Origin: Cyanidioschyzon merolae
Lineage: Eukaryota
Reading direction: 5' to 3' (one strand)
Assembly (NCBI GenBank): GCA_000091205.1
Contig: AP006487.2
DNA length: 64,000 nucleotides
Shown here: positions 1-64,000 of the stretch, in pieces
Layout: the number at the start of each line of letters is the position of its first letter
Position numbering within the stretch: position 1 is the stretch's first letter
Position numbers and translations under genes: made by a program
The notes under the pieces: generated by a model
What the model saw: the letters and a program-made list of their open reading frames with translations, nothing else
Databases searched by the model: none
What the model was told of the DNA's origin: nothing

Positions 1-146
1 CGAATTGATGTGGCACTCAAAATAACAGAAGCAGGGGCATGCGCATGATGAATATGAGCCCACCGAGTCTGCAGCCCATACTGGTGATCGTGTAAGCTGG
101 AACAATTGTATTCCACGCTCAATGGAGCGAGAAAGTTTCGCGACCG

Positions 147-1190
147 ATGGGTAATTATATATCTACCCGCAGACGCCTCCCAGTCTTTTTTGACTGGCCC
201 CCTGTTATCGGTTTCAGCTTCTTCTTGTACACCTCGAGCGTCAAAGGCTGCCCCACGAAGCAGGATTGCGTCAGCTCCTCGTGTCTCGTCTTCAACAACA
301 CACACCATCTGATATTGACGACGGCGTCGAAATCTTGCTTCACAAACTCCTTGCGTTTGTTGCCTCTGATTGGACTCATCAATGCAAGGATTGCTAGAAC
401 TCGTGCCTCTGTGCCACTACAGTCACGTCATTGTCCCCTAGACTAGACACCCTCTCTCGCCCATATCCCTTCTTCTTCGTCAATCGCTCTTCTCCGCTCT
501 ATGGTCGGCGAGAAGAGGATATTTTCGTTGTTTCTCCGACAGCTGGCCACGACGGTCCTCCGGGATCGTCGAATTCCATTTCCATACCTTTGCCATGGAT
601 ATTTTATTTCTTCAAAATGATCGCACTTCTTCATGCCCTCAAGTGAAAACCATTTCTCAGGGAAGAGCACTTGCTCAAGGAAGGCATAATGTGCCCCGGT
701 ACAACCGTGTGCTGCAAGCTTCAGCGATTCCCCGAGTGGAGCGATCTCCACGTTTCACGATAGGAAACACATTCCTACGATGGGCTTGAACCACGGAGCG
801 TATGGAGGAATGAAAAGCAGGTCTGCCCCTATAGCATCCGCAAAAGCCCAAACGCAAGGAGAATGGAAAAATACCACAATTTCCAGTAAAAAAGATATCG
901 CCAGACGTTGGGAAAAGCCTTCAATGGCTCATTGAATTGGGTGCTGTTGTATGAGTCTTCTATAGGTGCGAAACTGATACCGCCAAACGAATCCACTGCA
1001 GCTGGAACAGATGATGTCGTCGTTCTCTTCGAGTTCGATCATATGTACATCGGGCGCCGTGCACTGCGAATACTCACACACGCTTCGATAGTTTCGCCCA
1101 AAGAAAGTCTCATCGACTACAACAAACGAACCGACGTGCGTGGACGTCATAATGATCGCTTATTTCCTGCAAAGCTTTCATTGTGATTTC
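147..1190 (-). mobile_element. Composite decayed repeat, copy 1: Tc1/mariner(IS630)-like DDE remnant (≈600–1190) plus TnpB/Fanzor-like C-terminal tail unit (147–≈600)
   Basis: Minus-strand reading gives 'FVVVDETFF' (DDE_3 first-Asp motif) and 'FIPPYAPWFKPI' (DDE_3 C-terminal PPYSPxLNPIE motif). Then 'VKQDFDAVVNIRWCVLLKTRHEEL…GQPLTLEV' (RD-NAA-NI RuvC-III-like). Terminal 'GGGTAATTATATATCTAC' at 147–164. Confidence 0.6.
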
Positions 1191-2517
1191 GGTGGAAAAT
1201 CGCCGCACTTGAACTAGGACCTTTTTTCAATTGTATTCCAATGTTCACAGGAGCTCACGAGCTAGCTGTCGAGAAAGAGAGATGCCCATTCTGGCTACTA
1301 TCATAGCTTTTGCGTTCCGTAAGCTGATAAACGTACCGTTTTTGTACTATAGACCGAGATCAGTTTTTAGAAATATCTGCTATTGGCGCGGAGCGCATCT
1401 ACTTGTTTCTTTCAGTGTTCCTCAACTATCTGCGTACTGCGGTATACCTGACCAGTAAGACGAGTACAGCCCGCCTTGCACCGTTCAGTACAGTATGTAT
1501 ACCCTACACGCAATTCGTTTACGAAATTTACGGCCTACTGGATACTGATTTCTGTTTCTTTCTCTTTTCTGTCAAATAGCATTCTGTTACACTCAGCTCG
1601 GGTGGAACAAAATTAAGCTAATACCTATGAAGAAACATACTCCGCGGACTCAACTCTTTTCTGTGTTGTTTACGTGGAAAAGTCTATTGGATGCAGACTT
1701 GAGTCATCCGGGGGATATCGTTAAGTGGTGAGCGGGTCAGCGTTTTGCACGAGGGGAGCGTTGACGGATCGCGATTTCTCGTATTGATATCTTACCTGGG
1801 GGTTCCGTACAGTACTTTATCGCATTCCACAAATATTCTATCGAATGCAACAACGAGCACTTGCACTTGTGGCGAACAGAGTGCTCTCCGAAGCGGTCGA
1901 TGAAAAGAAACATGGTCTTAAGATACGTCGCCAGGCGCGAATACGGAGGAATGCACAAGTGGGACCTTCCTGTACATGTTGAGAGTATGTTTTGAGCAAT
2001 GAAGTTCACGTTCACGAATTGAGGTATGAGACGCAGAGGAGTTAGTGTGGGGTTTGTAAGGCACTATAGCATCACGGCTACGTGTCACAGCAATGAAAAG
2101 TGCATCTCTGGTATATGCGCAGAAGATGAATAACGCGAAGCACTCGTTGGTCGCATGGCCTGCATGAGCATGAATTCCCTGGCGAATAGTCGGAAGCAGC
2201 GAAATCGGGAGTTTAACGCTGCCATCAACGTTCTCAGACAGCTGACAAGAGAGCTGGAGGTACAATAGAGACCGGCGTATTCGAAACAAGAAATATGAGA
2301 GAAGAAAAGGAAGCGGTCGCACGAAGTACCCGTCAGGCCACTGTGTATAACAGTGAGAAGGAAGCCAAAGCAAAGAGGTAACACCTACGGTAGGGAACCT
2401 GTCCGATTTTTATCTGACATGATGTAAATTACGCCACAGTTCCAACAAATTTTTAGTATCTCTGCTCGACTTTAGGATACGGGTTTTCGAAAAGTTTTTA
2501 GAAAACCTTTACTTTTA

Positions 2518-3606
2518 GTGTCTTTAAACCTACCAGCGTTTCTCATGGTTGATTTTCACTTGCTGCTCTCGCGACTTTGGGAAAAGCTCGTGCTGACAGG
2601 ACCGGTCACACTCTGCGTAGGTTTGCAGCTGCTGACAACTTTTCGCTCATTTCGGCAGAGTGAAGGTGACCTACTGCTTCGAATTCTTCGCCTGGCCACA
2701 TATGAGCTGCCTTTCTTTATGAATCTCGTCTTTTGGACTTGTACTGCGCTTGCTGCCACGTTGAGCTCCTCGAGCTACACAGATCGCGGCAACTTTCACA
2801 GATCCTCCGTCGCGAGCTTCTCTCTTGGTCTTTTCGTTTTCGTGGATTCTACAAGGTTCATTTTCGAGCACTTGGAAGGGAGTATTTTTCAGAAACGACG
2901 CCTAGCGAGGCCCGTTCAACCCGCGAATGACCCGCACGCTGTTTATATTCACCTAGCATGTATAGCTGTATGTTTAGTATACATCTTCACTTCATTCTGG
3001 AAGAAATGGGGAGTTTTATCGAGTGATGTTACTTTTGTGAACTTTTTCACAGCGCTGATTGTTATCTATGTCAATCGCATCTCATTGGAATTGGCTTGCA
3101 CTGCGCAACAAGCAAACAGTGTCGAGTTTTTCGCCGGATGCGAACTAGCAACAAAACGAGTCCTATTACATGGAATGATATCAGCGATTCTCGGTTTTGC
3201 TGTCATGTGGTTTAATATGCTGCCGATTCTCATGGTAGTCCCTTCAAAACGAACCACGAGACTTGAAATAGCGATCAAGCGTGTCGCAGCACTTCCGGGG
3301 TGCCGTAGAATCATTAGCGCGCTCCTCTGGCGTAACTTAGAGGGGCACTGGGAGGCAGCTGTTTCCATGGCAGTTTGTGATGAACTCAGTCAGCACTTGG
3401 TAGCATCATTGGCAAGGGGTTGCATGAAATCATGCGCAGACGATGTGACATCCATGGCGGTTCTAGAAAGAGAGAACGCTGTGCCCGTCCGTGAAAGTCG
3501 CCAAACTTGTGAGCGCTCTTTCGGTACAGAGCACTTTTTAGATATTGAGCAAGCAAAATCAATTCCGACCGCCTCAACGTGTCTCATGCATAATCATGCG
3601 GAGTAG
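2518..3606 (+). CDS. Hypothetical multi-pass membrane protein (362 aa)
   Basis: Long uninterrupted ORF with several hydrophobic stretches (e.g. IAVCLVYIFTSFW, ISAILGFAVMWFNMLPILMVV). No recognised family motif. Confidence 0.35.
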   Translation: MSLNLPAFLMVDFHLLLSRLWEKLVLTGPVTLCVGLQLLTTFRSFRQSEGDLLLRILRLATYELPFFMNLVFWTCTALAATLSSSSYTDRGNFHRSSVASFSLGLFVFVDSTRFIFEHLEGSIFQKRRLARPVQPANDPHAVYIHLACIAVCLVYIFTSFWKKWGVLSSDVTFVNFFTALIVIYVNRISLELACTAQQANSVEFFAGCELATKRVLLHGMISAILGFAVMWFNMLPILMVVPSKRTTRLEIAIKRVAALPGCRRIISALLWRNLEGHWEAAVSMAVCDELSQHLVASLARGCMKSCADDVTSMAVLERENAVPVRESRQTCERSFGTEHFLDIEQAKSIPTASTCLMHNHAE

Positions 3607-4214
3607 AGAACGAATCTTGCTGCCAGCTCATCGATTTCGTGTCCGGGTCTAAAAGAACACAATTATTTGCGCGATCCAAAAGTCTAATACACGGTACGAA
3701 TTAAATTGTGCGCGCTGCGAGAAAACTAGGCGAGTTTTTCGATTTTTACAGTTACCATCCGGGTGATTTCCATGTATTGAACAGAGTCGCTGGCTATCGA
3801 ATATATAGGGAATCATGCAAGTAACAAGTGAACATTAGACAGAATGCCTATCCCTTAAATGGTTTACCAAATGTCGCGATGGCGCTTCTCAAATCTTCTG
3901 TGATCTTTGGAGTGGAAAGCAAACAGGTCTTTTTTACTTTTGCGAAAGGTTTTCCATGTTTCGCAGCTGCTTGTTTAGCGCATTTACTCGTATTTTGTGG
4001 ATTTTTAAGTTTTCTCTTCTCTGAAGCCTTTTGAGGACCCTGTTTACGGATTGCACGAGTTCTAGCAGTTCGATTATTCGTGCAAGATTTGCTTGGACAT
4101 CGTGCTTCGTATATTCCTTTCTTGGTGCCCAAAAACTCAGCTGACCTCTATACTGTTTAGAATTTTTCCGCGATGGCTTGAATCCTCAAAATCCAGAGAG
4201 GGCGCTACTGGTTT

Positions 4215-5171
4215 GTGAATTTCGTTCCTAAATTTACGGCGGTTATTTGTTGTTCTGAAGCCGTGAGGCCTCTCCTATATACTTTCGGACGCACCAAGTT
4301 TCTGCACTTTCGAACTTTCTGTCGAGACTCCGTTGGGGTTGGAATTGCAAAGCCTTCGAACTGTAGCGAAGCATACTTGAATACCGTGGGTGAGTCGGCG
4401 GAGATGTTTACTAACTTACTCGTATCTTCAAGAGTTTTTGTCAAAGGTCACGCACAGATCGAGCGCGGGAGGCCGGAAAAGCTGCTGCTTAGACGCCCAT
4501 ACGGGACGAAAGCACCTCATAAAGGTTCTCTCTTGTTTCTATTGAGTGAAGTTGCAGATGAGAAACCCAACCGAGATAGTGAGGAAAAATTCTCTTTTGG
4601 TTACCTTCGCTCGTCGGAGGAGGACCCGAAGCCAGAGAGTCAATTGGCGGAAATCCGAGACTTTCTGCCACCAACGCTACGGGAATATGTCGATTTCACA
4701 AACTCAGAAGCGAAACGAAACCTAGACTTAACAGAAAAGAATCTTGATATGAAAGCTATTTTGAAACCCAAGTCTCGACCGCCTGACACGAGGCAATTTG
4801 ACATTTCGTTGTATTCCATCGCAGAACTCGCGGAGGACTATCATGTGCCACCCGAGTGGCTGATCGAAGTCCTTGTGGATATTGGTCTTGATCTTCCAAT
4901 ACGGCTCTCTGATACTCTTACTGACTTGGGCGCCTCAGACGACGATATCCAAGAGCTTATCAATCGATTGCATGGAGTGAGCCGCGAAGATGTTCTTGAC
5001 TGGTATACAGATGAGACTCTTGAGGAGTATGCCACAGAGTACGGAGTCGATCTCGACGAAATGCTTGCAGCAGCAGCCGAGGTGGGAATTTTATTATCGA
5101 TGGGCCCTTTGACGAGAATTCGGCGTGAGCAGCGGACACAGCTTTTTAAACGACTTGGCATATTCACATGA
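4215..5171 (+). CDS. Hypothetical protein with acidic C-terminal region (318 aa)
   Basis: 957-nt ORF with no recognised domain. Partly overlapped by a 127-aa antisense ORF, so the coding strand is not certain. Confidence 0.3.
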   Translation: MNFVPKFTAVICCSEAVRPLLYTFGRTKFLHFRTFCRDSVGVGIAKPSNCSEAYLNTVGESAEMFTNLLVSSRVFVKGHAQIERGRPEKLLLRRPYGTKAPHKGSLLFLLSEVADEKPNRDSEEKFSFGYLRSSEEDPKPESQLAEIRDFLPPTLREYVDFTNSEAKRNLDLTEKNLDMKAILKPKSRPPDTRQFDISLYSIAELAEDYHVPPEWLIEVLVDIGLDLPIRLSDTLTDLGASDDDIQELINRLHGVSREDVLDWYTDETLEEYATEYGVDLDEMLAAAAEVGILLSMGPLTRIRREQRTQLFKRLGIFT

Positions 5172-5195
5172 CCAAAAAAGATAGAGACTGCAAAA

Positions 5196-7043
5196 TCACC
5201 AGGCAATTCTCTGGACGGTTCCATCTGCTCCTCCTGTTAGAAGGGACCCATTCTTTTCTAACGGAGAACATCTAAGGACTGCTTTCCCTGCATGAGCATC
5301 GGGCTTTTCCCAAAGCATAGCCGCAGCACGATTCTGAAACTGGGACTCTGTTGGTATGCACCGCAGGTCCCATGCCCGAACTGCGCCATCGTAACCAACC
5401 GAAAAAATCGCCTCCGTTCCCTGGTAATGCCCAGACTCTGGAATCCGGGTAAGCAAAGCAACATCTGAAATGAATGTTTTCCCGTGAGCTGCTCTAAGAG
5501 TCGCGCCCTTCGTTTTTCCCACAGGGGCTTCTCTTGGATCCAGCAAACGTATGCTTCCGTCTACGCAACCAACGATAAGCAAGTTATCGTAAGAGTTTTC
5601 AGCATTTGCGGCTTTCCATGATACGAAACAATTTGGCCTAGTTCCAGCAAGGAGCATCTCGTGCACGCAAGCGCACTGCTCTACGTCCCAGATACGAACG
5701 GAACCATCCCAGGAGGCGCTGCAGACTAAAGCAGCGCTCCCCTGGCTCGACGATAACCAGCGTACACAACGTATAGGGCTGCCAGACCCATGGCCTTGTA
5801 AGCCGACGATCGATGTAACGGTTGCTTTCGCACCTCGGCTCTCAAAACCGTTGGCAGGGCCTTTTGCCAGAATTATCGTCTCAGCGGCGTCGGTTGACGC
5901 AGTGATATCCCAGCGGAATGCAGCGACGCTGCCTCTAGAATCTCCATAGGTGACCCAGCTACCTGCAGTCTCCACATCAATGGATTCGATTGAGGCTCTC
6001 TGACGCACTAGAGCGGAGGTGCTCGAATCCCGAAGGAGAGTTTGCGAAAAGGCTAGAGGCGTGCACTGTGCCGCCTCTTGCTCGAACGAAAAGATTACGA
6101 TATTTCCTGACAGGGTCCCTGCTGCGAGATATTCCGAACCTGTTAGAAATGAGCCTTTCTGTTGTAGCCTTGGATAGTCGGAAGAAACGAGACCCGCTGG
6201 CTGCTTCAAGCGCCCACCAGTCGCGTGTGTCATCCGTTCGGAAAAACCGATTGTCCGTGAATCCTTGCTCGCGAGCCCTGCCCTTTCGTCAGCTTCGCCT
6301 CTGGAAGGACTCGTTCGTTTCGATTCATCTTTGTCAACGGGTTTCATGGATGCCACAGTCAAATGCCTTGACATGTTTCGCTGTTTCGGATCCGGCTTTG
6401 CTTCCGGATCCTCCCAAGCAAAGGCCACCTCGGGTCGGGTGAACCATGCGAGCGCTCGAACCTGTTCTTGCAAGTGCGACTCGTCAAGCGTCAGTCGCCG
6501 CATGACCTCAACTGAGGGGCCGAAGAGCTCCAGGAGGCCACCTTTTCCACCGAGGCCGTAGTAGGCGACGATTTCAACGTCATCCGAGCGGGAACCCTGT
6601 CTTTTCAAGCATGACAAGCTCCAAACCCAGTTATTATTGCCGTCTATTTCGGCTAAAGTTTCTTCTTGTCGGGGTTCCGCGTGGCAGAGAAAGTATTCTA
6701 CGTGTAGCGTTGTCTCAAGCGGGATACCTCTGCGTTCGCAAAACTTCCCCAACGGGGCCCTTAGTAGGCTCCCTGTCAGCCTGGAGCTCAAGCTAGACTC
6801 CCTCTGTACACGCTGTCGTACTGGTGGCTCCCCGTAAACAACGAAATCGAAAAGGAGCCTGTCATCGCCGCTCTCTAACACCGGAATACCAAAAAGCTCT
6901 CTAAGAATGTTCTCTAAACCCTTGCGTCCGAAAGAGACAGGGACTCTTATCTCCAGCCCATCAGCATGCGCATACTTTGCCACCCCGGAGACGTCATAGA
7001 AACGAAGTTGAACACTATCTGGGACCATAGCGTTCGAGGACAC
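5196..7043 (-). CDS. WDR12/Ytm1-like ribosome-biogenesis WD40 protein (NLE-type N-terminal domain plus WD repeats)
   Basis: N-terminus 'VQLRFYDVSGVAKYAH…LLFDFVVYGE…LETTLHVEYF' matches the NLE/Ytm1 N-terminal domain pattern (human WDR12 'LQTRFYT…KYAV…FDFLI…VEIEYV'). The C-terminal half has WD repeats ('ASWDGSVRIWDVEQ', 'GGADGTVQRIAW' against WDR12 'ASWDHTIRVWDVES', 'GGADNKLYSY'). It is about 190 aa longer than typical because of internal insertions. Confidence 0.7.
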   Translation of the reverse strand: MSSNAMVPDSVQLRFYDVSGVAKYAHADGLEIRVPVSFGRKGLENILRELFGIPVLESGDDRLLFDFVVYGEPPVRQRVQRESSLSSRLTGSLLRAPLGKFCERRGIPLETTLHVEYFLCHAEPRQEETLAEIDGNNNWVWSLSCLKRQGSRSDDVEIVAYYGLGGKGGLLELFGPSVEVMRRLTLDESHLQEQVRALAWFTRPEVAFAWEDPEAKPDPKQRNMSRHLTVASMKPVDKDESKRTSPSRGEADERAGLASKDSRTIGFSERMTHATGGRLKQPAGLVSSDYPRLQQKGSFLTGSEYLAAGTLSGNIVIFSFEQEAAQCTPLAFSQTLLRDSSTSALVRQRASIESIDVETAGSWVTYGDSRGSVAAFRWDITASTDAAETIILAKGPANGFESRGAKATVTSIVGLQGHGSGSPIRCVRWLSSSQGSAALVCSASWDGSVRIWDVEQCACVHEMLLAGTRPNCFVSWKAANAENSYDNLLIVGCVDGSIRLLDPREAPVGKTKGATLRAAHGKTFISDVALLTRIPESGHYQGTEAIFSVGYDGAVRAWDLRCIPTESQFQNRAAAMLWEKPDAHAGKAVLRCSPLEKNGSLLTGGADGTVQRIAW

Positions 7044-7140
7044 CGACTGCTATCGGGACGCCAAACGGCGCCATCAAATTTCAGACTGAGACTGCATTTA
7101 CAGATCACTGGTGGAGCGAAATAGTTTCTGTTCTTTCTAG

Positions 7141-8280
7141 GATAGACTAATATCCACCCGCGGACGCCTCCCGCCCTTTTTTGGTCGCTCCCCTACTACC
7201 GATTCCAGCTTCTCCTTGCACATGTAAACCCTAAGAGGCTATCCCACGTGGTTTGGTCGCTTCAGCTCCTTGGGTCTCGTCTTCAGCACCGCACATCGTC
7301 TGATGCTGCTAGCGGCATTGGAGTCCCTGCTCACGAACTCCAAGCTTGCTCTACCTCTGATGGAAGTCATTCACTGAAGGATTCTTCGAACTCGCGCCGT
7401 CAGTGCTACTTCCTGCTCTGTCAGCTCTCCGTGCTTTTCTATCGCAGAAGCGCTCCGCTGGGTTCTCTCCATCTCGACCTTCTGAAGCGTACACCACAGA
7501 GCATCCCCTCGATTTTTAAAACGAACACAGTTGTTTCTGACCTTATAAACGGACATTTCCGGAGGGAGAAGCACTTGCACAAGGAAGACGGGAATTGCCA
7601 CGGTGTCATCGTGTGCTGAACGCCTCAGTGATTTGCCCGGTGGAGCGATCATTACGTTACGCGACCGAAAATCTTTCTCCGATAGGCTTGAACCATAGAG
7701 CGTACGTAGGACTCAACCAGCTCTTCTCCCCGATAGCATCGGCAAAAGACAAAACGCAAGGTGAATGGTGAAATGCCATGTTTCCAGTAGAAAGACATCG
7801 CCAGACGTCAGGGGAAAGTCTTGAATGATTCAAGGAATTGGGCGCTTTCGTATGAGCTTTCTCTACGAGCGAAGCTGATAGCGCCAAATGAATCCACTGC
7901 AGCTAGAACAGTTGGTAAGCTCGTTCTCTACGAGCTCGCTCGTACACCGAACGGACTCCATCTCCGCGAATAACCAAAAACGCTCTCACCGTTCCGTCTG
8001 AAGAAGCCTTATCGACTGGAAAAACAAACCATCGTCCCTCTGCTTCATATCGATCGCCGAGTTCCGAGAAAGCTGTCGTTGCGATTTTGATGGAAGATGG
8101 CCGTGCGTTGACTAGGACTTTTGTTGCGACTGCATTCCAGTGTTTCCACGGCCACACAAATAAGCTGGTGAGAAACAGTGACGCCCCTGGGAGCCTTCCA
8201 TCGTCGCTTTTGCTCTCCATCAGGTGGTCAGCGGGTCGTTTTCTACCATCGACCGCAAGCACGCTTTGAGGGTATCTGTT
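7141..8280 (-). mobile_element. Composite decayed repeat, copy 2 (Tc1-like remnant ≈7660–8280; TnpB/Fanzor-like tail 7141–≈7660)
   Basis: Colinear with copy 1. 'GDGVRSVYERARRERAYQLF' parallels other copies' 'GDGVCAMYERTCRERACHQLF'. 'LSPTYALWFKPIGERFS' is the DDE C-terminal remnant. Degenerate 'RDSNAASSI'. Terminal 'GGTGGATATTAGTCTATC' (reverse complement at 7141–7158). Confidence 0.55.
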
Positions 8281-9248
8281 TTTGCAGAGCAGCGCATCTA
8301 TTTCTTTCTTTCAGTGTTCCTCAATAATCTGAATACTGTGCCATGACTGGCACGAAGGAGGATTGCAGTGCTCTGTGCACTGTACAGTCAAGATATATAT
8401 CCTACAGGCAATTCTTCTACGAGATATGCGGTACACTGCATCAATAGTTCGATCTCCAGTTATCCACCGCTGTAGCGGTGGTACAAAATGGATTTAAAAG
8501 ACTACAAGTGCAAGCTGCGCGCCATTTACCCGCTCGGTAATCCCTTTAGCATTTGTTCTGACATCGCTGAACGATGGCAGGTTTGCGCGAAAACCGACTC
8601 GTGTCGAGTATATTCCGCGGCGCACATCTAGTCAATGTGGCTTTCTATTCGCTTGCTTAATTCTGAGGAGCGTGTTGCGGAATCCGCATAGAATCCCTCC
8701 CAAGACAAACCCGATGCTTCACATACCGTTGAAGCAGACAGGGACCTCGTACTGCCTTGCTTACTCGATACCACCGAAGGAAAGCCCTCTTTGCAGACAG
8801 TTAATGATCGTCATATCTGTTGCCAATGAGTTGTTCTGCTTGCATGTATAGAACAGTGTCCGCAAATAGTTGTTTGATCGTGACAGGTACGGAGTCGTTG
8901 ATTGTAATGTGACGCTTTACTTCGGCCCCAAACTTCCGCTTCAATAGCCCCTTTGAGATGTTTCAACTCTAAAGGTGCACAGCTTAGAGGGGCTGCCTGC
9001 TTCCATTTTTCCATAGGGTACACTTTCTTCGCCGTACTATTGCCGGAGAATCTTCCGCGCTCGCCGCAACTCGTCGACTTGATTGCAACCAACACAGCAG
9101 CACCCCCAGCACTTTCAGCACTCCCAGCACAGAAGGTTCAGCGCGACGTCTTGCTATTAATGGAAATCGGATAAATGTCACCAGATGCCTATTTTGTTTA
9201 GAGAGACATTTTTATGAACGATGGAAAAATTTTGCGTCCGCGGAGTTA

Positions 9249-10769
9249 TTAGCCCTTAATGACAGCCACAGGTCGCAATTTCACACATTTGCAGCTTATT
9301 CCCGCTGCATGGCACGTATTGACAACTTCTGTGACGTCCTTGTAACTCTCCGGCGCCTCTTCTGAAACGAGCTTTGGTGAAGCAACTCGAATGCTGATGC
9401 CTTTCCGCTCCAGGTTTTCAAGCACTTGGTGATAGTCGAGTTTTCGACGGCTCTCGTTCCTCGATCGTGCGCGCCCTGCACCGTGACAGGTGGAACCGAA
9501 CGTCTCAGCCATCGCTCGCTCCGTTCCCGTGAGTACGTAACTGCAAGTGCCCATCGTTCCACCCACTAACACGGGTTGTCCAGTTTCCTGGTAGGAGATC
9601 GGCATCAACGGGTGATATGGAGGAAAGGCACGCGTTGCTCCCTTGCGGTGAACAAGCAGCTCCACTGGGCGTCCATCAACTAGATGCTCCTCAAATTTCG
9701 CGATGTTGTGAGAAACGTCATATACAACATGCATATCCAGATCATCAGGAGATGAGTTAAACGTTTTTGCGAAGGCTTGGCGAGCAAGGAACGTCATTGA
9801 GGATCGATTCACCCACGCAAAGTTCGCTGCTGCCGCCATAGCAGCGATATAATCCTGACCTTCTCTTGAATTAATTCGAGCGCAAGCCAGTTGCCGGTCA
9901 TTCACCTGTATCCGATCACGATTCATCGCTCGTTCCATTTCAACTAGAGCATCAGTTGCCACCTGGTGGCCAAGCCCGCGGCTCCCCGAATGTATCATTA
10001 CCACAACCTGACAAAGCTCTTCAATTCCCATTTTTTTCGCAGCAGCCTGATCAAAAATTTCATCAACAATCTGTATTTCTGCATAGTGATTTCCTGCTCC
10101 AAGAGTGCCGAGTTGGGGCAAGCCTCTCTTTTTCGCCCGAGCGCTTACCTTTTCCGGATTTGCCCGAAGCATACGCCCATACTCCTCGCAGTGCTCTTTG
10201 TCTTCCGCCCATGAATAGCCTTCGCGTAGTGACCAATCCATGCCGCTGGCCAGCGCCTCCTCGAGGTCTCGAGACGTTGTTGGAATAATACCACGAGAGC
10301 CGACACCCACTGGAAGGTGATCGAAAAGTGCCTGAGCTACTTGCTCTCGCACAGGTTGTAGATCGTTCTCGAAGAGATTCGTGCGCAGAAGCCTCACTCC
10401 GCAGTTGATATCGAACCCGACGCCGCCGGGAGAAACGACTGCCTCAGGATCATCAGTGCGAAACGCAGCGACGTTGCCAATGGCGAATCCATAGCCACTG
10501 TGCAAGTCCGGCATCGCAAGGGAGTAGCCAACTATTCCGGGGAGGCTAGCTACGTTAGCGACTTGTTTAACGGCCGGAAGGAAACTGCCCGCACTGCCTC
10601 TTCCGCACGCAACCCGGAGCTCCTCGAAAACGAGTTCTTCTAAACTTTCATTCACGTAAAACGCCCCGTCGACTCTCATGTTCGGCACAAAACCCTTTTC
10701 GATTTCGTACCGTGTCTCTGAAACTTTTCGAATGTACTTCTTTTCTTCCTCATAATCGCGGAAACGCAT
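9249..10769 (-). CDS. RTCB: tRNA-splicing ligase RtcB (HSPC117 homolog), 507 aa
   Basis: Near-colinear, very high similarity to human RTCB along the whole length ('KGFVPNM…GYGFAIGN…[17 protein letters not shown]…[10 protein letters not shown]…[14 protein letters not shown]…GTMGTCSY…CHGAGR…LRPVAVIKG'). The six-frame ORF runs on to 11096, but the conserved start aligns at Met 110 ('MRFRDYEEE…', ATG at 10769). No introns. Confidence 0.9.
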
Positions 10770-12974
10770 TCTATGGAGGATCTTTGCGTTGTACGAGTCT
10801 AGACAGGAATGTAGTACAACTCGTGTATCGAATATCGCCATTTCATGCCGGTTGTCGGCTGCTGCAAATGTCCTGTGCAACCTCATCAGCTCGGCATGCC
10901 CCCGGAAGTCGTACATGGCTGGCACGCTTTCGCTCCTCGACAAGGTGATTTTGTTCTTCGGGAAAACGCATCTCAGTGAGAGTGGCTGAACTGGTGTTTT
11001 TGGAGCTCGAAACAGACGCAGCCTGGAAAGGTCTTGCTGCTGGTGGGCTTGGGCTGCCCCGTGTTCAGGCGCCGGCAACAGTTCGTTGCGGTCCAAGCGG
11101 CAGACTCATCAGTTGTGCTTGACTGCCGGACTTTAGCAGCTCTGGCCACTATGGCCGGACTCACAAAGGGTGGATCTGATCAAAGATCATAGTCAAGGCG
11201 AACGCTTTTGCGAGCCAACCTGTTAACAGTTCCAAGGCCTGAACAGAGCGGCGCTCTGCACGGAGTTCGTCTGCAGATGCGGGCATTCGACTCACTGCGC
11301 TTACTTAGGTCTTGTTTAAAACTATTGAACGTGAGGAGAACATGAAATGCGAGACTCGCTTGGCAAGAGAGGATGCAGAAGCGTACTACTGCCCGATACC
11401 ACGCACAGGAGCCATCGAGGAAACGAACATGGTCCTAGCAACCGCTGCAAGCACTTACATTCATATCGGAGTCAAATGAAAACGGCCTGCTTTGCTGACC
11501 TGGGCGTCAAGTTAGAGTCATTTCCAACTGTCACCGAAACCTGGCTATGTGAACGTTTTGGGACGCAGCCCTTTTCATCTCTATTAATTCTGGTTTAAGA
11601 TACGCTAGTCTCCCCCGTCCCTCCCGCTTTGTTATAAGCGGTCGAAATTTGAGGTTGGCAGTATTCAAGTCTCGATTTCGCAGTTTCCCGCTTCTGTCGA
11701 CGCATTGATGCACATGCGAAAGTTGCGATCTACGCATCTCTTGCTAATTGCATCTTCTTTGTATACAGTCTCGCTGCGTTTTCGCAGCCGTGACATTTGA
11801 TTGCGATCAGATGGTCCGATGTGCTACTCACATTTCCTTCATCGAGTGCCGCAGCATGGCGCGAGAAGGCTTCCTTCATCGCTCAGTACATGGCTTTGAC
11901 GAGCGCAGAAGTATTCCCGCGTTGCACTCCTCCGATTCCGCGGCCGGTACGGTATCCTTCGATCACGGTTTCTTCTGAGCTATCCTTTCAGTGATAAACC
12001 TGTCCGCTGCACACGCAAGCGCACGCTGGTCAGTTCGATCGGGGATTTATCTAACGCGTGGCTGTGTATGATGGAACAAGTTCCTACAGAAACATCTCGG
12101 CTGGAGAGCAGCTCGAGAAAATTCGGTCCGTCTTCGCTGCCCTCCTGCGTAGCGGCGACGCACTCTCCGTGGGAATCGATAGCTGCAATGCCTGAAGTCG
12201 GAGTCCAAGATCATTATCCATGGATACAGAGACGACGCGAGCCTCTGCATCCATGTTCTGTTCGAGGGATCATGCTGCCATCGATTAACTCTTCGTCAAT
12301 GGCCGCAAGGAGAGGAAATTTTGCCTCCCGAGAGAAAAAGAGATCATCTGAAGTGACGTTTTCAGTGAACTTCCGACATAGGATTGTGAAGAAGGCCTTT
12401 GGGGCTATTGTCGAGCATGATTCCTCTTCAATCCAGCGGCGCACGCTGCGGCGCCCGGGAGTCGCCTTGGAACAGAAAGATCGAAAACTTGAAGACCGCA
12501 TGATTCGCGCATGCCACAAGTGAGGAAAACAGAATCGTGGATGCTTGAAAGTACAAATCGGGTAACTGTATCGGAAGCTTTACGAGCCATTAGTCGAAGG
12601 TGCTACGAATCACCTTGATTCCTGTGACATACCGAAATCCAGAGGCAGAGCGCCGATGGAGCGCCTCCGAGCCTACGACCAAGAATCCTACGAATACGTA
12701 TGAATCCGTGCCCCCTCATTGCTGGCCGTCGAATGTCGGGGCTATTCACTTACCAAAATTTTGGGAAAACGATCAAAAGGCAGGTGCAGTGCGATTAGTA
12801 TTGTGTTCCACAGTGATATGAAACCGGTTCGGAATGAGGAGCACGTGCTCGCGCAGTCTGGATCCCCGGATCGAAAGACGGCTTGATGCAGGTGATGACG
12901 CCTTTCGCCTCAATCGTGTTCCACAATCAGATGCGTGTAACCACATGGGTTTTCGCGTTGTATGGCAGATGGGT

Positions 12975-13468
12975 TAGAAGTGCGTTCATTTTCGAAAACA
13001 AAAAAAAATCCAAGGGAAAGGTATGGACGTGAAATTCGGAGGTCCTGAACCGCCGTCATCGCCAGGTTCGAAGACGAAACGAAACAATCCTCTTCTCGTC
13101 GACCATGAACCGAACAAGAGCAAGTAGTGACCACGATGAAGACGAGAGGATATAAGCGAGAAAAAAGTTTTGCCCAACGGGACGACGACGAGACTGTAAC
13201 GACACAGAGGGCGCGGGTTCGAGGAATCCTCGCACTTATGAGATCAACCAGAAGCAATAAACACATGGCGTTCGTGAACCGAGACTTCGACGCCGCCATC
13301 AATATTGAACGATGTGTTGCGCTGAGGAAAAGACCCGAGGAGCTCGCGCAATCTATCATTGTGGGACAGCCTTTCAGGCTCGAAGTGTGAAGGAGAAGTT
13401 GAAGCCCATAGCAGTCGGTCGGTCAAAAAAGGCTGGACAGCGTCTGCGCATGGGTATTAATTTACCCT
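12975..13468 (+). mobile_element. TnpB/Fanzor-like tail unit only, copy 3
   Basis: 'MDVKFGGPEPPSSPGSKTKRN…' N-terminal stub, then 'KHMAFVNRDFDAAINIERCVALRKRPEELAQSIIVGQPFRLEV'. Ends 'GGGTATTAATTTACCC' (13452–13467). Confidence 0.6.
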
Positions 13469-13985
13469 GCATGGTCGTCGGACATTTTTTGTTCCGCTGA
13501 TCTTGCGTATGCTCTAAATCGGGTACAGCGCCTAAGCGTGTCGGATCGTGATCCCCTACAGACATCGCGCGCGAAGGTACCCCGAATGCAATTACCGCGT
13601 CATCGATTGGGATTCTCCATTCTGATACGGATTGTTCAGCGAATCAGAACAGCATGGTCGTGAAAAAAAACATACGGGCTCTCGGTGCAGAGCTGCGCAT
13701 GCAAATTTCCCCTGGTCGGAAGTCGCACTCGCATGCGGAATGATACAAGATGCCTGAAAACGGAGTTCTTTGGTGTACCACGCATAGCGGACATCTCGTC
13801 CGAGAGCGTCCATGCATACTTACATTCCATTCTTGTCGTATATCGTGGAGATGATGCAGGCGATACAATTTCCGGCCCTGGAAGACGTTGACAAATTGAC
13901 TTGGAGCTTGCCTGGGAGGGCTTCAAGCAGAGCTTGTCTGTTCCGCGGGCGATAGCAGCCTCGTACGATATTCTTGAGGACCGCT

Positions 13986-14462
13986 TCATACGGTGGTGCC
14001 TTCCGCTATATCGAAACGGAAATCGGCACTGAGCTTGCTTCCGTTTGTTGAGAAATGAACGAGAAAATAAACGAAACTATAAAGCAGGTAGAAGAACAAG
14101 AGCGCGAAGCAGCCCAGTTTCACTTGGCTTTGCCTCCTCGCCAGCGGAAGCACATTGAACGCACTCGTGCTTTCGAAAACGTGTCGATGCTGCATCCAAC
14201 GTTTGACGTTAAGGTACACCAGAGGGGCTAGCGTTAAACCTACGATCCAGTGGCCGCCAACCAGCAAGACCGCGCACAGTAGTCCCTCTGCAGAATATTC
14301 AGGGACAACGAGCTTGTTCAAGTTTTCTGTAAACTCTATCGGATTTACATAGTCTTGTTCCAAATCTTTGCAAAGAATCAAAAACATAATATTTATGAAC
14401 AAAATCCCAACCGTAAGCGTGAAACTTATGAGCCAATACAATATCTGAAAAGCTATAGACAT
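13986..14462 (-). CDS. Cornichon-family ER cargo receptor (Erv14/CNIH-like), 158 aa
   Basis: 'DLEQDYVNPIEFTENLNKLVVPEY' matches the cornichon signature 'DELKTDYKNPID…LNPLVLPEY'. Three predicted TM segments and the typical length. Confidence 0.7.
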   Translation of the reverse strand: MSIAFQILYWLISFTLTVGILFINIMFLILCKDLEQDYVNPIEFTENLNKLVVPEYSAEGLLCAVLLVGGHWIVGLTLAPLVYLNVKRWMQHRHVFESTSAFNVLPLARRQSQVKLGCFALLFFYLLYSFVYFLVHFSTNGSKLSADFRFDIAEGTTV

Positions 14463-14519
14463 TGCTTCGATTCAACAAGCGAAATTCAATCCTTTACATT
14501 TGGTTGCGCTGTGTACCAA

Positions 14520-15868
14520 GTAGTCGAAATCAATATGCGATCCATCCTCTGGATCGAAGGCGAATTGCCTGTAGGATATATGTTTTAATGAAAAGTGCAA
14601 GGATAACTGTATTCCTCCTTCAGGTCAGCGATACCACAGTACCTAGATGGTTGAGGAACACTGAAAGAAACAAGTAGATGCGCTCGACGCTAAAAATCGA
14701 TATTCACAAAGCGTACTTAAAGTCAATTTTAGAACAAGACCCGTTGGTAACCTTATGGGACGCAAACGCGACGATAGCAGCCTCAATGGGCGTCTCTTTT
14801 TCTCAACCGCTTATTCGTGTGCGCCTGATAACACTGAGATTCGCTCGCCAAGAAGAGTCCTAGTTCAACCAAAGCTATCTTCCACTGGAATCGCAACGAC
14901 AGCGTTCCTGGAACGTCGCTATCGGTGGGAAGCGCAGGGACATCGGTTTGGTTCACTCGATGTAACTTTGATCTGACCAGATGTTCGGACCGTATATAGG
15001 TATTCGCCGAGCAGGACTCCCATTGTATGCACGATCGAACACGAAGAGAACGACAACATCATCTGTTCTAGCTGTCTTGGACACATTTGGCGGCCTCAGT
15101 TTCGCTCGTCGCGAAGGCTCATACAACAGCACCTACCACTTTGTCGAATCGTTGAAGGCCTTTTCGTTTGCATCCGAGCTTTTGCCAAGTCTATCGGGGA
15201 GAACTACCGTTCATTCCTGCGTACACTCCGTGGTTCAACCTCACAGAAAGAAGTGATTTCTATCGTGAAAAGTAATGAGCGCTCCACTGGGTGAATCGCT
15301 GAAGTCTTCAGCGCGGTGACACACAGGGACATATTTCATCTCTCATTGGCAAATCCGTGTCGCTCAGAGAAGGTCCTGACCTAAGGGCATCAACAATTGC
15401 GTTCATTTGAAGAAAGAAAAAGTCCAAGGGAAAGGTGTGGACATTGAAGTCGAGGATCCTGGAGCCCGGTCATCGCCAGCTGCCGGGAGAAGAAAAATCT
15501 CTTCGCGCGGACCATCGAGCGAAGAAGATCAAGCGACGAAGAAGAGGAAGGAGATAGGCGAGAAAAGGTTACGCCTGACGGGACGATGACGAGACTGTGG
15601 TGGTACAGAAGGCACGATTTCTAGGATTCCTACGAGTCCTGCATCCCAACAACGACAATGCACACAGTGAGCTCATAGGCCGAGACGTCAACGCCGTCAT
15701 CAATATCAGACGATGTGCGGTGCTGGACATGAGATTCGGCGAGCTGACGCAATCCAACTTTGTGGGGCAGTTTCTCAGGCTCGAAGTGTAAGGAGAAGCT
15801 GAAGCCGATAGAAGAGAGCCGTTCGAAACAGACTGGGAGGCGTCTGCAGGTGGATATTAATTTACGCT
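14520..15868 (+). mobile_element. Composite decayed repeat, copy 4 (Tc1-like HTH/DDE remnant 14520–≈15390; tail unit 15395–15868)
   Basis: 'HPLDRRRIACRIYVLMKSARITVFLLQVSDTTVPRWLRNTERNK' (HTH-like), 'IPAYTPWFNLTERSDFYRE' (DDE C-terminal remnant). Tail 'MKKEKVQGKGVDIEVEDPG…ATKKRKE' plus 'LIGRDVNAVINIRRCAVL…GQFLRLEV'. Ends 'GGATATTAATTTACGC' (15852–15867). Confidence 0.6.
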
Positions 15869-16752
15869 GGACTGCAAGAACCAAATCTAACCGCTTATTA
15901 GCAACTCCATAACAATGCCGTTCGACCTGTATGTTAAGAGTTGAAAGGGGGAAAAAGTTTCCATATTTTCGAAAGTTTGCCCTCCAGGCACATGGCCCCG
16001 CAAGCCCGACGAGTATGCCGGCGAATGCTTCAAGCTCTCCCTGGTGGCAGGTGCTTTAATGAGATCTAACCAGCTAGTCCGATACGCAGTTTATTTTGGG
16101 ACTAGGAGAGGATATGATATGTCTGAGCGGCGGCCTGGCCGCAGTGGACTCCTAGTATATCGCTTTCCGCTGCCGCAGACAGTACGTCTGTCTGCACAGC
16201 TCTCAGACTCCCAGAATGAATACGCACTTCGAGTCCGTGTCAGATGCACCACGCCTCGAGCCGACGCCCTTAACGGTATGGCAATGCTGTTCTGCCTCTA
16301 TGTTGCATCCGCACCCGCGCTATAGCCGCTAAGGCGGGTGCTCATGGCATGCTCGGCGCACGATAGAACAACGAAACGACCAGTACATCCGAGAGTTAGT
16401 ACGGGGAATGGAACTTGAAGGTAAGGTGCATCATGATGGACGCTTTCCCCGAAGCGAATATCCATCCCGCAATCTGGGATCCATTGTCAATCTAAAGGTT
16501 TTGTCAAAAACAATTGCTGCGCGGATCGGCCGTGAACATACACGCGTGCCATAGAGCTTATCTATGGATTATCACAGGAGAAAAGTCGTTTGTTTTGTCC
16601 AGACACTTGCAGGGACCAGAAGAACTTACAGGTCAGGACTAGCAGTATCAGAGCGAACGAGAACAGCGATCAAACACTTTGTGTCGTTTCCACAAAAGTT
16701 TAATCGAGTGGAAAGCAGGTTGCACGAGATTTCAGCTGTTGCAGGTGTCCTT

Positions 16753-17352
16753 ATGACTTCGCACAAAGTAAACGCCAATAAAAACGAACCTGGAACACAA
16801 AAAAAGTTTTGTATCTTAACCGTCTGCCTGGGAAACCTTTGCCGTTCGCCTGCAGCAGAGGCCATTCTAAAAAAGAAGATCGCGGAACAGGGGCTCGAAA
16901 ACTTGTTCTATGTGGACTCCTGTGGCACGGGCGGCGGGAACCCCGACTGGTACATAGAGAACGGCTGGAGCTATCACGAAGGTGACCGAGCTGATCCGCG
17001 AATGGTTCGAATCGCTTCAGAAAGAAATATCAAGGTTGATTCGATATCCCGGCCCATGAAACCGGATGATCTAGAAAAATTCGACCTTATCGTTGTCATG
17101 GATGCTGAAAACGAGAGGGAGGTCCGCAAAGCTGCTGCGTACTGGGGGAAGAAATATGTCGAACTTGCAAAAAGCAAAGTGGAACAAATTACCAAGTACT
17201 GCCGGCACAGGAAAGATATCCGGGAGGTTCCCGACCCCTGGTATCATGGAGGTGACAGCATGCGCCTCGTGCTCGATATTCTTGAAGATGCATGTGAGGG
17301 GCTGCTTCAGTCCGTCACAAAGCAGCTTAATCTGGAGGAGCAGAGGAAGTGA
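16753..17352 (+). CDS. Low-molecular-weight phosphotyrosine protein phosphatase (LMW-PTP), 199 aa
   Basis: P-loop 'CLGNLCRSP' (C-X5-R) near the N-terminus and a 'VPDPWYHG' DP-loop. The ORF is open upstream to 16564, but the ATG at 16753 (MTSHKV…) gives the canonical position of the P-loop. Confidence 0.85.
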   Translation: MTSHKVNANKNEPGTQKKFCILTVCLGNLCRSPAAEAILKKKIAEQGLENLFYVDSCGTGGGNPDWYIENGWSYHEGDRADPRMVRIASERNIKVDSISRPMKPDDLEKFDLIVVMDAENEREVRKAAAYWGKKYVELAKSKVEQITKYCRHRKDIREVPDPWYHGGDSMRLVLDILEDACEGLLQSVTKQLNLEEQRK

Positions 17353-18030
17353 AGAGTTCCAAGGATGTTTGAATCTAAGCGGGGCACCAAACGAGTGAGA
17401 TGTGCATCCGCTGTTGTATAACTGGCGATTCTTGGAGACGGTTTCCTCCGCGCACACGTTGAGAGGCCACCACGAGTAAAGGATTCGGATGTGGGCGCTT
17501 CTTGGTAGAGCAGCTATATTGTCCACTGAAGAAAAACAAAGAAAATTCGCCTTCCATCAAAGCCTTAGTATACTAGTGCTTCACACGACGGGGGCGTTTC
17601 AGAATGGGCCCAGCCCTATTGGCAGCAACCTTCGCTAGGATCGCCCTGGGCGCCTTATTCGAAACCGGTATTCCGAAGACTCGCAGCGACTGACCCTAGA
17701 ATACGTCATCTTCTCTCGGTAACCTGAGCCCCTCGCCTCAATTCCAATATCGACCTTAACAGTGCTGAAATGGTGAAGTCCGCAGACCAGATATGTGCTG
17801 AACCAAACGTCCTCTTTGCTGCCCGTGCGCGACCATCCGCCATTACATTAGTGAATTCGGCGCTAAATGTGTGTCCTCACTCGAATGCATGCAAATTTCA
17901 TGCTGAGCTGCCTCTTGGGACTAAATAATTATCAGCCATTGCTGAACAGAGCGCGCTTTTGCCGTTTGCTGCTCTCCGTCGCCGACTCCAACTGCGTCCA
18001 TGAGTACATCGCTTCGGATATGGAGGTGTT

Positions 18031-20031
18031 TCACTGCTTCGTTTCATTTTTGTCTCTAGCCGGCTCAATCTGCACAAAATCTGGCTCCATGTCATCTTCA
18101 TTGGCATCTTCATGGTCTAGAGAGTCTTCTTCATCCTCCAAGTCGATTATTGCATCCGCTAATAGGTCGATGTCGCGCTGAAACAGCTGAACCTCTTCCG
18201 TTCGATCGCTACCTGCAGCGGTGGCGGGGTCCTGCTTCTTGCTCAGCACTCGCATCGATCGACGGGTTGCGGCTTCCACAAATGTGTCTGGAGCATTCGT
18301 TAGTCGGCGACCACTGCGTACACTTGCCCCGAAATCGGTGGCCTGCGAGTTTCGCGCGTGCGAGTGCCGGAATCCGTAGAAAATATAAATGCATAAGCCG
18401 ATAAGGGTCCAAAACAAGAGTAGCAACAGCCCAGTACGACTGAGCTGAAACAGAAGCACAATCGAAAAGAATGCACCTAATGCCGGCGTCCATGGCATAA
18501 GTGGGCAAAGAAAACGTGGAGGGTCCGATTCGCTGGCCAAAGGTACTCGGGCGAGCAGCAAAAGCGGGACTCCCGCAATGAAGCCGCCACCGAGCATCGA
18601 TGCCGCGCTTTCGTTTCCCACTCTCCAGATCAATGCGCACAAAACGAAGCTCACAGATAAAAGAGTTAGGAGGCCACCAGAGTCGCGGCCGTGACCACTG
18701 ACGATAAGTCGAGTGCGAATCAACGCAAGGCAGACCGCCGCATAGGCAACAAGGGTACCGGCGCTGATCATATCGGATAGGCTGTGAAGCGGGAATAGCA
18801 GCGCAATAATCGCCAATCCTACTCCACACAGAATCGTGGCCGCTCGTGGTGTATTCCCGGATCCACTGAGTTCTCCAAAAATTTCCGGAAGAAGTCCATC
18901 TCTGGACATTGCCATGAAGAGTCGTGGTTGAGCTAACAGGGCAATCATCGCTGTATTTTGAAGACCAATAACTGTCCCAATTGCGACGATTTTCGCGAAG
19001 AATGTGCTCCCAGCGTACTCAAAAGCGCCTGCAAACGGCGCAGTATCGGATAATTGTGAATACGGTTGTATTCCGGTCACAATGATTGAGGCGATTATAC
19101 AAACACTAGCCACGATGCCAAGACTAGCCAACATGGCGAACGGTACATTGCGAGTGGGAGCGTGCGATTCTTCCGCCACAGTAGCTACCTCGTCAAAGCC
19201 CACATATGCGAAAAACAAGGATGCTGATCCGGTTAAAACCGAACGCCACCCGTAAGGCAGAAATGGAGCCCAATTCCGCGGACGGATAAGGTGCAATCCG
19301 AAGAAGAAGACTGCGAGCAGCACTCCACCGAAAACCAGCGTTGAGAACCCAACGATGTAGCGCCCCTCGCGAAGACCAGAGGCAAGCAAAAGGGTAAGCA
19401 CAAGTATCAAAAGCGGAGCCAGCAATGATATGTTGTGCTCACCAACTTCTATCGATGCTGTTTGCGAGAACCCGTGCCTTACATAGGCAGCCCATGAGCG
19501 CGCTATCGCAGCACTAGCCACGCCATACTCCAGAGAGAGGCACCAGCCTACGAGAAACGCTGCCAGCTCCCCCAAGGTTGCATAGGCAAAAGAGTAAGCG
19601 CCACCGCACGATGGTATACGTGAAGACATCTCCGCATACGATAACCCTACAAGCGCGCAGACTCCTGCAGCAAGAAGGAAGGAGATGCTCACTCCTGGCC
19701 CAACAGCAGTGCGCGCAGCCCTTCCAAGAAGAAAAAAAAGGCCAGCACCCAATGTACCGGAAACGCCGACAACAACGAGGTCAGCTAGCGTAAGCACACG
19801 TGCGCTTTCTGGGTGACAGCGACTCGTCTCCGCATTAAGCTGGTCTATAGGTTTTATCCGAAAGGATGATTGATAGAACTCTTTGCTTAACCTCTTGAAG
19901 CCGCCAAAACGATCGGAACTCGAGCTCTCAACGGGCTCCATCCTAGTCAAGTAGGCGAAAACGGCTCTCGAGAGACCTTTCTCGGTGCCTTGCGCTGCCA
20001 GCCGGCGAGTTGTGCCTGGGCGCCACGCCAA
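18031..20031 (-). CDS. Amino-acid permease of the APC superfamily (cationic amino-acid transporter-like), 666 aa
   Basis: Twelve or more hydrophobic segments. N-terminal 'LTLADLVVVGVSGTLGAGLFFLLG' is typical of AA_permease and CAT-family TM1. Acidic C-terminal tail. The start could also be the internal Met ('MEPVESSSS'). Confidence 0.75.
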   Translation of the reverse strand: MAWRPGTTRRLAAQGTEKGLSRAVFAYLTRMEPVESSSSDRFGGFKRLSKEFYQSSFRIKPIDQLNAETSRCHPESARVLTLADLVVVGVSGTLGAGLFFLLGRAARTAVGPGVSISFLLAAGVCALVGLSYAEMSSRIPSCGGAYSFAYATLGELAAFLVGWCLSLEYGVASAAIARSWAAYVRHGFSQTASIEVGEHNISLLAPLLILVLTLLLASGLREGRYIVGFSTLVFGGVLLAVFFFGLHLIRPRNWAPFLPYGWRSVLTGSASLFFAYVGFDEVATVAEESHAPTRNVPFAMLASLGIVASVCIIASIIVTGIQPYSQLSDTAPFAGAFEYAGSTFFAKIVAIGTVIGLQNTAMIALLAQPRLFMAMSRDGLLPEIFGELSGSGNTPRAATILCGVGLAIIALLFPLHSLSDMISAGTLVAYAAVCLALIRTRLIVSGHGRDSGGLLTLLSVSFVLCALIWRVGNESAASMLGGGFIAGVPLLLLARVPLASESDPPRFLCPLMPWTPALGAFFSIVLLFQLSRTGLLLLLFWTLIGLCIYIFYGFRHSHARNSQATDFGASVRSGRRLTNAPDTFVEAATRRSMRVLSKKQDPATAAGSDRTEEVQLFQRDIDLLADAIIDLEDEEDSLDHEDANEDDMEPDFVQIEPARDKNETKQ

Positions 20032-20662
20032 CGCAACCGGCCATCATGCGGCTACTGTTCGTATTCCCGCTTCTGTGGATAGCGAGTCTGCGGGGAAATC
20101 GAGAGATAAGAGGGGGTTGAAGTACGCAGGACCATTTTTTGAGGAACTAAAGTCTCGTTCCTGGTCACCGGCAGCACTCGCAGGCTGCGGTGAAACTGAA
20201 CAAATTCGCCGATCGTACTCTTCCAGAGCGATCGGGGTGGTCCTCCGACCTGCCGCACAACTTATGAACGGCTCTGGGCTGAGGCGCGCTCCAACAGTTC
20301 CAGAGGCGGACGGTATTGCAGCATACTCTCTTGCAACTCGAAGCCTCAACAACCCAGATCAGACTGTTTTCGTCTCTGGCTTTGTTGCAGCCGACGAGTC
20401 GCTTAATAGCGGAGAAGGTGCTGCTGTCACGGATTCACCCGAACGGCTTCTAGCAGAACTTTTTACTCAGTTTGCGCCAGTGCGTCGAGTGTCGATTCCC
20501 AGAGATCGCATTACAGGCAAAATTCTAGGAAACTATGCCTTTGTCGAGTTTTTTTCAACGGAGGATGCGAGCTATGCAGCAAAGGTGGTGGACGGCGTGA
20601 GGTTCAACGGTCGCCGTTTGCTTGCGAGAGGGCCGTCAGTGCAGCAGCTCTCAGAGAAGTGA
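19985..20662 (+). CDS. RRM-domain RNA-binding protein (start uncertain; plausible ATG at 20264)
   Basis: C-terminal RRM: 'TVFVSGF…' (RNP2-like) and 'GNYAFVEFFSTEDASYAAKVVDGVRFNGRRL' (RNP1-like 'YAFVEF'). The 5' 47 nt overlap the divergent transporter ORF, so the true start is probably downstream. Confidence 0.5.
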   Translation: MPCAASRRVVPGRHANATGHHAATVRIPASVDSESAGKSRDKRGLKYAGPFFEELKSRSWSPAALAGCGETEQIRRSYSSRAIGVVLRPAAQLMNGSGLRRAPTVPEADGIAAYSLATRSLNNPDQTVFVSGFVAADESLNSGEGAAVTDSPERLLAELFTQFAPVRRVSIPRDRITGKILGNYAFVEFFSTEDASYAAKVVDGVRFNGRRLLARGPSVQQLSEK

Positions 20663-23600
20663 AACCGCTGCGAGTCGCGAGAGCACCAATGTTGGCCCCT
20701 TCTTTCCATGGAGACCGGCAGGATGCAGTGCTGGTTGCGGGCGCGGTTTGTAGCCAGATGACGTGCTGTTCGGGCAATACAGTCTTTGGAGTTGCAAAAA
20801 GCAGTCCGCTGTACTCTTGCAGGTGACTTTTAATGCTGTATTAAGATGCACGGGAAGTGGACCCATCTTAAATGCCTCATCCCTGCTGCGAAGAACAAAG
20901 AACGGCATCGTGTGCACTCGTTGAGGCGATGCAGCTTCGCAGATTCTAGCGAGAATATGATTGTTCTTGAGACGATCGCGAGCTCCTCATAGAGCCCTTC
21001 AGAGCTCGAGTTTCTCTTGAGACTTGCTGTATTCTAATATATCGCTGTGACGCCTATTGCGAGCTGAGATGTGGAAGCGAGCGAGTATATACTTAATAAT
21101 ATTGACTAATGGAACTCCAATCTTGTTTTTCAATTGCCAAGAATAATCATCCGCAGTGTGTATATACGATGCGTGAATCTTGCTGTGTCGATGAGCATTA
21201 GCGTAAAAATGCCTTGCCCCAGGTGAGTATCCAATACTCTCTCTTCTGCATACTGATGTTTTTACCGGAATTCTTCTGCGTATCAGCACGATGCTCGCTC
21301 TGAGTACGAAACGATTACGTCGAAACCTCGTCCGCCACAAAAGCCGCTGAAACCTCCCGAAGCACGTGCCATTTCCGGTAAACGACCGTGGCGTTAATGC
21401 CGCGGGGCATAAAGAGCTCGCGTGCATTTTTGCTCGAGGAAAGACTCCATCGCGAGCCTACCCGCCTCGATATCCCCGCCATCTGATGCTCGGTCAGCTT
21501 CCCGTACACCATCTCGAGCGCCCGGCTCTGTTTCACGCTTTACTTCTCTACCAGTATCAGCGTGCACCCGTGCTCGCCATGCACGTGTGTCGCCCTGAGC
21601 GCATCGGTAGGACTCGCACAGAATCCATTCCTGTACTCGTTCTACGCGCTCATCGAAGGCGCAGGTGTGCAGTCTTTCCATGCATAGCATGTCCAGCGCT
21701 ATCGGCTTGCGCCCAGCAACTCTACCTATGGTTCATTTCCTTGACCATTTCGATGAAGAGTTTCTCGAAAGCGCGATTATTCCTTCTGTAGACACGAAAA
21801 TGTTGGTGATCCCGACACGGTCTCATGTAAACCTGCGAAAGCTCTTTCGCATGAGCCATATTATGGATGAGTAATATCTGGATGCAGCGCACAAAGCATC
21901 CGCCTCTATTCGAGGCTGCCACCACTGCGTCTATGTGGGTCTTGGCGCCATTCTTGTACTTAATCGCGTCTCCTGGTGACCTTCATACCTGACTCCAGAT
22001 AATATCGAGCCTTGAGGAAGCTTAGCAGGGGCGCTTGTGTTCCTTTTGAGGTCTTTGGTTGCCTCCTCTTGAATTGGAGAAACGGCTATGGCCATGACAC
22101 CCTTCAAACAGGGAACAAAGCTTACCACGAAGTCTTTCTCATCATTTGTCTTGAACGGTTGAGAATGGGGCAACTTGGTCAGTTCCGGCAAAGGTATCTT
22201 GAAGTACATGCAAGCGAATATTCAGGGAGTCTCCATTGTCACAGTAAACTTGCGTACATTTTCCCTGTAGACGAGAAACCTTGAACGAGCTCGGCCAGCG
22301 CTCTTCTCGAAGTCATTTGAATGCTTCTTGCTTACAGAGACCAGCAGCAACTAACTACTCGGGCCATGCAATTTAGTAAATAAGTGTCCACCGTGGTATA
22401 CTGGGTCTTTACGTGACGTGCGTGGACCCCATCCAGTAGGCGCTGTATCTCACTTTTAAGAACAGTCTCCCCGATAATGTGTTCCAGTAGGTAGCCCATG
22501 AAAACGGTCCCAGCATTACCTTTCCGCTCCGCGAGTACCTCATTCCTGTCCTTCGTCGTCCTCTTTTCGGAAGTATCTTTCTCATATTGGTCCGGGAGAT
22601 TCTTCTTCTTCCCTTTTCCTTTGGGTTGCTTCAAGGATTTTGTAACTGTACCCCATATCCGTTTTCATCTCGAGACTAGATCATACTCGGTGGACGCTCG
22701 GACTGCATCTCGCCTGTTCTACACATGTGCATAATATTTCTCATGCACCTGTTCGTCGTGATCTCGGTTAAGAGCACGCGCATGGACCGAAGCACGCTTT
22801 TCCGGTCTCTGTTGCGCGCGGATAGAGAAGCAACACATCAGTCCACGGCTGGCAAACGTTAAGAGCAACCGGTCGACGAAAGATTTGTGGAAAACGTTTG
22901 GTGAAAAGGGTGCAAACGACTCGTCTTTTGATCCGTGAGCGTGAAACTGGCTTTAGACAACGGAGGCGAATCCTTCGCCTGGATGGAGCTGCGTAAGAGA
23001 GGCTGGCACGAAGAGCAGCCCCTTGCGCATCCCACCTGCGCACTTGATGAGCGCTTGAGTGCTGTTGGAGCTTGCGTTGACTGGGAGCAAAAAAGAGGAA
23101 TTTTAAAAGAAAAGCCACGAATTTCTTCGAAGAAGAATTTGGTATAGAACAATGCTGTCTGTTTGGCGAGCAGTAGGCGAACGTATGATTGAATCGCCGC
23201 CATGGCTGCATTCGTCGCAAAGCTCGCTTGTCTTGTTATACCGAACAGCGATTTGCTCTTCTTTGACCATCCATATATTGCCCAACAACTTCTCCAACAC
23301 AAATTCCCATCAACTGAAACGCACAATTGTGCCTCAAGTAACATGCGTTCACGTTTCAGTACGAAATTGATTATACGTGTTGTTCAGTGCGTGACGGTCT
23401 CCCATTGAAGTCTGCCATTTCTCCTCTGTCCGTGGCTCTTCATCACTATTCGTATCAACGGTAAGGAAATTTCGCATCCAGTGGCTCCTTTGATAGCACT
23501 TCTCAGAGAACGTATAGAAAGGAATGGAGTGACGAGGAGACTGCTGCGAACACAGAGTTCAATAATTTCTGTTTTGGGAGCACCATGTTGAGGATTCTTA

Positions 23601-23944
23601 CTGCGAGAAGGGTGGTTCTTCAACCTGCTGACCGAAGAATCACTGAACTGCACATGTGAATCCGTTTCTTTCAAGCTTGCATTGAGTGTATAAAGCCCTT
23701 CCGTAACCGTTCCCCTATCTGCAGGATGTACACCTTATGCCGAATGCCTGAAAAAACAAAAACCAAACGGGTGCGTGTTGGTGCATGTGTTCTAGAATTC
23801 TCTGTTCTGTATCTAACGCCGCACATATACCAAAACGTTCAAGCGGAGACTCAGTGCGGCACGCGGAATGCAGAGAGGCTCTGAAAATGAAGCGCATCTT
23901 CAATTTAACTCCAATCCTGGATTCGAATTTCTGAATGAAATTAC

Positions 23945-25147
23945 TCAGGCGCTTGGCCACCATCGTTGGCCATCTTTTCCGAGATCGTGAAGAACTGTTC
24001 CGGCCGGAGCCGGAGGTCCCAGAGGGTTCGGTGCCGTTGATGGATCAATAGGAAGCAGCGAACACTGGGCAATCTGTTGAAGCAAGTGATCAACAAGAAC
24101 GAGCGCGACCATGGCTTCTACCATCGGAACAGCACGAGGCAACACACAGGGATCGTGTCTGCCCTTCGCGCGAAGGACTACTTGCTCACCGGCACGCGTC
24201 ACTGTATTCTGTTCGCGTGATATCGTAGAGGTCGGTTTGAAGGCGACGCGACATACAATGTTCTCTCCGTTCGAGATGCCTCCTTGAATACCTCCGGAAC
24301 GGTTCTCCCTCGCTCGCGTCCTACCATTGCTATCTATATAGAAGGGATCGTTGTGCTCTACACCCGTTAGCAAAGTGCCCCCGAAACCCGAGCCTACTTC
24401 AAAGCCTTTCGATGCTGGAAGCGACATGAGGGCTTTTGCGAGTTCAGCTTCGAGCTTGTCAAACACCGGTGATCCTAGCCCGGCAGGGACGTTCCTTGCA
24501 ACGCATTCAACAACACCGCCGACACTGTTACCTGTTCGGCGAATTTCATCGATAAGCTGGATCATTTGAGATGCTGCCTCTGAATCAGGGCAGCGAACGA
24601 TGTTCGATTCGATTTGCTCGTACGAAACCACGTTGGGATCAATATTCGCTGCCTCGATATGCTTCACGCTTTTCACGTAGGCAAGAATTTGTGTTCCCGC
24701 ATATGTCCGAAGGATCTTTTTGGCAATGGCGCCTGCAGCAACACGTCCTATTGTTTCCCGAGCTGATGAACGTCCACCGCCAGCGACGGCGCGTATGCCG
24801 TACTTTGCATCATAGGTTGCATCCGCGTGCGATGGTCGATAGCTTACCTTCATTGCCTCATAATCCTGAGACCTTTGGTCTGTGTTTCGAACAACGATAG
24901 CTATAGGTGTACCCATAGTGACACCGTCGACGACGCCAGAGAGGATCTCCGCTTCATCTGCTTCGTTCCGTGGTGTCGTGAGCCTAGACTGTCCCGGTCT
25001 ACGCCTGTTTAACTCAATCTGAACGTCTTCTATAGTAAGTGGCAGCCGTGGTGGGCAACCATCAATGACAACTCCGACTCCACCACCGTGGGATTCACCA
25101 AAAGTCGTTATTCGAAATATCCTCCCAAAAGAGTTGCCGAGACCCAT
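23945..25147 (-). CDS. Chorismate synthase (AroC), 401 aa from the conserved start
   Basis: '[33 protein letters not shown]' is the canonical chorismate synthase N-terminus, and the fold is conserved throughout ('[10 protein letters not shown]…[10 protein letters not shown]…'). The ORF is open for 44 more codons upstream to 25279. That could be an N-terminal extension or non-coding. Confidence 0.88.
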
Positions 25148-26389
25148 GAACAACTCACGAGCGCAAACCAGCTTCCCCGGAAGCGATCTTCCATTTCTGT
25201 GGAGAGGAACTCGGTAGTCTGTTGCTGTCGCCGCTGCTGCAGGCCGCCCAGGGCAGGCAAGAGGGGAAAGAACGAACATGGAAGCAGCGGGGCGTCGGTA
25301 CTGTCTACTAGAATGCCTCAGCTCGGGAGACGCCTTCCTTCCACCACGAGCGACTTATTGGACCAGTCAACGACTTTGGCCTATGCGTGGCACAGATTGC
25401 TTGTCTGAAAATCCTCTCACGAATACCCTGACACACGAAACTTCGCTTTGGAAAGAGTGGTATGACCAAACACATTGCGAGAAACATTTTATGTCCGTCC
25501 GCAGTTCGGCGGCGATGACTACACCCATATCAGATTAAAATATGACGGGTCCCCGCGCGCAGGCGTGTCTGCTGAAGCTTCAGTTTGTTATGCGCGTCAC
25601 AAACAGCTGCATTCGACGGCTTTTTCTGTGCCTGATGCCTTTTACCCGTCACCTCAGCGGCTTTAAATATGCCAGACTCCTTTCAGATCCGTTGTCAGCA
25701 AGCGAAGGAGTTGATGGCAGCGTGAAAGTCTCGATTTCGCTGCTTCCGGCTGTTGTCGACGCATCTCATGTATAGCTAGTGTTTGCGATCCACGCTTCGC
25801 TTATGATGCTCATGTACTTTGTATACAACCTCGTTGCGTTCGTCGTAGTAGAGGCACTTGGTTGTGGTTGTCTAATCCCCTAGGTATACCACATCTCGTT
25901 CTCTGAGGTCCGTCGTGTGACGCATGCACGCATGCTGCATCGCTCGACATATGCCTGTCACCGGTGCATCGGAAGGCTGGCCACGACATCATCCTTCGTT
26001 CCCGTGACAGGCACCGTACTCTAGAACCATGTTCTTCTTCTCGGACACGCCTTGGCGAGTACTCCGCCCACCGCAAACTCGAGTGCACGCTTTCCCATTC
26101 GATCAAAGGCTCGGTCAACGGGATTTTGCAGTCGATGAATCAAACACCGCAAGGAAAATCTAGCTTGGAGATCAAGTCGTGAACTCTGGATCCATCGACT
26201 CGCACATCGTGGAAAGCTGTGGCGTTCTTTGCAATGGAATCGATCCCTGCGATGACTTAGTCCCGACTCCAAGGCTCTTTTCTGTATAAACAGAAGCATC
26301 GGGAGCCTCTGGAAGCATACTGCGTTGCAGCAATCACGATGCTGCTGTCGAATCTTATTTTATGGATAACCAGGAAGAGAGAAGAACTT

Positions 26390-26810
26390 ATCTTTCGAAC
26401 GTCAACGGTACTTGATTGACGTGAAAATTTCTGTTAGCTTCCGGTATGCGCTTGTGAAGAATTTGCCAGGGGAAGATTTCGAGTAGTTTTGTTCATCGAT
26501 CCAACGAAGCGAGGTGCCGCGTACAGGCGTTGCCAAGAAGCACGAAGATCGTGAACATGAAGAATGCGTGATTTGAGCATGGTACACGTAAAGAACGGAG
26601 ACTAATAGATGCTTGTACTTACTTATGGAACGGATACTGTTATCGGTTAGTTTCCAAAACTATTTTTTACGGCATGAAAAAATCATCTGGGTTCCGGGCA
26701 TGTTACGATTTGCACCCGCTGGGAGTCGAAAGAGCCATTTTGAGAAGACGACCCAGAATCCTAAAAGTACTTATGAATGCGTAAGCCGTTTTGATGCACT
26801 TATAATATAG
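26390..26810 (+). repeat. Second dispersed short-repeat family (other copies ≈12230–12730, 39180–39560, 44800–45200, 49640–49930)
   Basis: Shared blocks 'CTTTCGAATGGAAT…', 'GAAGAATGCGTGATTTGAGC…', 'GAGCGTCGCGAATCATCTT…GTGAC…AAGAATCCT…ATGAATGC.TAAGC'. Copies are 70–85% similar and fragmentary. Confidence 0.5.
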
Positions 26811-27185
26811 AGGTATTACAAGAAAGTTCCGACAAAGAAAAGAAACGCAGGAACCAGGTAATCAGTTCAGTGATCCATTTTAAACTGACACGAGTGTACG
26901 GACCCTCTCGGTGCAGTACTTACTGCTTGCGCTTGCTGCGAAGCATTATACGCCAAACACATCGGTTTCCCTATAGATACAGAAAGAACTTGTCATAAAC
27001 GTTCTGCATTCGGTTCGAATGTGGTTTTACTGAGACGGAGCCGGGTCTCATCGTCATCATGGAATTCGGCAGGCTGCTTGCATGGCAGCTTTGCCATAAG
27101 CGGTGTGGAACCTTGAAGGCGCACGTAGTGCTGCATCTTTTTATCGAGTAGTCGTGCTCACGGGAGCAAGCCTTGCTTGTAACCC

Positions 27186-28193
27186 ATGCCTACGAGCGTT
27201 TCTGTTCAGAACTCCTTGGTAACTGCGGGTGAACTTAGACCTACGCTACCCGCTCTTGAAGCTTGGAGAACTGTTCCGCTCGAGACACTAGTTCGAGCTG
27301 CGAGCGATCGGCTGTGCCTCTGGGACTACCAGAGGCATGCCCCGGCGCTTACTTTCTTCCAAGTCTGGCAAACAAGACTCTTACTGCAAAATGTTTACAT
27401 GAATCGGGACCCCTACGTTTTGCCTCTTCGCGGAGCTGCGGTTCTTAGTCTTAGGCGGCTCTGGGGACAGAACAGCTCGGATACGCCACGACTGCGACTT
27501 TCTGCGCGCCTGCGGCTGCATCCCACCGAAGGTGCCTGCGATGGCGAGGCTGCGGATCAGGACAGTGGCAACGACTTTGGTTGGAGTGGAAGCAAACAGA
27601 CTTGGAGACAAAGATGGCTGCCGCCTTTTCTCAACTGGCACCGTGCAGGCGAACGTAGGTCTGTAGGAGGAGACTGGGACAGCAACCGCAAGAGCTCCTT
27701 AGTAAACACGGAGCAATTTAGGCTGCCTGGGCGGCTGTATTTGAAGCTAGGAACAACGATTGACCTGCCGGGTCTCATGCTTTGGGAAAGTGCTGCAGAG
27801 CGAAATCGGCGGCGTTTGTATTCCACAGCTCTACGAGAACGTTCATCGACCTGGTGGGGCTTCGAATGGGACTTCATGCGATGTCTTGGAGCGTTCCAAG
27901 GATGCGCTGCTAGTGCAAATCGAAAATGGATGAACTCTAACGCCCAGCTCTCGCATTGGTTCCTACACGCTTCTTGGATTCCTACGAATTCGGATGCACC
28001 GTGGCACCTTGTTGCTGGTGTACAGCACAGATTTCGCGTTGCGAAACCGAGAAAATCGCATCGTAGGAGTCGCCGATCGTATTCCGCCCCAACGAAGGAG
28101 ACTGGTTTCTTTCAACTCACACTCAGGCTAGGATTTGACCTAATGCGCAGTGAAATATACCTGACTCCGGTCGCTGATGGCACGTACTTCTAG
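27186..28193 (+). CDS. Hypothetical Arg/Trp-rich protein (335 aa)
   Basis: A 1-kb ORF is unlikely by chance at 50% GC and there is no comparable antisense ORF. No recognised domain. Confidence 0.3.
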   Translation: MPTSVSVQNSLVTAGELRPTLPALEAWRTVPLETLVRAASDRLCLWDYQRHAPALTFFQVWQTRLLLQNVYMNRDPYVLPLRGAAVLSLRRLWGQNSSDTPRLRLSARLRLHPTEGACDGEAADQDSGNDFGWSGSKQTWRQRWLPPFLNWHRAGERRSVGGDWDSNRKSSLVNTEQFRLPGRLYLKLGTTIDLPGLMLWESAAERNRRRLYSTALRERSSTWWGFEWDFMRCLGAFQGCAASANRKWMNSNAQLSHWFLHASWIPTNSDAPWHLVAGVQHRFRVAKPRKSHRRSRRSYSAPTKETGFFQLTLRLGFDLMRSEIYLTPVADGTYF

Positions 28194-28900
28194 ACGGAGC
28201 AAACTGCTTCAAATATCGGCTCAGATTCTGGGACTTTTCCAGCACATCGGGAATCTATTTCTTAGGGAAGCTCTGTTCCCTCTTTGCGATGTGGTATACT
28301 TGTTTTGCACATCCAAGGAGCAGCGTCGCTTCATACGCGCAAGACCGCATTATGGAGCCGTGATGTCATGTTGCCCGGCAGCGTCCACGTCTCATACCGT
28401 CGCTGAATGGAAACGCGCCGTCGAAGGCCAATGTAAAGCGCTTCTTGTAACTGTGCGGAGGAGTATTGCCTTTTCTTTGATAGGATCGAATCGCTGAATG
28501 CACCCTTTCTCCGTCGAATGCGCAGATGCTGTTGAGATCAGAGTGTGGTATAGTACCCGTAGCCTGGCGCCGCGCTCCGGGCAACGATGCTGCAAAACCA
28601 CCGCTGACTCCATTTTTGCAGAGCTCCGCGAGTGTTGGTGACGAGCTTTCATGCAACTATGATAGGTGCTTGTTGCATTGGGACTGCGAACTAATCAGCC
28701 GTAGCCAGGGCAGGTTGCGTATGCTCTGGCGGCTGCCGTGCATACTAACCAAGGCTTCAGCAACGGGATCATGGTGCGCTTTCTGGCAAATATGGAGAGT
28801 TTTCGGTGGTTTGCCTGGGAAACCCGATTCGACCAGACAGCAGCGAAGAGAAGTCTAGTGAGCATGCGCGGAAGTGACCCGCTTGTGTTATGCACCAAGG

Positions 28901-29317
28901 CTACCATTTCTTCGCTGCGAGATAAAGTTCGCTTTCTTTTATGGTTCTGATAAGCTCTCGAAATGCGGGGAAGCCAAAGAGAAGAACGAAAGCTGCCCAT
29001 CCCGCTGCTCGGAGTCCCGCGCCACTATCCCAACGACAACGTCGACGAATGTAGGAAAAAGCAGCTATACTCTCGATGAAGTGCGCAATGAGGGCGCCCC
29101 AAAAAACCGTCCCAACCAGAACAGGTGATCTGAGAGTCCGTATACAGATGAAGGAAGCTAGGCGTTTCAGTGTCCGAAAACGTCCAGCTGCGACTGAGCT
29201 GGGCTGTGGAGCTGACAAACTATAATAGCCTACCGTGAGCAGGAGCAAGCCCGCAACAAGCAACCATGGCAACACGCCTCTTGGAGGGTGCGGTCGAGGC
29301 ACAGTTGGTTGGGTCAT
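28901..29317 (-). CDS. Hypothetical small membrane protein (138 aa)
   Basis: ORF with two or three hydrophobic helices (LPWLLVAGLLLLTVGYY; AAFVLLFGFPAF). No family assignment. Confidence 0.3.
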   Translation of the reverse strand: MTQPTVPRPHPPRGVLPWLLVAGLLLLTVGYYSLSAPQPSSVAAGRFRTLKRLASFICIRTLRSPVLVGTVFWGALIAHFIESIAAFSYIRRRCRWDSGAGLRAAGWAAFVLLFGFPAFRELIRTIKESELYLAAKKW

Positions 29318-29799
29318 ATTTGCTAGAAGCGAAAACGTCGCTAAACAAGAAGAAAGCTATCGCAAGTGCGCAGACGATTGAATCGCAAGAAGTAACGACT
29401 CTTGACGATCTTTTCCACCAGCTGAGCTTCTTTTCCTCAAGAAATAGAGCCTAGCTTGCTCAAGGTAGTGGAGGCGTTGTCTAGGGCGCTTTCTGCTTGC
29501 GCCAGACGCACCGCTCAGTTGGGATTATTGCCGCCGCAGGTACACCTCCGTTCCTTTTCCGAGGATATGCAAAATGCCACTACGGTTTGTAGTCGTCCAC
29601 GAACCGGTTGCATGGAAGCGCTAGGCTTTTGCGCAGTACGCACAGAAGACGGTAGTGTTGTCCGCTCTGACTGGCTCAGTCTCAGCGAATCATAGGCATA
29701 TGGCGCGCAGGAGAGAGCATTACCACTTGTAAGTTGCTATAGTCATTCAAATCAATTGTTTTCACCCGAGCTGCGATGTATAGCCGGAGATCGTAATCA

Positions 29800-31211
29800 T
29801 GATGCAGTGTAGAGTACAGACTATAGACGAGCTGCCTGGTGGATCTGTTCTTCACTGAAAAGTGCATGGAGGTCTGCATTCCTCCTTCAGCTCAGTTATG
29901 CAACAGGACTCAGATGGCTGAGGAACTCTGAAACAACCAAGAATACGCGCTCCGCGCCAAAAGCCGATATTCTCGAAGACTGGATGCGGTCAATGGTAGA
30001 AAACCACCCGTTGATCACCTGTTCTGGAAGGAAATAGCGACGATAGTAGCCACCATGGGCGACTCTGTTTCCCACCAGCTTGTTCGTGTGGTGCTGAAAA
30101 CTCTAGGGTACAGTCGCTAAAGAGAGTCCGGGTCCACGCATGGCCATCTTCCACCGGCACCAAAATGGCAGCGTTCCTGGAACTCAGCGATCAGTATGAC
30201 GTCCACGGACGTCGGTTTGTTTTTTCCCAGTCGATGCGGCTTCCTTCGGACGAGGCGGTCGGTGCGTTTATGGGTATCCTCGGAGATGGCGTCTGTGCTA
30301 TGTACGAACGAACTTGTAGAGAACGAGCATGTCATCAACTGTTCGAGCTGCAGTGGATTCTTTTGGCGGCCTCAGTTTCGCTCATAGACAAGACACATAC
30401 AAGAGCAGCAACGAATTCGTCGAATCACTGAAGACGGTTCTCTGACGTCTTCTGACAACCCTCTGTTGGACAACGTGACATTTCACGATTCTTCTTGCGT
30501 TCGAGTCTCTGCAGATTCTGTTGGAATAGAGCCGCTTTTCATTCCTCCGTACGCGCCGTAGTTTAACGCCATCGAAGAAGTCTTTCTTATCGTCGAACGT
30601 GGTGATCGCTCCACTGGGCGAACCGCTGAAGCTTTGAGCATATGCTGACACAGGAGCATACTCCTTCGTTGTTTTTCAAATCCTTCTGCCATCGGGAAGG
30701 TCCTCAACTGAGCTCAAAAAACAAGTGCGTTCATTTTAAAAAATAAATAATCCAAGGAACAGTTATGGACATTGAAGTCGAGGATTCTAGAGGCCTGGTG
30801 TCGCCAGGTTCGAAAAAGAAACGAAAAATCCTCTTCTCGCCGACCATCGAGCGAAGGACAGCATATGCTGAAAAAAAAGAGAAAATGAGGTGAGATAGGC
30901 GAGAAAAAGTGTATACCCGACGGGACGATGACGAGACTGTAGTGGCACAGAGGGCGCGAGTTCGAGGACTCCTTGCACAAATGAGCTCCACCAGCTGCAG
31001 TAAATGCTTGGAGTCCGTGAACCGAGATTATAAGGCTGGCACCACTATCAGACGATGTCTGGTGCTATAGACGAGACCCGCGGAGCTGACGCGAGCCAAA
31101 TTTGTGGCGCAGCCTCGTAGGGTCAAGGTATACAAGTAGACGCTGACGCCGACAGTAGGGAGCGGGTCCAAAATGTCTGGAAAGCGTCTACGAATGGATA
31201 TGTACATATCT
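29800..31211 (+). mobile_element. Composite decayed repeat, copy 5
   Basis: ~97% identical to copy 7 over ~780 bp (29850–30645 vs 58530–59320). 'PVDHLFWKEIATIVATMGDSVSHQLVRVVLKTLGYSR' (HTH_Tnp_Tc3/IS630-like). 'GIEPLFIPPYAP*FNAIEEVF' (DDE C-terminal motif with a stop). Tail unit from 30716 with 'MDIEVEDSRGLVSPGSKKKRK' and a degenerate RuvC-III region. Confidence 0.6.
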
Positions 31212-31447
31212 TGTATTGTAGCGGAGCATTTCCTCTTCCACTGACGATGTATGTGTAAGAACTGTGTTCGCACGTTGCTGTTCATCACAACATCCCGTGC
31301 AAGAGTCGTAGGCCGCAAATGAGGTGATCGCAGTTGTATACAAATTTGTGTAATATCCACAAAAGGTCGCCTGCGCACGCACCCGACTGGGAATTTGAAC
31401 GTCGCGCTTCGTTTCCTGTAATACACCAGGATCGTTTCGAACTTTTC

Positions 31448-33121
31448 ATGGGTATTCAAGGCCTCTTGCCCATCATAAAACCAGTCTGCTTCCGCAGACA
31501 CATATCCGACTTTGCTCAGAAGCGGGTCGGCGTAGATGGCTACAGCTGGTTGCACAAGAGTCTCGCTGGCTGTTGTATAGCGTTGGACCGGAGTAATGGC
31601 ACGACAGCTCCACGCGTAGAGCGTACAGAACGTTTTGTTGAAAATTTTCTGGGTCGCGTGCGTATGCTGCAACACTACGGCGTCTCGCCTTTGATTGTTT
31701 TCGACGGGGGAAGAATACCTGCTAAAAGTGAGACGGAAAAACGTCGAGCAACGCTCAGAGCAAAGAATCTGGAGCTTGCTACGCAAGCGCTGGCTCGTGG
31801 TGAAATAGAACTCGCTCAGAGCTTTTTGCAACGCTCTATCGACGTGACCCCTGAAATGGCTTACGAAGTTATTAAAGCTCTTCGGAAAGAAAATTTTGAT
31901 TTTCTCGTCGCGCCGTATGAAGCAGACGCTCAGCTGGCGATGCTTTCTAGAGAAAATCTCATCGACCTCGTTATCACTGAAGACTCAGATTTAATCGTCT
32001 ATGGCGCAAGGAGTATTCTGTTCAAGCTAGATCGCTATGGCTACGGTGACCATGTCGAGCAGAGAAGCCTCGGAGCAGTCACAAATCCGAGTTTACTGAC
32101 GTTCAATCCCGATATGCTTCTCTATATGTGTGTCCTCGCAGGATGTGATTTCTTCGCTGGAATTCCCAGGACAGGAATCCGCAGGGCCCATGCCCTTGTC
32201 CAAAAGTATCGCAAACTAGACAACATTTTGCTCGCTGTGCGAAGCAAGAGACTGTCCGAGGATTATGAAGCGTTCGAGCGAGGCTTTCGAAAAGCAATCA
32301 CTGCTTTCCGTTACCATCGCGTATTCGACCCCAGAACTCGTCAGGTAGTGCATCTGAATTCGCTACCATCAGCGATGCAAAGCGATGAACTAGACGGTAT
32401 TCTTGGGCCGGCTATAGAGGCTGGAATTGCAACCAGGATCGCCGCAGCCGACCTATGCCCCATCCAGAAAATGCCATTCGACAAAGGTGTCCCAGTTGAG
32501 GACGTTCAAAATTCGATTATCGAGCATCTGCCTACCAGCAGACGGGCGCTTTCGCGTGCAGGCGGGCGCGTATTCTGGGAGCAAGTTCAAGTTGAACTGA
32601 TGCAAGCCTCGGCCCGAAACCGGCCGCACCAATCGCCGACTCAGGTGCCGCTGCCAAAGAAAAGAGCCGCGATTGGGGTAGGCTCACGACCAGTCTCGAT
32701 TGCGGTCTCCGCCGAAGAGCGCACGACCTCGATTCCTGAGCTAGACGTGCAGCCGGGTCCAAGCACAGCATTTCATGAATTAAGCGTGGGTGAAGTCGTG
32801 ACTTTTACCCAGAGTCAGGTTAGTGAACGCTCAGTTCATAGAGGACAAGGCCCCGCGCTCTCTGAAGACCAGCCGCTCTGCTCTCTATGTTCTTCCCTGA
32901 ACTCTCAACCAGCAACTGCTACACACATATTGAAAGAGCCTGGCACTTCTCCTTCCAACGAATCACGCATCCGTTTCCCTCAAGAAACTTCGGGAAGCTC
33001 GCCTCTCGTGGAGTGTACCCCTGAAGCTTCGTGTGCCAGCGCATACAGTCCTTCCGTGGCATCCACGACGTCTCCGTGGCGGACAAACTCACCCGTTGTA
33101 TGGCACGAAACCCATGACTAG
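31448..33121 (+). CDS. EXO1: Exonuclease 1 (XPG/Rad2-family 5'-3' exonuclease), 557 aa
   Basis: 'MGIQGLLPIIKP' XPG-N start; conserved XPG-I region 'VAPYEADAQLAMLS…DLVITEDSDLIVYG'; H3TH region; divergent Ser/Pro-rich C-terminus. The ORF is open from 31334, but the conserved Met is at 31448. Confidence 0.85.
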   Translation: MGIQGLLPIIKPVCFRRHISDFAQKRVGVDGYSWLHKSLAGCCIALDRSNGTTAPRVERTERFVENFLGRVRMLQHYGVSPLIVFDGGRIPAKSETEKRRATLRAKNLELATQALARGEIELAQSFLQRSIDVTPEMAYEVIKALRKENFDFLVAPYEADAQLAMLSRENLIDLVITEDSDLIVYGARSILFKLDRYGYGDHVEQRSLGAVTNPSLLTFNPDMLLYMCVLAGCDFFAGIPRTGIRRAHALVQKYRKLDNILLAVRSKRLSEDYEAFERGFRKAITAFRYHRVFDPRTRQVVHLNSLPSAMQSDELDGILGPAIEAGIATRIAAADLCPIQKMPFDKGVPVEDVQNSIIEHLPTSRRALSRAGGRVFWEQVQVELMQASARNRPHQSPTQVPLPKKRAAIGVGSRPVSIAVSAEERTTSIPELDVQPGPSTAFHELSVGEVVTFTQSQVSERSVHRGQGPALSEDQPLCSLCSSLNSQPATATHILKEPGTSPSNESRIRFPQETSGSSPLVECTPEASCASAYSPSVASTTSPWRTNSPVVWHETHD

Positions 33122-33345
33122 CGAGTGCTCGTCTTCAACAATGCGTGTCTCAGGAGTATCGCCTCTCTTTTCGGACGCAGAGGCTGCACCTGTCTCTTTT
33201 CATCTGGTCAAAATGCTTGTCAAAGGAAACTCTTTTCAACACTGAACCAAAGTTGATATTGCCTGCAGGTGCAAAGACGTGAGCAGTGCTGTAGCGTGCG
33301 CCGATTAGAATTCGACATGTATCTCTTCCTCGTACAGTTTAGGAT

Positions 33346-34320
33346 ATGGAAAGTGTCTTTACTAGAGCCTTCGTGTACAGCGTCGTCTATCAACTTCTAT
33401 TTTTCACTGCCTCGGTTGTGCTCGGCACTGACAAACTAACTGACTTCGCTGGTGGCACGAACTTTTTCCTCCTGGCCCTCTACTGTTGCTTGCAGTGTGA
33501 ACGGAGGACGTTCCGCCTTAAAGTTCTCACAACGCTCATCAGCGTTTGGGCGTTTCGTTTATCGTGCTTCCTTTTGTACCGCATTATACTGTGGTCAGAG
33601 GATCGGCGTCTGAAGGAGTTCCGCGCTAGCATTTGGAAGCTAGCGAGTTTTTGGTTCGTTCAAGCGGTATGGGTTTGGGTCACATCGTTCCCCGTGTTGG
33701 CACTCGGCTCGGAAACCTCTCAAGCACTTCCGGTCAAGCCCTTGTGTACTCTGGATTACGCTGGCTGGCTTCTCTGGCTTGGCGGTCTCCTGTTAGAAAC
33801 CGTGGCGGATTTTCAAAAGTTACAACACAAGAAGAGAGCACCGGAACTGAATAAAACTCCTTGGTGCACGGATGGCGTCTGGCGCTTCTCACGGCACCCG
33901 AACTATTTCGGGGAGCTATGTGTTTGGTGGGGAATATTCCTATCCAGTTACGCTGGAGTCGAGGACTCATTCCCGTTGTTCGTTGCCGCAATCGCATCTC
34001 CTGTTTTCGTTATGTTGTTGCTGCTCTTTGTCAGCGGCATGCCTTTGCTGGAACAGTCTATGAATCGAAGGTACCAAGGAAATACGAAGTTTGAGAATAG
34101 AGACGGACGTGAAACGGAAGCTCAAAGACTTGCAGAAGCATTCAAGGCGTACAAGAACTGCACTAGCCCGTTGATTCCGCTACCACCGTTGGTGTACGCA
34201 TCACTGCCGACAGTCATCAAGCGAACAGTTTTCTTCGAGTGGAAGATCTACGAGGCGGAATCAGCTCCTAACGAGTCCCAGAGCGACCGCTCCCGCGATT
34301 CATCGAACGCTCGCATGTAG
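33346..34320 (+). CDS. DUF1295 / steroid-5-alpha-reductase-like polytopic membrane protein
   Basis: Multi-TM ORF with the C-terminal '[11 protein letters not shown]' motif characteristic of the S5A-reductase/ICMT/DUF1295 fold. Confidence 0.6.
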
Positions 34321-35070
34321 ACCGGGACCCAAACAGTACCGAAGAAATCCCGTTTGGGTAAGGTGAGAAAGCGCAAGTCGAGATCATCGGTGACCAAGTC
34401 ATAACCCGAAAATGGTTTTATTACGCGCTACCCGAAGCCTTTACATTCAAAAGTTACAAAGCGTCTCATATATTTCTTTCCTTTTCGGTCCTTGAAGCCT
34501 TCCGGGGGAATCATTCCAAACCATCAAGTATTGTTACAAAATTGTTGTCTCTGTTTCATAGCGAGTTTTTCCATACGCGTTTTCCAGTGATTTCGAAGAC
34601 TACTTTGTCTGCGTTATGCACAGACAAACCTGAGCTGGCCTACTCATAGCGAAACTACAGAATGTGCGGAAGAAAGCCGCCGTCCGGTCGCTCTGCAGCG
34701 AGTCGATGCACTAAGTTCGTCTCTTGTGTACATCGGCCCCAGTGCACATCTCTCTGAGTGGTATATCAAGACATGCCACATCGTTTCGCTCTTGTCAACG
34801 AAAATGAGGATGAGTATGCGTGGCAGAGAATGCGAAAGTGTGCAGTGACACAATCGCTGGGCTAAAGCATGCTGGCAATGAACGTGTTGTAAATCTTCTA
34901 TTTCTGCGAAAAATCATCGACGACATGCAAATCGAAGTTCACCGCGTGCATCGACGACACCGTCGTTGAGGCCGACTTCGAGAGTCACGCCGATACCTGC
35001 ATGCAGAGCGGCTCATCCGAGGAGCGCGTTTCCTCACACATGGAGGCGCGTGATAGTGCTCCAACTGCAT

Positions 35071-35964
35071 CTAGTATGCCATCATTGAGGCTGACGGCGA
35101 CGGCGACGGCGACGGCGACAGCGAGGCTGACATATGCACACGTATCACGTCCGCGTCCGCCAGCGCATCTACCACGTTCAGACGCATATGGTGGCTCCCC
35201 GAGTGCATCGACGACATCATCATCGACGGCGACGGCGAGGCCGACATGTGCACACGAAGCAGCTCATCCGCCACAAGTGCATCATCTAGGCTCAGGCGCA
35301 TGTGGTGGCTCCCCGAGTGCATCGACGACATCATCATCGACGGCGACGGCGAGGCCGACATGTGCACACGAAGCAGCTCATCCGCCACAAGTGCATCATC
35401 TAGGCTCAGGCGCATGTGATGGTTCCCCGAGTGCATCGACGACATCATCATCGACGGCGACGGCGAGGCCGACATGTGCACACGAAGCAGCTCATCCGCC
35501 ACAAGTGCATCGTCTAGGCTCAGGCGCATGTGGTGGCTCCCCGAGTGCATCGACGACATCATCATCGACGGCGACGGCGAGGCCGACATGTGCACACGAA
35601 GCAGCTCATCCGCCACAAGTGCATCGTCTAGGCTCAGGCGCATGTGGTGGCTCCCCGAGTGCATCGACGACATCATCATCGACGGCGACGGCGAGGCCGA
35701 CATGTGCACACGAAGCAGATCATCCGCCACAAGTGCATCGTCAAGGCTCAGACGTGAGCCATATAAACCATACGACGAAGAAGTTGTTGTCGTTGTGGTT
35801 GTTGGCGAGGCCGACGGCGACGGTGAAGGCGACGGTGAAGGTACTAAGATCGGATGCAAGACGGTGCGGTCCTGATTTATCCACAACGGCAGAGCAAGCA
35901 CGTTGCAACTGCAGAGAACAGTGCAGATCACGAACACACAGATGATATTCTTTGCAATCGACAT
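35071..35964 (-). CDS. Putative secreted Ser/Met/His-rich tandem-repeat protein
   Basis: Signal-peptide-like start 'MSIAKNIICVFVICTVLCSCNVLA'. It is followed by about 5.5 copies of a 38-aa unit 'HMRLSLDDALVADELLRVHMSASPSPSMMMSSMHSGSH' encoded by the 114-bp tandem array. ORFs are open on the opposite strand too (a low-complexity effect), so the strand call rests on the signal peptide. Confidence 0.4.
   Translation of the reverse strand: MSIAKNIICVFVICTVLCSCNVLALPLWINQDRTVLHPILVPSPSPSPSPSASPTTTTTTTSSSYGLYGSRLSLDDALVADDLLRVHMSASPSPSMMMSSMHSGSHHMRLSLDDALVADELLRVHMSASPSPSMMMSSMHSGSHHMRLSLDDALVADELLRVHMSASPSPSMMMSSMHSGNHHMRLSLDDALVADELLRVHMSASPSPSMMMSSMHSGSHHMRLSLDDALVADELLRVHMSASPSPSMMMSSMHSGSHHMRLNVVDALADADVIRVHMSASLSPSPSPSPSASMMAY
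35128..35760. repeat. 114-bp tandem repeat array (~5.5 units)
   Basis: Units start at 35190, 35304, 35418, 35532 and 35646, near-identical. Preceded by (GACGGC)n at ~35095–35130. Confidence 0.9.
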
Positions 35965-37476
35965 TTTGCTGTGCTGTAACTTACGTGCCGTGTGCGCGCC
36001 CTTTGTAAACTCCAACCACTGTAGTATATATGTGCGTTGCACGCAGCCGCTCAATAATTACGCGGCGATCGCGAGGCATGCGTGCTGTCCCTCCCGTACA
36101 GCGAACAGCGCACTACGCCAGGATCCGCCACGTGTGGATCCGGAGGCTCGATGCGCGGGGGAATCCTGGTGAGTGAATCGCGGCGCGGGAGAAATCGCGG
36201 CGGACACGTGGCAGCGCTCTCCTCCACGAATGCAGCTGGCCGTGCAGCAGATGATCCAAGTGATCTTTTAAGTATTTAGACATAATGGTCAGCTTCATCA
36301 CTGTTCCCTGCGAAGGCCCTGCAACAATACGTAGATGGGGAGAACAAGCATATTTGCAGACGAGATCTCGTACGTCGAGTAGTCCCGAAAACTATAAAAG
36401 TCTTCGTATGGAGCATTTATGGCAATTGTAAAGGACCTTTCTGTGAGTGAGTGAGTGGGTTCAGACCTGCGTAACGCAGTACCACCTCTCGGGGAACAGG
36501 TAGGTTGCTTTCCAGTGAGTGGCGCATTGTGATGTAAAAGGCTGGAAGCTTCAGTTAGCGTGCGCGAAACTCAAGAGACTTCAGATCTGATAAAACACGA
36601 CTTTGCAAGGTAAACGACACGTATTTGCGCCTGAGAGAAAAGCCACCCGCATAATCATTGCGCTGAAAAATTGCCGATACACGACATATCTCGGGGGCAC
36701 TGCTCCCGGAACAGCACCTCCTGGAGGCCAAGACCGGTGGATTCTAGGGGCTGAGTCTGTCGAAAGCATTCCATACGAAGATGCGTTAGGCTTTAGATGC
36801 GCTGCGTCCAGGTAAGGCAGCCGCACCGCAACCTAGATGGCGGCAGAGATCGTTAGGATGCCTGGAGCATCCGATTGCAGCTTTGGGAATGCTTGAAGTG
36901 GACACTAGCACATGCGTGCCAGCGGCTAGGCCTCAAGACAGTGATTTGATGTTGCCATATGAAATAGTAATTTCCTATACTTCGAAAGAAAGCCGCTATC
37001 CTGCAAGTTTTACGCCTCATCTTCCACAGAAACGAACGCGTCTCTCCAATGGCTCAGTGAGTTAGTTCTTCTTCGCATTCTTTTAGAGTATAGGTCATTT
37101 TGCACGCCGCTCCGTTCGACAGCATGGAGCAACGTCTTGCGAGGAAGCAGCAACGCTGATTAACAGCCAACGTGACACGCAGGCATCGAGGCCATACCTC
37201 GGTCTCGACCGCCGCTAATGGTTTTTCTGTCGAATGGCTTCTCGTACCTGTATACTGGCCAGTTTCCGACGTTGCAGCACACAACGCCGCGGAACAGACG
37301 TCCGTCAAGGCGACTGATGCATGAATACGAAACAGTTGCTTCGCAATGTTGGGCAATGGCCGCGATGCAAAATCTTCCAGAAACAACTCAGCGGTAGTAA
37401 AGAAAAGGAAGATCCTGCGAGTCATAAGACGAACTGATTCTCTATAACCTCAAGCCTTCGTTTTGGCTGTTCGAAC

Positions 37477-38184
37477 CTACTGTGGTTTGGTACGGACCGT
37501 TATAGGGCCCTCAATCTTCGTACAGCAGCTGAGGCGCCAGCTGTCCGGCGCTTGCTTATTCTCGAATATTCGAGCTTCCCGCCAGCCACGGGGATTTGTG
37601 TTATACTGGCCCTCAGTGATATCGACGATGCATGTGCCACATTGGCCGCCACCGCCACAGTTTGTTAGCTTGCCTCTCAAAGTGTACACATCGATTTTGT
37701 TTTCAAGCAAGACCTTTCTCAGGTTTGAACCCACAGGGGCTTCGAGGACGCGCGGTTCGCTTTTGCCCTTTTCATAGACGGTCACCTGCACCTTCTGAAC
37801 TGAGCCAGCTGGCGTCCATGAGAGAAGCAGATTATGTCGTCTAGGTCTCAAGCAAACTTTGTTATTTTGACAGTAGCTGGAGACGTGCTGGGAACGCTTT
37901 CCGGGGCGGCTCTCTACGAAGAAGCGCAATGAGGGTACACCTACGGTAATAAACGAGGACTCGACCCTGCTGCGGGTGTCCATTCTGAAAGTTCCAGGTT
38001 CCAAAGTTTGTAAAACGGCTGTGTTCGTCCCTCCGTGCCCGGTCTGCAACATGTACTCCCGCTTCCGAGCAACGCAGTGCTTTAGCCTCAGGAGTCCCAG
38101 CCGGCGTGTACTCGTCTGCCGCGTCCGCTCTGCGCGACGTCGCCGATAATGAAGGGCTACGCGCGCGATTTCGCATGACGGCAA
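37477..38184 (-). CDS. Adrenodoxin-type [2Fe-2S] ferredoxin-like protein with Arg-rich N-terminal extension (possible mitochondrial presequence)
   Basis: C-terminal domain has 'CGGGGQCGTC' (C-X5-C-X2-C) and a later 'RLSCC'. This matches the vertebrate/ISC-type ferredoxin cysteine spacing (adrenodoxin 'CEGTLACSTC…RLGCQ'). The N-terminal 120 aa are R-rich. Confidence 0.55.
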   Translation of the reverse strand: MPSCEIARVALHYRRRRAERTRQTSTRRLGLLRLKHCVARKREYMLQTGHGGTNTAVLQTLEPGTFRMDTRSRVESSFITVGVPSLRFFVESRPGKRSQHVSSYCQNNKVCLRPRRHNLLLSWTPAGSVQKVQVTVYEKGKSEPRVLEAPVGSNLRKVLLENKIDVYTLRGKLTNCGGGGQCGTCIVDITEGQYNTNPRGWREARIFENKQAPDSWRLSCCTKIEGPITVRTKPQ

Positions 38185-38309
38185 ATGGTGGGCGCAGGAT
38201 AAAGCGTTCGGCTTTCAGTGAAGGTTCAGAGCCCGACGCTCGCACAAGCACTGTATAGCAGTTTTCTCTGCGTGTCGCGCCAGCTACGTCAGTGTATCAT
38301 CTCCAACCG

Positions 38310-38910
38310 AGTCACAATAAAACGGGAGGGGGCCTGTTCGATATCTCGAGCGAACACGCTCAAGTAGGGTTTCCTTCCCACTTGCGCCAAGACCAGTCCT
38401 CACAGGCTCTATCTGTGACTGCCTCTGTTTCCTCTCTCTTATCTCCTGCTGTAAACACGCGAGTCGTTCATGCCCCTCCAGCTCCGTAGTCAGCAGTCGA
38501 AGGGTGTTGATATTCGCGTTAATGTCCGGATCTGGGAGCTTCCCGCCGCTGACGACGCATTTCAAGCGCAGGCGGGAGGGACGATCTTCGCCTCACTTGT
38601 CTTCCGCAGCGTCTTTGCATGCATGCTTGACGCGCCCAGCGCAACGGTGGCAGTTGACTGCGGTCAGGTGCTCCCACATGACCACCATAACGCGTCCAGA
38701 TCAGAGCGCCGCATGTAACTTTTGAACGCTTGCTTCCTGGCTCGATACATGCGATAGACGGGTCCACGTGGGCTCCACTGCATGCCCTCATTCGTTGCGA
38801 TGCTCGGTGTCGTCCCAGAAGATCACGGGCATCTGCTGGGCGATCTCCTGGACGTGTACTCTGTTAGCTGTGCACGCAAGCCCACGCTGCTCCAGTCGAT
38901 ACGGGATTTG
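38310..38910. repeat. 601-bp dispersed/direct repeat, copy A (upstream of Spo11)
   Basis: ~98% identical to 43959–44559 with identical boundaries ('AGTCACAATAAAACGGG…CGATACGGGATTTG'). Not TG…CA-terminated. Confidence 0.9.
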
Positions 38911-40593
38911 AGAAGCGCAACAATGTCCATGAATAATCAAGGGCCAAAAGAGTTATCCAAGGTAAACAACGAGCCGGGAAATTCCGATTCGTCTACGCTA
39001 CCTTTTTCCAATTCGTTGACGCACGCTCCACTGGAACCGTCCGCTGAGGTGAATCCGCCTCGAGTCCAAAACCCGTTCCGATGCAAACACAAGAAGCGGA
39101 AGCCTCTGGGTGTAAATTCAAGGGCTTCATCATACTACCGCGGAGTATGGTTGCGCCTACGGCTGTTAAGAAATGAGAATTTGTCTTTCGAATGGAATAG
39201 ATGAGATAACGTGGGAGCATCGGTAACCTTTGGCATGGGGCGTAGAAGAAGTCGTCAAGGGAACAAGCAGACAATATCCGTCGTCAGCCTAGCAGCGCGA
39301 ATTTCGGCGCTCATGAGTTGCCATGAAGCAGCAAGATCGAAACCTTTGAGACGTTCTATTTGAGAATGCTGTGCGTAATGAACGGGGAAGATCGACGGTC
39401 TGAGATTATCATGTGGAAAATGAAAACGGTTACTGCACGAACCCTTATTCAAGAGCGTCGCAAATCATCTTGACTCCGGTGACGAATCGAACTCTAGTGA
39501 CCACAATCTGAAGGAGTTACGAAGAAAGGACCACCCGAAATCCTCAAACGACTTACGCATCCATTACTTCTCATGACTGCGCTAGGAACATTAAGTCTGG
39601 AAATCGAAGCAGAAGGTCGGAAAATACTTCGAAAGGCATGAATAAGGCGGGCAGCTTGGTACACCATTTTAATCCTAAACTGGTGGTAAGCATTCAAAAT
39701 TGTAAATAGAACTGCACTTTTGAGTGCCATTTCTTGGAAATGGTACTGGAAGGAAGAACTGTTAATACATGAAGCTTCATCACAAGACTGCTTGAACAAC
39801 CTTTGCGGGCCGTTTCCGATGCTGAAAAGACGCGACGGTCCCGCTCTAAAGATAAACCAACGTCATGGATGGCGTGAAGTCGACCTTGAATCTATGGTCT
39901 CTGTGCGCGGTCGAGACGACCGTCTCGTGGCAATGCAGACTAGGTATCTATCCGAATTACATGTTTTCAAAAGAAAGAGCACGGAGCTTTCCATAGAATT
40001 TCCAGAACGCTTTTTTTGAAAAACTACAAAAAACCATTTTCCCAGCACGGGAGCATTTACAAACAGAGTCCGGGCTCGATTACGCTAGCCTGTTGACGCA
40101 CATCTGCACAAGTGAAACGCTGTAGCGTTTTCCATACACTGGTGCGTTATTTTGTAACACAAAGTCTTTTACTCACTGCTGACGCGATCATAAATTCTTG
40201 GAATTATATCACGTAAGGTCTGGCATCTCACAATACCAAAACATATTTAGTCTTGTCGCGCAGCTCCGCAGCATCAAGCTCGAGTCCGCATGGCGCTCTG
40301 GAATAAGTTCTCTTGAACGTTTGCTTGCTCTTGAAGTCAGTGCAACTCTTAGGCTGAAGCGCGTTCCAAGAGGGAATTTATGGTGGCTGCATACATGCAC
40401 GTAAAGGATCCTGATTCATGGCTCGATCAAGGGCATCATTATGCCCAGCGGGCATCACTGGCGCCACTGGCGGGAGCGACACGCTGATGCGTGTAGGTTG
40501 ATTTCGGAGCACGCATATGGCAGTCCATACGTGCGAGCGGCGCGCTGAGCTGCTCTTAATCTTCTCGCGTGTTGCTGGTATCGACGAAGACAC

Positions 40594-41679
40594 ATGGACA
40601 GGTCGCCTCTAGAGAAAATAGAAGGGCTTGCACTCCGGATACTAAGCAATTTAGATATAGTGGGTTTGTCTAAAGAATGGGCAGCTGCTGTCCGCATATT
40701 GTGTGTCTTGCACCGGATCAGATGCATAGAATGGCAGCAGTATGGACCGTTTGCCGTATGTAACCAGGGAAGTTTTACCTTTCGTGACCTTTTTTACCTC
40801 AGCAAATCTGACGAGGTCCTTAATCCTCTTGGTGCAGGGACAAGCGCTGCTTATGCTTCTTCCCCATTTCGGGAGAAACTCTCAGTTCGAAGCACCCGCC
40901 GCGGCCTGATGCTGCTCGAAAAAGTCTTTCAAGAACCAGAGTTGCGGTACCAGCTGGGTGCGCTTCCTATGCCGAAGGGCATTCTATGGGCGCCGTCAGG
41001 ATTCGTTTTACAATGGAGCCCAAACAGGGATGTCCACCATGAACTCGAACTCAGTAGCGTCGTTCCGGTGCCGCCAGAACTTGGTAGAGCGAGTACAACC
41101 TTTCGCTTACGGCTCCACGAAGCGCACTTTGGGAACCCGAATTTTGGAGCAAAGCTCCGAGCAGTGTTGGTCGTGGAGAAGGAAACAACTTTTCGAGCAC
41201 TGCTGAGGGGCATCCATGATCCCCCTGGTAAGTTTCTTCGCTACGCGCAGCTAAATAGAGTAGCAATGATTAGCGGCAAGGGTTACCCAGACCGGGCCAC
41301 AAAGGTGCTCGTGCGGTATCTCGCAAAGACGGAGGGAATTCCGGTTTTCCTGTTGACCGATTGTGATCCGAACGGTATCGCGATTGCGCTCCAGTACGAT
41401 GGTGCAACAGAACGCATCGGCGTTCCTCTTCATGGCCCCGAAAACGCTGGCTTTGCAGCACTTCGTCTACTTGTTGATCATGACCACAGTCTGTTGAAAC
41501 AGCTCCAACGTCGAATCACTTGCATGGACGGCATTGGAGCCAGCCTGCAGCCGCCACTAGCATGGATGGCTGCGACGGGATACAAAAGCGAAATCGAAAG
41601 TTTGAGCAATCCCGACCTCACTGAATTCGTCATCCGTGCACTCAAGCAAAGACTCAAAGTGTACTCTGTGCACAAATGA
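40594..41679 (+). CDS. SPO11: Spo11 / topoisomerase VI subunit A-like meiotic DSB protein, 361 aa
   Basis: Catalytic-tyrosine motif 'FRDLFYLSKSDE' (Spo11 'RDIFY'); TOPRIM glutamate 'VLVVEKETTFRALL' and DxD 'LLTDCDPNGIAIAL'. Confidence 0.85.
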   Translation: MDRSPLEKIEGLALRILSNLDIVGLSKEWAAAVRILCVLHRIRCIEWQQYGPFAVCNQGSFTFRDLFYLSKSDEVLNPLGAGTSAAYASSPFREKLSVRSTRRGLMLLEKVFQEPELRYQLGALPMPKGILWAPSGFVLQWSPNRDVHHELELSSVVPVPPELGRASTTFRLRLHEAHFGNPNFGAKLRAVLVVEKETTFRALLRGIHDPPGKFLRYAQLNRVAMISGKGYPDRATKVLVRYLAKTEGIPVFLLTDCDPNGIAIALQYDGATERIGVPLHGPENAGFAALRLLVDHDHSLLKQLQRRITCMDGIGASLQPPLAWMAATGYKSEIESLSNPDLTEFVIRALKQRLKVYSVHK

Positions 41680-41752
41680 CTGGCTTCAGCAAGACCCAAA
41701 TGCCCCTTGCGGAATTCGAAATCCGTGCGCGCATTTGAAGAACAATCAAACG

Positions 41753-43489
41753 CTAATTTGCGGACGGGTGATAAGCTTCAGCAAGACACAAAAGTCTTTC
41801 AGCTGCTGTCGCCAATTCTTGCCGCGACCAAGGATCGTGCGGCAGATTCGGCAGGCAAGCACGACACCAGAGTTGCAATGCCCAAGAATGGATATCGGCT
41901 CCGGTGCTGCGAGACTGTTCCAGCCTCGTCCTGCAATGCAGAAAATGCACGAAACTTTTCCCTTGATCATCGTGTCTCTCACCGTGAGCTGCATACCGTC
42001 GAATTTCGCGTGGAAATGGATGCGGTAGCATTAGGACCGTCTTTGATTCAGAAGTAAAACTGCTTTTTTGATTCAAAAGCTCATCTATGGAGGCGGTGTC
42101 CAAGGCACGGCAAAAGTTGCTGAGAGCCTCTGGTAAGGTAGACTCATCATTCGCAATAGGATGCTTGACGAAGCCAGGCAGCCGTTGTTTCAGTCGCATA
42201 CACCATCCCTTATCGACGAATTGCCGGAGCCAGCCTGCCGTGGATAGATTGCAAAGATCGAAGTTCTGCGTCGGTACGTCATTGCTCCCGGCAGAGTTCC
42301 TAAACAGCGAAAATGGTGAAAATCCGGCCCGCAAATCGAATATGCAACGATGGCGAAGGCCCAAAAGGTTACCGCTCATTGCGACTCGAAGCCTATGCTC
42401 CAGCGGATGGGCGTCCAATATTCTATTCACAGCTAGCGCGGTGGCAACACTCGCAGTCCAGCCAAACGAATTACAAGTAAGATCCTCGAAAGACAGGCCC
42501 CGTGCATCTAGCGTCCACAGCCGTTCGCGTTGCGTATTCCGCAGATTCCTCGCACGAACAGGCAAGTATGCGATGTGATCATTTTCCCCCGAAGCACTCG
42601 ACGTGTACAAGCTGCTAACAAGTAGCGCCTCTCCAATTTGCCCCACATTGACATCCAGCTTCGGATCAATGGAAAAGATAAAAAAATTCTTTTTCGTGCC
42701 GAAAAGATCCGAAAGTTCTTCAACGAGCCCTGATAATACACCACCATTCCCTGCGTGCTCCAGGGACCCATGGATGTCAAATCCCGTGAGAGAATCACAG
42801 GTTTCCGCGAAATAACGTACTGCATCCAGGAGCTCTTCGGATTGTTTTTTGCTTTGCACGGCATCGTAGCCCCTTTGAAATAACTCTAGGTCGCGAACAA
42901 ACTGGTTCGATAATGGTGTGTCTGCGATATCGGGAATTCTGGTTTCAGCAAACGTGGTCGAGGATGCCTTTGTAGACTCCAGATCGTGCAGCAGAGTCTG
43001 AGTTCGAATTTTTGACCGACTACTCAGGGGGAACGCTTGGAAGTCTGTCCAGTGCCGTACACTTTCCTCGAAATTATACGCGTCCGGTGATTTCACCGTT
43101 CCGGCCTGTCGATCAACCTGAAAAGCATGCCTTCTGTCATGTTGGCTGGAAGAGAGGCGTTCAGTCGGACCCTTCCATAACGTCTTCGAAATTGGATCTT
43201 CGTGCGGTTCGAGTGCCCTGCTGATAGGAGCTTCACTGCAATCAAGTGAACAGTGATCCAGTGCAACAAGTCTCGGCACGACTTGGCCAGCAGTAGGTCC
43301 TTCATCTGGCTCCCAGAAAAACTCCCGACGCGCTGCCCAAAACCTTTCCTCGACAGACGAGAGACATTCGTGAGAAACCCCACCACTCGAGACCAGAGTG
43401 CTATTGTAATATAAGAGGTTCCAAAAGTGTGACCCGCAGTAGCTTGCAGCTTCTCCCAGCTGTACTACAACAGAGTTTTTCTCTACCAT
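41753..43489 (-). CDS. Misato/DML1-family tubulin-like protein, 578 aa
   Basis: N-terminus 'VVVQLGEAASYCGSHFWNLLY' matches the Misato segment-II/tubulin-like motif ('EIITLQLGQ…NxxGxHFWN'). Size fits the family. Convergent with Spo11, with stops 73 bp apart. Confidence 0.7.
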   Translation of the reverse strand: MVEKNSVVVQLGEAASYCGSHFWNLLYYNSTLVSSGGVSHECLSSVEERFWAARREFFWEPDEGPTAGQVVPRLVALDHCSLDCSEAPISRALEPHEDPISKTLWKGPTERLSSSQHDRRHAFQVDRQAGTVKSPDAYNFEESVRHWTDFQAFPLSSRSKIRTQTLLHDLESTKASSTTFAETRIPDIADTPLSNQFVRDLELFQRGYDAVQSKKQSEELLDAVRYFAETCDSLTGFDIHGSLEHAGNGGVLSGLVEELSDLFGTKKNFFIFSIDPKLDVNVGQIGEALLVSSLYTSSASGENDHIAYLPVRARNLRNTQRERLWTLDARGLSFEDLTCNSFGWTASVATALAVNRILDAHPLEHRLRVAMSGNLLGLRHRCIFDLRAGFSPFSLFRNSAGSNDVPTQNFDLCNLSTAGWLRQFVDKGWCMRLKQRLPGFVKHPIANDESTLPEALSNFCRALDTASIDELLNQKSSFTSESKTVLMLPHPFPREIRRYAAHGERHDDQGKSFVHFLHCRTRLEQSRSTGADIHSWALQLWCRACLPNLPHDPWSRQELATAAERLLCLAEAYHPSAN

Positions 43490-43958
43490 ATGATCACCTG
43501 TCGGCCCCGCTCAGGCGCCCGAAAAGCAAGCAGAATAGACTGAAAAACTTGGTTCTCCAAAACTGAAGCGACTCCGAACTCACCTGACTTACCCGTTGGA
43601 GTGATTTATTTCTTACGCGGCAGCACGTCTCGCAGGGCTGGTAACGCACTCGCTCATAGTCGCTAAGGCGGTCTCTGCCGGTCGCTGGTACCTGAGGTGC
43701 GCTCACAAACCAACAGCTGCACTGCAGCGAGGACGCACTATTTGAGAACGGTAACAACGAGCAGGACTGCGGCCCGTGCGGAAGAGTTCGTTAGAAACCG
43801 TAAAAAAGAAAAAGTTTCCCTACCAGCACGTAAGAATGAAAAAATTTCGTACAGGAAAATGCTTGGGCTCCAAATCAACGCCGGCATTTCCGCGAAGAAA
43901 CAAGACAGCGAACATGTTGCCGCCGTTCTATTCATGGGATTGCCGCATGCTCCGCCAA

Positions 43959-44559
43959 AGTCACAATAAAACGGGAGGGGGCCTGTTCGATATCTCGAGC
44001 GAACACGCTCAAGTAGGGTTTCCTTCCCACTTGCGCCAAGACCAGTCCTCACAGGCTCTATCTGTGACTGCCTCCGTTTCCTCTCTCTTATCTCCTGCTG
44101 TAAACACGCGAGTCGTTCATGCCCCTCCAGCTCCGTAGTCAGCAGTCGAAGGGTGTTGATATTCGCGTTAATGTCCGGATCTGGGAGCTTCCCGCCGCTG
44201 ACGACGCATTTCAAGCGCAGGCGGGAGTGACGATCTTCGCCTCACTTGTCTTCCGCAGCGTCTTTGCACGCATGCTTGACGCGCCCAGCGCAACGGTGGC
44301 AGTTGACTGCGGTCAGGTGCTCCCACATGGCCACCATAACGCGTCCAGATCAGAGCGCCGTATGTAACTCTTGAACGCTTGCTTCCTGGCTCGATACATG
44401 CGATAGACGGGTCCACTTGGGCTCCACTGCATGCCCTCATCCGTTGCGATGCTCGGTGTCGTCCCAGAAGATCACGGGCATCTGCTGGGCGATCTCCTGG
44501 ACGTGTGCTCTGTTAGCTGTGCACGCAAGCCCACGCTGCTCCAGTCGATACGGGATTTG
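43959..44559. repeat. 601-bp dispersed/direct repeat, copy B (downstream of Misato)
   Basis: Direct-orientation partner of 38310–38910. The two flank 5,048 bp containing Spo11 and Misato. Confidence 0.9.
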
Positions 44560-45399
44560 TGCAATGCGATGTTTTATATGACGAGACACAGAACGATGGG
44601 GGAATTCATGCTGAAGAACAAGTCGAGAAGCTTCAAACGGTTGACGTTCCGCTCTTGCGAAACGGTGAGGCAATCTTCGTTGGAGACAATCGCTGCGATT
44701 GCTAAAGTCCGGGCCCATGACCCTTCTCTAAGAAAATAGAAGAGACATGAGCACCTGGGCGCATGTCCCGTGAGAAGTATCAGGCTGCTGTCGAACGGCG
44801 TTTTGCCGATGACGATAAACAGATGGCGATTCGTCTTTCGAATGGAATCAATCATTTGGTTTCATACGTTCAGTGAACTTTCGGCTTGAGCTTGTGAAAA
44901 AGTCGTAAAGGGACTACATCGAGGATTCTTTTCGATTCAATCCACCTGCGATAATTGCTGCGCCAGTGAGTCGTTTTGAAACAAAAAAATGGAACTATGA
45001 AGAATGCGAGGTTTGAGCTTGTGAACCGTAAAGAAGGGAGCGGAGTGGAGGATTGTTTGTATAAACCTGATGACGAGATCTGCAATTTTATCAGTGCATG
45101 TTCGATTGCGTTGCAAATCAATTTTATTCCGGGGACCTAACGCTTTCCTACGGCAAAGCGTCGAAGCAGCTACTCCGCAGAGAAAACCGGGAATCCTTAA
45201 CCTAGGTTTGGATCCGTGAGCCGTTGTTGTCGCACTTCCAATGTGGAGTTTTTCGATCTAAAAAAATTCGGGAGAGAATTGTAGAGCAGGAATCGGTAAG
45301 CAGTACAGTTTTCCATTCTACGATTCTTTGAACTCAATTTTGTTTCAACCCCGCTGAGTGTAATAGGATTCTATTTCATCGTAAAGAGCAGGATATCGA

Positions 45400-46800
45400 A
45401 ATTAATATGCAATGTACCCTTTAGACATCAGTCGAATTGCCTGCCGAATATATTCTTTACTGTACAGTGCAAAGAAGACTGCATTCCTCCTTGAGGTGAG
45501 CCATAGAACATTACTCACATGGTTGAGGAACTCTGAAAGAAAAAAGTACATGAGGTCCGTATCAAAACCTAATATTCTCGAAGACTGCTTGCCGGCATTT
45601 GTATAAAACGACCCGTCTATCACCTGACGGAAAGCAGAAGCGGCGATAGCAGCTTCCAAGGCTGTCTCTGCCTCTCTATTGTTTGCTGTTCTGGTCCTGA
45701 AAACACTGGGACACAGTCGCAAAAAGAGAGTCCTAGTTCACGCATGGCCATATCCCGCTGAAATCGCAACGACAATGAACCTGACACTTCTCGATCCGCA
45801 TAAAGCACAGGAGTGTCGGATTGTTTTTTGATTCGGTCCGCCTCTTTTGGACGAAATAGTCGGAGCGTGAATGTGTATTCGCGGAGCAGGAGCACGTTGC
45901 ACGTAAGATCGAGCTCGAAGAGAACGACGACATCATCTGTTCTAGGTTTAGTGGATACACTTGGCGACCTCAGTGTCGCTCGTAGACGAGGCTCATACAA
46001 CAGCTCCAACCAACTTGTCGAATGATTGAAGACTTTTCCCTGACAGCTGGCGACTTTGTTCTGTTTCGTCACGTGCCATTTGCAAATTCTTTTTGCGTTC
46101 GAGTTTTTGGGGATTTTGTTGAAGAAGTGCTGCTTTTCATTCCCTCGTTCGCCCCGAGGTTGAGCCCAATCGAAGGCGTGTTTTCTATCGTGAAACGTAA
46201 TGATCGCCCCACAGGACAAATCGCTGAAGCGTTCGGCACACAGTGACACATCGGGGCACATATCGTCTTTCTTCTGCAAGTGCTTCGCACTCCGAGAAGG
46301 CCCTCACTTGGGGTCATAAACAAGTGCATTAATATTGAAGTAATGCATAATCCAAGCGAGAGCTATGGACATAGAGGTCAAGGATCGTCGAGGCCTGATG
46401 TCGCCAGACTCGACAAATGAAACGAAAAAATCCTTGTCTCGCGAACCAATCAGTGAAGAAGAGCAAGTGACGAAGAAGAAGAGGAGGAAAGGTTGTCAAG
46501 TAATGTCGTCTGTCTGAGTGCGAGATCACGGGACTGCAGTAGCACAGCGAGCACCAGTTCGAGGACTACTCTCATTGGTAAGGTCCAGCTGTGGCAATAA
46601 ATACATGGAGTTCTTGAGCCGAGACTTTAACGCCGCCATCAATATCAGACGGCGTGCGGTGCTCAAGAAGAGACTCGAGGAGCGGACACAATCCGACTTT
46701 GGGGGACAACCTCTGATTCTAGATGTGTACAGGGAGAAGCTGGAACCGATATCGAGCGCCCTGCCGAAATTGGCTGAGAGGCTTCTGTGAGTCTTTATCA
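45400..46800 (+). mobile_element. Composite decayed repeat, copy 6
   Basis: 'MYPLDISRIACRIYSLLYSAKKTAFLLEVSHRTLLTWLRNSERKK' (HTH-like). 'FVEEVLLFIPSFAPRLSPIEGVFSIVKRNDRPTG' (DDE_3 C-terminus). Tail 'MDIEVKDRRGLMSPDSTNETKK…KKKRRK' plus 'NKYMEFLSRDFNAAINIRRRAVLKKRLEE…GGQPLILDV'. Confidence 0.6.
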
Positions 46801-47246
46801 ATACACCCTCGATAGTTGTAGGTCATTTTTCGTTTCTTTGCCTGTGTGTATGATGTGCATGTGTATCGTGAGCCGACGCCCTCCGTCGCACGGCAAAACC
46901 GTTCTGTCTCCGTGCGACGACCGCACCGGCGCTACAGGCGCTATCGCGGACGCTACCGGCAGGCATTCAGCAGATAATGGAACCTACGGAACGACAAGTA
47001 TACCCGGGAAGAAGTATCAGTTATGGAATTTGAAGGTAGGTGCAGAACGATAGGTGCTTCGCCGCGCGCTGATAGCGAGCGCACAGTCGCGGAAAGCCGG
47101 CCTGCGTCAACAATTTGTCAAGTACGAAAATCCCTGCCGCAGACGCTGCGGCGCGCGCACAGTGTAGGTATTCCGTCCCGCGCCGCTAACTCTAGTTAGT
47201 TCATGCTGTGCGTTGGACGAACCCGGACCAAGTATACAATAGAGTA

Positions 47247-48614
47247 ATGCCAGCAAAAGCGAATACTTCCGTAGCGAGTCACGCGGAGGTGCCACCAGAG
47301 GAAGAACTCGTAGACTACGAGGAGGATCAGGAAGAGAACGCGTTGGCTGAGGAAACCAACGATGCCGCCGCGGATCAGGTTGCTGACGCAGAGTCTACGG
47401 AGGGTCAGCAGGCGGAGCCACAGTTGGCGAAAGGCACTTATGCTTCCTTGCACTCGGCCAACTTTAGAGACTTTCTTCTGAGATCGGAGCTCTTGCGTGC
47501 AATAGAAGACTGTGGGTTCGAGTCTGCGTCTGAGGTGCAAGTGCAAGCGCTGCCACAGGCTGTTCTAGGAACGGATGTACTTGTCCAAGCCAAGTCTGGG
47601 CTGGGGAAGACTGCTGTCTTCGTTCTCGCAATTTTGCAACAGCTCGAACCGGAAAAGTCAGAGAACAGTGTGAGCGCAGTTATTTTAGCACACACCAGAG
47701 AGTTAGCTTACCAGATCAAAAACGAGTTTGTTCGCTTCAGCAAGTACTTGCCAGACGTTCGCTGTGGCGTGTTCTACGGGGGCGAACCGATCAAACAACA
47801 ACTTGAGCAGCTGGCAAGCTCGGTTCCACACATTGTCGTGGGCACTCCAGGTCGCCTTCTGGATTTGGCTGTGAAAAGGAAGGCGCTGGACCTGAGCAAG
47901 GTTCGGTTTTTTGTCATTGACGAGTGCGACAAAGTACTCGAAATGCTTGACATGCGCGCAGATGTGCAGGAGATATTCAAGATGACACCGCGGAACAAAC
48001 AGGTAATGATGTTTAGTGCGACGTTGCCACCAGAGACGCGAAGCATCGCGCGCAAATTCATGCACAATCCGCACGAGATCTTTATAGACGACGAGAGCAA
48101 GTTGACTTTACACGGCCTGTTGCAGTACTATCTGAAGTTAGAGGAAACAGAGAAAAACCGGAAGTTGAATGATCTCCTGGACGCTCTGGAATTCAATCAG
48201 CTGGTTATATTCGTACGTTCTGTTCAGAGGGCCAAATTTATCAACCAAATGTTGAAGGAGAGCAATTTCCCTTCCATTACGATTCACTCTGCAATGCCTC
48301 AAGAGGAGCGCATAAAGCGCTATCGAGCGTTCAAAGACTTTGAGGCGCGGATTCTGGTGAGCACGGATCTCTTCGGGCGCGGCGTCGATGTTGAAAGAGT
48401 CAATGTTGTTATTAATTATGATATGCCAGCGGACAGCGATCAGTACCTTCACCGCGTTGGGCGTGCGGGTCGATTTGGGACCAAGGGGCTGGCTATCAGT
48501 TTTATTTCCAGCGAAGAGGACAGCGCTGTTCTCGAAGCAGTGCAAAATCGTTTTGTGGTCAACATACCTGAATTGCCCGAGAGCATCGATCCCTCCGCGT
48601 ATATGACGGCGTAA
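47247..48614 (+). CDS. DECD-box RNA helicase UAP56/Sub2 (spliceosome/TREX), 455 aa
   Basis: High similarity to human DDX39B throughout: '[15 protein letters not shown]', '[13 protein letters not shown]', '[13 protein letters not shown]', '[10 protein letters not shown]' (DECD box), 'MMFSATL', '[16 protein letters not shown]'. Intronless. Confidence 0.9.
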
Positions 48615-49094
48615 ATTCGTGGCGAATGCCCCAATTTTTTACATTTCCGTCAGTCTACATCCATATCAGACCAAAATGGAACACGTCGCCACACCCTAGC
48701 GCCCAAAGGGAGTCTGGATCCCTTCCGACTTGCATGACACCGGGCCTTTGCAGGATTTTCCTGCGAGTGCTTCTTTCTCCTCAATCTAATCTCCAGATTT
48801 CAATGCGCTGGACTCCCGTTGTCCTAAAGCTTCATAGTCTGTAGTGGGGGAGGGGGGCGCTGATGGCAGCGTTTAAGTCCCGAGCTCGCGGCTTTTTCGC
48901 TGTTGTTCAAGCATTTCTTCAACGGACGCAAGTCATGATCCACATATCGCATCTTCATTTTCATCTTATTTGAATAAAGTCCTGGTGCGCCATTCGCTGC
49001 GAAACACTTGCACATGGCTAGGTGTACTCGTAAGTGTCCGCCACTGCTAATCATCTCCCGTGCGCCGGCCTGAGGAGCGAGACAACCCTGCTCC

Positions 49095-49640
49095 ATCGCT
49101 TGGTACAAGCCCCTGACCGGCGCAGAGGGCTTTCCTGAATGCATCCTGCAGTTTCCGTCCTTGGCGCTTTACACTGAAACTACGGGCGTCTTCTGGGCAA
49201 AACCCTCTGTGAGAATGCTGCTCGGTGCAAGCGCAAGCGCACGCTGTTCGATGCGACAGAGAATTTCCGGAACATGGTGCTGTTCATGATGGGACAATCA
49301 CCAGAAGCACAATCCGCGCCGGAAAACGAGTCGAAAAACCTCGATCAGTCTCTGCCGCCATTCTCAAAAGCAGTGGCGCGCTTCCGACTGGAGGCGTTTG
49401 CTGAGATGACAAGAGTCCGAGTACGAGACCTTTTTCCATACGGGCCGAAGAGATGGAAGCCTCTAGCAGTAGATCCCGTAAGGGATATTTTGCTGGTGCG
49501 GAATCCCGTTCCGCCCGCAGCCATCCATAGATGAGAAATAATGCTTCGAGCGGAATCGATCATCTGATCGGAAAGGATCAGTGAACTTTCCGCAAGAGTC
49601 TGTAAACAAGTCGTCAAAGGATGATGCTGAGTTTTTCTCG
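49095..49640. repeat. ~540-bp segmental duplicate (partner 60207–60740)
   Basis: ~97% identity. Carries an 86-aa ORF in both copies; all 5 differences are non-synonymous. Confidence 0.85.
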
Positions 49641-52207
49641 CATGAATCCACTGGAGCGCATTGCTTGGCCCAAGAGTCAACTTGAAATAGGAAGATCGAA
49701 ACCTTTGCGAATGCGTGATTTGAGGATACTGCACATCAGAAAAGGAGAATCATGGAGCATGTATATATGAACTGGATAATGATATCGGTTGCTTTATCAC
49801 ACTTGTTCGAGAGCGTCGCGAATCATCTTTATTCCAGTGACGCTACGAATTCCTGGTGCACAAGGCCGATGGAGCCACTCTGAAAACACAACCAAGAATC
49901 CTGAAACTGTGCATGAATGCATAAGCACCTATTACTGAACTTGAATTATCAAAACTGTACATCTATAAAAAACATCCGATGGTCGGAATAGGATCAGCGG
50001 TTAGATGTTCCGTTTCGTTCCAACATTTGTGTAGATAGCGAATAGCGGCCTTCATTTAACGATGCAGACATTCTAGGGCTAGCAGCTGGACGAGACAACC
50101 TTCGCATTATCTTTGCTCTGAACGGCGGGCACCCAAAGAGCAAATCACCAAGCTCTAACTGGACGACTGTCCCCTCTTCAGTATACTCCACCCCACATGG
50201 TCTTTTAAAAATACTACCAAAGAGTCGACAAGGTCTGAAGATTACGTATCGTTGAAACGAACGATGCTGGAGAGAGGCGAATGCAAAAAATATTCGCTAG
50301 TATGGGGGACCATCGCGTTTCGAACACCAAAATATCGATCTTTTTTTGGAGCGCGAAAGCTTCTCACTGGGGGAACCGGTTTCCATCAAACTCGATGAGA
50401 TTTTATTCGGGAAAAGTGGCAAAATTGCAAATGGCTCCTAAAGGGCGGGCAAACCGCTGGTCGTACATAGGAGACGAACGAGTATGCCGAGATCATGAGC
50501 CCTAGTAGCATATCAGCCAAATGATCGCCCACGAATCGTCAGATGAACATGATCCCTTAGCACTTTATATTTCGAAGATGCGCACTTCATGGCTTTTCCA
50601 TCCCAGACTTTACTGTCCTGCCTTTGACCATCTCCTTCTTCATGACGCAAAAGTGGTCAACAAGCACGCAGCTGAGACTTGTATCGAACCGCTCTTCATG
50701 CCACCCTAGTCTTCTTCGCACAACGCAGTCGAATGCGTATTTCCTGTTATGCAAACATATCATTCGCCCACGGATTCATAATCGCATCGTTCGCATCCTG
50801 GAAATCGTTCATCGACATATATTTCTTCGACAAGTCGTCCTTTACCTTCACTAGCGCAATACCGCTCTGTTGCTTCTCTGATCTTAAGCTGGAGGGAACT
50901 GGGTGGCGCGTCGGTCTACGGGGTGCTTGCCACGAGGTGGGTGATGAAAGAAAGCACTGAAGGAACAACCAGTCCAGACATCGAAAACGCCGCTTTTGAG
51001 TCCCAGCGTACACCAAGCCCTCCCAGGTTCCGATGGTAAAGAGCGATATCGTGCGTAACGACCACATGGATGCTACACCGTCCAGAAAAATGAAAAAATG
51101 ACCGTTTGAAGAAGAGAAAGATCCTCCCGTAAAGAGGACATGGATACAAAGGGTACATGCCGGGGCGGAAAGATTCGTATGCTACGATTATCCAGGTTTC
51201 CCTCTCATGGCATATCACCGGTTAGAATCTCCCAACAAGTAAGATTCAGCACTCCACTAGAGATTGTTCAGCCTCTTACTCGAGGTAGAATTGTCAAGCT
51301 TTCTTCGCCATGACGTACCTCATCGAGCAAAACTTCACTGGAGTTCCGGAAGTACGGCTGCCTGCTGTCCACGTTCCTCTGGAATCTTTCGATCAAGCCT
51401 TTGTACGGCACCATAAATGATGCTCGAAAGAAAATATGGAAGACAGTCAGATCGATGGATCAGTGATTTGTGGACGCGCTTCCCTGAATACTCCGACCCG
51501 TTGTCATGCCGCCTCTGAGAATGGAACATCTACAGCGCAGAAGCCAAGAAGCACCTCAAGAACAACATCATAACCATCGCCGGTTAATATCGGGCACTTT
51601 ATGAAGCGCACCTTTTGGACGTTTTACGCGCAGTAGCCTCACATTTACTAGCATGTGCACCTGGAAACTGATTGAATCGATACTCGGGTTTTCGATGGAT
51701 GCAAATGAGGAGCCGGTGGCGGTATCGCTCGAGTTGGTAGCGACTTCGGCAGAGATGTCGCTACGAGGGCGAGCGGCACTCCAGATGGTCCAAGCTCATC
51801 GTGATATGCTGGACCTCGAACCGGACGGGCGCCATATCCAAAGGATGGTTGAAACGAGATGCCTGCCTCCGTTGCATCTTTTGCTACTGTATGTTCCTGA
51901 ATAGAGCTCTCCAGAGCAGATCAAAGTCGCCGTTTGCTTGCGTTATTGCCTTCTTAAGCAACTGTACGATTTGGTTGCCAAAAGTCAGATTCAGGCCCAG
52001 TGTATCACTGTAGACTCTTCTGCGTCGTATTGTGTATGGCCTTATGAGGGAGCCGCGATCGTTCTCTGTATGAAAGTTTACAGCATTTGAGCAAGTCTCA
52101 TAGAAACTTAGTGGAGCTTGTTCAAGGATCCACTTTAACAGGAAGGATGTGGAAAGAAGTTCTCAGGAAAGATTCAGAACGACGGAATATCAATATGAAC
52201 GCACTTT

Positions 52208-52615
52208 TTGAAACCCAGGTGCGGATTAAGCTGCGCAACACATTTGCAATCGTTCAAGATATATGAAGAGAAATACTTCGTGGTGAGCGTGGATCAAGGA
52301 TTGACGGGCATCATTGCTATCGCAATGCCTCTCTGTAATGTTGACGGAGCGAAGGATTTGATCAGAATGCAGATTACTTTGCTCAGCTTTTCAGAGGCTC
52401 GATGTAATCTGGAGTCGGTTATGATTCAGGCCAAGAGGCTTACCAACATACGGACTGACAGGGTATCGACCGTCTTCCACACTCTGAGAACCGTATTGGG
52501 CTGTGAAAGAGCTGTGCATGTTTTATTTAGTGAACGCAAAAGCATCCATATGACCGATGCAGACGAACTTTGCAGTCGTGCACGTGAAAGGGCCTTGTTT
52601 GCGAAAGGATTCTAG
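52208..52615 (+). CDS. Hypothetical small protein, possibly roadblock/longin-like fold (135 aa)
   Basis: 'YFVVSVDQGLTGIIAIAMP…' loosely resembles roadblock/LAMTOR-type small regulators. Weak; ORF evidence only. Confidence 0.2.
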   Translation: MKPRCGLSCATHLQSFKIYEEKYFVVSVDQGLTGIIAIAMPLCNVDGAKDLIRMQITLLSFSEARCNLESVMIQAKRLTNIRTDRVSTVFHTLRTVLGCERAVHVLFSERKSIHMTDADELCSRARERALFAKGF

Positions 52616-54006
52616 GGTACGGAGGCAAGAAGCGTGCATTTGCCAACTTGTTCAAAGAAATGAAAAGGCAAATGAGCGGTCAGACTCGTCGTTTGGTGGT
52701 AGAGAATGGCGCTAGACGTGCTGTCTTGTTCAAGCTCTGCACTGGAGCTACTTCAACGAGCGCATACAACGAGGGCAGGCACTGACTCAGCACGATTTCG
52801 ATCAATGAGTTCTGGACAAAACACAAGCATCATATACACGAGTGCACGCTGAAACAGGTAGCGATTAAGTGTGTGAAACAGAGACGAGTGCAAGAGATCG
52901 TATGCAGTAACTCGACAGATCTTGCTGCGAAGGTGTCATTGAAGGCCGGAGGCTCGCTATGCTCCGGTTCCATGTCCAACAATGCGCACGAGTACATCCT
53001 CCATCGAGATTTGAACGCCTCTACAAAAATCCGGAAAAGTTTCTTGCTTCCAAAGTGTCCGGAAGCTTTGCGTAAAGCATAATTTCGAGATCATCGTTTA
53101 GTATTCAGTGTGGGTGTTTCGCGTAAACGCTGAAGACTTCCACTGAAAAAAAACAGATTATTGACCAGGATTGACGGCATTGGGTTCTCGTCCTGAGCAA
53201 GCCACTGTTATGGTACGATTCAGCAATCGATCAAGGTTGGTTCATCGTACAAATACGCCAGCAACGATTTTCCCGGGTGAACGGTGAACGATGATGGTGT
53301 TCCATCATTCGATAATACTGATTTTACCTCATTCGTGTCATGGTCAGCGAACGGCGCACGTCTTGCCTTAGTTGTGACGTATCGCAGTCTCGTGTCTTGC
53401 TTAAGCTATCACGGATCTAGCGCATCGTCACTGCTCCCAAGAGAAGTTTGGCCCCGGCCAGTTCTCTTCGATGAACCCGCACATTTTTGCCGCCAGCGTG
53501 CTGGCGTTGCGTTCTCTGTACACTCCTCGCTGGAACCGTAAGCTTCTCAGCTCGAACACGTATCTGTCAGCATTTCGGATGCAGCAACTTGAGGACGCTC
53601 ACGCTGATGGGGCGCCCAGAGTCTTTCGTACCCAACGGGGCTCTGCATAGACGTCCTGCCACCGGGCAGCGCCTGTGTGGGCACCGCAGTTCAAGGATCC
53701 CTGCACGTGAACTTTAGTTCCGAGACGAACTTCGTACTGGTATCTATGGAGTGCAGATGCTTTCTGAGGCGAAGGGTTGTTCCATTCCCTGGTTACTCGT
53801 TGATCTTGCGCTTCTGAGCATTCCAGCTCGACACAATCCTGCTGCATCGCATAGGCATCCAGAGGGATAAACGCAGGTGCGACGTGCTGGAAGGAGGCGC
53901 CTTCGCGCAATCGCTCCAGACCCGCGGAGATGCTGCACGGGTATCCTCGACTTGCCCTTGTAACGGAGTTGCGCTGGACGCAACCTCTTCCAATGGAGAT
54001 TATTGA

Positions 54007-55467
54007 TTGATGGAGCCGAGAATATGTTGGTTTGTGGCGGCTGCAGTCGCAGTACTGCACACACTGCAGACTTGCTACTACCAAATGACACCGACAGTGC
54101 TTATGCCGTCGATTCTGAAGGACTTCGGTGCTTCAGTTGTGAGCGGTTCCGCTATGGTTGCAGTGAGTCGTCTAGCGTACGTTTTGGCGCTTCCTGGAGG
54201 CGGGTGGCTAGTTGACCGCTGGGGTCCGCAGCGTTGCATCCTGGCCGCAGTAAGTGCGCTCGGGGCGTCTGCACTGCTGTTCGCTCTCATGCGGTCTATG
54301 GCGCAGTTCGCTATTCTACAGGCTGTGAACGCAGTAGCGATGGCCTTTGCTGGAGTGCCCGTTTACTCCGTATTTCTTTGCCATTTTTTTTTCGAGCACC
54401 TGGGCACGGCTCTAGGCATGGTCCTGTCGGGATTTTCTCTCGCGGGAGCACTTTCTGCACTAGTTTTGGGCGCCATTGCGTCGCATGCTTCATGGAGAGT
54501 GTCAGCTTTCGCGGTTGCCGGTGCCTTGATTGTGGCTGCAATTCCTCTTGCGGTCTGGATTCAGCGGGTGCGGCCTCCTGGAGAGCTGCTTTCTGGACGT
54601 GAAACCGTGAACCCGATCTCAAGTGCTCCGAGCTCAAGAATGGATGCAGTAAAGTCCCCTGCGTCTCGCGGCGAAGAAGCAAAGGAACCGCTATACTTCG
54701 CGCATCATGAACGTAGAAAGGATGCTGAGTTCAGTGAACTGGACGCGGAGGTAGCCGCTGGCGCTGCAGAACCGGCGGAACACGCACATGATAAGAATCT
54801 GACTAGTTTCTCGTGGGCGAGCCTTCCGTTTTTGTTGTTAGCGTCGTCGTACTTTCTGCTTCAATACTCCTATGGCTCTTATAATGAACATTTTCTCATA
54901 TACATGACGATGGATGAGCAAGCAAATCTCCATTTCGCGACAACGATTCTTGCTGTGCTTTACTTTAGCACATTCAGTGCCAAAATTGTCGGAGGTTACG
55001 TCGGAGACCGCTGGGGTCGATTCCTTACCATGGTCGTAGCCGCAATAGCTTCAGTTCTAGGGGCAGTGCTTATGACGATTTTTACGCTTCGAGATACGCC
55101 TCCGGATGCAGTTCCGCAAAGCACCTTTCATGGACCTGGCCTGCTGATGTGCCTCCTAGGCTTCGCTGTCTTGTTTGGTGCCGGCTATGGAGCTATGTTT
55201 AATGCTAACTACGCGCTCGTTCCTCGTATTGTGAGCATATCGCGTTTAGGGTTCGTGCAGTCTATTTTATTTGCGATAGGTCTATGCGGGAATGGAGCGG
55301 GCGCCCTGATCACCGGGTATATGCGAACGTGGACGAGGCACTATATGAAACCCTTCTTGTTGACATTTGCAGCTGTTATTCTGAACGCAGCATGCGTTTT
55401 TGCCTTAGCGCGCTACCTTCGAAAGTCCAGTTTGCGAGAAACAAGGCACAGTAATAATGCTGGCTGA
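54007..55467 (+). CDS. Major facilitator superfamily transporter, 486 aa
   Basis: About 12 hydrophobic helices in a 6+6 layout with a central hydrophilic loop (aa ~190–270). 'GWLVDRWGPQR' resembles the MFS loop 2–3 motif. Confidence 0.7.
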   Translation: MMEPRICWFVAAAVAVLHTLQTCYYQMTPTVLMPSILKDFGASVVSGSAMVAVSRLAYVLALPGGGWLVDRWGPQRCILAAVSALGASALLFALMRSMAQFAILQAVNAVAMAFAGVPVYSVFLCHFFFEHLGTALGMVLSGFSLAGALSALVLGAIASHASWRVSAFAVAGALIVAAIPLAVWIQRVRPPGELLSGRETVNPISSAPSSRMDAVKSPASRGEEAKEPLYFAHHERRKDAEFSELDAEVAAGAAEPAEHAHDKNLTSFSWASLPFLLLASSYFLLQYSYGSYNEHFLIYMTMDEQANLHFATTILAVLYFSTFSAKIVGGYVGDRWGRFLTMVVAAIASVLGAVLMTIFTLRDTPPDAVPQSTFHGPGLLMCLLGFAVLFGAGYGAMFNANYALVPRIVSISRLGFVQSILFAIGLCGNGAGALITGYMRTWTRHYMKPFLLTFAAVILNAACVFALARYLRKSSLRETRHSNNAG

Positions 55468-56491
55468 TGACGGAACGCCATCCAATATTATCGTCAATCG
55501 CTTTTGGGTTGATTTCAAAGTCACCGGACGGTTTGTCCGTCATCATAATCAATCTCTAGAGCAGCGTCAAAAGAAGAAAGTTTGAAATGGCTTCGTTGCA
55601 AAAGCATAGACGCGTCTTGCTTTGATCACGTAAGCCTTTACGCACTTACGGCCTTTCTTGTACTACTGCATGACGTAATGACCGAAGACAATCGCATGAA
55701 AGCAGGATCACGAGAGCAGCATGTATCTGCAAGATCGATTCATGGCAGCAAGAGGCCAGTCTACATGTCGGCCGCCTGGCTGCAGTGGGACTTCCGACAG
55801 CTGGCCACTTCCGCCCGAGGGGACGTAGTGGCGAGATGCTCGAGGGCCCGTTCGCATTGGCAGGTCAGCCGTCACAACGCCGAGTAGGAGCGAACGTTTG
55901 CCAAGACTCGCCATGAAATTACAACGTACGTGGACGTGGTAGCATCAGCTGCAAACTCACGGTGAGCGAGGAGCAACCCATTCGATAATCGATGCATGGA
56001 GGCAATTCAGCGGGGCGTCGCAGATGCGGAGAACGCCGGATGATACCACAGATCGTTCACAGTCACAGCATGCCATATGCTTGATGTCAATCGAATTCTA
56101 CTCGAACGGAGAGAGTGGATGACGGCATGCATGCGGCTACGTTTCGTTTCATGTGCTTCGTAGTTCGTGTGGTTGAATGCAGAGTTTCCAGAGTGAGGCG
56201 CTCTAAAGAGTCTCCTTGGTGGCGTCAGTCACACGTGATATCAATGCATCAAAGAAATGCCTCCTTTCGAGCCGCTGAACGCCGTGCACAGCGCTAACCT
56301 AGACGAGCAGTCGCTTCGCTTGGATGGCGGCTTCACGGGCGCTGCCTCACGCGCAACTGTGGCGACCTTAGTTACACGGAAAAAGGGCTTCGCAACGTTC
56401 TCAACACGGAAAGACGCTCCGCATAACTTCAATTGCTCCGCGACTCGATGGAACTTACGATCCAGCACGAGCTCGTAGCTGCGAATGGTCC

Positions 56492-58231
56492 TCACGCACT
56501 CGCAGGTTCACACCGCAGCGCATTCGACCCGAAATGTTTCTCCAACTTTTTGAGAGCCTCAGATACCCAAGTAGTGAATGTCGCGGAATTGTCACCTGCG
56601 AGAACCAGAAGTGCTGGTCGGATCACCCACAGATACCATTCTTCTGGACTCCTCTTGCCTCCAGAGTCGACGACCATCCGGAGCTGTGCAATTTTCTGAC
56701 TTAAAAGCTCCATCCATTCTTCTACTGTCATCGTGCCTGCAGCGTTCGCGGCGGCAACGGTCACGGCAGACGATTCGGTGTATGCATGGTGACGAGCGGA
56801 GCCGTCTAATACGCGCCTGTACACCCGCTGCTTTTGCGTTTGCTGTTGTGTCGTCACTGAAGGACAGTGACGCGTCTCCACGATGCTCTCGAAAGGCGTC
56901 GTGGTGCTTAGCGTGCGGGTCTGCTGCTGGTGATGGTGCTGCTGCTGCTGCTGCTGCCGTTGCATTCGTTTGCGGGACTCGCGATGACGCCGGCAAAGTG
57001 CCTCAAATTCACGCGAAAAGCGGGTTAAACGATTTTCAACCGGTGCTTCTAATGACTGAATCGGGGAGAGTGCTTCCTGACTTTTCCCAGTAAGCGATAA
57101 TTCGGCATTCTCGTGATTATCCAGATACGAGTCGGGGGTCAAGTTGATGTCAAAGGCCTGTAGGAATGATTCGAGAAGTCTCTCACCGGAGACACTCACG
57201 GTCCAAAGACTCAGAGATTGCATCGCGGCGGCAGCACCGGTGGTGTCCTCAGGTCCCTCGCATAACGTTCGAAGCATTGCCAGCTTTTCTTGCCAGGAGA
57301 GCATCGCCTCGAAAGCGCGGTACACAAACAGCATGCACGCCTCATCCCAGCGGAGCATTGTGGCTGTCGCTCGATCGACTGCAGCTGCGTCCATGAAGAT
57401 CCTACTCCGCGAGTAATCTAGCTTGGAGATGAGTAATCGAGCGAAATGTTGGAAGAGCGCGGGGTCCGTGTCCTGGATCATACGGCACGTCGTCAGCTCG
57501 CTGTCCTGAATGGGTGCGGTACCATTTCCGATTTGCGTCGCCAAGCGTGGAACTAGTACAGCTTCCACAATGCAGCGTCTGCACGTCTCTAGGTTGCTAT
57601 GATGTGGCTCCGGGATGCGTGACCCGCTGCTTTCAGACCATTTCCAGACACGAACAATGTCTCTGAAAATGGCATAGAGAGGAGCCGTCTGACGGTCGCT
57701 CCACAGCGGCGCGACCATTCGAAGCGTTTCCATGGAGTCTCGGGCTGCGAGAGCGTTACCGAAGCAGAGTAGCTGCTTTAGATAGGGTAAGATGAGCTCA
57801 CGCAGTTCAGGTTTAACGCTGGTAAAGCGAGTCAGCGAAGCAGAACTGTCGCGGGACCACGCTTCCAGGCGGCTTCTCGTCTCTGTTAGGGCGCTGACGA
57901 TCTCTGTGAGCTCTGGTGACGGGTCCATGACACGGGGCTTTTCCACACCTCGTGCTTCAGTGTCAGCAGTTTCGGACTTGAAATACTCTTCAAGAAGTTG
58001 AGGTAGGAAGAGGGCCTCAACCTGTAAGCATAGCGACTGCAGTCGCGCCGATACTTGCTCAGCCTCCCCAGTCGAGTGCCGTAAAACGAACGCGAGCGCT
58101 CCAGGAAAACAGTCAGCGGCTTCTGAGGCTCCCAGCACATGCTCAAGTTTGCCTATCGTTACTTTCAGAAGCTCGATATCCAGCGGCACTGAAACAGCAG
58201 CACAGCGGTTTTCTAGCTGTGTGTTTTCCAT
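56492..58231 (-). CDS. Hypothetical protein with poly-Gln/His tract (579 aa)
   Basis: 1.7-kb ORF containing 'QRQQQQQQHHHQQQ', encoded by a (CTG)n run on the plus strand near 56938–56956. No recognised domain. Confidence 0.45.
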   Translation of the reverse strand: MENTQLENRCAAVSVPLDIELLKVTIGKLEHVLGASEAADCFPGALAFVLRHSTGEAEQVSARLQSLCLQVEALFLPQLLEEYFKSETADTEARGVEKPRVMDPSPELTEIVSALTETRSRLEAWSRDSSASLTRFTSVKPELRELILPYLKQLLCFGNALAARDSMETLRMVAPLWSDRQTAPLYAIFRDIVRVWKWSESSGSRIPEPHHSNLETCRRCIVEAVLVPRLATQIGNGTAPIQDSELTTCRMIQDTDPALFQHFARLLISKLDYSRSRIFMDAAAVDRATATMLRWDEACMLFVYRAFEAMLSWQEKLAMLRTLCEGPEDTTGAAAAMQSLSLWTVSVSGERLLESFLQAFDINLTPDSYLDNHENAELSLTGKSQEALSPIQSLEAPVENRLTRFSREFEALCRRHRESRKRMQRQQQQQQHHHQQQTRTLSTTTPFESIVETRHCPSVTTQQQTQKQRVYRRVLDGSARHHAYTESSAVTVAAANAAGTMTVEEWMELLSQKIAQLRMVVDSGGKRSPEEWYLWVIRPALLVLAGDNSATFTTWVSEALKKLEKHFGSNALRCEPASA

Positions 58232-58479
58232 GGTTAATGGTTCGCAGTTGATCCGGTACTCGAATCTCTAGAGCATACTAAAAGCCAAAGCTATACTCAG
58301 TAAACTTATTATCTCTGTCTCCACAGTTTGTGACCGACCAAAGATTTCGTTAACCGTTGTCCAGCGGAGAGAAACGGCGGCCTCGCTGATTTGGCTTTCA
58401 ACTTGAATTTGTTTAACCTCAGCTGCGTTGAATCGAATGCATTTTCACAGTCCATAGCAGGAAATCGAAAAGACTAGCC

Positions 58480-59798
58480 AATGAACCGAACAGATCGTAG
58501 AGGGATTACCTGCAGGAATATACTCGTGAAGGAACAGTGCATGGAGGTCTGCATTCCTCCTTCAGGTCAGTTATGCAACAGGACTCAGATGGCTGAGGAA
58601 CTCTGTAAGAACCAAGAATACGCGCTCCGCGCCAAAAGCCGATATTCTCGAAGACTGGATGCGGTCAATGGTAGAAAGCTACCCGTTGATCACCTGTTCT
58701 GGAAGGAAATAGCGACGATAGTAGCCACCATGGGCGACTCTGTTTCCCACCAGCTTGTTCGTGTGGTGCTGAAAACTCTAGGGTACAGTCGCTAAAGAGA
58801 GTCCGGGTCCACGCATGGGCATCTTCCACCGGCACCAAAATGGCAGCGTTCCTGGAACTCAGCGATCAGTATGACGTCCACGGACGTCGGTTTGTTTTTT
58901 TTCCAGTCGATGCGGCTTCCTTCGGACGAGGCGGTCGGTGCGTTTATGGGTATCCTCGGAGATGGCGTCTGTGCTGTGTACGAACGAACTTGTAGAGAAC
59001 GAGCATGTCATCAACTGTTCGAGCTGCAGTGGATTCTTTTGGCGGCCTCAGTTTCGCTCATAGACAAGACACATACAAGAGCAGCAACGAATTCGTCGAA
59101 TCACTGAAGACGGTTCTCTGACGTCTTCTGACAACCTTCCGTTGGACAACGTGACATTTCACGATTCTTCTTGCGTTCGAGTCTCTGCAGATTCTGTTGG
59201 AATAGAGCCGCTTTTCATTCCTCCGTACGCGCCGTAGTTTAACGCCATCGAAGAAGTCTTTCTTATCGTCGAACGTGGTGATCGCTCCACTGGGCGAACC
59301 GCTGAAGCGTTCAGCACACCGGGACGCCCGGGTACGCCTCGTCGCTCTTCCGCAAGTCCACCTCTGTCCGGAGACGTCCTTACGTCAAGGCGTAAAAAAG
59401 TGCGTCCATTTAAAGCAATAAAAAATCTGACGGCTGAGCTGGGGTGTACACTTCAGAGGGTCGAGACGGAGATAAGCCAGCGGAGCGCTTCGGCAACAGA
59501 TATGCACGGCGAGCTGACAGAGCACCGGGTAGCATAGAGGGCACGGGTTCGATCACTCCTTGCATGGCTGCGTTCCGTCAGAGGCGATAAACGCATGGGG
59601 TTCGTGAACCGAGAATGCAACGCCGCCAACAATATGAGGCGATGTGTGGCGCTGAAGACGAGACCCGAGGAGATGAAGCGATCCAGCTTCATGGGGCGTC
59701 CTCGAAGCCTCCAGGTATCCAAGGAGAGGATGAAACGCATGGCAGGGGGCCGGTCGAAAAGGCTGTGGTGCGTCTACCAGTTGGTATTCATTAACCCT
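58480..59798 (+). mobile_element. Composite decayed repeat, copy 7
   Basis: Near-identical to copy 5 in the Tc1-like part. Tail 'KRMGFVNRECNAANNMRRCVALKTRPEE…'. Ends 'GGTATTCATTAACCC' (59783–59797). Confidence 0.6.
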
Positions 59799-60206
59799 AG
59801 GGTTCTAAAAGTTTTCGTGCCACTGCCCTTTGCGTATTTGTCGCTTTCCACTACCCTGCTCGATCTGTTGCGGGCTTTTTCTGTGACTGCTTCCTTGTTC
59901 CTCTATCTCCTAGCCCAGGCTTTAAATATGCAGATCTGTCATGTCCCTTCAGCTTCATGGTAAGCAGCCGAAGAATGTTGATGGTACCCTACGGGTTCGG
60001 ATTTTGCTGCTTCCCGCTGTCCTTGACGCACGTCACGCACATGCGGAGCTAACTATTCTGCATCGCATCCCATTTTCATATTCGTTGAATACAGTCTCGG
60101 TGTCCAGTTCGCCATGGTGACACCTGAATATTGTCAGGTGTTCCCGCACGTGTCGACCGTGACTATTCATCCCCAGGAGCCGTTCTGTGAACCTTCAACT
60201 CTTGAT

Positions 60207-60740
60207 TCGTCGCTTGGTACAAGCCCCTGACCGGCGCAGAGGGCTTTCCTGAATGCATCCTGCAGTTTCCGTCCTTGGCGCTTTACACTGAAACTACGGG
60301 CGTCTTCTGGGCAAAACCCTCTGTGAGAATGCTGCTCGGTGCAAGCGCAAGCGCACGCTGTTCGATGCGACAGAGAATTTCCGGAACATGGTGATGTTCA
60401 TGATGGAACAATCACCAGAAGCAAAATCCGCGCCGGAAAACGAGTCGAAAAACCTCGATCAGTCTCTGCCGTCATTCTCAAAAGCAGTGGCGCGCTTCCG
60501 ACTGGAGGCGTTTGCTGAGATGACAAGAGTCCGAGTACGAGACCTTTTTCCATACGGGCCGAAGAGATGGAATCCTCTAGCAGTAGATCCCGTAAGGGAT
60601 ATTTTGCTGGTGCGGAATCCCGTTCCGCCCGCAGCCATCCATAGATGAGAAATAATGCTTCGAGCGGAATCGATCATCTGATCGGAAAGGATCAGTGAAC
60701 TTTCCGCAAGAGTCTGTAAACAAGTCGTCAAAGGATGATG
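60207..60740. repeat. ~540-bp segmental duplicate (partner 49095–49640)
   Basis: See the partner entry. Lies ~400 bp downstream of composite repeat copy 7. Confidence 0.85.
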
Positions 60741-62001
60741 TTTTGCGAAGCTTTCGTTTGCGTGCTCTCCACACATTCATAGCGTTCCTCGACTATAGAC
60801 CTTCAGCGGCGAGCTTGCTTGATCCTGACGGGATTTTCGCGCGAACCTTAGAAAAAGAACCAGGAACATCGCACGCAACTACCGGCAGCAGTCAGCATTG
60901 TCTTTGGAGCATTTCTCAGGCGCATGCTTCAAAATTAGGAGATCTTGTGCTTTAACGAGCCTCGCTGCTCTAGAGCAGCTCGTTTTGTTCTCTTTTCCTT
61001 ACCTAAGTATAGATGCGCATCGCGAACGCCACTCCTGAGCAAGCGTCAAAGATAGGTCAGTGTGATTTTCCCCAATAGCAGATGAGCATCTCCAGGCTGC
61101 ATGCGAATAGTTTCGGCAACCGGCTCGATCAGCCTTGAAAGACTTCACGCAGATAGGGTTCCAGCAAAAGGCAGACAGGTAAACGCTACAACTCGATTTC
61201 CAGCGCACGCGTATGCCGTGGGTATCCACGGGGTCAATCGACTCATCATGCTTCTGTTTCTCGCTGAGAGCACTTTCGAGGCGGATAGGGCTCCGTCGTG
61301 TCTGTCGAGAAGCCAGTGCGCCTTTTTTAATTGCTTAAGATCTGTGCATTCGAGATAAGCTGGTACGACGCATCGATCTTAAGCAATTAAAAAAAGTGTA
61401 CTGGCAACATCGTTGCAGGCAAGCCGTTGCTCCAACACAGCAGCCGTGACCAGCGATACCCTTTTTGTGGATCGGTAGTGTGATGGCGCTGAACTCAGCT
61501 TGGGAACCGCTGCGCAGGAACAGTGCCTATGGCATGAAGCGCTTCTGGCGGAAATCTTCACCACGAGAAAGATGCTTCACGGTATGCGATGTTGCCATCG
61601 AGGCTCTTGCTCGAATAGAGCTATCTCCGACGGAACTGTCGCTACATCTCGAAATGCCTTTCTAGACGTCACACCGGGCGATTTTATGACGTATAGAATC
61701 GATCTACTTGAGATGATCTTTCCGGAAATAACACTGAGCAGTTCCAAGCTTTTTGGAGCAGATTCAATTTGAACAGATTCAGATGTCGCTCAGAACGATT
61801 CCTAGTCATCTGGAATCGATGCATCTGAGATCACTTTTTTTGGATGCCGTACGAAACAATTCGTAGAGGTACATCGAATGGGCCTGTCGCATCAGACACC
61901 ACTGAATGCCACGTACAGCAGCTGCCAATGGTAACACATGAACGCGCGCTGCCGACGCTTCGCCAGAGGCACCAGATATCGGTAATCATCCTGTCATCGC
62001 T

Positions 62002-62296
62002 GATCCTTGGTCCCTATCAAAGATCCATCAATCAAGAAAACTCGCGATAGTCCGCCGATATCGAGAGTCATCCTCAAACCACGGATCCTTGGTCCCTGTC
62101 AACGATCCATCAATCAAGAAAACTCGCGATAGTCCGCCGATATCGAGAGTCATCCTCAAACCACGGATCCTTGGTCCCTGTCAACGATCCATCAATCAAG
62201 GAAACTCGCGAAAGTCCGCCGATATCGATCGTCATCCTCTAAGCACGGATCCTTGGTCCCTGTCAACGATCCATCAATCAAGAAAACTCGCGATTG
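62002..62296. repeat. 82-bp minisatellite (~3.6 units)
   Basis: Unit 'GATCCTTGGTCCCTGTCAACGATCCATCAATCAAGAAAACTCGCGATAGTCCGCCGATATCGAGAGTCATCCTCAAACCACG' repeats at 62002, 62084, 62166 and 62248. Confidence 0.9.
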
Positions 62297-62301
62297 GCAT
62301 G

Positions 62302-62327
62302 GCGCCGCCGCCGCCGCCGCCGCCGCC
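62302..62327. repeat. (GCC)n microsatellite (~8 units)
   Basis: 'GCGCCGCCGCCGCCGCCGCCGCCGCC' immediately after the minisatellite. Confidence 0.9.
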
Positions 62328-63346
62328 ATGAATGGCTTAGGCTACCCGCGCGCGTCGAAAGTACACATATTTCTTACTTGGTGTTTTCCATACTTGCGCA
62401 GTGTCGGTTGTTGCCCAGATGAGGTTCTCCGATGGGTAACGGTATGCTGAACACAAACAATTTACCACAGTGGACTTTTTAACCGGTCCGTCTGTGACGG
62501 GCATGCCTCAAGCCCAGCCACGTGCGAAGAACACGTGTTCTGCGCTTGGTGGAAATTTTTGGAAAGTATTTCACGTTCTATCCCGCAACCAACGACAAAA
62601 CGCTGGTTTTTATGCTCCAGTTTTCTTGTATATCCTTCCTTCTAACCTTGCAGACGTCTTGTGGTGGACGTGATGTCCCAGTCAGCGGGGGCGGGGCAGG
62701 GAGGGGTATCCGTGCTCGCTACCACTGCTTGGATAGTGCGCCGTCCATTTGTTGAAGGCGTCCTATACAAAAACGACGCATTGATCAGTTCGTTCGGCGG
62801 CCACCATAGGTTCCAGATTGTCACGTTTGCCCAAACTGCCCCGTTCCTAATACGAGCGAGCCCTGTCCGAAGTATTGCCGAGGCGCAGCAACTTTTGGCG
62901 GCGTCCACCATAAGAAGAGCACAGCTTCCTTCCATTCGTCTTTGAACCAGACTCTCTGACGGCCGCGAGTGCTCCAGTTTACAAATAATTGGACGCTGGG
63001 GCTCTAAACTCTGCGGGAAACATTCAGCAACATCCTTTGCCAATGCAATAGGAGCGCTCAATAGCCCGCAGATGGTACAGTCTGTGCATCCGCATCCAGT
63101 TTGCCCATGGACCAAAACGGGACTGTTTCTATCATATTCAGAGGAGGCTTCTCGGATGCAGTCACCGTGCAGGTGCCTCGAGCACCGCGCCCCGAATCAG
63201 CAGTGCGAGGCCTCCGTTGGTCAGGGAGTGTTGCCCTCGTGAACACATGCAGGCATCGATGCATGAGAGCGAGTCTCGTTGAAAACCTCTCGAGCCCAGC
63301 ACGGCTCGACTCGTGTCAAATACCATCCTAGCCAGCCTTAGCTCCT

Positions 63347-64000
63347 TCATTTTTTCTTGCGCGTCGGTATTCGCGGTGGCGTGATGGAGCGCGGTATGCC
63401 GCCTCCAGTATACGTTGACACCACATTATTCACAGCTGAACCAACAGAGATGCCGAATTTGGCTTTCTTATCCGTCGGCTTGAGAATCTGAAAACTACAC
63501 ATGAGCGTTTCATCTACGCTCATCATCGCGCCAGCGTTATCAAATTCTCCGCAGTAGTTTGGAGCCGAGAAAATTGTAACAAGGCGGCGGTCACAGAAGA
63601 ATTCATATCCATCCTCAACGACCTGATGGGCGCGACAGATGAGATCGAGCTCAAATTTTTCGAGGAAACGTTTCACAACGTCTGGTCCGAAGGTGAAACT
63701 AACTCCTCGATCGTTTTCGCCCCAGCCTTTCACATCCTTATCCGGATCACTCCATAAAAGATCACAGAGGAGGCCTTGGTCGGGCACGTCCGTCGGACGT
63801 GGAAGTTGCCGAATTTGATTCATCGAAGTGAGTTCTGGCGAGAGACCACCATGACAACAGAAAATCTTTTCATCCACAATGGCAGCTACAGGCAGGCAGT
63901 TGAACATATCACAAAAAGTTTTCCAGAGCTTCACGTTGTATCTTCGCCGGCACTCGTCGTAAAAGCCATAAATTCGATTGATGCTTGCCGACTCGTGGTT
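63347..64000 (-). CDS. Ser/Thr protein phosphatase PP1 catalytic subunit (5'-truncated by window edge)
   Basis: '[29 protein letters not shown]…[16 protein letters not shown]…[31 protein letters not shown]' is near-identical to PP1c. Upstream in-frame sequence to the window end reads '[25 protein letters not shown]', matching PP1 '[27 protein letters not shown]'. The gene therefore continues past 64000, and the track's 'M' at 63934 is a GTG (Val) codon. Confidence 0.9.

Follow-up and report, generated by a model that had tools for sequence, protein, structure and literature searches.

Decayed, internally deleted repeats on chromosome 5 of Cyanidioschyzon merolae as probable copies of the Fanzor1 transposon family CMe-1/CMe-1A

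The window, a stretch of 64,000 nucleotides from chromosome 5 of Cyanidioschyzon merolae 10D, carries seven copies of a dispersed repeat that encode the decayed end of a Fanzor1 protein. Of eight ORFs from the window that were looked up, seven are exactly matched by C. merolae 10D proteins, CME065C, CME072C and CME076C among them. Seven copies had been proposed by a sequence-only reading of this DNA, and a blastn search of the region 12940-13500 against the window recovers them all at or near the positions it gave, on the minus strand at 149-630 and 7139-7405 and on the plus strand at 12940-13500, 15395-15869, 30723-31244, 46401-46834 and 59533-59798. The matches are 67-72% identical to this query region (E = 2e-17 to 4e-70), the peptides quoted in the earlier reading are all found in the window, and a regular expression for the motif RD-NAA-NI finds exactly seven sites in the six-frame translation, compared with a mean of 0.07 in 100 shuffled sequences. 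A tRNA scan of the window found none.

The copy singled out in that reading, c3 (12905-13502, plus strand), is a short, doubly deleted element with no transposase gene. Its left end is followed by a leader, an N-terminal stub of Fanzor1 with an ATG near 13022, a deletion junction near 13198 and the RuvC-III motif NRDFDAAINI at 13280, after which comes an AT-rich palindromic stretch, GGGTATTAATTTACCC, ending at 13467, and then a right-end region that continues to ~13502. The remaining six copies are longer and each contains a decayed DDE_3 transposase gene. Four of them are of a long type A that combines the stub with a C-terminal fragment of Fanzor1: c1 (117-1618, minus strand; transposase gene ~703-1544; leader, stub and C-terminal fragment 149-632), c4 (14459-15869, plus strand; transposase gene ~14534-15320; stub and fragment 15391-15869), c5 (29749-31246, plus strand; transposase gene ~29801-30647; stub and fragment 30718-31246) and c6 (45332-46843, plus strand; transposase gene ~45406-46245; stub and fragment 46318-46843). 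The other two are of a long type B with no stub: c2 (7106-8494, minus strand; transposase gene ~7607-8442) has a C-terminal remnant of aa ~612-728 at 7140-7536, and c7 (58401-59831, plus strand; transposase gene ~58475-59323) one of aa ~612-721 at 59436-59831. Two of the copies have a further repeat, TE-N2_CMe, adjoining their 3' ends on the minus strand, with a copy at 15876-16506 beside c4 that is 81% identical to positions 4-635 of the CMe-1A consensus, and a fragment at 46870-47059 (consensus 65-252) beside c6.

The repeat had been described as a unit of ~500 bp, which is wrong for six of the seven copies, as c3 alone is genuinely short. In the other six, homology extends ~950 bp further upstream, therefore the repeat is ~1.45 kb long, with the proposed unit forming only its 3' third and the 5' part being a decayed IS630/Tc1-mariner DDE_3 transposase gene that was overlooked. 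A consensus stitched together from this upstream region matches Pfam DDE_3 with E = 7.1e-17 (62.1 bits against a cut-off of 28.6) and also has a weak match to HTH_Tnp_Tc3_2; the presence of this adjoining gene makes the element Tc1/mariner-type. At the other end the unit was thought to stop at 'GGATATTAATTTACCC', but homology goes on for ~35-45 bp beyond this, up to '...TTTTTCGTTTCACTGA'.

That the short units are internally deleted derivatives, with the N-terminus of the protein fused to its C-terminus, was correctly recognised. One in-frame deletion is common to five copies and joins aa 1 to ~57 to aa ~644-734, the junction of 'DDDETVVAQ' with 'RARVRG' being found in all five stub-bearing copies of the window and also in the metagenome proteins P0001, P0008, P0015, P0020 and P0026. 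The consensus of the deleted unit is one continuous ORF of ~150 codons that runs from the stub through RD-NAA-NI. The stub itself ('MDIEVEDPG...') had been ascribed to every unit, which holds for five and fails for the copies at 7141 and 59398 (c2 and c7); these carry a second deletion and have kept more of the native C-terminal region ('LGCTLQRVEME...'). The pattern is reminiscent of internally deleted non-autonomous DNA transposons, on the Ds/Ac principle or MITE-like, where a single deletion is followed by amplification of the shortened element, and as in Ds/Ac-type derivatives the ends are retained and coding capacity is lost. Unlike these, the window family has no recognisable terminal inverted repeats (TIRs), its deletion happens to be in frame, and several derivative types, with or without the transposase gene, coexist and recombine.

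The identification of the fragments as the RuvC-III and C-terminal end of a TnpB-like Fanzor gene is borne out by profile, fold and motifs. The RuvC-III motif (R-D-x-N-A-A-x-N-I) lies near the C-terminus in all seven copies, variously decayed, and in 40 diverse relatives its R, D, N, A and N are invariant, with A and I near-invariant. Full-length relatives also possess RuvC-I (G-x-D-P-G) and RuvC-II (D-E-F-R-T-S), the RuvC-I aspartate and the RuvC-II glutamate (D-E-F/Y-R/K-T-S/T) being seen in CMe-1, P0172, P0310-P0313 and P0271, which is an intact 752-aa protein of the CMe-1 lineage; D420 and E591 are invariant in the alignment of the 40 relatives (A5), and the RuvC D-E-D triad is invariant in the full-length relatives. 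The seven units in the window are without RuvC-I and RuvC-II because the deletion removed these regions. It might be argued that the likeness to RD-NAA-NI is coincidental and that the repeats derive from a protein family other than TnpB, as Pfam gives no significant TnpB/OrfB match for the fragments, for longer fragments or for full-length CMe-1 (the best match for fragments and CMe-1 is Cas12f1-like_TNB, E = 0.28-0.51), and a phmmer search of CMe-1 against PDB sequences finds nothing, a family profile being needed. With that profile the sole match in the PDB is SpuFz1 (8GKH, E = 7.6e-4), which aligns across RuvC-I, II and III, and an AlphaFold (AF2) model of the 698-aa relative P0311 (pLDDT 67) has SpuFz, GtFz and PpFz as its top seven Foldseek matches (E = 5e-14 to 8e-11), with Cas12 proteins next. 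Fanzor is the only family to which full-length members align, and on this combined evidence of profile, fold and motifs a non-TnpB origin is effectively refuted, with a negligible probability.

A C4 zinc finger, which is included in the family motif of Bao & Jurka (PMC3627910) and which the sequence-only reading expected in full-length copies, is absent from the CMe-1 lineage. No CxxC pairs occur between RuvC-II and RuvC-III in CMe-1, P0271 or P0310-P0313, and 101 of 110 close clade representatives have no C4 zinc ribbon, with nine of the 40 relatives giving a weak match to Pfam Cas12f1-like_TNB (best E = 5.6e-5). To judge from these sequences, the missing finger is a lineage-specific loss, and as the other hallmarks of a Fanzor are all found its absence is no ground for exclusion. 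The stub is rich in K and R ('GKKRKT...KTKKQKRE' in CMe-1), and from this composition an NLS-like role is plausible. Compared with the characterised SpuFz1, GtFz1 and PpFz1 (PDB 8GKH, 9CER-9CF1; PMC11423790), to which the P0311 model aligns with TM 0.42-0.63, the lineage shares the RuvC D-E-D triad, a size of ~600-750 aa and a basic N-terminus, although sequence identity is just 13-16% and the C4 zinc ribbon is missing in CMe-1. With bacterial TnpB (IS200/IS605, IS607) it has in common the RD-NAA-NI form of RuvC-III and the overall TnpB/Cas12 fold class; it differs in having a eukaryotic host and, as its partner, a DDE_3 enzyme rather than TnpA (HUH or serine recombinase), and its protein, which has a long N-terminal extension, far exceeds bacterial TnpB in size and falls below the threshold for Pfam OrfB/TnpB.

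The family is already known and is not new. It was described from C. merolae as CMe-1/CMe-1A, with ~150 genomic copies, by Bao & Jurka (2013, Mob DNA 4:12, PMC3627910) and counts among the first families on which Fanzor1 was founded. The sequence-only reading was right in its interpretation and did not recognise that the family had been published in 2013 for the same genome. When the window was compared by blastn and tblastn with the CMe-1A consensus (3169 bp) and the CMe-1 protein (734 aa), both taken from the supplements of PMC3627910, five units mapped to 869-969 plus 2840-3084 of CMe-1A and two to 2738-3084; for c3 the matching segments are 800-897 (window 12910-13006) and 2840-3084 (window 13207-13447). 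DNA identity to CMe-1A is 76-78% for the family consensus over 800-969 and 2738-3084, which cover the leader and N-terminus and the final 245 bp of the gene, and 67-78% for individual copies, and the C-terminal fragments are still 48-56% identical to the CMe-1 protein despite their decay. Homology between the short type, the long type and CMe-1A extends to their left ends (p < 0.001), and CMe-1A and the window family are alike in being old, multi-copy and without obvious TIRs. The CMe-1A consensus begins with TE-N2_CMe and keeps the whole 734-aa gene without a transposase, whereas the window copies have an internally deleted Fanzor gene and, in six of seven cases, a DDE_3 gene that is absent from the 2013 description; their 3' tails also diverge from that of CMe-1A past '...GGGAGGCGTCTGC'. 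As both the 3' tail and the internal structure differ, the window family is a related subfamily or deletion derivative and not CMe-1A proper.

It is apparent that all copies in the window are pseudogenes under neutral decay. The statement that no intact ORF is present was accurate, with stops or frameshifts in all copies, and mismatches occur at rates of 0.185, 0.186 and 0.204 at the first, second and third codon positions (chi-square p = 0.25). Present-day activity is expected of nothing in the window. The fusion of the basic N-terminal stub with the RuvC-III and C-terminal tail, ~150 aa in length, could conceivably be a functional small protein under selection, such as one that regulates Fanzor1 or acts as its dominant-negative partner; with two of the three RuvC catalytic motifs missing, it cannot be a nuclease. 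The open frame of the family consensus and the still-open ORFs of 150-160 aa in the metagenome copies P0008 and P0026 would fit such a role, but substitutions are spread evenly over the codon positions and nearly all copies of the fusion ORF, including all seven in the window, have stops or frameshifts. Selection on the fusion ORF is rejected by the codon-position test, and the idea of a selected protein is exceedingly improbable.

The assignment to Tc1/mariner does not come from the ends of the repeats. TIRs are undetectable in the seven-copy family and in CMe-1A, direct and inverted comparison of the ends of the family consensus gives p ~0.06-0.08, comparison of the family ends with the TIRs of the four sister-lineage elements described below gives p >= 0.02 before correction for 16 tests, and an nhmmer profile of these TIRs recovers the ends of the two such elements in the window and no others. 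No TA or other target-site duplication is demonstrable in the seven-copy family, whose boundaries are too blurred to read one, and several TIR or target-site proposals made by eye were dropped as unsupported. Bao & Jurka reported likewise for CMe-1A, leaving it with the remark 'TE classification is unknown' (PMC3627910). With no demonstrable TIRs or target-site duplications in the seven copies, the assignment is based on the linkage to a DDE_3 gene and on a sister lineage.

Members of this sister lineage are found both in the window and in metagenomes, and the seven copies of the earlier reading are not the only Fanzor-bearing ones in the window. The first of two divergent copies, D1 (49906-53325, plus strand), is a Mariner-type element of full size (3.4 kb) in an advanced state of decay, with TIRs at ~49901-49938 (left) and 53286-53326 (right), a transposase fragment at 50286-50528 and a Fanzor1 remnant at 51166-53130 that corresponds to aa 52-702 of the relative P0310; it has 37-44 stops per frame. 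The second, D2 (21088-23800, minus strand), is similarly decayed and its left end was not located, with a transposase remnant at 22878-23734, a C-terminal Fanzor1 remnant at 21354-21860 and a right TIR at 21094-21126; transposase remnants are present in D1 and D2 as well as in six of the seven copies. The TIRs of D1 and D2 are of the type seen in two metagenome loci: L004 has an intact 301-aa DDE_3 ORF and an intact 702-aa Fanzor, P0310, between 28-bp TIRs, and L005 is arranged in the same way between 32-bp TIRs, the arms starting and ending with TA in both. The metagenome elements may, at a guess from the C. merolae host, have a thermoacidophilic origin. Within the CMe-1 lineage proper no copy was found to combine an intact transposase with a full-length Fanzor, and among 85 loci no intact transposase of that lineage, that of the sister element L004 being the only intact one. 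L004, L005 and D1 have the layout of the Mariner-type PUl-1 of Pythium ultimum (Bao & Jurka 2013, PMC3627910), in which a Mariner/IS630-like transposase gene is followed by Fanzor1 on the same strand, the whole element being ~3.4-3.6 kb long; their TIRs are ~24-32 bp with TA at the outer ends, and the likeness of the transposase to that of PUl-1 was judged by eye. The seven-copy family departs from Mariner-type elements in having no demonstrable TIR or TA duplication.

It could be that two unrelated elements, one with the Fanzor fragment and one with the DDE_3 gene, were brought side by side by nested or adjacent insertion, with the Fanzor element belonging to a TIR-less class, as Bao & Jurka left it, and both the missing TIRs and target-site duplications of the seven-copy family and the lack of a transposase gene in CMe-1A (PMC3627910) would agree with this. 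However, the colinear arrangement of transposase and Fanzor is common to six window copies and many metagenome loci at a uniform divergence of ~70%, the left-end sequence ahead of the transposase shares homology with the left end of the transposase-less forms, L004, L005 and D1 have both genes inside one TIR pair, and PUl-1 has the same published layout, which makes chance juxtaposition very unlikely. The linkage to DDE_3 and the intact TIR-bounded metagenome relatives therefore place the family with the Mariner-type Fanzor1 elements.

Alongside the observed homology, architecture, shared junctions and neutral decay, a history of the family can be outlined. The ancestor was very probably an IS630/Tc1-mariner transposon of ~3.4 kb encoding a DDE_3 transposase of ~300 aa for cut-and-paste transposition and, downstream on the same strand, a Fanzor1 of ~700-730 aa, the eukaryotic homologue of TnpB and a putative ωRNA-guided RuvC nuclease carried as a passenger, which, by analogy with TnpB and characterised Fanzors, may have helped the transposon to persist through RNA-guided cutting. 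Deletions then gave rise to derivative types that were amplified, presumably mobilised in trans by a family transposase. Type A (c1, c4, c5, c6) arose by in-frame removal of Fanzor aa ~58-643, fusing the stub to the last ~90 aa, and type B (c2, c7) by joining of the leader to aa ~612, and the transposase-less forms comprise the c3 type, which is short, and CMe-1A as published, with its full Fanzor gene.

Whether the right end of the repeats encodes an ωRNA, as the earlier reading proposed, was addressed by folding and covariation searches, which gave no conserved structure. A role for this end would allow the deletion derivatives to be 'guide-only' hitchhikers that keep their last ~270-350 bp as an ωRNA scaffold, with Fanzor1 supplied in trans being loaded with the derivative RNA and promoting retention or homing. 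In characterised TnpB/Fanzor systems, the 3' end of the gene and element is where the ωRNA is encoded (PMC11423790), one common 3' segment of at least 270 bp is kept by both independent deletion types (A and B) and by the transposase-less forms, and the 3' regions of the consensus sequences have a slight folding advantage over shuffled sequences (z = -1.87 for the family, -2.15 for CMe-1A). Set against this, single-sequence folds of the 3' ~320 nt are insignificant (z = -1.45 for c3, -1.48 for L004 and +0.16 for L005), RNAalifold on 19 copies yields just a 4-bp hairpin (-1.28 kcal/mol), Rfam has no match in the whole window, conservation falls from the coding part to the 3' tail (19% against 37% mismatch to the consensus) and the argument from retention draws on two independent deletion events only. 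A hairpin proposed by hand from the AT-rich palindrome, GGGTA...TACCC, has 71.6% pairing and no advantage over shuffled columns, which reach 71.3%. A guide-only role is thus unlikely. It is similarly doubtful that the Cyanidiales Fanzor1 lineage (CMe-1 and relatives) is a zinc-finger-less clade on IS630/Tc1-mariner transposons whose abundant deletion derivatives persist through retention of an ωRNA-coding 3' end; if true, the derivatives would be guide-only parasites of both the nuclease and the transposase supplied in trans.

Taken as a whole, the seven repeats are very probably inactive, neutrally decaying, internally deleted copies of an old Tc1/mariner-type Fanzor1 transposon family, CMe-1/CMe-1A. 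A motif-level reading of raw sequence can therefore correctly spot Fanzor/TnpB remnants, although the importance of this is limited. L004, with its transposase and 702-aa Fanzor1, is a sensible candidate for testing a Fanzor of the lineage. What is added to the published family is its physical linkage in C. merolae to a DDE_3 transposase gene of the IS630/Tc1-mariner type, its existence as a set of deletion derivatives with shared junctions, and the apparent loss of the C4 zinc ribbon from the CMe-1 clade of Fanzor1, which has kept the RuvC triad.

The seven repeats of this C. merolae 10D stretch are a correct rediscovery of a family already published for the same genome, the Fanzor1 family CMe-1A of Bao & Jurka (2013), described there with about 150 copies, a 3169-bp consensus to which they are about 80% identical, a 734-aa protein, no TIRs and undetermined TSDs (PMC3627910). 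When 12940-13500 was used as a blastn query on the window it recovered the other six copies at 67-72% identity (E 2e-17 to 4e-70), the homology being colinear across a seven-way alignment, and every peptide quoted in the sequence-only reading is found in the window. A regular expression for RD-NAA-NI matches exactly the seven sites, with a mean of 0.07 over 100 shuffles, thus the observation is far above chance.

To place the units, the CMe-1A consensus DNA and protein (CMe-1) were taken from the supplementary files of PMC3627910 and compared with the window. Five units fuse CMe-1A 869-969 (leader end plus aa 1-55) to 2840-3084 (aa about 645-728) and two consist of 2738-3084 (aa about 612-728), with the family consensus 76-78% identical to CMe-1A over those segments. 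As separate segments are joined, the earlier description of the units as internally deleted derivatives is right. The stub 'MDIEVEDPG...' had been placed in each unit and is indeed present in five copies, those at 7141 and 59398 having instead about 35 extra native residues 5' of the C-terminal fragment ('LGCTLQRVEME...'). All five copies with the stub, and several ORFs from metagenomes, have the identical junction '...DDDETVVAQ|RARVRGLLAL...', so the deletion happened a single time and amplification of the shortened element followed. Its consensus is a single open frame of ~150 codons, which means that the deletion kept the reading frame. Eighty metagenome loci retrieved by means of the C-terminal peptide sort into the same structural classes as the window copies, namely long type A (with stub), long type B (without stub), a common short type of about 560 bp, and full-length CMe-1A-like. 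Copies of TE-N2_CMe, the repeat with which the CMe-1A consensus begins as published (its initial 635 bp), directly abut two units at their 3' ends and are reversed in orientation, at 15876-16506 (-) against c4 and at 46870-47059 (-) against c6; this adjacency recurs, with the same junction apparent by eye in metagenome locus L023.

The units are not limited to Fanzor sequence, and the adjoining transposase gene was overlooked in the sequence-only reading. Comparison of longer flanks found ~950 bp more common sequence upstream in six of the seven copies, giving a repeat of about 1.45 kb. The upstream consensus, stitched across frameshifts, matches Pfam DDE_3 (E = 7.1e-17, 62 bits, cut-off 28.6) and weakly a Tc3-type HTH; it is an IS630/Tc1-mariner transposase, encoded on the strand that also carries the Fanzor remnant. 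An accidental nesting of the two genes would also place them side by side, but it is rejected because the same layout is shared by two metagenome elements (L004 and L005), by two divergent elements of the window (D1 and D2) and by the published Mariner-type Fanzor1 elements such as PUl-1 (PMC3627910), the two-gene layout of PUl-1 being that of the long C. merolae copies. The left end that precedes the transposase in the long copies has homologous counterparts at the left end of short copy c3 and at CMe-1A ~786-870 (p < 0.001); both c3 and CMe-1A therefore derive from one common ancestral layout by deletion of the transposase. Within the transposase part a 785-bp tract is 98% identical between c5 (29857-30640) and c7 (58532-59316), the rest of these two copies being about 70% identical and of different deletion types, a pattern suggestive of recent gene conversion, or of patchwork recombination, between dispersed copies separated by 28 kb.

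The sister lineage includes an element that appears intact. L004 (metagenome contig Ga0102930_1005964) is a 3454-bp unit (3-3456) with an intact DDE_3 ORF of 301 aa (53-958), an intact Fanzor1 ORF of 702 aa (P0310, 1146-3254) whose stop is separated from the right TIR by about 175 non-coding nt, and 28-bp TIRs (TATACTCTGTGCATTGAATAATGAAACA) whose outer ends are TA; since it looks intact it could be autonomous. L005 (420-3810) is arranged in the same way, with P0311 (698 aa) and TIRs of 32 bp, its transposase being broken. Within the window D1 (about 49906-53325, +) retains part of the transposase, aa 52-702 of the Fanzor and a TIR at each end, and D2 (about 21088-23800, -) a transposase remnant, a C-terminal Fanzor remnant and the right TIR. 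Both are heavily decayed, have TIRs of the L004/L005 type and are only 24-40% identical in amino acids to CMe-1 and relatives, and this divergence means that the window holds at least two Fanzor1 lineages. For the seven-copy family and CMe-1A no TIRs or TSDs could be demonstrated when the consensus ends were compared with each other, with the sister-lineage TIRs and with an nhmmer TIR profile, in agreement with Bao & Jurka on CMe-1A (PMC3627910). This is in line with a survey of 41 species that reports MITEs in every one except C. merolae (PMC3964958). The case for Tc1/mariner membership is therefore made by the linked DDE_3 gene and the TIR-bearing sister lineage.

That the fragments are the C-terminal end of a TnpB-like/Fanzor protein is upheld by profile, predicted fold and catalytic triad together. 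For this divergent lineage neither a Pfam TnpB/Fanzor assignment nor a single-sequence PDB match was obtained, and a 96-aa C-terminal consensus matched short metagenome ORFs only. Longer metagenome ORFs give the upstream context 'VVGADPGNTNI ... LVVAYGAG ... VDEFRTSYTHHELGCTLQRV ... NRDFNAAINI', which is the order of RuvC-I, II and III in TnpB-like proteins. Full-length CMe-1 as query recovered intact relatives, namely P0271 (752 aa, 71% identity), the roughly 700-aa P0310 and P0311 (42-43%), and P0312 and P0313 (31-33%). A profile of these relatives had a single match in the PDB, the Spizellomyces Fanzor 8GKH (E = 7.6e-4), in an alignment that brings together all three RuvC motifs, and with an AlphaFold model of P0311 (mean pLDDT 67, pTM 0.53) the best seven Foldseek matches in the PDB were SpuFz, GtFz and PpFz structures (E 5e-14 to 8e-11, TM 0.42-0.63), Cas12 proteins ranking next. 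An exhaustive profile search puts the clade at 3670 cluster representatives (50% identity, E <= 0.001); in 40 diverse representatives the RuvC-I D, the RuvC-II E and R/D/N/A/N of RD.NAA.NI are invariant, so the RuvC-I and II motifs sought in full-length members are there.

The zinc finger also expected in full-length members is a different matter. The 2013 Fanzor1 motif includes a C4 zinc finger between RuvC-II and III. CMe-1 and relatives have none, and of the 110 clade representatives possessing both flanking motifs 101 likewise lack it, with no Cys pair between the two. A Cas12f1-like_TNB match was found at E < 0.01 in nine of the 40 diverse representatives, under Pfam's own threshold. In the CMe-1 clade (P0314-P0461) the zinc ribbon position is occupied by a linker of about 41 aa with '(V)RGLLWC.ST'. 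Because profile, fold and catalytic triad all agree, the absence is treated as a lineage-specific loss.

At the other end of the unit, 'GGATATTAATTTACCC' had been taken as the terminus; homology runs about 35-45 bp beyond it, therefore the motif is near the right end and not at it. Nor did the 3' end yield the conserved ωRNA-like fold that was proposed. Folding z-scores of the 3' ~320 nt are unremarkable (c3 -1.45, L004 -1.48, L005 +0.16, family consensus -1.87, CMe-1A -2.15), RNAalifold on the last 140 nt of 19 copies found only a 4-bp hairpin, Rfam has zero matches across the whole window, and conservation is lower in the tail (37% mismatch) than in the coding part (19%). A palindromic GGGTA...TACCC hairpin was rejected, as it pairs in 71.6% of cells and in 71.3% in shuffles. 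Decayed copies serve this kind of test poorly, so these results do not refute the idea, and a 3' ωRNA is something we infer from TnpB/Fanzor knowledge (PMC11423790). A sole hint speaks for it: the two independent deletion types have retained the same 3' segment of 270 bp or more.

All copies in the window are dead, and they are old and decaying neutrally. Every one has stops or frameshifts, D1 has 37-44 stops per frame, and among 85 loci only L004, of the sister lineage, has an open transposase frame. Over 94 codons of 25 non-redundant copies, mismatches to consensus occur at rates of 0.185, 0.186 and 0.204 at the three codon positions (chi-square p = 0.25), with no sign in this test that the 150-aa fusion ORF is maintained.

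C. merolae is a unicellular red alga with a compact genome and few introns, and the dense long ORFs of the window fit this. Seven of eight long ORFs looked up are exact matches to annotated C. merolae 10D proteins, including CME065C, CME072C, CME076C and chorismate synthase, which places the stretch on chromosome 5; no tRNA genes were found in the window. The nine Fanzor-related elements together take up roughly 15 kb, about 24% of the 64 kb. Unrelated to them are dispersed repeats at 38310-38910 and 43959-44559 (98.5% identity over 601 bp) and at 48946-49626 and 60062-60740 (91.7% over 684 bp), and a roughly 66% identical family at 12430-12689, 44837-45203 and 49545-49908, one copy of which stops exactly at the left TIR of D1. 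Self-comparison also found tandem arrays at 35110-35754 (period about 114 bp, inside ORF 35001-35945) and 61975-62294 (period about 82 bp).

The sequence comparisons establish that all copies descend from a common ancestor with a two-gene layout, that deletion junctions are shared, that deleted forms were subsequently amplified and that decay has been neutral. From established knowledge, the DDE_3 enzyme would transpose the element by cut-and-paste and deleted copies would be mobilised in trans. The basic N-terminus is a putative nuclear localisation signal. By analogy with transposon retention by TnpB, Fanzor1 may be an ωRNA-guided RuvC nuclease from which the element profits. What is added to the published family is incremental: its Mariner-type linkage, a catalogue of deletion derivatives, a clade without the zinc finger and an intact metagenomic relative.

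Follow-up and report, generated by a model that had tools for sequence, protein, structure and literature searches.

The window analysed here, a stretch of 64,000 nucleotides from chromosome 5 of Cyanidioschyzon merolae 10D, contains seven copies (A to G) of a repeat of ~1.45 kb, delimited by self-BLAST and alignment (Table 1). Their flanks are unrelated and their pairwise identity is ~70%, uniformly over a transposase half and a Fanzor half; the pair E and G departs from this level, with 98% identity along 785 bp of the transposase remnant. In six of the seven copies (A, B, D, E, F and G) the transposase part is followed by the Fanzor tail on one strand, and continuous homology crosses the junction, whose position is identical within each deletion class among independent copies with unrelated flanks. 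An earlier note on this DNA had described the same-strand arrangement in its copies 1, 2, 4, 5, 6 and 7, which match these six. Its stronger claim, that the two parts are always linked, is true of these copies but not of copy C or of the published repeat CMe-1A, both of which are Fanzor-only derivatives with the same left end.

Table 1. Copies of the transposase–Fanzor repeat in the window, with the internal layout of copy E
Feature	Position	Strand	Basis
Copy A: transposase remnant and class I Fanzor remnant	149-1627	-	self-BLAST, alignment, consensus BLAST, tblastn
Copy B: transposase remnant and class II Fanzor remnant	7111-8516	-	self-BLAST, alignment, tblastn
Copy C: Fanzor-only type 5' end and class I internal deletion, without transposase	12910-13510	+	
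Copy D: transposase remnant and class I Fanzor remnant, 3' end truncated	14524-15875	+	
R8: older, divergent transposase-Fanzor copy	21354-23734	-	tblastn and hmmsearch of translated frames
Copy E: left end, transposase pseudogene, Fanzor remnants, right end	29738-31257	+	multi-copy alignments and consensus BLAST
Copy E, left terminal sequence (TA)TAGTCATTCAAATCAATTGTTTTCACCC	29738-29767	+	among-copy conservation starts here
Copy E, transposase pseudogene of IS630/Tc1/mariner type, frameshifted, with stops	29813-30639	+	tblastn with consensus and P0286
Copy E, putative HTH of the transposase pseudogene	about 30008-30118	+	
Copy E, second Asp (LDNVTFH) of the transposase pseudogene	about 30466	+	
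Copy E, PPYAP.FN.IE motif of the transposase pseudogene	30535-30576	+	
Copy E, Fanzor leader and N-terminal remnant (ATG at 30765)	30723-30944	+	BLAST to CMe-1A nt 869-969
Copy E, Fanzor C-terminal remnant (aa ~640-728)	30933-31196	+	tblastn E=1e-18; BLAST to CMe-1A nt 2840-3082
Copy E, right terminal sequence GCATTTCCTCTTCCACTGACGATGTATGTGTA	31222-31257	+	3'-end alignment
Copy F: transposase remnant and class I Fanzor remnant	45326-46840	+	self-BLAST, alignment, tblastn
R9: older, divergent, essentially full-length decayed transposase-Fanzor pair	~49985-53130	+	tblastn and hmmsearch of translated frames
Copy G: transposase remnant and class II Fanzor remnant	58394-59840	+	self-BLAST, alignment, tblastn

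Copy E lies where the earlier note had placed it, but its true extent is somewhat larger (~29738-31257, with ends uncertain by roughly 10-30 bp and the exact right terminus by ~30 bp). Its left end is similar in sequence to the TIR on the left of L059, L062 and L014 (...CAATCAATTTTGTTACA...). The right end shows little complementarity to it and is similar to the TIR on the right of relatives (AACATTTTT...GAGTGTA, compared with L014, L025 and L047). The N-terminal Fanzor remnant corresponds to approximately aa 1-55 of the CMe-1A Fanzor (tblastn to CMe1A_Fz) and the C-terminal remnant holds a decayed RuvC-III motif, NRDYKAGTTI. Direct reading of the sequence recovered the peptides that had been quoted as transposase remnants: PVDHLFWKEIATIVATMGDSVSHQLVRVVLKTLGYSR at 30008-30118 and FIPPYAP*FNAIEE at 30535-30576 in copy E, FVVVDETFF in copy A and FIPSFAPRLSPIEGVF in copy F.

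Comparison with intact homologues supports the upstream half as a true remnant of an IS630/Tc1/mariner-type transposase, as had been proposed. The individual window copies are frameshifted pseudogenes; their consensus matches Pfam DDE_3 above the curated cut-off (E=1.6e-9), and in its stitched form of 268 aa it aligns end to end with intact transposases of ~300 aa (39-41% identity, E 1e-50 to 1e-53), with D133, D211 and E246 invariant in the alignment and 34 residues between the second D and the E (DD34E spacing). The best full-length database matches, at 36-41% identity, come from other hosts, and kinship with the 'Mariner' transposase of Pythium PUl-1 is distant (E 1e-12 to 1e-23). At the N-terminus the consensus has Pfam matches below threshold (HTH_Tnp_Tc3_2, E=0.074; HTH_33, E=0.22); these ~130 aa are colinear with the intact homologues, among them P0289, for which HTH_23 is a precomputed annotation. 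The likeness to bacterial IS630 and eukaryotic Tc1 takes in DDE_3, the DD34E spacing, a putative N-terminal HTH region and, in intact relatives, TA-flanked TIRs, whereas the Fanzor passenger gene and the short transposase (~300 aa) set these elements apart. In the C. merolae lineage we found neither an intact transposase nor a copy combining an intact transposase with a full Fanzor.

The tail is likewise supported as Fanzor1-derived, in keeping with its earlier description as Fanzor-like. Against the CMe-1A Fanzor consensus the window tails match at E 1e-19 to 1e-38 at the DNA level and at E down to 1e-28 at the protein level, and all of them contain stops or frameshifts. PDB searches with a single stitched Fanzor or a 6-sequence profile gave no matches; with a family profile of 28 sequences (27 intact relatives together with the CMe-1A Fanzor), hmmsearch ranked SpuFz1 (8GKH, E=8.4e-9) and GtFz1 (9CER, E=4.1e-5) first and second among PDB entries. 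SpuFz1, from Spizellomyces punctatus, and GtFz1 are experimentally shown RNA-guided nucleases; their RuvC I, II and III motifs align with those of the family, and their sequences are distant from it. By hhalign the PUl-1 Fanzor1 matches with a probability of 96.9% (E=1.4e-10), with GxDPG and DEFRTS aligned. The family has a split RuvC with its motifs in order, GxDPG (I), DE[FY]RTS (II) and NRDxNAAxNI (III), and among the 28 members D431 and E603 do not vary and D672 hardly does. All the short window copies retain motif III; B and G alone also retain the stretch that immediately follows motif II.

What distinguishes this family from PUl-1 and SpuFz1 is that those have a C4 zinc ribbon, a motif given by Bao & Jurka and represented in SpuFz1 by the zinc-binding residues CxxC...CxxxxC between RuvC-II and RuvC-III. 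No such ribbon is present in any of the 28 family members (28/28): the segment between the two motifs holds 0-3 Cys in each, and no CxxC or Cx2-4C pair. In a test that covered the tails and the stitched or near-full-length Fanzor proteins, the match to Pfam PF07282 was limited to the last 11 positions of that family (RDxNAAxNI) and fell below the cut-off. These elements carry a Fanzor1 clade without the zinc ribbon, which is a modest addition to knowledge. Many homologues of the Fanzor proteins have the precomputed family PF26935 attached.

The closest published repeat is CMe-1A, which has a full Fanzor ORF and no transposase and was described without TIRs, with TSD not available and classification unknown (Bao & Jurka 2013, PMC3627910). 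Nozaki et al. 2007 (PMC1955436) had described the same repeat as a '253-copy WSV486-like interspersed repeat'; some of its copies are reported with intact ORFs. The Fanzor-related repeat accounts for ~5% of the C. merolae genome, which is very small, and transcription of the repeats has been reported. Window copies and CMe-1A have nt ~785-1065 and 2738/2840-3136 of the latter in common at ~70-78% identity; CMe-1A has no transposase part, and its TE-N2 5' part does not occur in the window copies. No window copy is similar to the 3169-bp CMe-1A consensus over its whole length, and because identity is ~70% we regard the window copies as a sister family or subfamily and not as CMe-1A itself. The left end (nt ~785-815) and leader of CMe-1A are the same as in the transposase-bearing copies, and the Fanzor-only copies L001, L002 and C have the left end and post-TIR leader of those copies. 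Since both types have these parts in common, the deletion that gave CMe-1A seems to have removed precisely the transposase ORF.

Within the Fanzor gene the window copies fall into two deletion classes. Class I joins aa ~57 to aa ~645 in frame, and class II joins the leader to aa ~612. The Fanzor remnant of copy B, for instance, starts at CMe-1A nt 2742 and keeps the region just after RuvC-II, and the 5' end of copy C corresponds to CMe-1A nt 800-897. Other breakpoints occur at aa 343, 535, 557, 565, 574, 612 and 651 on Cyanidioschyzon-like (hot-spring) contigs, and every deletion class spares the last 280-450 bp. One locus on Cyanidioschyzon-like contigs (L069), considered as a full-length composite, proved to be two neighbours, a short copy of class II and, after it, a distinct copy of CMe-1A.

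The window also holds two older copies, R8 and R9, which escaped the earlier note because they are detectable at the protein level only. In R9, 50030-50757 matches positions 18-261 of the 300 in the transposase profile, and 51166-53088 matches, colinearly, positions 27-601 of the 615 in the Fanzor profile. R8 has a nearly complete transposase (profile 5-285 of 300) and, downstream, a Fanzor that lacks the greater part of the N-terminal half (matching profile 7-57 and 297-585). With at least two deletion classes in the window, further breakpoints in relatives and a near-full-length copy in R9, the suggestion that the short copies are deletion derivatives is borne out.

A full element with both genes between TIRs, which the earlier note had proposed to look for, exists intact in metagenomic relatives, but the C. 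merolae lineage yielded only the decayed R9. The intact relatives are elements of 2.9-3.4 kb in which a ~300-aa transposase is followed by a 586-788-aa Fanzor1. Where a locus had enough downstream sequence to judge, a same-strand Fanzor homologue spanning most of the query usually followed the transposase within ~30-400 bp, and we tabulated 31 transposase-Fanzor loci, each with an uninterrupted Fanzor ORF of 586-788 aa. TA-flanked TIRs of 28-30 bp lie outside the gene pair (e.g., TACACTCAGACAAGTGAATAATGTTACAC). Where the 28-30-bp TIRs of a relative are clear (L014, L025, L047 and L050-L052), TA is present at both ends; in L014 two elements stand head to tail with one TA in common, and the same element occurs at at least three different TA sites (L047/L052, L050 and L051).

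The ends of the C. merolae copies are less distinct. Each end resembles the corresponding TIR of the relatives, and the two pair poorly with each other. Extending outward as the earlier note had advised did not deliver the termini: searches for inverted and direct repeats in each window copy, R8 and R9 gave no credible TIRs, a 15-mer left-end motif had chance-level matches within the window, and in the 3'-end alignment of decayed copies TA duplications were not readable at the inferred ends. These results are consistent with the published account of CMe-1A, which likewise gives neither TIRs nor TSD. Empty sites did not supply exact ends or TSDs either, because syntenic metagenome contigs from C. 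merolae-like strains break at the repeat or also carry copies.

These observations bear on whether the two halves merely sit near each other, as two unrelated elements nested by chance or by preference, for example for scarce intergenic 'safe' sites. The genome is gene-dense, and TE-N2_CMe and a repeat of ~300 bp also pile up beside the copies, as such nesting might predict; the identical junctions within a deletion class, the continuous homology and the unrelated flanks argue the other way. Separate termini between the two parts, the arrangement that would speak for nesting, were looked for and not found: TIR-like sequence is absent from the 53-75-bp intergenic spacer of the intact relatives, where the TA-flanked TIRs enclose both ORFs, as expected of the single composite family that had been proposed. 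We regard nesting as extremely improbable and, effectively, as already refuted.

The ~1.45-kb copies are thus very probably dead, non-autonomous, internally deleted derivatives of a Fanzor1-carrying cut-and-paste transposon of IS630/Tc1/mariner type. The homology of both halves, their constant order and strand, the multiple deletion classes and the complete TIR/TA architecture of the relatives all point to it. The progenitor would have measured ~3 kb and been organised TA-TIR-transposase-Fanzor1-3'UTR-TIR-TA, with the Fanzor1 gene following the transposase directly, in the same orientation and within one TIR pair; R9 would be a decayed example. From it would have come the derivatives without the Fanzor interior (classes I and II) and, separately, the Fanzor-only CMe-1A, by loss of exactly the transposase ORF with the left end kept. 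The deleted copies would then have spread as units, presumably with transposase acting in trans, and later decayed to ~70% pairwise identity. We infer the mobilisation in trans, the order of the deletions and any past contribution that the Fanzor made, as an RNA-guided nuclease, to keeping the transposon in place.

A different history would make the composite a secondary chimera, in which a transposase-only IS630/Tc1/mariner element and the Fanzor-only CMe-1A were originally separate, sharing or exchanging ends, and were joined in C. merolae by ectopic recombination or template switching before the composite was amplified. Copy C, which joins a CMe-1A-type 5' end to the class I deletion of transposase-bearing copies, speaks for this, and the 785-bp tract at 98% in E and G shows that sequence has been exchanged among copies. 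Yet the same order and strand are standard in the 31 intact relatives, inside one TIR pair, R8 and R9 have the same gene order in a different lineage, and CMe-1A appears to derive from the composite leader by exact loss of the transposase ORF. We therefore consider a secondary origin very unlikely.

The constancy of the tail also raises the idea that it was kept for a function, encoding a guide (omega) RNA, a mini-protein or both, required in cis. Every transposase-bearing derivative retains ~280 bp or more from the 3' end of the Fanzor gene, the class I deletion preserves the reading frame, and an open mini-ORF of 140-180 aa persists in some metagenomic copies. In addition, the 3' UTRs of intact relatives have a higher folding stability than shuffled sequences (mononucleotide z -2.2 to -5.7) and have in common a stem followed by an ATACAC motif. 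On the other hand, the RNAalifold consensus of 11 C. merolae-type tails is weak (-3.7 kcal/mol, with one compensatory pair), there is no Rfam match, the stops or frameshifts affect all window tails, and retention of both ends is expected of any cut-and-paste deletion derivative. A function in cis seems unlikely on balance.

A bolder possibility, which we rate as improbable, is that CMe-1A and the transposase-bearing copies are the remains of a two-component, trans-complementing system, with an obligate transposase-Fanzor partnership in place of passive capture. If so, the transposase and the zinc-ribbon-less Fanzor1 would both be needed for spread or retention, the kept tail would be a guide-RNA/right-end module that lets the Fanzor service non-autonomous copies, and the 31 intact gene pairs would mark the obligate partnership.

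Our preferred reading, a decayed Fanzor1-carrying transposon, has clear precedents, as the earlier note had pointed out. PUl-1 and PUl-2 of Pythium ultimum, ROr-1/2, MCi-1 and PGv-1 are Mariner/Tc1-type elements with a transposase and a Fanzor1, and SPu-1 elements lack a transposase (Bao & Jurka 2013, PMC3627910). Like PUl-1/2, the intact relatives have a TA target, short TIRs (28-30 bp versus 24-33 bp in PUl-1/2), the transposase followed by Fanzor1 and a total of about 3-4 kb. Both proteins are detectably homologous to those of PUl-1, yet at only 23-31% identity, and, in contrast to PUl-1, decay and internal deletion affect every one of the C. merolae copies. The presence of Fanzor1 in Mariner/Tc1 elements has been on record since 2013, and there is no new principle here.

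What is newly classified is CMe-1A, a previously unclassified repeat that is here tied to an IS630/Tc1/mariner (DD34E) transposase. This tie gives a major C. merolae repeat a classification and a plausible mobilisation mechanism. The 2007 genome paper noted eight 'bacterial-like transposase' matches (PMC1955436), and the elements described here probably account for at least some of them. The 31 two-gene elements with uninterrupted Fanzor ORFs, in which the RuvC triad is kept and the zinc ribbon absent, form a sizeable resource that may interest work on the minimal requirements of Fanzor nucleases or on the link between Fanzor and DDE transposases. One of the 31 is carried by a giant-virus-like contig.

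Two facts fall outside a simple TIR-to-TIR model: upstream of the proposed left end the published CMe-1A consensus has a further 784 bp (TE-N2_CMe and 150 bp), and inverted TE-N2 copies are found at D and F. TE-N2_CMe was considered as a possible long TIR. In the window, pieces of TE-N2_CMe lie beside copies at 15876-16506 and 46870-47059; the inverted copies adjoin the 3' ends of D, where that end is truncated, and F. Another repeat, of ~300 bp, sits upstream of C, F and R9.

Self-comparison of the window recovered seven copies of a ~1.45-kb repeat (A–G; see table), which share ~70% pairwise identity over the entire unit and have unrelated flanks. In six of the seven, as had been claimed from the sequence, a transposase-like part is followed by a short TnpB/Fanzor-like part in constant order and on the same strand, with unbroken homology between copies across the junction; the peptides quoted at that time were also found by direct reading. 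The further claim that this Fanzor-like tail is always linked to a transposase remnant failed for copy C, which consists of the second part alone, and copy E, the element under study, was correctly located but extends somewhat beyond the 29800-31211 assigned to it. No long open frame exists in any of copies A–G, and these copies are dead. Copies E (29857-30640) and G (58532-59316) are 98.2% identical across 785 bp of the transposase part, while the flanks of this tract are just ~70% identical and the two Fanzor remnants fall into separate deletion classes; the tract looks like recent gene conversion over a distance of 28.7 kb. In metagenome data from close strains, contigs stop within copy E.

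Transposase-Fanzor copies and associated repeats
Feature	Position	Strand	Remark
Copy A	149-1627	-	self-comparison
Copy B	7111-8516	-	self-comparison
Copy C	12910-13510	+	self-comparison
Copy D	14524-15875	+	self-comparison
Copy E	29738-31257	+	self-comparison; element under study
Copy F	45326-46840	+	self-comparison
Copy G	58394-59840	+	self-comparison
R8	23734-21354	-	transposase nearly complete, then Fanzor without most of its N-terminal half
R9	~49985-53130	+	transposase profile 18-261 of 300, then Fanzor profile 27-601 of 615, colinear over three frames
TE-N2_CMe in window	15876-16506; 46870-47059	-	directly after copies D and F
Same TE-N2_CMe junctions, other contigs	L035 6377-7010; L019 8699-9332; L070 3157-3354; L073 6291-6488

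The majority consensus of the copies matched Pfam DDE_3 (PF13358) above the curated cut-off (E=1.6e-9), with sub-threshold HTH matches. When corrected for frameshifts, the resulting 268-aa consensus aligned with intact ~300-aa DDE_3 transposases (E 1e-50 to 1e-53, 39-41% identity, 100% query coverage), and this alignment has no variation at the first Asp, the Asp of DNxxFH or the Glu of NPIE, with 34 residues between the latter two (DD34E). Because the match runs along the whole query and the catalytic residues are kept, the window transposase is by this alignment a pseudogene of nearly full length rather than a small fragment. Database matches to the consensus included no intact transposase of the C. 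merolae lineage; the 'Mariner' transposase of PUl-1, a Fanzor-carrying element of Pythium ultimum (Bao & Jurka 2013), is distantly similar (E 1e-12 to 1e-23).

Short ORFs were the only matches to the tail consensus, and the longer among them have VDEFRTSYT upstream of NRDFNAAINI; contigs bearing these (L001, L002) contain frameshifted genes of ~2.3 kb in which GADPGNTNI, DEFRTS and NRDFNAAINI follow in that order. L001 and L002 are 83-88% identical to the consensus of CMe-1A, a C. merolae Fanzor1 family of ~150 copies with a 3169-bp consensus and a 734-aa Fanzor, and the window tails align to the same consensus (from the PMC3627910 supplement) with ~70-78% identity, over its nt 869-969 and 2738/2840-3084. 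As published, CMe-1A has no TIRs, undetermined TSDs and an unknown classification, and its first 635 bp are another repeat, TE-N2_CMe (Bao & Jurka 2013, PMC3627910). We built a family profile from the CMe-1A Fanzor and 27 intact relatives (28 proteins, alignment A4), whose two best PDB matches were SpuFz1 (8GKH, E=8.4e-9) and Guillardia GtFz1 (9CER, E=4.1e-5); hhalign against the PUl-1 Fanzor1 gave 96.9% probability. By this independent, profile-based test the tail family is Fanzor1. Unlike canonical Fanzor1/TnpB, however, the clade tied to this transposase is without the C4 zinc ribbon (0/28 proteins; no CxxC between RuvC-II and RuvC-III in A4, CMe-1A aa 601-680), although its RuvC Asp-Glu-Asp residues show little or no variation.

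The organisation predicted by the earlier note, TIR-transposase-Fanzor-TIR, is realised in intact metagenomic relatives. Two intact transposases from the protein search are followed on their contigs by a same-strand ORF of 702 or 627 aa (42% and 32.5% identity to the full-length CMe-1A Fanzor, respectively). Scanning metagenomes with the transposase alignment gave 80 loci; where enough downstream sequence was available, a same-strand Fanzor homologue covering most of the query usually lay ~30-400 bp after the transposase, and in all 31 such loci tabulated the Fanzor ORF (586-788 aa) is uninterrupted. Relatives with clear ends measure 2.9-3.4 kb and carry 28-30-bp TIRs, e.g. TACACTCAGACAAGTGAATAATGTTACAC, flanked by TA. 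One element type was found at at least three different TA sites, and at L014 3401-3454 a right TIR directly adjoins the left TIR of a second element, with a single TA common to both (…GGAGTG TA CATTCTG…). Had the two halves been separate elements inserted side by side, termini would be expected between them; TIR-like sequence was never found in the 53-75-bp spacers of intact relatives, only outside the gene pair, which points to one element. The published PUl-1, ROr-1/2, MCi-1 and PGv-1 share this organisation. L014 also carries a further, internal right TIR (3351-3380). At L060 1-10813 (contig JACCDW010235443.1, 51.9 kb), an intact element has a D5_N primase-like ORF on one side and a PhyH ORF on the other; the contig is AT-rich (31-39% GC) and densely coding, which, together with the D5-primase-like gene beside the element, suggests a giant-virus genome.

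That the short copies are deletion derivatives of such an element, as had been proposed, is borne out by their breakpoints and by an older near-full-length copy. A class I deletion, common to copies A, C, D, E and F, joins Fanzor aa ~57 in frame to aa ~645; a class II deletion, common to B and G, joins the leader to CMe-1A nt ~2738 and leaves the HELGCTLQRVE segment right after RuvC-II in place. Further breakpoints, at Fanzor aa 343, 535, 557, 565, 574, 612 and 651, come from Cyanidioschyzon-like hot-spring contigs. Protein-level searches of the window revealed two older, divergent copies, R8 and R9, the latter by its profile matches a decayed, essentially full-length ~3.2-kb element. Since these add to the six composite copies, the transposase lies upstream of Fanzor on the same strand in eight of nine window copies, copy C being the exception. 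Fanzor-only copies (CMe-1A, L001, L002, copy C) have the same left-end sequence, TATAGTTTTTCAGTTCAATTGTGTTTCAACC (CMe-1A nt ~785), and post-terminal leader as transposase-bearing ones, and differ by clean loss of the transposase ORF. Some metagenomic copies (protein matches P0003, P0006, P0013) retain an open 140-180-aa 'mini-Fanzor' ORF from the in-frame class I deletion, in which ~57 N-terminal aa, including a KKRK-like stretch, are fused to the final ~90 aa; those in the window (e.g. 30765-31196) are all broken.

Aligning the copies located the termini approximately. Conservation begins at about (CACTTG)TAGTCTTTCAACTCAATTTTGTTTCACC, resembling left TIRs of relatives (e.g. L059 ACTCCGACCAATCAATTTTGTTACAG), and stops at about GAAACATTTTTCGTTCCACTGA..TTGYGTAT, resembling their right TIRs (AACATTTTT...GAGTGTA). 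The two ends pair poorly, TA duplications are not readable there, and direct searches found no TIRs in the window copies. Syntenic contigs of related strains break at the repeats or likewise carry them, so no empty site is available. CMe-1A reaches 784 bp past the proposed left end (TE-N2_CMe + 150 bp), and copies D and F each have inverted TE-N2_CMe, a 635-bp repeat, immediately beyond their 3' ends. TE-N2_CMe may form a long or alternative terminal module; otherwise it may be a repeat whose insertion is strongly biased towards particular sites.

In the best-supported history, a TIR-transposase-Fanzor1-TIR element would have moved by cut-and-paste transposition at TA sites and then suffered internal deletion, typical of gap-repair errors, after which the derivatives would have been mobilised in trans and decayed neutrally; this history does not account for the 784-bp CMe-1A extension or the inverted TE-N2_CMe. 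We also considered the always-retained tail as a candidate guide-RNA coding region. Intact relatives have unusually stable 3' UTRs, with a common stem followed by ATACAC: five loci (L014, L025, L047, L059, L062) have a long stem directly followed by (C/T)ATACAC ~60-95 nt upstream of the right TIR, and CMe-1A nt ~3040-3137 has a 13-bp stem, then the same motif. Together, stem and motif make up a candidate scaffold for a guide RNA. Covariation is almost absent from the C. merolae tails, and Rfam gave no match.

It is established that Mariner/Tc1 elements can carry Fanzor1 genes (Bao & Jurka 2013, PMC3627910), and the 2007 genome paper (PMC1955436) separately noted a C. merolae Fanzor repeat and eight 'bacterial-type transposase' remnants. 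In the literature open to search we found nothing that connects CMe-1A with an IS630/Tc1/mariner transposase. The added value is modest: an abundant, formerly unclassified repeat is now classified, and a Fanzor1 clade is shown to be without a zinc ribbon.

Other repeats also occur in the window. An old interspersed repeat of ~260-370 bp (12430-12689, 39324-39549, 44837-45203, 49545-49908; 66-68% identity) precedes copies C, F and R9 by 100-220 bp and has one further, solitary occurrence; it matched neither CMe-1A nor any fetched locus. Self-comparison also showed tandem arrays at 35110-35754 (within ORF 35001-35945) and 61975-62294, with periods of about 114 bp and about 82 bp, as well as two dispersed duplications unrelated to the transposase-Fanzor family: 38310-38910 versus 43959-44559 (601 bp, 98.5%), and 48946-49626 versus 60062-60740 (684 bp, 91.7%), which adjoins R9 and copy G. 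Annotated C. merolae 10D genes in the window include CME065C, CME072C and CME076C (6/7 long ORFs tested were exact protein matches).

Follow-up and report, generated by a model that had tools for sequence, protein, structure and literature searches.

A 114-bp tandem array on the minus strand of Cyanidioschyzon merolae chromosome 5 encodes a candidate wall protein of the diploid phase

The 64,000-nucleotide stretch of DNA analysed here (hereafter, the window) belongs to chromosome 5 of Cyanidioschyzon merolae strain 10D and contains, between the genes CME068C and CME070C, an array of 114-bp tandem repeats that forms part of a minus-strand gene for a repeat protein of 297 residues. We regard this protein, with a probability of about 0.6, as a lineage-specific (glyco)protein of the diploid phase that is extracellular or belongs to the cell-wall matrix. 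From its N-terminus to its C-terminus, it would consist of a signal peptide, an (SP)5-T7-S3 module, 5.5 units of 38 residues, and a short (SP)n tail. The diploid stage of this alga was recognised only recently, and the gene is a concrete candidate for a component of its largely proteinaceous, acid-proof wall. The gene model appears to be present already in the 2026 re-annotation of the genome, as the hypothetical protein CMX029C. The gene is seemingly highly expressed, strictly diploid-specific, secretory, and without homologues, and the host alga is genetically tractable.

The window has a GC content near 51%, and its ORFs are densely packed and free of introns. The genes around the array were fixed by exact protein matches: they encode a chorismate synthase (23945–25279, minus strand; BAM79293), a DUF1295 protein (33346–34320, plus strand; BAM79296, CME068C), a 2Fe-2S ferredoxin (37480–38052, minus strand; BAM79298, CME070C), a TopoVIA-like protein (40594–41679, plus strand; BAM79299, named CME071C in PMC3914683), and a hypothetical protein (41753–43489, minus strand; BAM79300, CME072C). 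With the flanking accessions placed, BAM79297.1, which is CME069C, therefore falls between 34320 and 37480, namely, in the interval of the array. Several other features of the surroundings were recorded. The TopoVIA/Spo11-like gene CME071C is 4.6 kb distant from the repeat gene, and its expression amounts to only about 3–6 TPM in those samples of the PMC13353863 table that were covered. The 2.4 kb between CME070C and CME071C (38185–40593) is without a gene in that table (rows 588 to 589), and a 140-aa ORF at 38782–39201 on the plus strand is called in six JGI/ENA/Logan records (P0073–P0078). A 123-aa ORF on the minus strand (37057–37425), lying where the promoter of the repeat gene is presumed to be, is given as a ‘hypothetical protein’ in several metagenome records (P0079–P0082) and probably arose because gene callers made for prokaryotes were run on eukaryotic contigs. 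Also probably spurious is a 267-aa ORF with a TTG start (31028–31831, minus strand), which is antisense to the 5′ part of the XPG/exonuclease I gene CME067C (31334–33121, plus strand).

Tandem Repeats Finder located the array at 35110–35751, with a period of 114, 5.6 copies, 94% matches, and no indels. In register with the minus-strand ORF, there are five full units of 114 bp, or 38 residues (RLSLDDALVADELLRVHMSASPSPSMMMSSMHSGSHHM; 35185–35754, minus strand), with pairwise identities of 95.6–99.1%, and a degenerate sixth half-unit (RLNVVDALADADVIRVHMSAS; 35122–35184, minus strand) that is about 62% identical to the full units. The array of about 5.5 units described in an earlier note on this DNA was borne out by these results. 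A 40-nt core of the unit occurs five times in the window when up to two mismatches are allowed, and no occurrence was found in shuffled windows. Two features are seen among the units. One is that the central units are the most alike (98–99%), while the edge units are diverged, which fits the earlier suggestion of recent expansion or concerted evolution. Another is that adjacent units have variants in common; units 3 and 4, for instance, both carry GAT at column 14. A homogeneous centre, diverged edges, and variants shared by adjacent units together are the usual signature of unequal crossing-over, and the array has probably been expanded and kept homogeneous through unequal recombination between units.

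The related contigs used for comparison (L001–L020) are derived from hot-spring metagenomes and are 97–99% identical. Those that span the array carry 1.5–2.5 units and others break within it; the contigs are short-read assemblies, which must collapse 114-bp units of 97–99% identity, and these suspiciously low unit counts are no guide to the copy number. Most of the metagenome contigs end inside the array (L003–L009 and L019), which is an assembly breakpoint, and several database ‘proteins’ (P0046 and P0084–P0088) are chimeras that start in the repeat gene and continue into unrelated sequence. The array is flanked by two short (SP)-encoding microrepeats, both detected by Tandem Repeats Finder. 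One is a (GACGGC)n microsatellite of 5.3 copies at 35093–35124, encoding (SP)n. In Yellowstone-type metagenome contigs, its length varies in steps that keep the frame, all of them multiples of 6 bp: 6 bp in two loci and more than that in three loci. For the other, a 12-bp repeat of 2.2 copies at 35816–35841, no length variant was found among the related contigs.

The repeat-protein coding sequence is complete on the minus strand (35071–35964), as judged from the ORF listing, codon usage, and synonymy: it begins with an ATG at 35964, which has an A at position −3, and after 297 codons it ends with a TAG stop at 35071–35073. Its translation yields RLSLDDALVADELLRVHMSASPSPSMMMSSMHSGSHHM, in agreement with the 38-residue minus-strand repeat described earlier. 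Residues 1–24 (MSIAKNIICVFVICTVLCSCNVLA; 35893–35964, minus strand) are, from their hydropathy, a predicted Sec signal peptide. Their best 19-residue Kyte–Doolittle mean is 2.7, and V-L-A occupies positions −3 to −1; we guess, following the −3/−1 rule, that cleavage would take place after VLA. The hydrophobic N-terminal leader that had been claimed is thus present. A short linker (residues 25–41) is followed by residues 42–64 (PSPSPSPSPSASPTTTTTTTSSS; 35773–35841, minus strand, including the 12-bp microrepeat), which form an (SP)5-ASP-T7-S3 module and are likely, from their composition, to be an O-glycosylation segment of the mucin/HRGP-like kind. After YGLYGS (residues 65–70), the five copies of RLSLDDALVADELLRVHMSASPSPSMMMSSMHSGSHHM occupy residues 71–260 and the half-unit RLNVVDALADADVIRVHMSAS occupies residues 261–281. 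The C-terminal tail (residues 282–297, LSPSPSPSPSASMMAY; 35074–35121, minus strand) is Ser/Pro-rich and is partly encoded by the (GACGGC)n tract. The earlier placement of a Thr/Ser-rich tail after the repeats was mistaken: the Thr/Ser-containing module lies between the leader and the array.

Each 38-residue unit is composed of an acidic Leu/Ala-rich segment (LSLDDALVADELLRVH) and a subsequent Ser/Pro/Met/His-rich segment (MSASPSPSMMMSSMHSGSHHM). The peptide LSLDDALVADELLR occurs four times, and one variant of it, LSLDDALVADDLLR, is also present; LSLDDALVADELLR is predicted to be tryptic and proteotypic. Two (SP)4–5 blocks are found in addition to an SPSPS in every unit, Pro accounts for 7.4% of the residues overall, and about 10% of the protein consists of (SP)n modules outside the units. 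Both these and the T7S3 block resemble typical O-glycosylation modules and may serve as such. A sequence scan of the mature product found no Lys, no Cys, and no N-glycosylation sequon. The product is also without a hydrophobic C-terminus, and it therefore has no GPI-anchor signal.

Two other explanations of the locus concern its coding. One is that the plus-strand ORF at 35001–35945 (945 nt, 314 aa), probably CME069C, is the real gene, the minus ORF being an accidental antisense frame; no other ORF at the locus is as long (314 aa versus 297 aa for the minus ORF), and CME069C is annotated in RefSeq (BAM79297.1). Another is that the array is a non-coding minisatellite, possibly contained in a diploid-specific non-coding transcript, and that both ORFs are by-products of a stop-free unit; if the period is divisible by 3 and the units lack stops, long ORFs on both strands follow automatically. 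According to the earlier note, every plus-strand frame is open across the array. This is not the case: the frame of the ORF beginning at 35001 is the sole plus frame open through the array, with no stop, and the other two contain one stop (at 35417) and five stops.

The codon usage, the substitutions, and the fate of the two ORFs among strains bear on both explanations. With a codon-usage model trained on 13 genes of the window, the minus ORF frame scored best of the six frames (0.093 bits/codon over its whole length and 0.142 within the array, as compared with 0.09–0.14 for known genes); its margin over one antisense frame was modest, and the plus ORF frame was not at the top of the six and was clearly below the minus ORF. 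Among the units, eight departures from the consensus were found at seven variable columns, and seven of the eight affect the third codon position in the minus frame. In the minus ORF, six of these eight differences are synonymous, where a fraction of 0.244 would be expected (P = 0.004); in the plus ORF, one of the eight is. Similarly, 11 strain SNPs were found in the non-repeat parts of the ORF, seven of them at position 3, and 6/11 are synonymous in the minus ORF versus 2/11 in the plus ORF; the two substitution sets are small (8 and 11), and two sites are common to both. SNP density by itself is not informative, since it is no lower within the ORF than in the flanks. All related contigs have an intact minus ORF, whereas the plus ORF is broken in four independent ones: its start is lost in L001 and L008 (35002 T>G, ATG to AGG), and a premature stop is present in L002 and L019 (35797 G>A, which is synonymous in the minus frame).

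The minus strand, on which the earlier note had translated the repeat, is the coding strand, and selection acts in the minus frame; the plus ORF is judged not to be the conserved coding frame. The product of the plus ORF is a low-complexity sequence of Thr, Ala, Ser, and Pro, without a leader and without a match to a Pfam family, and we regard a plus-strand gene as highly improbable. The non-coding explanation draws some support from the lack of homologues in the protein searches described below. However, the excess of position-3 and synonymous differences is specific to one frame, a canonical leader lies in the non-repeat part of that frame behind an ATG with A at −3, the strains conserve the minus ORF, whereas the plus ORF is decaying in them, and no Rfam family match and no tRNA were found at the locus. 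A non-coding array is, in our view, very unlikely.

Published expression data were used to place these ORFs among the annotated genes. According to PMC13353863 (2026, Plant Cell), strain 10D is a wall-less haploid, and the diploid of the life cycle is cell-walled; 10D was re-annotated there with diploid and haploid RNA-seq, by which 219 genes were added, and strand information was kept both in making the libraries and in counting the reads. In its Data Set S8, the genome order is CME068C, CME069C, CMX029C, and CME070C. CME069C (BAM79297.1) is a hypothetical protein with no signal peptide and 0 TM; its TPM values are 156/159/153 in the diploid, at most 1 in haploid MS1 Ha3, and at most 0.2 in 10D, and its log2FC values are 8.1 (2n versus Ha3) and 10.2 (2n versus 10D) (PMC13353863). 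CMX029C, a new model that is also hypothetical, carries SP(Sec/SPI); its TPM values are 1026/1116/1072 in the diploid, 3.3/3.0/3.5 in haploid MS1 Ha3, and 0.2/0.8/0 in 10D, with log2FC values of 8.6 (2n versus Ha3) and 11.7 (2n versus 10D) (PMC13353863). The adjacent genes CME068C and CME070C are not phase-specific (PMC13353863).

Three features connect these models with the two ORFs. One is length: the TPM ratio of 6.86 and the CPM ratio of 6.60–6.66 (from logCPM) give a length of CME069C relative to CMX029C of about 1.03–1.04, and the only ORFs longer than 123 aa in 34321–37479 are the plus ORF of 945 nt, without a leader, and the minus ORF of 894 nt, with a strong leader, the length ratio of which is 1.057. 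Another is the leader, which accords with the published signal peptide of CMX029C. The last is the order: the left coordinates (35001 < 35071) match the table order of CME069C followed by CMX029C, and the table order was found to be positional on chromosome 1. Because the length ratio, the signal peptide, and the table order fit only this ORF pair, CMX029C is very probably, by elimination, the minus repeat ORF. By the same reasoning, CME069C (BAM79297.1) is probably the plus ORF 35001–35945, an older model that took the longest ORF and thereby the wrong strand. Neither of these two ORFs, nor a 133-aa plus ORF, had an exact match in the protein collection.

The plus-strand explanation can also appeal to the strand-specific and diploid-specific reads of CME069C, at about 156 TPM (PMC13353863). 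Nevertheless, CME069C has 6.7–6.9 times fewer strand-specific reads than the signal-peptide model CMX029C, and the approximately 13% of reads on it may reflect library leakage or genuine antisense transcription. Two of the checks proposed in the earlier note, strand-specific RNA-seq and SignalP, speak for the minus-strand ORF and its leader if CMX029C is the minus ORF, with about 1,070 TPM versus about 156 TPM in the diploid and with the published SP(Sec/SPI) (PMC13353863). CME069C is, on this evidence, a probable antisense mis-annotation in RefSeq. It was likely picked, as the longest ORF, in the 2004–2007 annotation, which had no EST to guide the choice, the gene being silent in 10D, the haploid strain that was sequenced. 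This likely mis-annotation was retained by the 2026 re-annotation.

At the level of protein databases, the repeat gene is restricted to Cyanidioschyzon. Word-indexed homology searches with the minus or the plus ORF each returned only one chimeric metagenome fragment, derived from the same gene. A HMMER scan of 1.84 billion representatives returned the same fragments and weak matches, with no credible homologue among them; the weak matches (P0089–P0098; E values of 5e-8 to 8e-4, 16–39% identity) were rejected as unrelated TPR-like and RCC1-like proteins with a period of 36–38 aa. The metagenome scan found only two loci, both close relatives, and no divergent orthologue. A PDB sequence search with the repeat protein gave nothing meaningful, and a repeat of this architecture and composition is undescribed in the searchable literature. 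The Pfam family PF22321 Zona_CL2 (zonadhesin cohesin-like) was also rejected: each repeat weakly matches profile positions 81–118, and the whole protein passes the 26-bit cut-off, at 32 bits, only because these weak matches add up, no stretch reaching it alone. The Pfam matches to AMPK1_CBM and others were likewise summed repeat artefacts. In single-sequence AlphaFold predictions, a beta-solenoid-like stack was found in one of five models, with a pLDDT of 68.9, the other four being at 38–50, and a Foldseek search against the PDB gave no match at E ≤ 0.001 (best E 0.07, TM-score ≤ 0.22). AlphaFold over-predicts solenoids for perfect repeats. With the low pLDDT in four of the five models and no significant Foldseek neighbour, this fold was set aside as unreliable.

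The signal peptide would send the repeat protein into the secretory pathway. If CMX029C is the repeat gene, it would be silent in the wall-less haploid, including 10D, and strongly transcribed in the walled diploid; this on/off expression parallels the presence and absence of the wall, and an assignment to the wall or matrix is therefore favoured. The earlier guess of a surface or cell-wall protein gains indirect support from the same pattern, the expression of CMX029C being limited to the walled diploid (log2FC 8.6 and 11.7). In PMC13353863, 35–50% of the secretory-protein genes differ between the phases, many such genes being specific to the diploid, and a largely proteinaceous wall with 50–55% protein is cited. 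From these data and the modules described above, we infer that the repeat protein is secreted, glycosylated, and localised to the wall.

The composition of the units raises another explanation, namely, that the repeat protein is mainly an extracellular metal buffer whose Met/His clusters would hold soft metals, such as Cu(I), in the wall. It would protect the diploid in metal-rich acidic springs, and such a role could coexist with a structural one. Met and His account for 11.4% and 7.4% of the repeat protein, respectively, as compared with 1.9% and 2.4% in 13 neighbouring genes. Each unit contains MMM, M-x-x-M, HM, and HH clusters: there are one MxM, one MxxM, three HM/MH pairs, and one HH per unit, and 5 MxM, 5 MxxM, 16 HM/MH, and 5 HH in the whole protein, as is typical of copper-binding Met/His-motif proteins (the Ctr1 ectodomain, CopA/PcoA, the CueO Met-rich insert, and SilE/PcoE), which have such clusters. 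The Met thioether remains a metal ligand at low pH. In CueO (PMC11494321), CopI (PMC13308877), and human CTR1 (PMC8867124), Met-rich and His/Met-rich segments recruit copper, and the units have a likeness to them. On the other side, the evidence consists of composition and short motifs, and the His residues would be protonated at the external pH of 1–2 and unable to coordinate metals. No relation to metal-binding families was found with Pfam, PDB sequences, or HMMER, and no copper-family Pfam domain (Ctr, multicopper oxidase, SilE/PcoE, and others) was found in the repeat protein at E ≤ 0.01. None of the neighbours (the DUF1295 protein, the ferredoxin, and the TopoVIA-like gene) is a metal-homeostasis gene, the expression tracks ploidy, and nothing on metal binding or on regulation by metals was found for C. 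merolae in a literature search. A primary function as a metal buffer is consequently considered rather unlikely.

Within the preferred assignment to the diploid wall or matrix, the Met/His repeats may give the wall a chemistry specific to an acidophile, in place of a role that is structural alone, a proposal that we regard as improbable. Two options can be envisaged. The repeats might act as a soft-metal trap, in which Cu(I), Ag, or Hg would be held by Met thioethers that still work at pH 1–2. Alternatively, they might form a fixed polycationic layer: at pH 2, the 22 His and 12 Arg residues of the mature protein would be charged and Asp and Glu largely neutral, and such a layer would help to keep out protons and metal cations. 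If true, this would be a new, lineage-invented solution to extreme acidity.

Finally, the repeat protein was compared with known systems. It has a likeness to the beta-solenoid functional amyloids CsgA and FapC in the AlphaFold model, which would stack each 38-residue unit as two strands, and the top Foldseek neighbours of that model are beta-solenoids, albeit non-significant ones. It differs from them in that the pLDDT of 69 was reached in only one of the five models and in that the best Foldseek values were those given above.

A further comparison is with copper-recruiting segments. The MxM, MxxM, and HM/HH clusters recall the Mets motifs and His-Met clusters of the Ctr1 ectodomain (PMC8867124), the Met-rich domain of CueO (PMC11494321), and the His/Met-rich region of CopI (PMC13308877), and the clusters are predicted to be extracytoplasmic and probably lie in a flexible, Ser-rich context, as in those segments. 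Unlike Ctr1, CueO, and CopI, the repeat protein has no transporter, oxidase, or cupredoxin domain, no homology to them, and no copper-related neighbours, and the external pH of about 1–2 would disable its His ligands.

Among the diploid-specific secretory proteins of Cyanidiophyceae described in PMC13353863, there are FAS1-domain proteins, a lysyl oxidase, and the cupin CMA024C. The repeat protein, if encoded by CMX029C, resembles them in having a Sec signal peptide and an expression of about 1,000 TPM in the diploid and near 0 in the haploid. It differs from them in having no recognisable domain and no orthologue detected outside Cyanidioschyzon. Since the mature protein lacks Lys, it cannot be a substrate of the lysyl oxidase.

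The remaining comparison is with the (SP)n hydroxyproline-rich glycoproteins (HRGPs; extensin-AGP superfamily) of green algae. Woessner and Goodenough reportedly described, in 1989, such a wall glycoprotein of Chlamydomonas reinhardtii, the zygote-specific ZSP-1. The repeat protein is without sequence homology to the HRGPs, its (SP)n modules cover only about 10% of it, and its bulk is a Met/His/Asp/Leu-rich unit of 38 residues that has no HRGP counterpart; the likeness would be a functional analogy, the closest known to us. Like the HRGPs, including ZSP-1, it has a predicted signal peptide and (SP)n modules, is repetitive, and is confined to a single lineage. Furthermore, if CMX029C is the repeat gene, its expression would be limited, as that of ZSP-1 reportedly is, to a walled diploid stage in a unicellular alga that in its other stage has another wall or no wall. 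We place the repeat protein, as a candidate, with the secreted, lineage-restricted tandem-repeat proteins of cell walls.

Follow-up and report, generated by a model that had tools for sequence, protein, structure and literature searches.

Near-identical 601-bp patches in two dead transposon copies on either side of a Spo11–Misato gene pair in Cyanidioschyzon merolae

Known systems and the repeat pair

Cyanidioschyzon merolae is haploid and famously transposon-poor. Ectopic (non-allelic) gene conversion between transposon copies or paralogues is known for yeast Ty and for mammalian Alu and L1. Chimeric Fanzor elements were described by Bao and Jurka (2013, PMC3627910). They reported that, in C. 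merolae, CMe-1A shares its 5′ 635 bp at 95% identity with TE-N2_CMe, a short element in its own right, and they found no TIR or TSD for CMe-1A (PMC3627910). The same study presented Tc1/mariner elements with Fanzor1 (PUl-1 and PGv-1), in which a DDE transposase is followed by Fanzor on the same strand. Homologous recombination in C. merolae is efficient enough to make gene targeting routine (PMC3764038).

The DNA analysed here (the window, 64,000 nucleotides) is from the finished chromosome 5 of C. merolae 10D. Self-BLAST of the window showed that copy A (38310..38910) and copy B (43959..44559) match at 592/601 positions without gaps (98.5%, E = 0). The copies are in direct orientation, and their starts are 5649 bp apart. 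This agrees with the sequence-only reading, which had described near-identical direct 601-bp repeats with the same boundaries 5 kb apart. The nine differences are spread along the patch. At both ends, the identity fell from about 98% to about 50% inside one 50-bp step, for which the baseline is the 47% at which random 300-bp pairs from the window align. In being direct, about 600 bp long, 98.5% identical, and 5 kb apart, the pair resembles the low-copy repeats of NAHR, and this layout is shared by every strain sampled.

The two copies were said to enclose exactly two genes, one of the Spo11 family and one Misato-like, and they do, with stop codons 73 bp apart (41680–41752). The ORF at 40594..41679 (+) is identical to BAM79299.1, annotated as "similar to DNA topoisomerase VI subunit A". 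It matched Pfam TOP6A-Spo11_Toprim (PF21180) at 2.6e-17, its PDB matches were Topo VI-A and yeast SPO11, and it has 42.7% identity to its Cyanidiococcus orthologue. It carries the Toprim DxD motif "LTDCDPNG" and "TFRDLFYLS", which we take to be the catalytic tyrosine motif from its likeness to yeast "RDIFY". The ORF is a member of the Spo11/topoisomerase VI-A family, and it may be meiotic Spo11 or a Topo VI-A paralogue. The Misato-like gene of the tubulin superfamily (41753..43489, −) showed weak matches to Tubulin_3 (1.8e-6) and Misat_Tub_SegII (1.5e-4), both under the curated cut-offs. It is 41% identical to a Cyanidiococcus orthologue named Misato Segment II. Fer2 and Misato are minus-strand genes to the left of the patches.

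Comparison of the locus among strains and relatives, which had been proposed as a check, showed that every sampled strain keeps the full arrangement. In Cyanidiococcus, the synteny UAP56-Misato-Spo11-Fer2 is kept, and no sequence of family X, family Y (both described below), or CMe-1A was found in 21.8 kb of the locus. Since the outgroup lacks the elements, their insertions are lineage-specific, and since it keeps the pair adjacent with no such elements nearby, the bracketing of Spo11 and Misato is incidental.

Two direct repeats of LTR-like length around a 5-kb interior recall the layout of an LTR retrotransposon, but each of its tested defining features fails. The repeat ends are AGTCAC...GATTTG rather than TG..CA, there is no TSD, and the repeat runs on into diverged homologous sequence. 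The interior consists of two conserved cellular genes in ancestral synteny (Spo11-like and Misato-like, not gag-pol). An LTR retrotransposon and a composite transposon were rejected on termini, TSD, and internal genes. Collapse or mis-joining of the assembly, which had been named as grounds for dismissing the repeats, was also rejected. The reference chromosome is finished, and independent metagenome and Logan contigs from other strains (98.7–99.5% identity) span all four repeat junctions or stop exactly at the repeat edges. It is thus extremely improbable that the locus is an LTR-like or composite transposon that captured Spo11 and Misato, or a misassembly of the reference.

Family X and its Fanzor-like remnants

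The 601-bp patch forms the 3′ third of the 1.36-kb unit of a dispersed family, here called X. Seven copies of X lie in the window and stay in register over about 1.36 kb (nhmmer). The patches are the 3′-terminal thirds of the relics X_A (38310..39670, −) and X_B (43959..45318, −). The suggestion that the repeats are parts of a larger repeated module therefore holds. The approximately 270 bp behind each copy had been taken for unique sequence, but family X continues there in diverged form (about 54%); X_B beyond position 44559 has only about 54% identity to X_A. Further copies lie at 11496..12828 (−; 54–61% identical to other X copies) and 25601..26896 (−). A truncated copy in the opposite orientation (1600..2366, +) is followed by the family Y relic Y1 (150–1524), and the remaining two (48711–50031 and 59870–60745) hold a second patch. 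Apart from A/B and the second patch pair, X pairs are 47–61% alike where both copies are present. Translated comparison (tblastx) between diverged X copies favoured no frame, which argues that they are decaying neutrally.

On its minus strand, X reads as a transposase-like remnant followed by the C-terminal approximately 170 codons of a Fanzor/TnpB-like nuclease. The minus strand of the X consensus gave a sub-threshold match to Pfam DDE_3 (E 0.0033). The protein P0001 matched the consensus (tblastn, E 2e-14; motifs MAVGETRF, FIMYIIAFHKS, and EYSPRGSP). The transposase part is visible only in the consensus, and X_A and X_B individually gave no significant transposase match.

The repeats had been described as carrying no recognisable domain. 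This is incorrect for the minus strand, where a Fanzor/TnpB-type C-terminal pseudogene is detectable. In copy A it lies at 38407..38922 (−; tblastn of P0136 aa 357–524, E 3.5e-10, one frame), and in copy B at 44056..44565 (−; P0136 aa 359–524, E 2.7e-10). The actual copies align to P0135/P0136 at E about 1e-10, and the intact relatives of the X lineage are P0135–P0137. In copy A, what is left of a CxxC zinc ribbon reads "VNCHRC", the degenerate RuvC-III motif reads "PDPDINANINTL", and the frame is broken by three stops. The same three stops and the degenerate RD motif are common to both copies, and each copy aligns in a single frame to intact Fanzor-like proteins. On account of the degenerate motif and the stops, the Fanzor-like parts of A and B are pseudogenes. 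Pfam searches of the raw ORFs of the repeat found nothing, and the Fanzor identity of the patch came only from the family consensus and intact metagenomic homologues. The consensus "TTVKCHRCEGRI...CMKCV...RNRDFNAAINTL" (zinc finger, then RD/RuvC-III) matches PF07282 at E 1.2e-4. The best reading of these matches is that family X would be an IS630/Tc1-mariner-like DDE transposase combined with a truncated Fanzor (eukaryotic TnpB-like) gene.

Such a gene order would be like that of PUl-1 and PGv-1. L019 is an intact instance of a DDE transposase followed by Fanzor on one strand, and X and Y would be degenerate forms of this arrangement, with internal deletions. Unlike in PUl-1 and PGv-1, no TA TSD or TIRs were findable for X or Y. 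No TIR or TSD was found at the patch ends, and no inverted repeats of at least 40 nt were found across 36–47 kb. The full X ends are too decayed to judge.

The locus also resembles CMe-1A/TE-N2_CMe (PMC3627910). Both cases are from the same genome and involve old, degenerate Fanzor elements with no recognisable TIRs or TSDs, and in both a terminal segment of about 600 bp is highly identical between otherwise different elements. In contrast to that case, X has no nucleotide similarity to either element and belongs to a different Fanzor lineage, and the patch has two copies instead of about 70. The 3169-bp CMe-1A consensus matched 17 places in the window, none of them in 38310–39670 or 43959–45318 (nhmmer). 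TE-N2_CMe/CMe-1A was rejected as the identity of the 601-bp repeat, there being no BLAST match between the X consensus and CMe-1A. Family Y, with seven copies in the 64-kb window, carries an internally deleted CMe-1 Fanzor. The relic Y5 (45387..46794, +) lies head-to-head with X_B; in it, a Fanzor1 of the CMe-1 type with an internal deletion follows a DDE_3 transposase pseudogene. The left end of X and the right end of Y were considered as long terminal inverted repeats and rejected, as they showed no more than a 26-bp match at the NRDFNAAIN motif.

Selection could in principle have kept the patches alike, for example as a shared upstream regulatory element of Fer2 and Misato or as an RNA. Both copies have the same orientation: one lies upstream of the Fer2 ORF, by about 130–260 bp according to which start codon is used, and the other lies upstream of Misato by 470 bp. 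However, Rfam and tRNA scans gave no matches, the differences are not clustered, and the outgroup lacks both elements. The patch is only 52–61% like the corresponding segment of the five other X copies, so that there is no family-wide constraint. We regard selection as highly improbable.

Origin of the near-identical patches

Two other patches of this kind were found in the window. The second (49096..49626) is 531 bp long, lies inside two other X copies, and is 99.1% identical to its partner at 60210..60740; the relics sharing it are 11 kb apart. The third (29857..30640) is 785 bp long and 98.2% identical to 58532..59316, inside two Y copies that are otherwise 58–69% alike and 28.7 kb apart. 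The edges of these patches are equally abrupt, and no patches of intermediate identity were found in the window.

The A/B patch is probably the product of local, in-register templated repair (ectopic gene conversion) between dead X copies 5.6 kb apart. X_A and X_B would have inserted independently, in the Cyanidioschyzon lineage, into the spacers flanking the ancestrally adjacent Spo11 and Misato. Much later, one X copy may have served as the repair template for the other. The replacement would have been non-reciprocal and in register, by ectopic gene conversion or microhomology-guided template switching, and would have run inward for 601 bp from the end of family homology. The same process may lie behind the two other patches between nearby relics.

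The identity of A and B is 98–99% over the patch and 53–54% to its right, and both stay in register with family X across the inner edge, which suggests that homology guided the replacement. The outer edge lies no more than about 10–15 nt from where family homology ends. The three stops and the degenerate RD motif shared by both copies show that the copied sequence was already dead. As in ectopic conversion, there is a pair-specific block of near-identity in diverged copies, in register, with sharp edges and no insertion signatures, between close partners on one chromosome. Unlike in ectopic conversion, the A/B flanks are about 54% identical, far under the canonical tolerance, and one edge coincides with the end of homology. 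These two features make microhomology-guided template switching more likely. At about 54% flank identity, canonical homologous recombination would be expected neither to begin nor to resolve, so that a microhomology-based mechanism must be assumed. The tree of family X is star-like and singles out neither a donor nor a direction of copying. No pre-conversion state of A or B was seen in any strain, and the outgroup Cyanidiococcus is without the elements.

The patch edges count against templated repair, as they would fit shuffling of modules before insertion equally well. Two chimeric non-autonomous elements with a shared Fanzor-derived terminal module and unrelated transposase modules would then have transposed separately, in trans, to both sides of Spo11-Misato. 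The patch coincides very nearly with the Fanzor-derived module: its outer edge falls at the end of the element, and its inner edge, at 38910, comes within 12 bp of 38922, where Fanzor homology starts. The chimeric Fanzor elements and the segment shared by CMe-1A and TE-N2_CMe provide a precedent (PMC3627910). But the partners are neighbours, 5.6 kb apart here and likewise close in the other two patches, which independent transposition would not give, and the second X patch crosses the module junction. A 24-mer from the patch occurs in no other context in metagenomes, the patch ends lack a TIR or TSD, and the flanking modules are heavily decayed. Shuffling before insertion is therefore unlikely, and templated repair is the reading that we prefer.

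Environmental strains already carry the A/B patch, at 98.7–99.4% identity. Five or six of the nine A/B differences are private to 10D or to its closest environmental relative, which suggests that the conversion and the split of the strains are of roughly the same age.

Recombination potential and relation to Spo11

The 601-bp repeat is without demonstrated function. All that follows from it is the potential for recombination between the copies to delete the 5.65-kb Spo11-Misato interval or turn it into a circle, and the earlier statement that the direct repeats are a substrate for ectopic recombination holds formally.

Several contigs have the shapes expected of such events. Contig L004 (MEGAHIT k141) consists of the repeat and the interval with an exact 141-nt end overlap, and L016/L018 are a circular permutation with a 123-nt overlap. 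In L014, the left flank, the repeat, and the right flank are joined without Spo11-Misato. The two 10D copies agree at site 391, where all environmental contigs except L016, from the closest relative of 10D, are different, and in one sample the A and B contexts appear to have traded bases at sites 372 and 483. If the events were real, these three independent metagenome contigs (L004, L016, and L014) would indicate a circle and a deletion allele. However, exactly these contig shapes arise when a direct repeat collapses in a de Bruijn graph, most assemblies just break at the repeat edges, and the evidence consists of assembled contigs. Misato is likely essential in a haploid, and every sampled strain keeps both genes between the repeats. 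A is identical to B in metagenome contigs of 12–14 kb, which was considered as concerted evolution. This identity was put down to artefactual collapse of the repeat, since at site 549 every A-context contig that reaches unique flank has A and every such B-context contig has G. It is very unlikely that A and B are an active substrate, with repeated exchange (concerted evolution) and a 5.65-kb extrachromosomal circle or deletion in natural populations. The full scenario, a live substrate producing the circle and the matching deletion allele while recurrent exchange keeps the copies near-identical, is equally hard to credit and quite improbable. In a bolder variant of it, a Fanzor nuclease still active elsewhere in the genome would make breaks at the element end and so trigger such terminal conversion patches.

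The 24-mer from the patch was found in four JGI metagenome contigs, all of them from this locus, and exact-protein look-ups of the repeat ORFs returned one contig or none, which was of no use for judging copy number. Judged by the 24-mer, the near-identical version appears to exist only as these two copies. The objection that the unit might simply be a multi-copy interspersed element not associated with the locus was thus right in part: the element is interspersed and unrelated to Spo11, but its near-identical version apparently has only two copies. The repeat has no specific tie to Spo11. The patch is the terminal third of a dispersed, dead transposon, two other relic pairs have patches of 98–99% identity, and the outgroup is without the elements.

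For Spo11 biology the repeats are of little import, and their bracketing is an accident of two transposon insertions beside a gene pair that the ancestor shared with Cyanidiococcus already had side by side. The window shows that relics about 55% alike swapped blocks of 0.5–0.8 kb at least three times in 64 kb, all at about the same age, while the mechanism and direction of the repair are what we infer from them. This is an unusual recombination substrate, and it may record a past bout of ectopic repair. Family X is a second Fanzor lineage beside the one reported for the C. merolae genome, and the "unclassified" CMe-1A Fanzor element is now linked to an IS630/Tc1-mariner-type transposase.

The repeat pair and the enclosed genes

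Self-comparison of the window showed that 38310–38910 (copy A) and 43959–44559 (copy B) are 98.5% identical over 601 bp, gap-free, in direct orientation and 5649 bp apart. The alignment has nine substitutions and abrupt edges: identity in 50-bp steps rises from ~50% to 94–100% and falls to ~54%. The 100–300 bp flanks reached 46–54% identity, compared with 47% for random window pairs. The interval contains a Spo11-like ORF (40594–41679, + strand) with a TopoVI-A/Spo11 Toprim domain (2.6e-17) and PDB matches to Topo VI-A and yeast SPO11. It also contains a Misato-like ORF (41753–43489, − strand) with weak Misato and tubulin matches under the Pfam cut-offs and PDB matches to tubulins. Their stop codons are separated by 73 bp. 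These self-comparison, ORF, Pfam and PDB results bear out the sequence-only reading of direct, near-identical 601-bp repeats around Spo11 and Misato. Exact protein look-up matched the Spo11-like ORF to BAM79299.1 (CME locus tags), named "similar to DNA topoisomerase VI subunit A".

That reading had allowed for a mis-joined assembly at this locus. The C. merolae 10D reference is a finished genome, and Logan, ENA and JGI contigs from related strains were collinear with the window and 98.7–99.5% identical to it. Several stopped exactly 30–141 nt inside the repeat, which is how k-mer assemblers break at true repeats, and others crossed each of the four repeat junctions. Misassembly is therefore excluded as the cause of the repeat.

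The order UAP56–Misato–Spo11–Fer2 is kept in Cyanidiococcus yangmingshanensis, where the Misato and Spo11-like genes converge with a 22-bp overlap in the annotation (L020:10001–13140, VWRR01000013.1). The Misato–UAP56 spacer is 389 bp there and 3.7 kb in C. merolae. No similarity to the repeat families X and Y, to the CMe-1A element, to transposases or to Fanzors was found in 21.8 kb of this syntenic region. The kept gene order and the missing elements indicate that the Spo11–Misato adjacency is ancestral and that the flanking elements inserted later, in the lineage of Cyanidioschyzon. No functional tie between these elements and Spo11 emerged. The annotated C. yangmingshanensis Spo11-like protein has 457 aa, and its N-terminus is probably over-extended, since homology to the C. 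merolae ORF begins only at residue 101.

Three metagenome contigs have the shapes of recombination products, namely a 5.65-kb circle and a Spo11–Misato deletion. Contig L004 (ERZ27247228 k141_637516, MEGAHIT k141) comprises the repeat and the interval, its two ends sharing an exact overlap of 141 nt, and L016/L018 (Ga0123519_10035952) is circularly permuted, with an overlap of 123 nt. L014 (Ga0080006_1177669) runs from the left flank through one repeat to the right flank, without the Spo11 and Misato genes. Real circles or deletions would be the sole high-interest reading of the repeat, if true. De Bruijn graphs and overlap-merging pipelines yield the same contig paths when a direct repeat collapses, and low coverage makes an isolated cycle in the assembly plausible. 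We therefore count these contigs as leads and not as evidence; they are probably assembly paths through the collapsed repeat, and the probability of real circles or deletions is low.

A 114-bp tandem repeat (~5.6 units, 87–95% alike) occupies 35110–35751, inside an ORF (35001–35945) coding for a Ser/Thr/Ala-rich protein. At this position metagenome contigs end or vary in length, and a 46-bp match to the unit is present in the outgroup.

Family X and the Fanzor-derived patch

When the window was searched with profiles of the repeat and of the sequence after it, the 601 bp proved to be the left third of a ~1.36-kb family, X. Its copies lie at 2366–1600 (− strand), 11496–12828, 25601–26896, 38310–39670 (X_A), 43959–45318 (X_B), 48711–50031 and 59870–60745. 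What had been taken for ~270 bp of unique sequence and a separate second repeat family after each copy is in both cases the diverged continuation of X. The copies are 47–61% identical pairwise in all segments present in both, with only two exceptions. One is A/B across the 601 bp, and the other is 49096–49626/60210–60740 (531 bp, 99.1%, direct) in the copies at 48.7 and 59.9 kb. Patches of intermediate identity were not found in X in the window. Three X copies are placed head-to-head with a Y copy.

The minus strand of the X consensus gives a weak match to DDE_3-like transposases (Pfam 0.0033; tblastn of the transposase query P0001, 2e-14), and after it come ~170 C-terminal residues of a Fanzor, "TTVKCHRCEGRI...CMKCV...RNRDFNAAINTL" (PF07282, 1.2e-4). 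At the nucleotide level X shows no similarity to CMe-1A, and its Fanzor remnant is of a different lineage from the C. merolae Fanzor1 protein CMe-1, with intact relatives of 376–551 aa in metagenomes. Residues 357–524 of one intact Fanzor-like protein, P0136, align in one frame to 38922–38407 (A) and 44565–44056 (B) with E ~3e-10. By this alignment, the patch consists of the Fanzor-derived module together with the 3′ terminus of a dead element. A and B share three in-frame stops and each has a degenerate "PDPDINANINTL" motif, so the patch was dead before copying took place.

Origin and age of the near-identity

A third patch pair lies in family Y, at 29857–30640 and 58532–59316 (785 bp, 98.2%, direct). 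Both A and B stay in register with X past the inner patch edge, and neither TIRs nor TSDs were found at the 601-bp patch. Near-identity over the 601 bp is specific to A/B among X copies, and only four JGI metagenome contigs contain a 24-mer taken from the patch, each of them derived from the A/B locus. The patch partners are neighbours, 5.6 kb (A/B), 11 kb and 28.7 kb apart. The simplest account is in-situ, non-reciprocal templated repair (ectopic gene conversion) between neighbouring relics, three times in the window. The start of the Fanzor-derived module is 12 bp away from the inner edge of the A/B patch, which keeps alive the alternative that elements exchanged modules before they inserted, as described for other Fanzor elements (Bao & Jurka 2013, PMC3627910). 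The second X patch ignores the Fanzor-module junction, and the closeness of the partners favours conversion in situ. Canonical homologous recombination is implausible at ~54% flanking identity, so such conversion would have proceeded by synthesis-dependent annealing or by microhomology-guided template switching. The point where homology runs out would fix one patch end, and a stretch with local conservation, "TTCGAT..GGATTT", the other.

The three patches differ within pairs by 1.8%, 1.5% and 0.9%, and 10D differs from environmental strains by 0.6–1.3%. The patches are similar in age, with divergences similar to that between strains, and the A/B patch is already present in all environmental strains compared. 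Nine sites distinguish A from B in 10D. At five or six of them the difference is confined to one 10D copy, or to 10D and L016, which is its nearest environmental relative; for the other three or four, both alleles occur among environmental contigs. A and B are identical within 12–14 kb contigs. At site 549, which lies 52 nt away from unique flanking sequence, every A-context contig has A and every B-context contig has G, yet the long contigs carry one state in both copies. We therefore rejected true identity there as a collapsed-repeat artefact. The state common to both 10D copies at site 391 is found elsewhere only in L016, and sites 372 and 483 seem exchanged between A and B contexts in one sample; these sites may hint at later A/B exchange.

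The repeat is real and well supported. As an object it is ordinary: two dead transposon copies that share a conversion-like patch. It is mildly unusual in the extreme divergence of the partners, in three similarly aged events within 64 kb and in the coincidence of the patch with a Fanzor module.

Family Y and transposase-linked Fanzors

Family Y has seven members in the window, mostly 62–69% alike (150–1524, 7150–8504, 12900–13469, 14524–15869, 29740–31214, 45387–46794 and 58495–59804). Its consensus encodes paired helix-turn-helix motifs and a DDE_3 transposase (Pfam 2e-13). The short tail matches the first ~26–55 and last ~90–115 residues of CMe-1 (aa 1–26/55 plus 612/640–728) and is thus a Fanzor with an internal deletion. 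Y pairs a DDE_3 (IS630/Tc1-mariner-like) transposase pseudogene with a downstream CMe-1 Fanzor1 that has lost its interior.

CMe-1A has a 3169-bp consensus, ~150 copies and no TIRs or TSDs, and was listed as "classification unknown"; TE-N2_CMe is its 635-bp derivative with ~70 copies (Bao & Jurka 2013, PMC3627910). The composition of Y suggests that CMe-1A belongs with mariner-type elements. Contig L019 (436–3634; ENA ERZ27257101 k141_342296) carries an intact 300-aa DDE_3 transposase and then an intact 702-aa Fanzor1 with 42% identity to CMe-1. The element ends in L019 may be marked by a perfect 14-nt inverted repeat (397–410/3809–3822). TE-N2_CMe-like copies of the CMe-1A 5′ 635 bp lie at 15876–16506 (−), 46865–47120 (−) and 26961–27079 (+). 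Two of the three are inverted directly after Y tails, a placement hinting that the 635-bp segment serves as an inverted terminus in the composite element.

Further transposase plus Fanzor1 relics lie at 21360–23731 (−) and 50286–53085 (+). The C. merolae genome is known for very few transposons. The 64-kb window holds at least 16 transposase/Fanzor relics, X and Y included, and the syntenic Cyanidiococcus region holds none. As by-products, the analysis links CMe-1A-type Fanzors to a DDE_3 transposase and adds a second lineage to the Fanzors of C. merolae.
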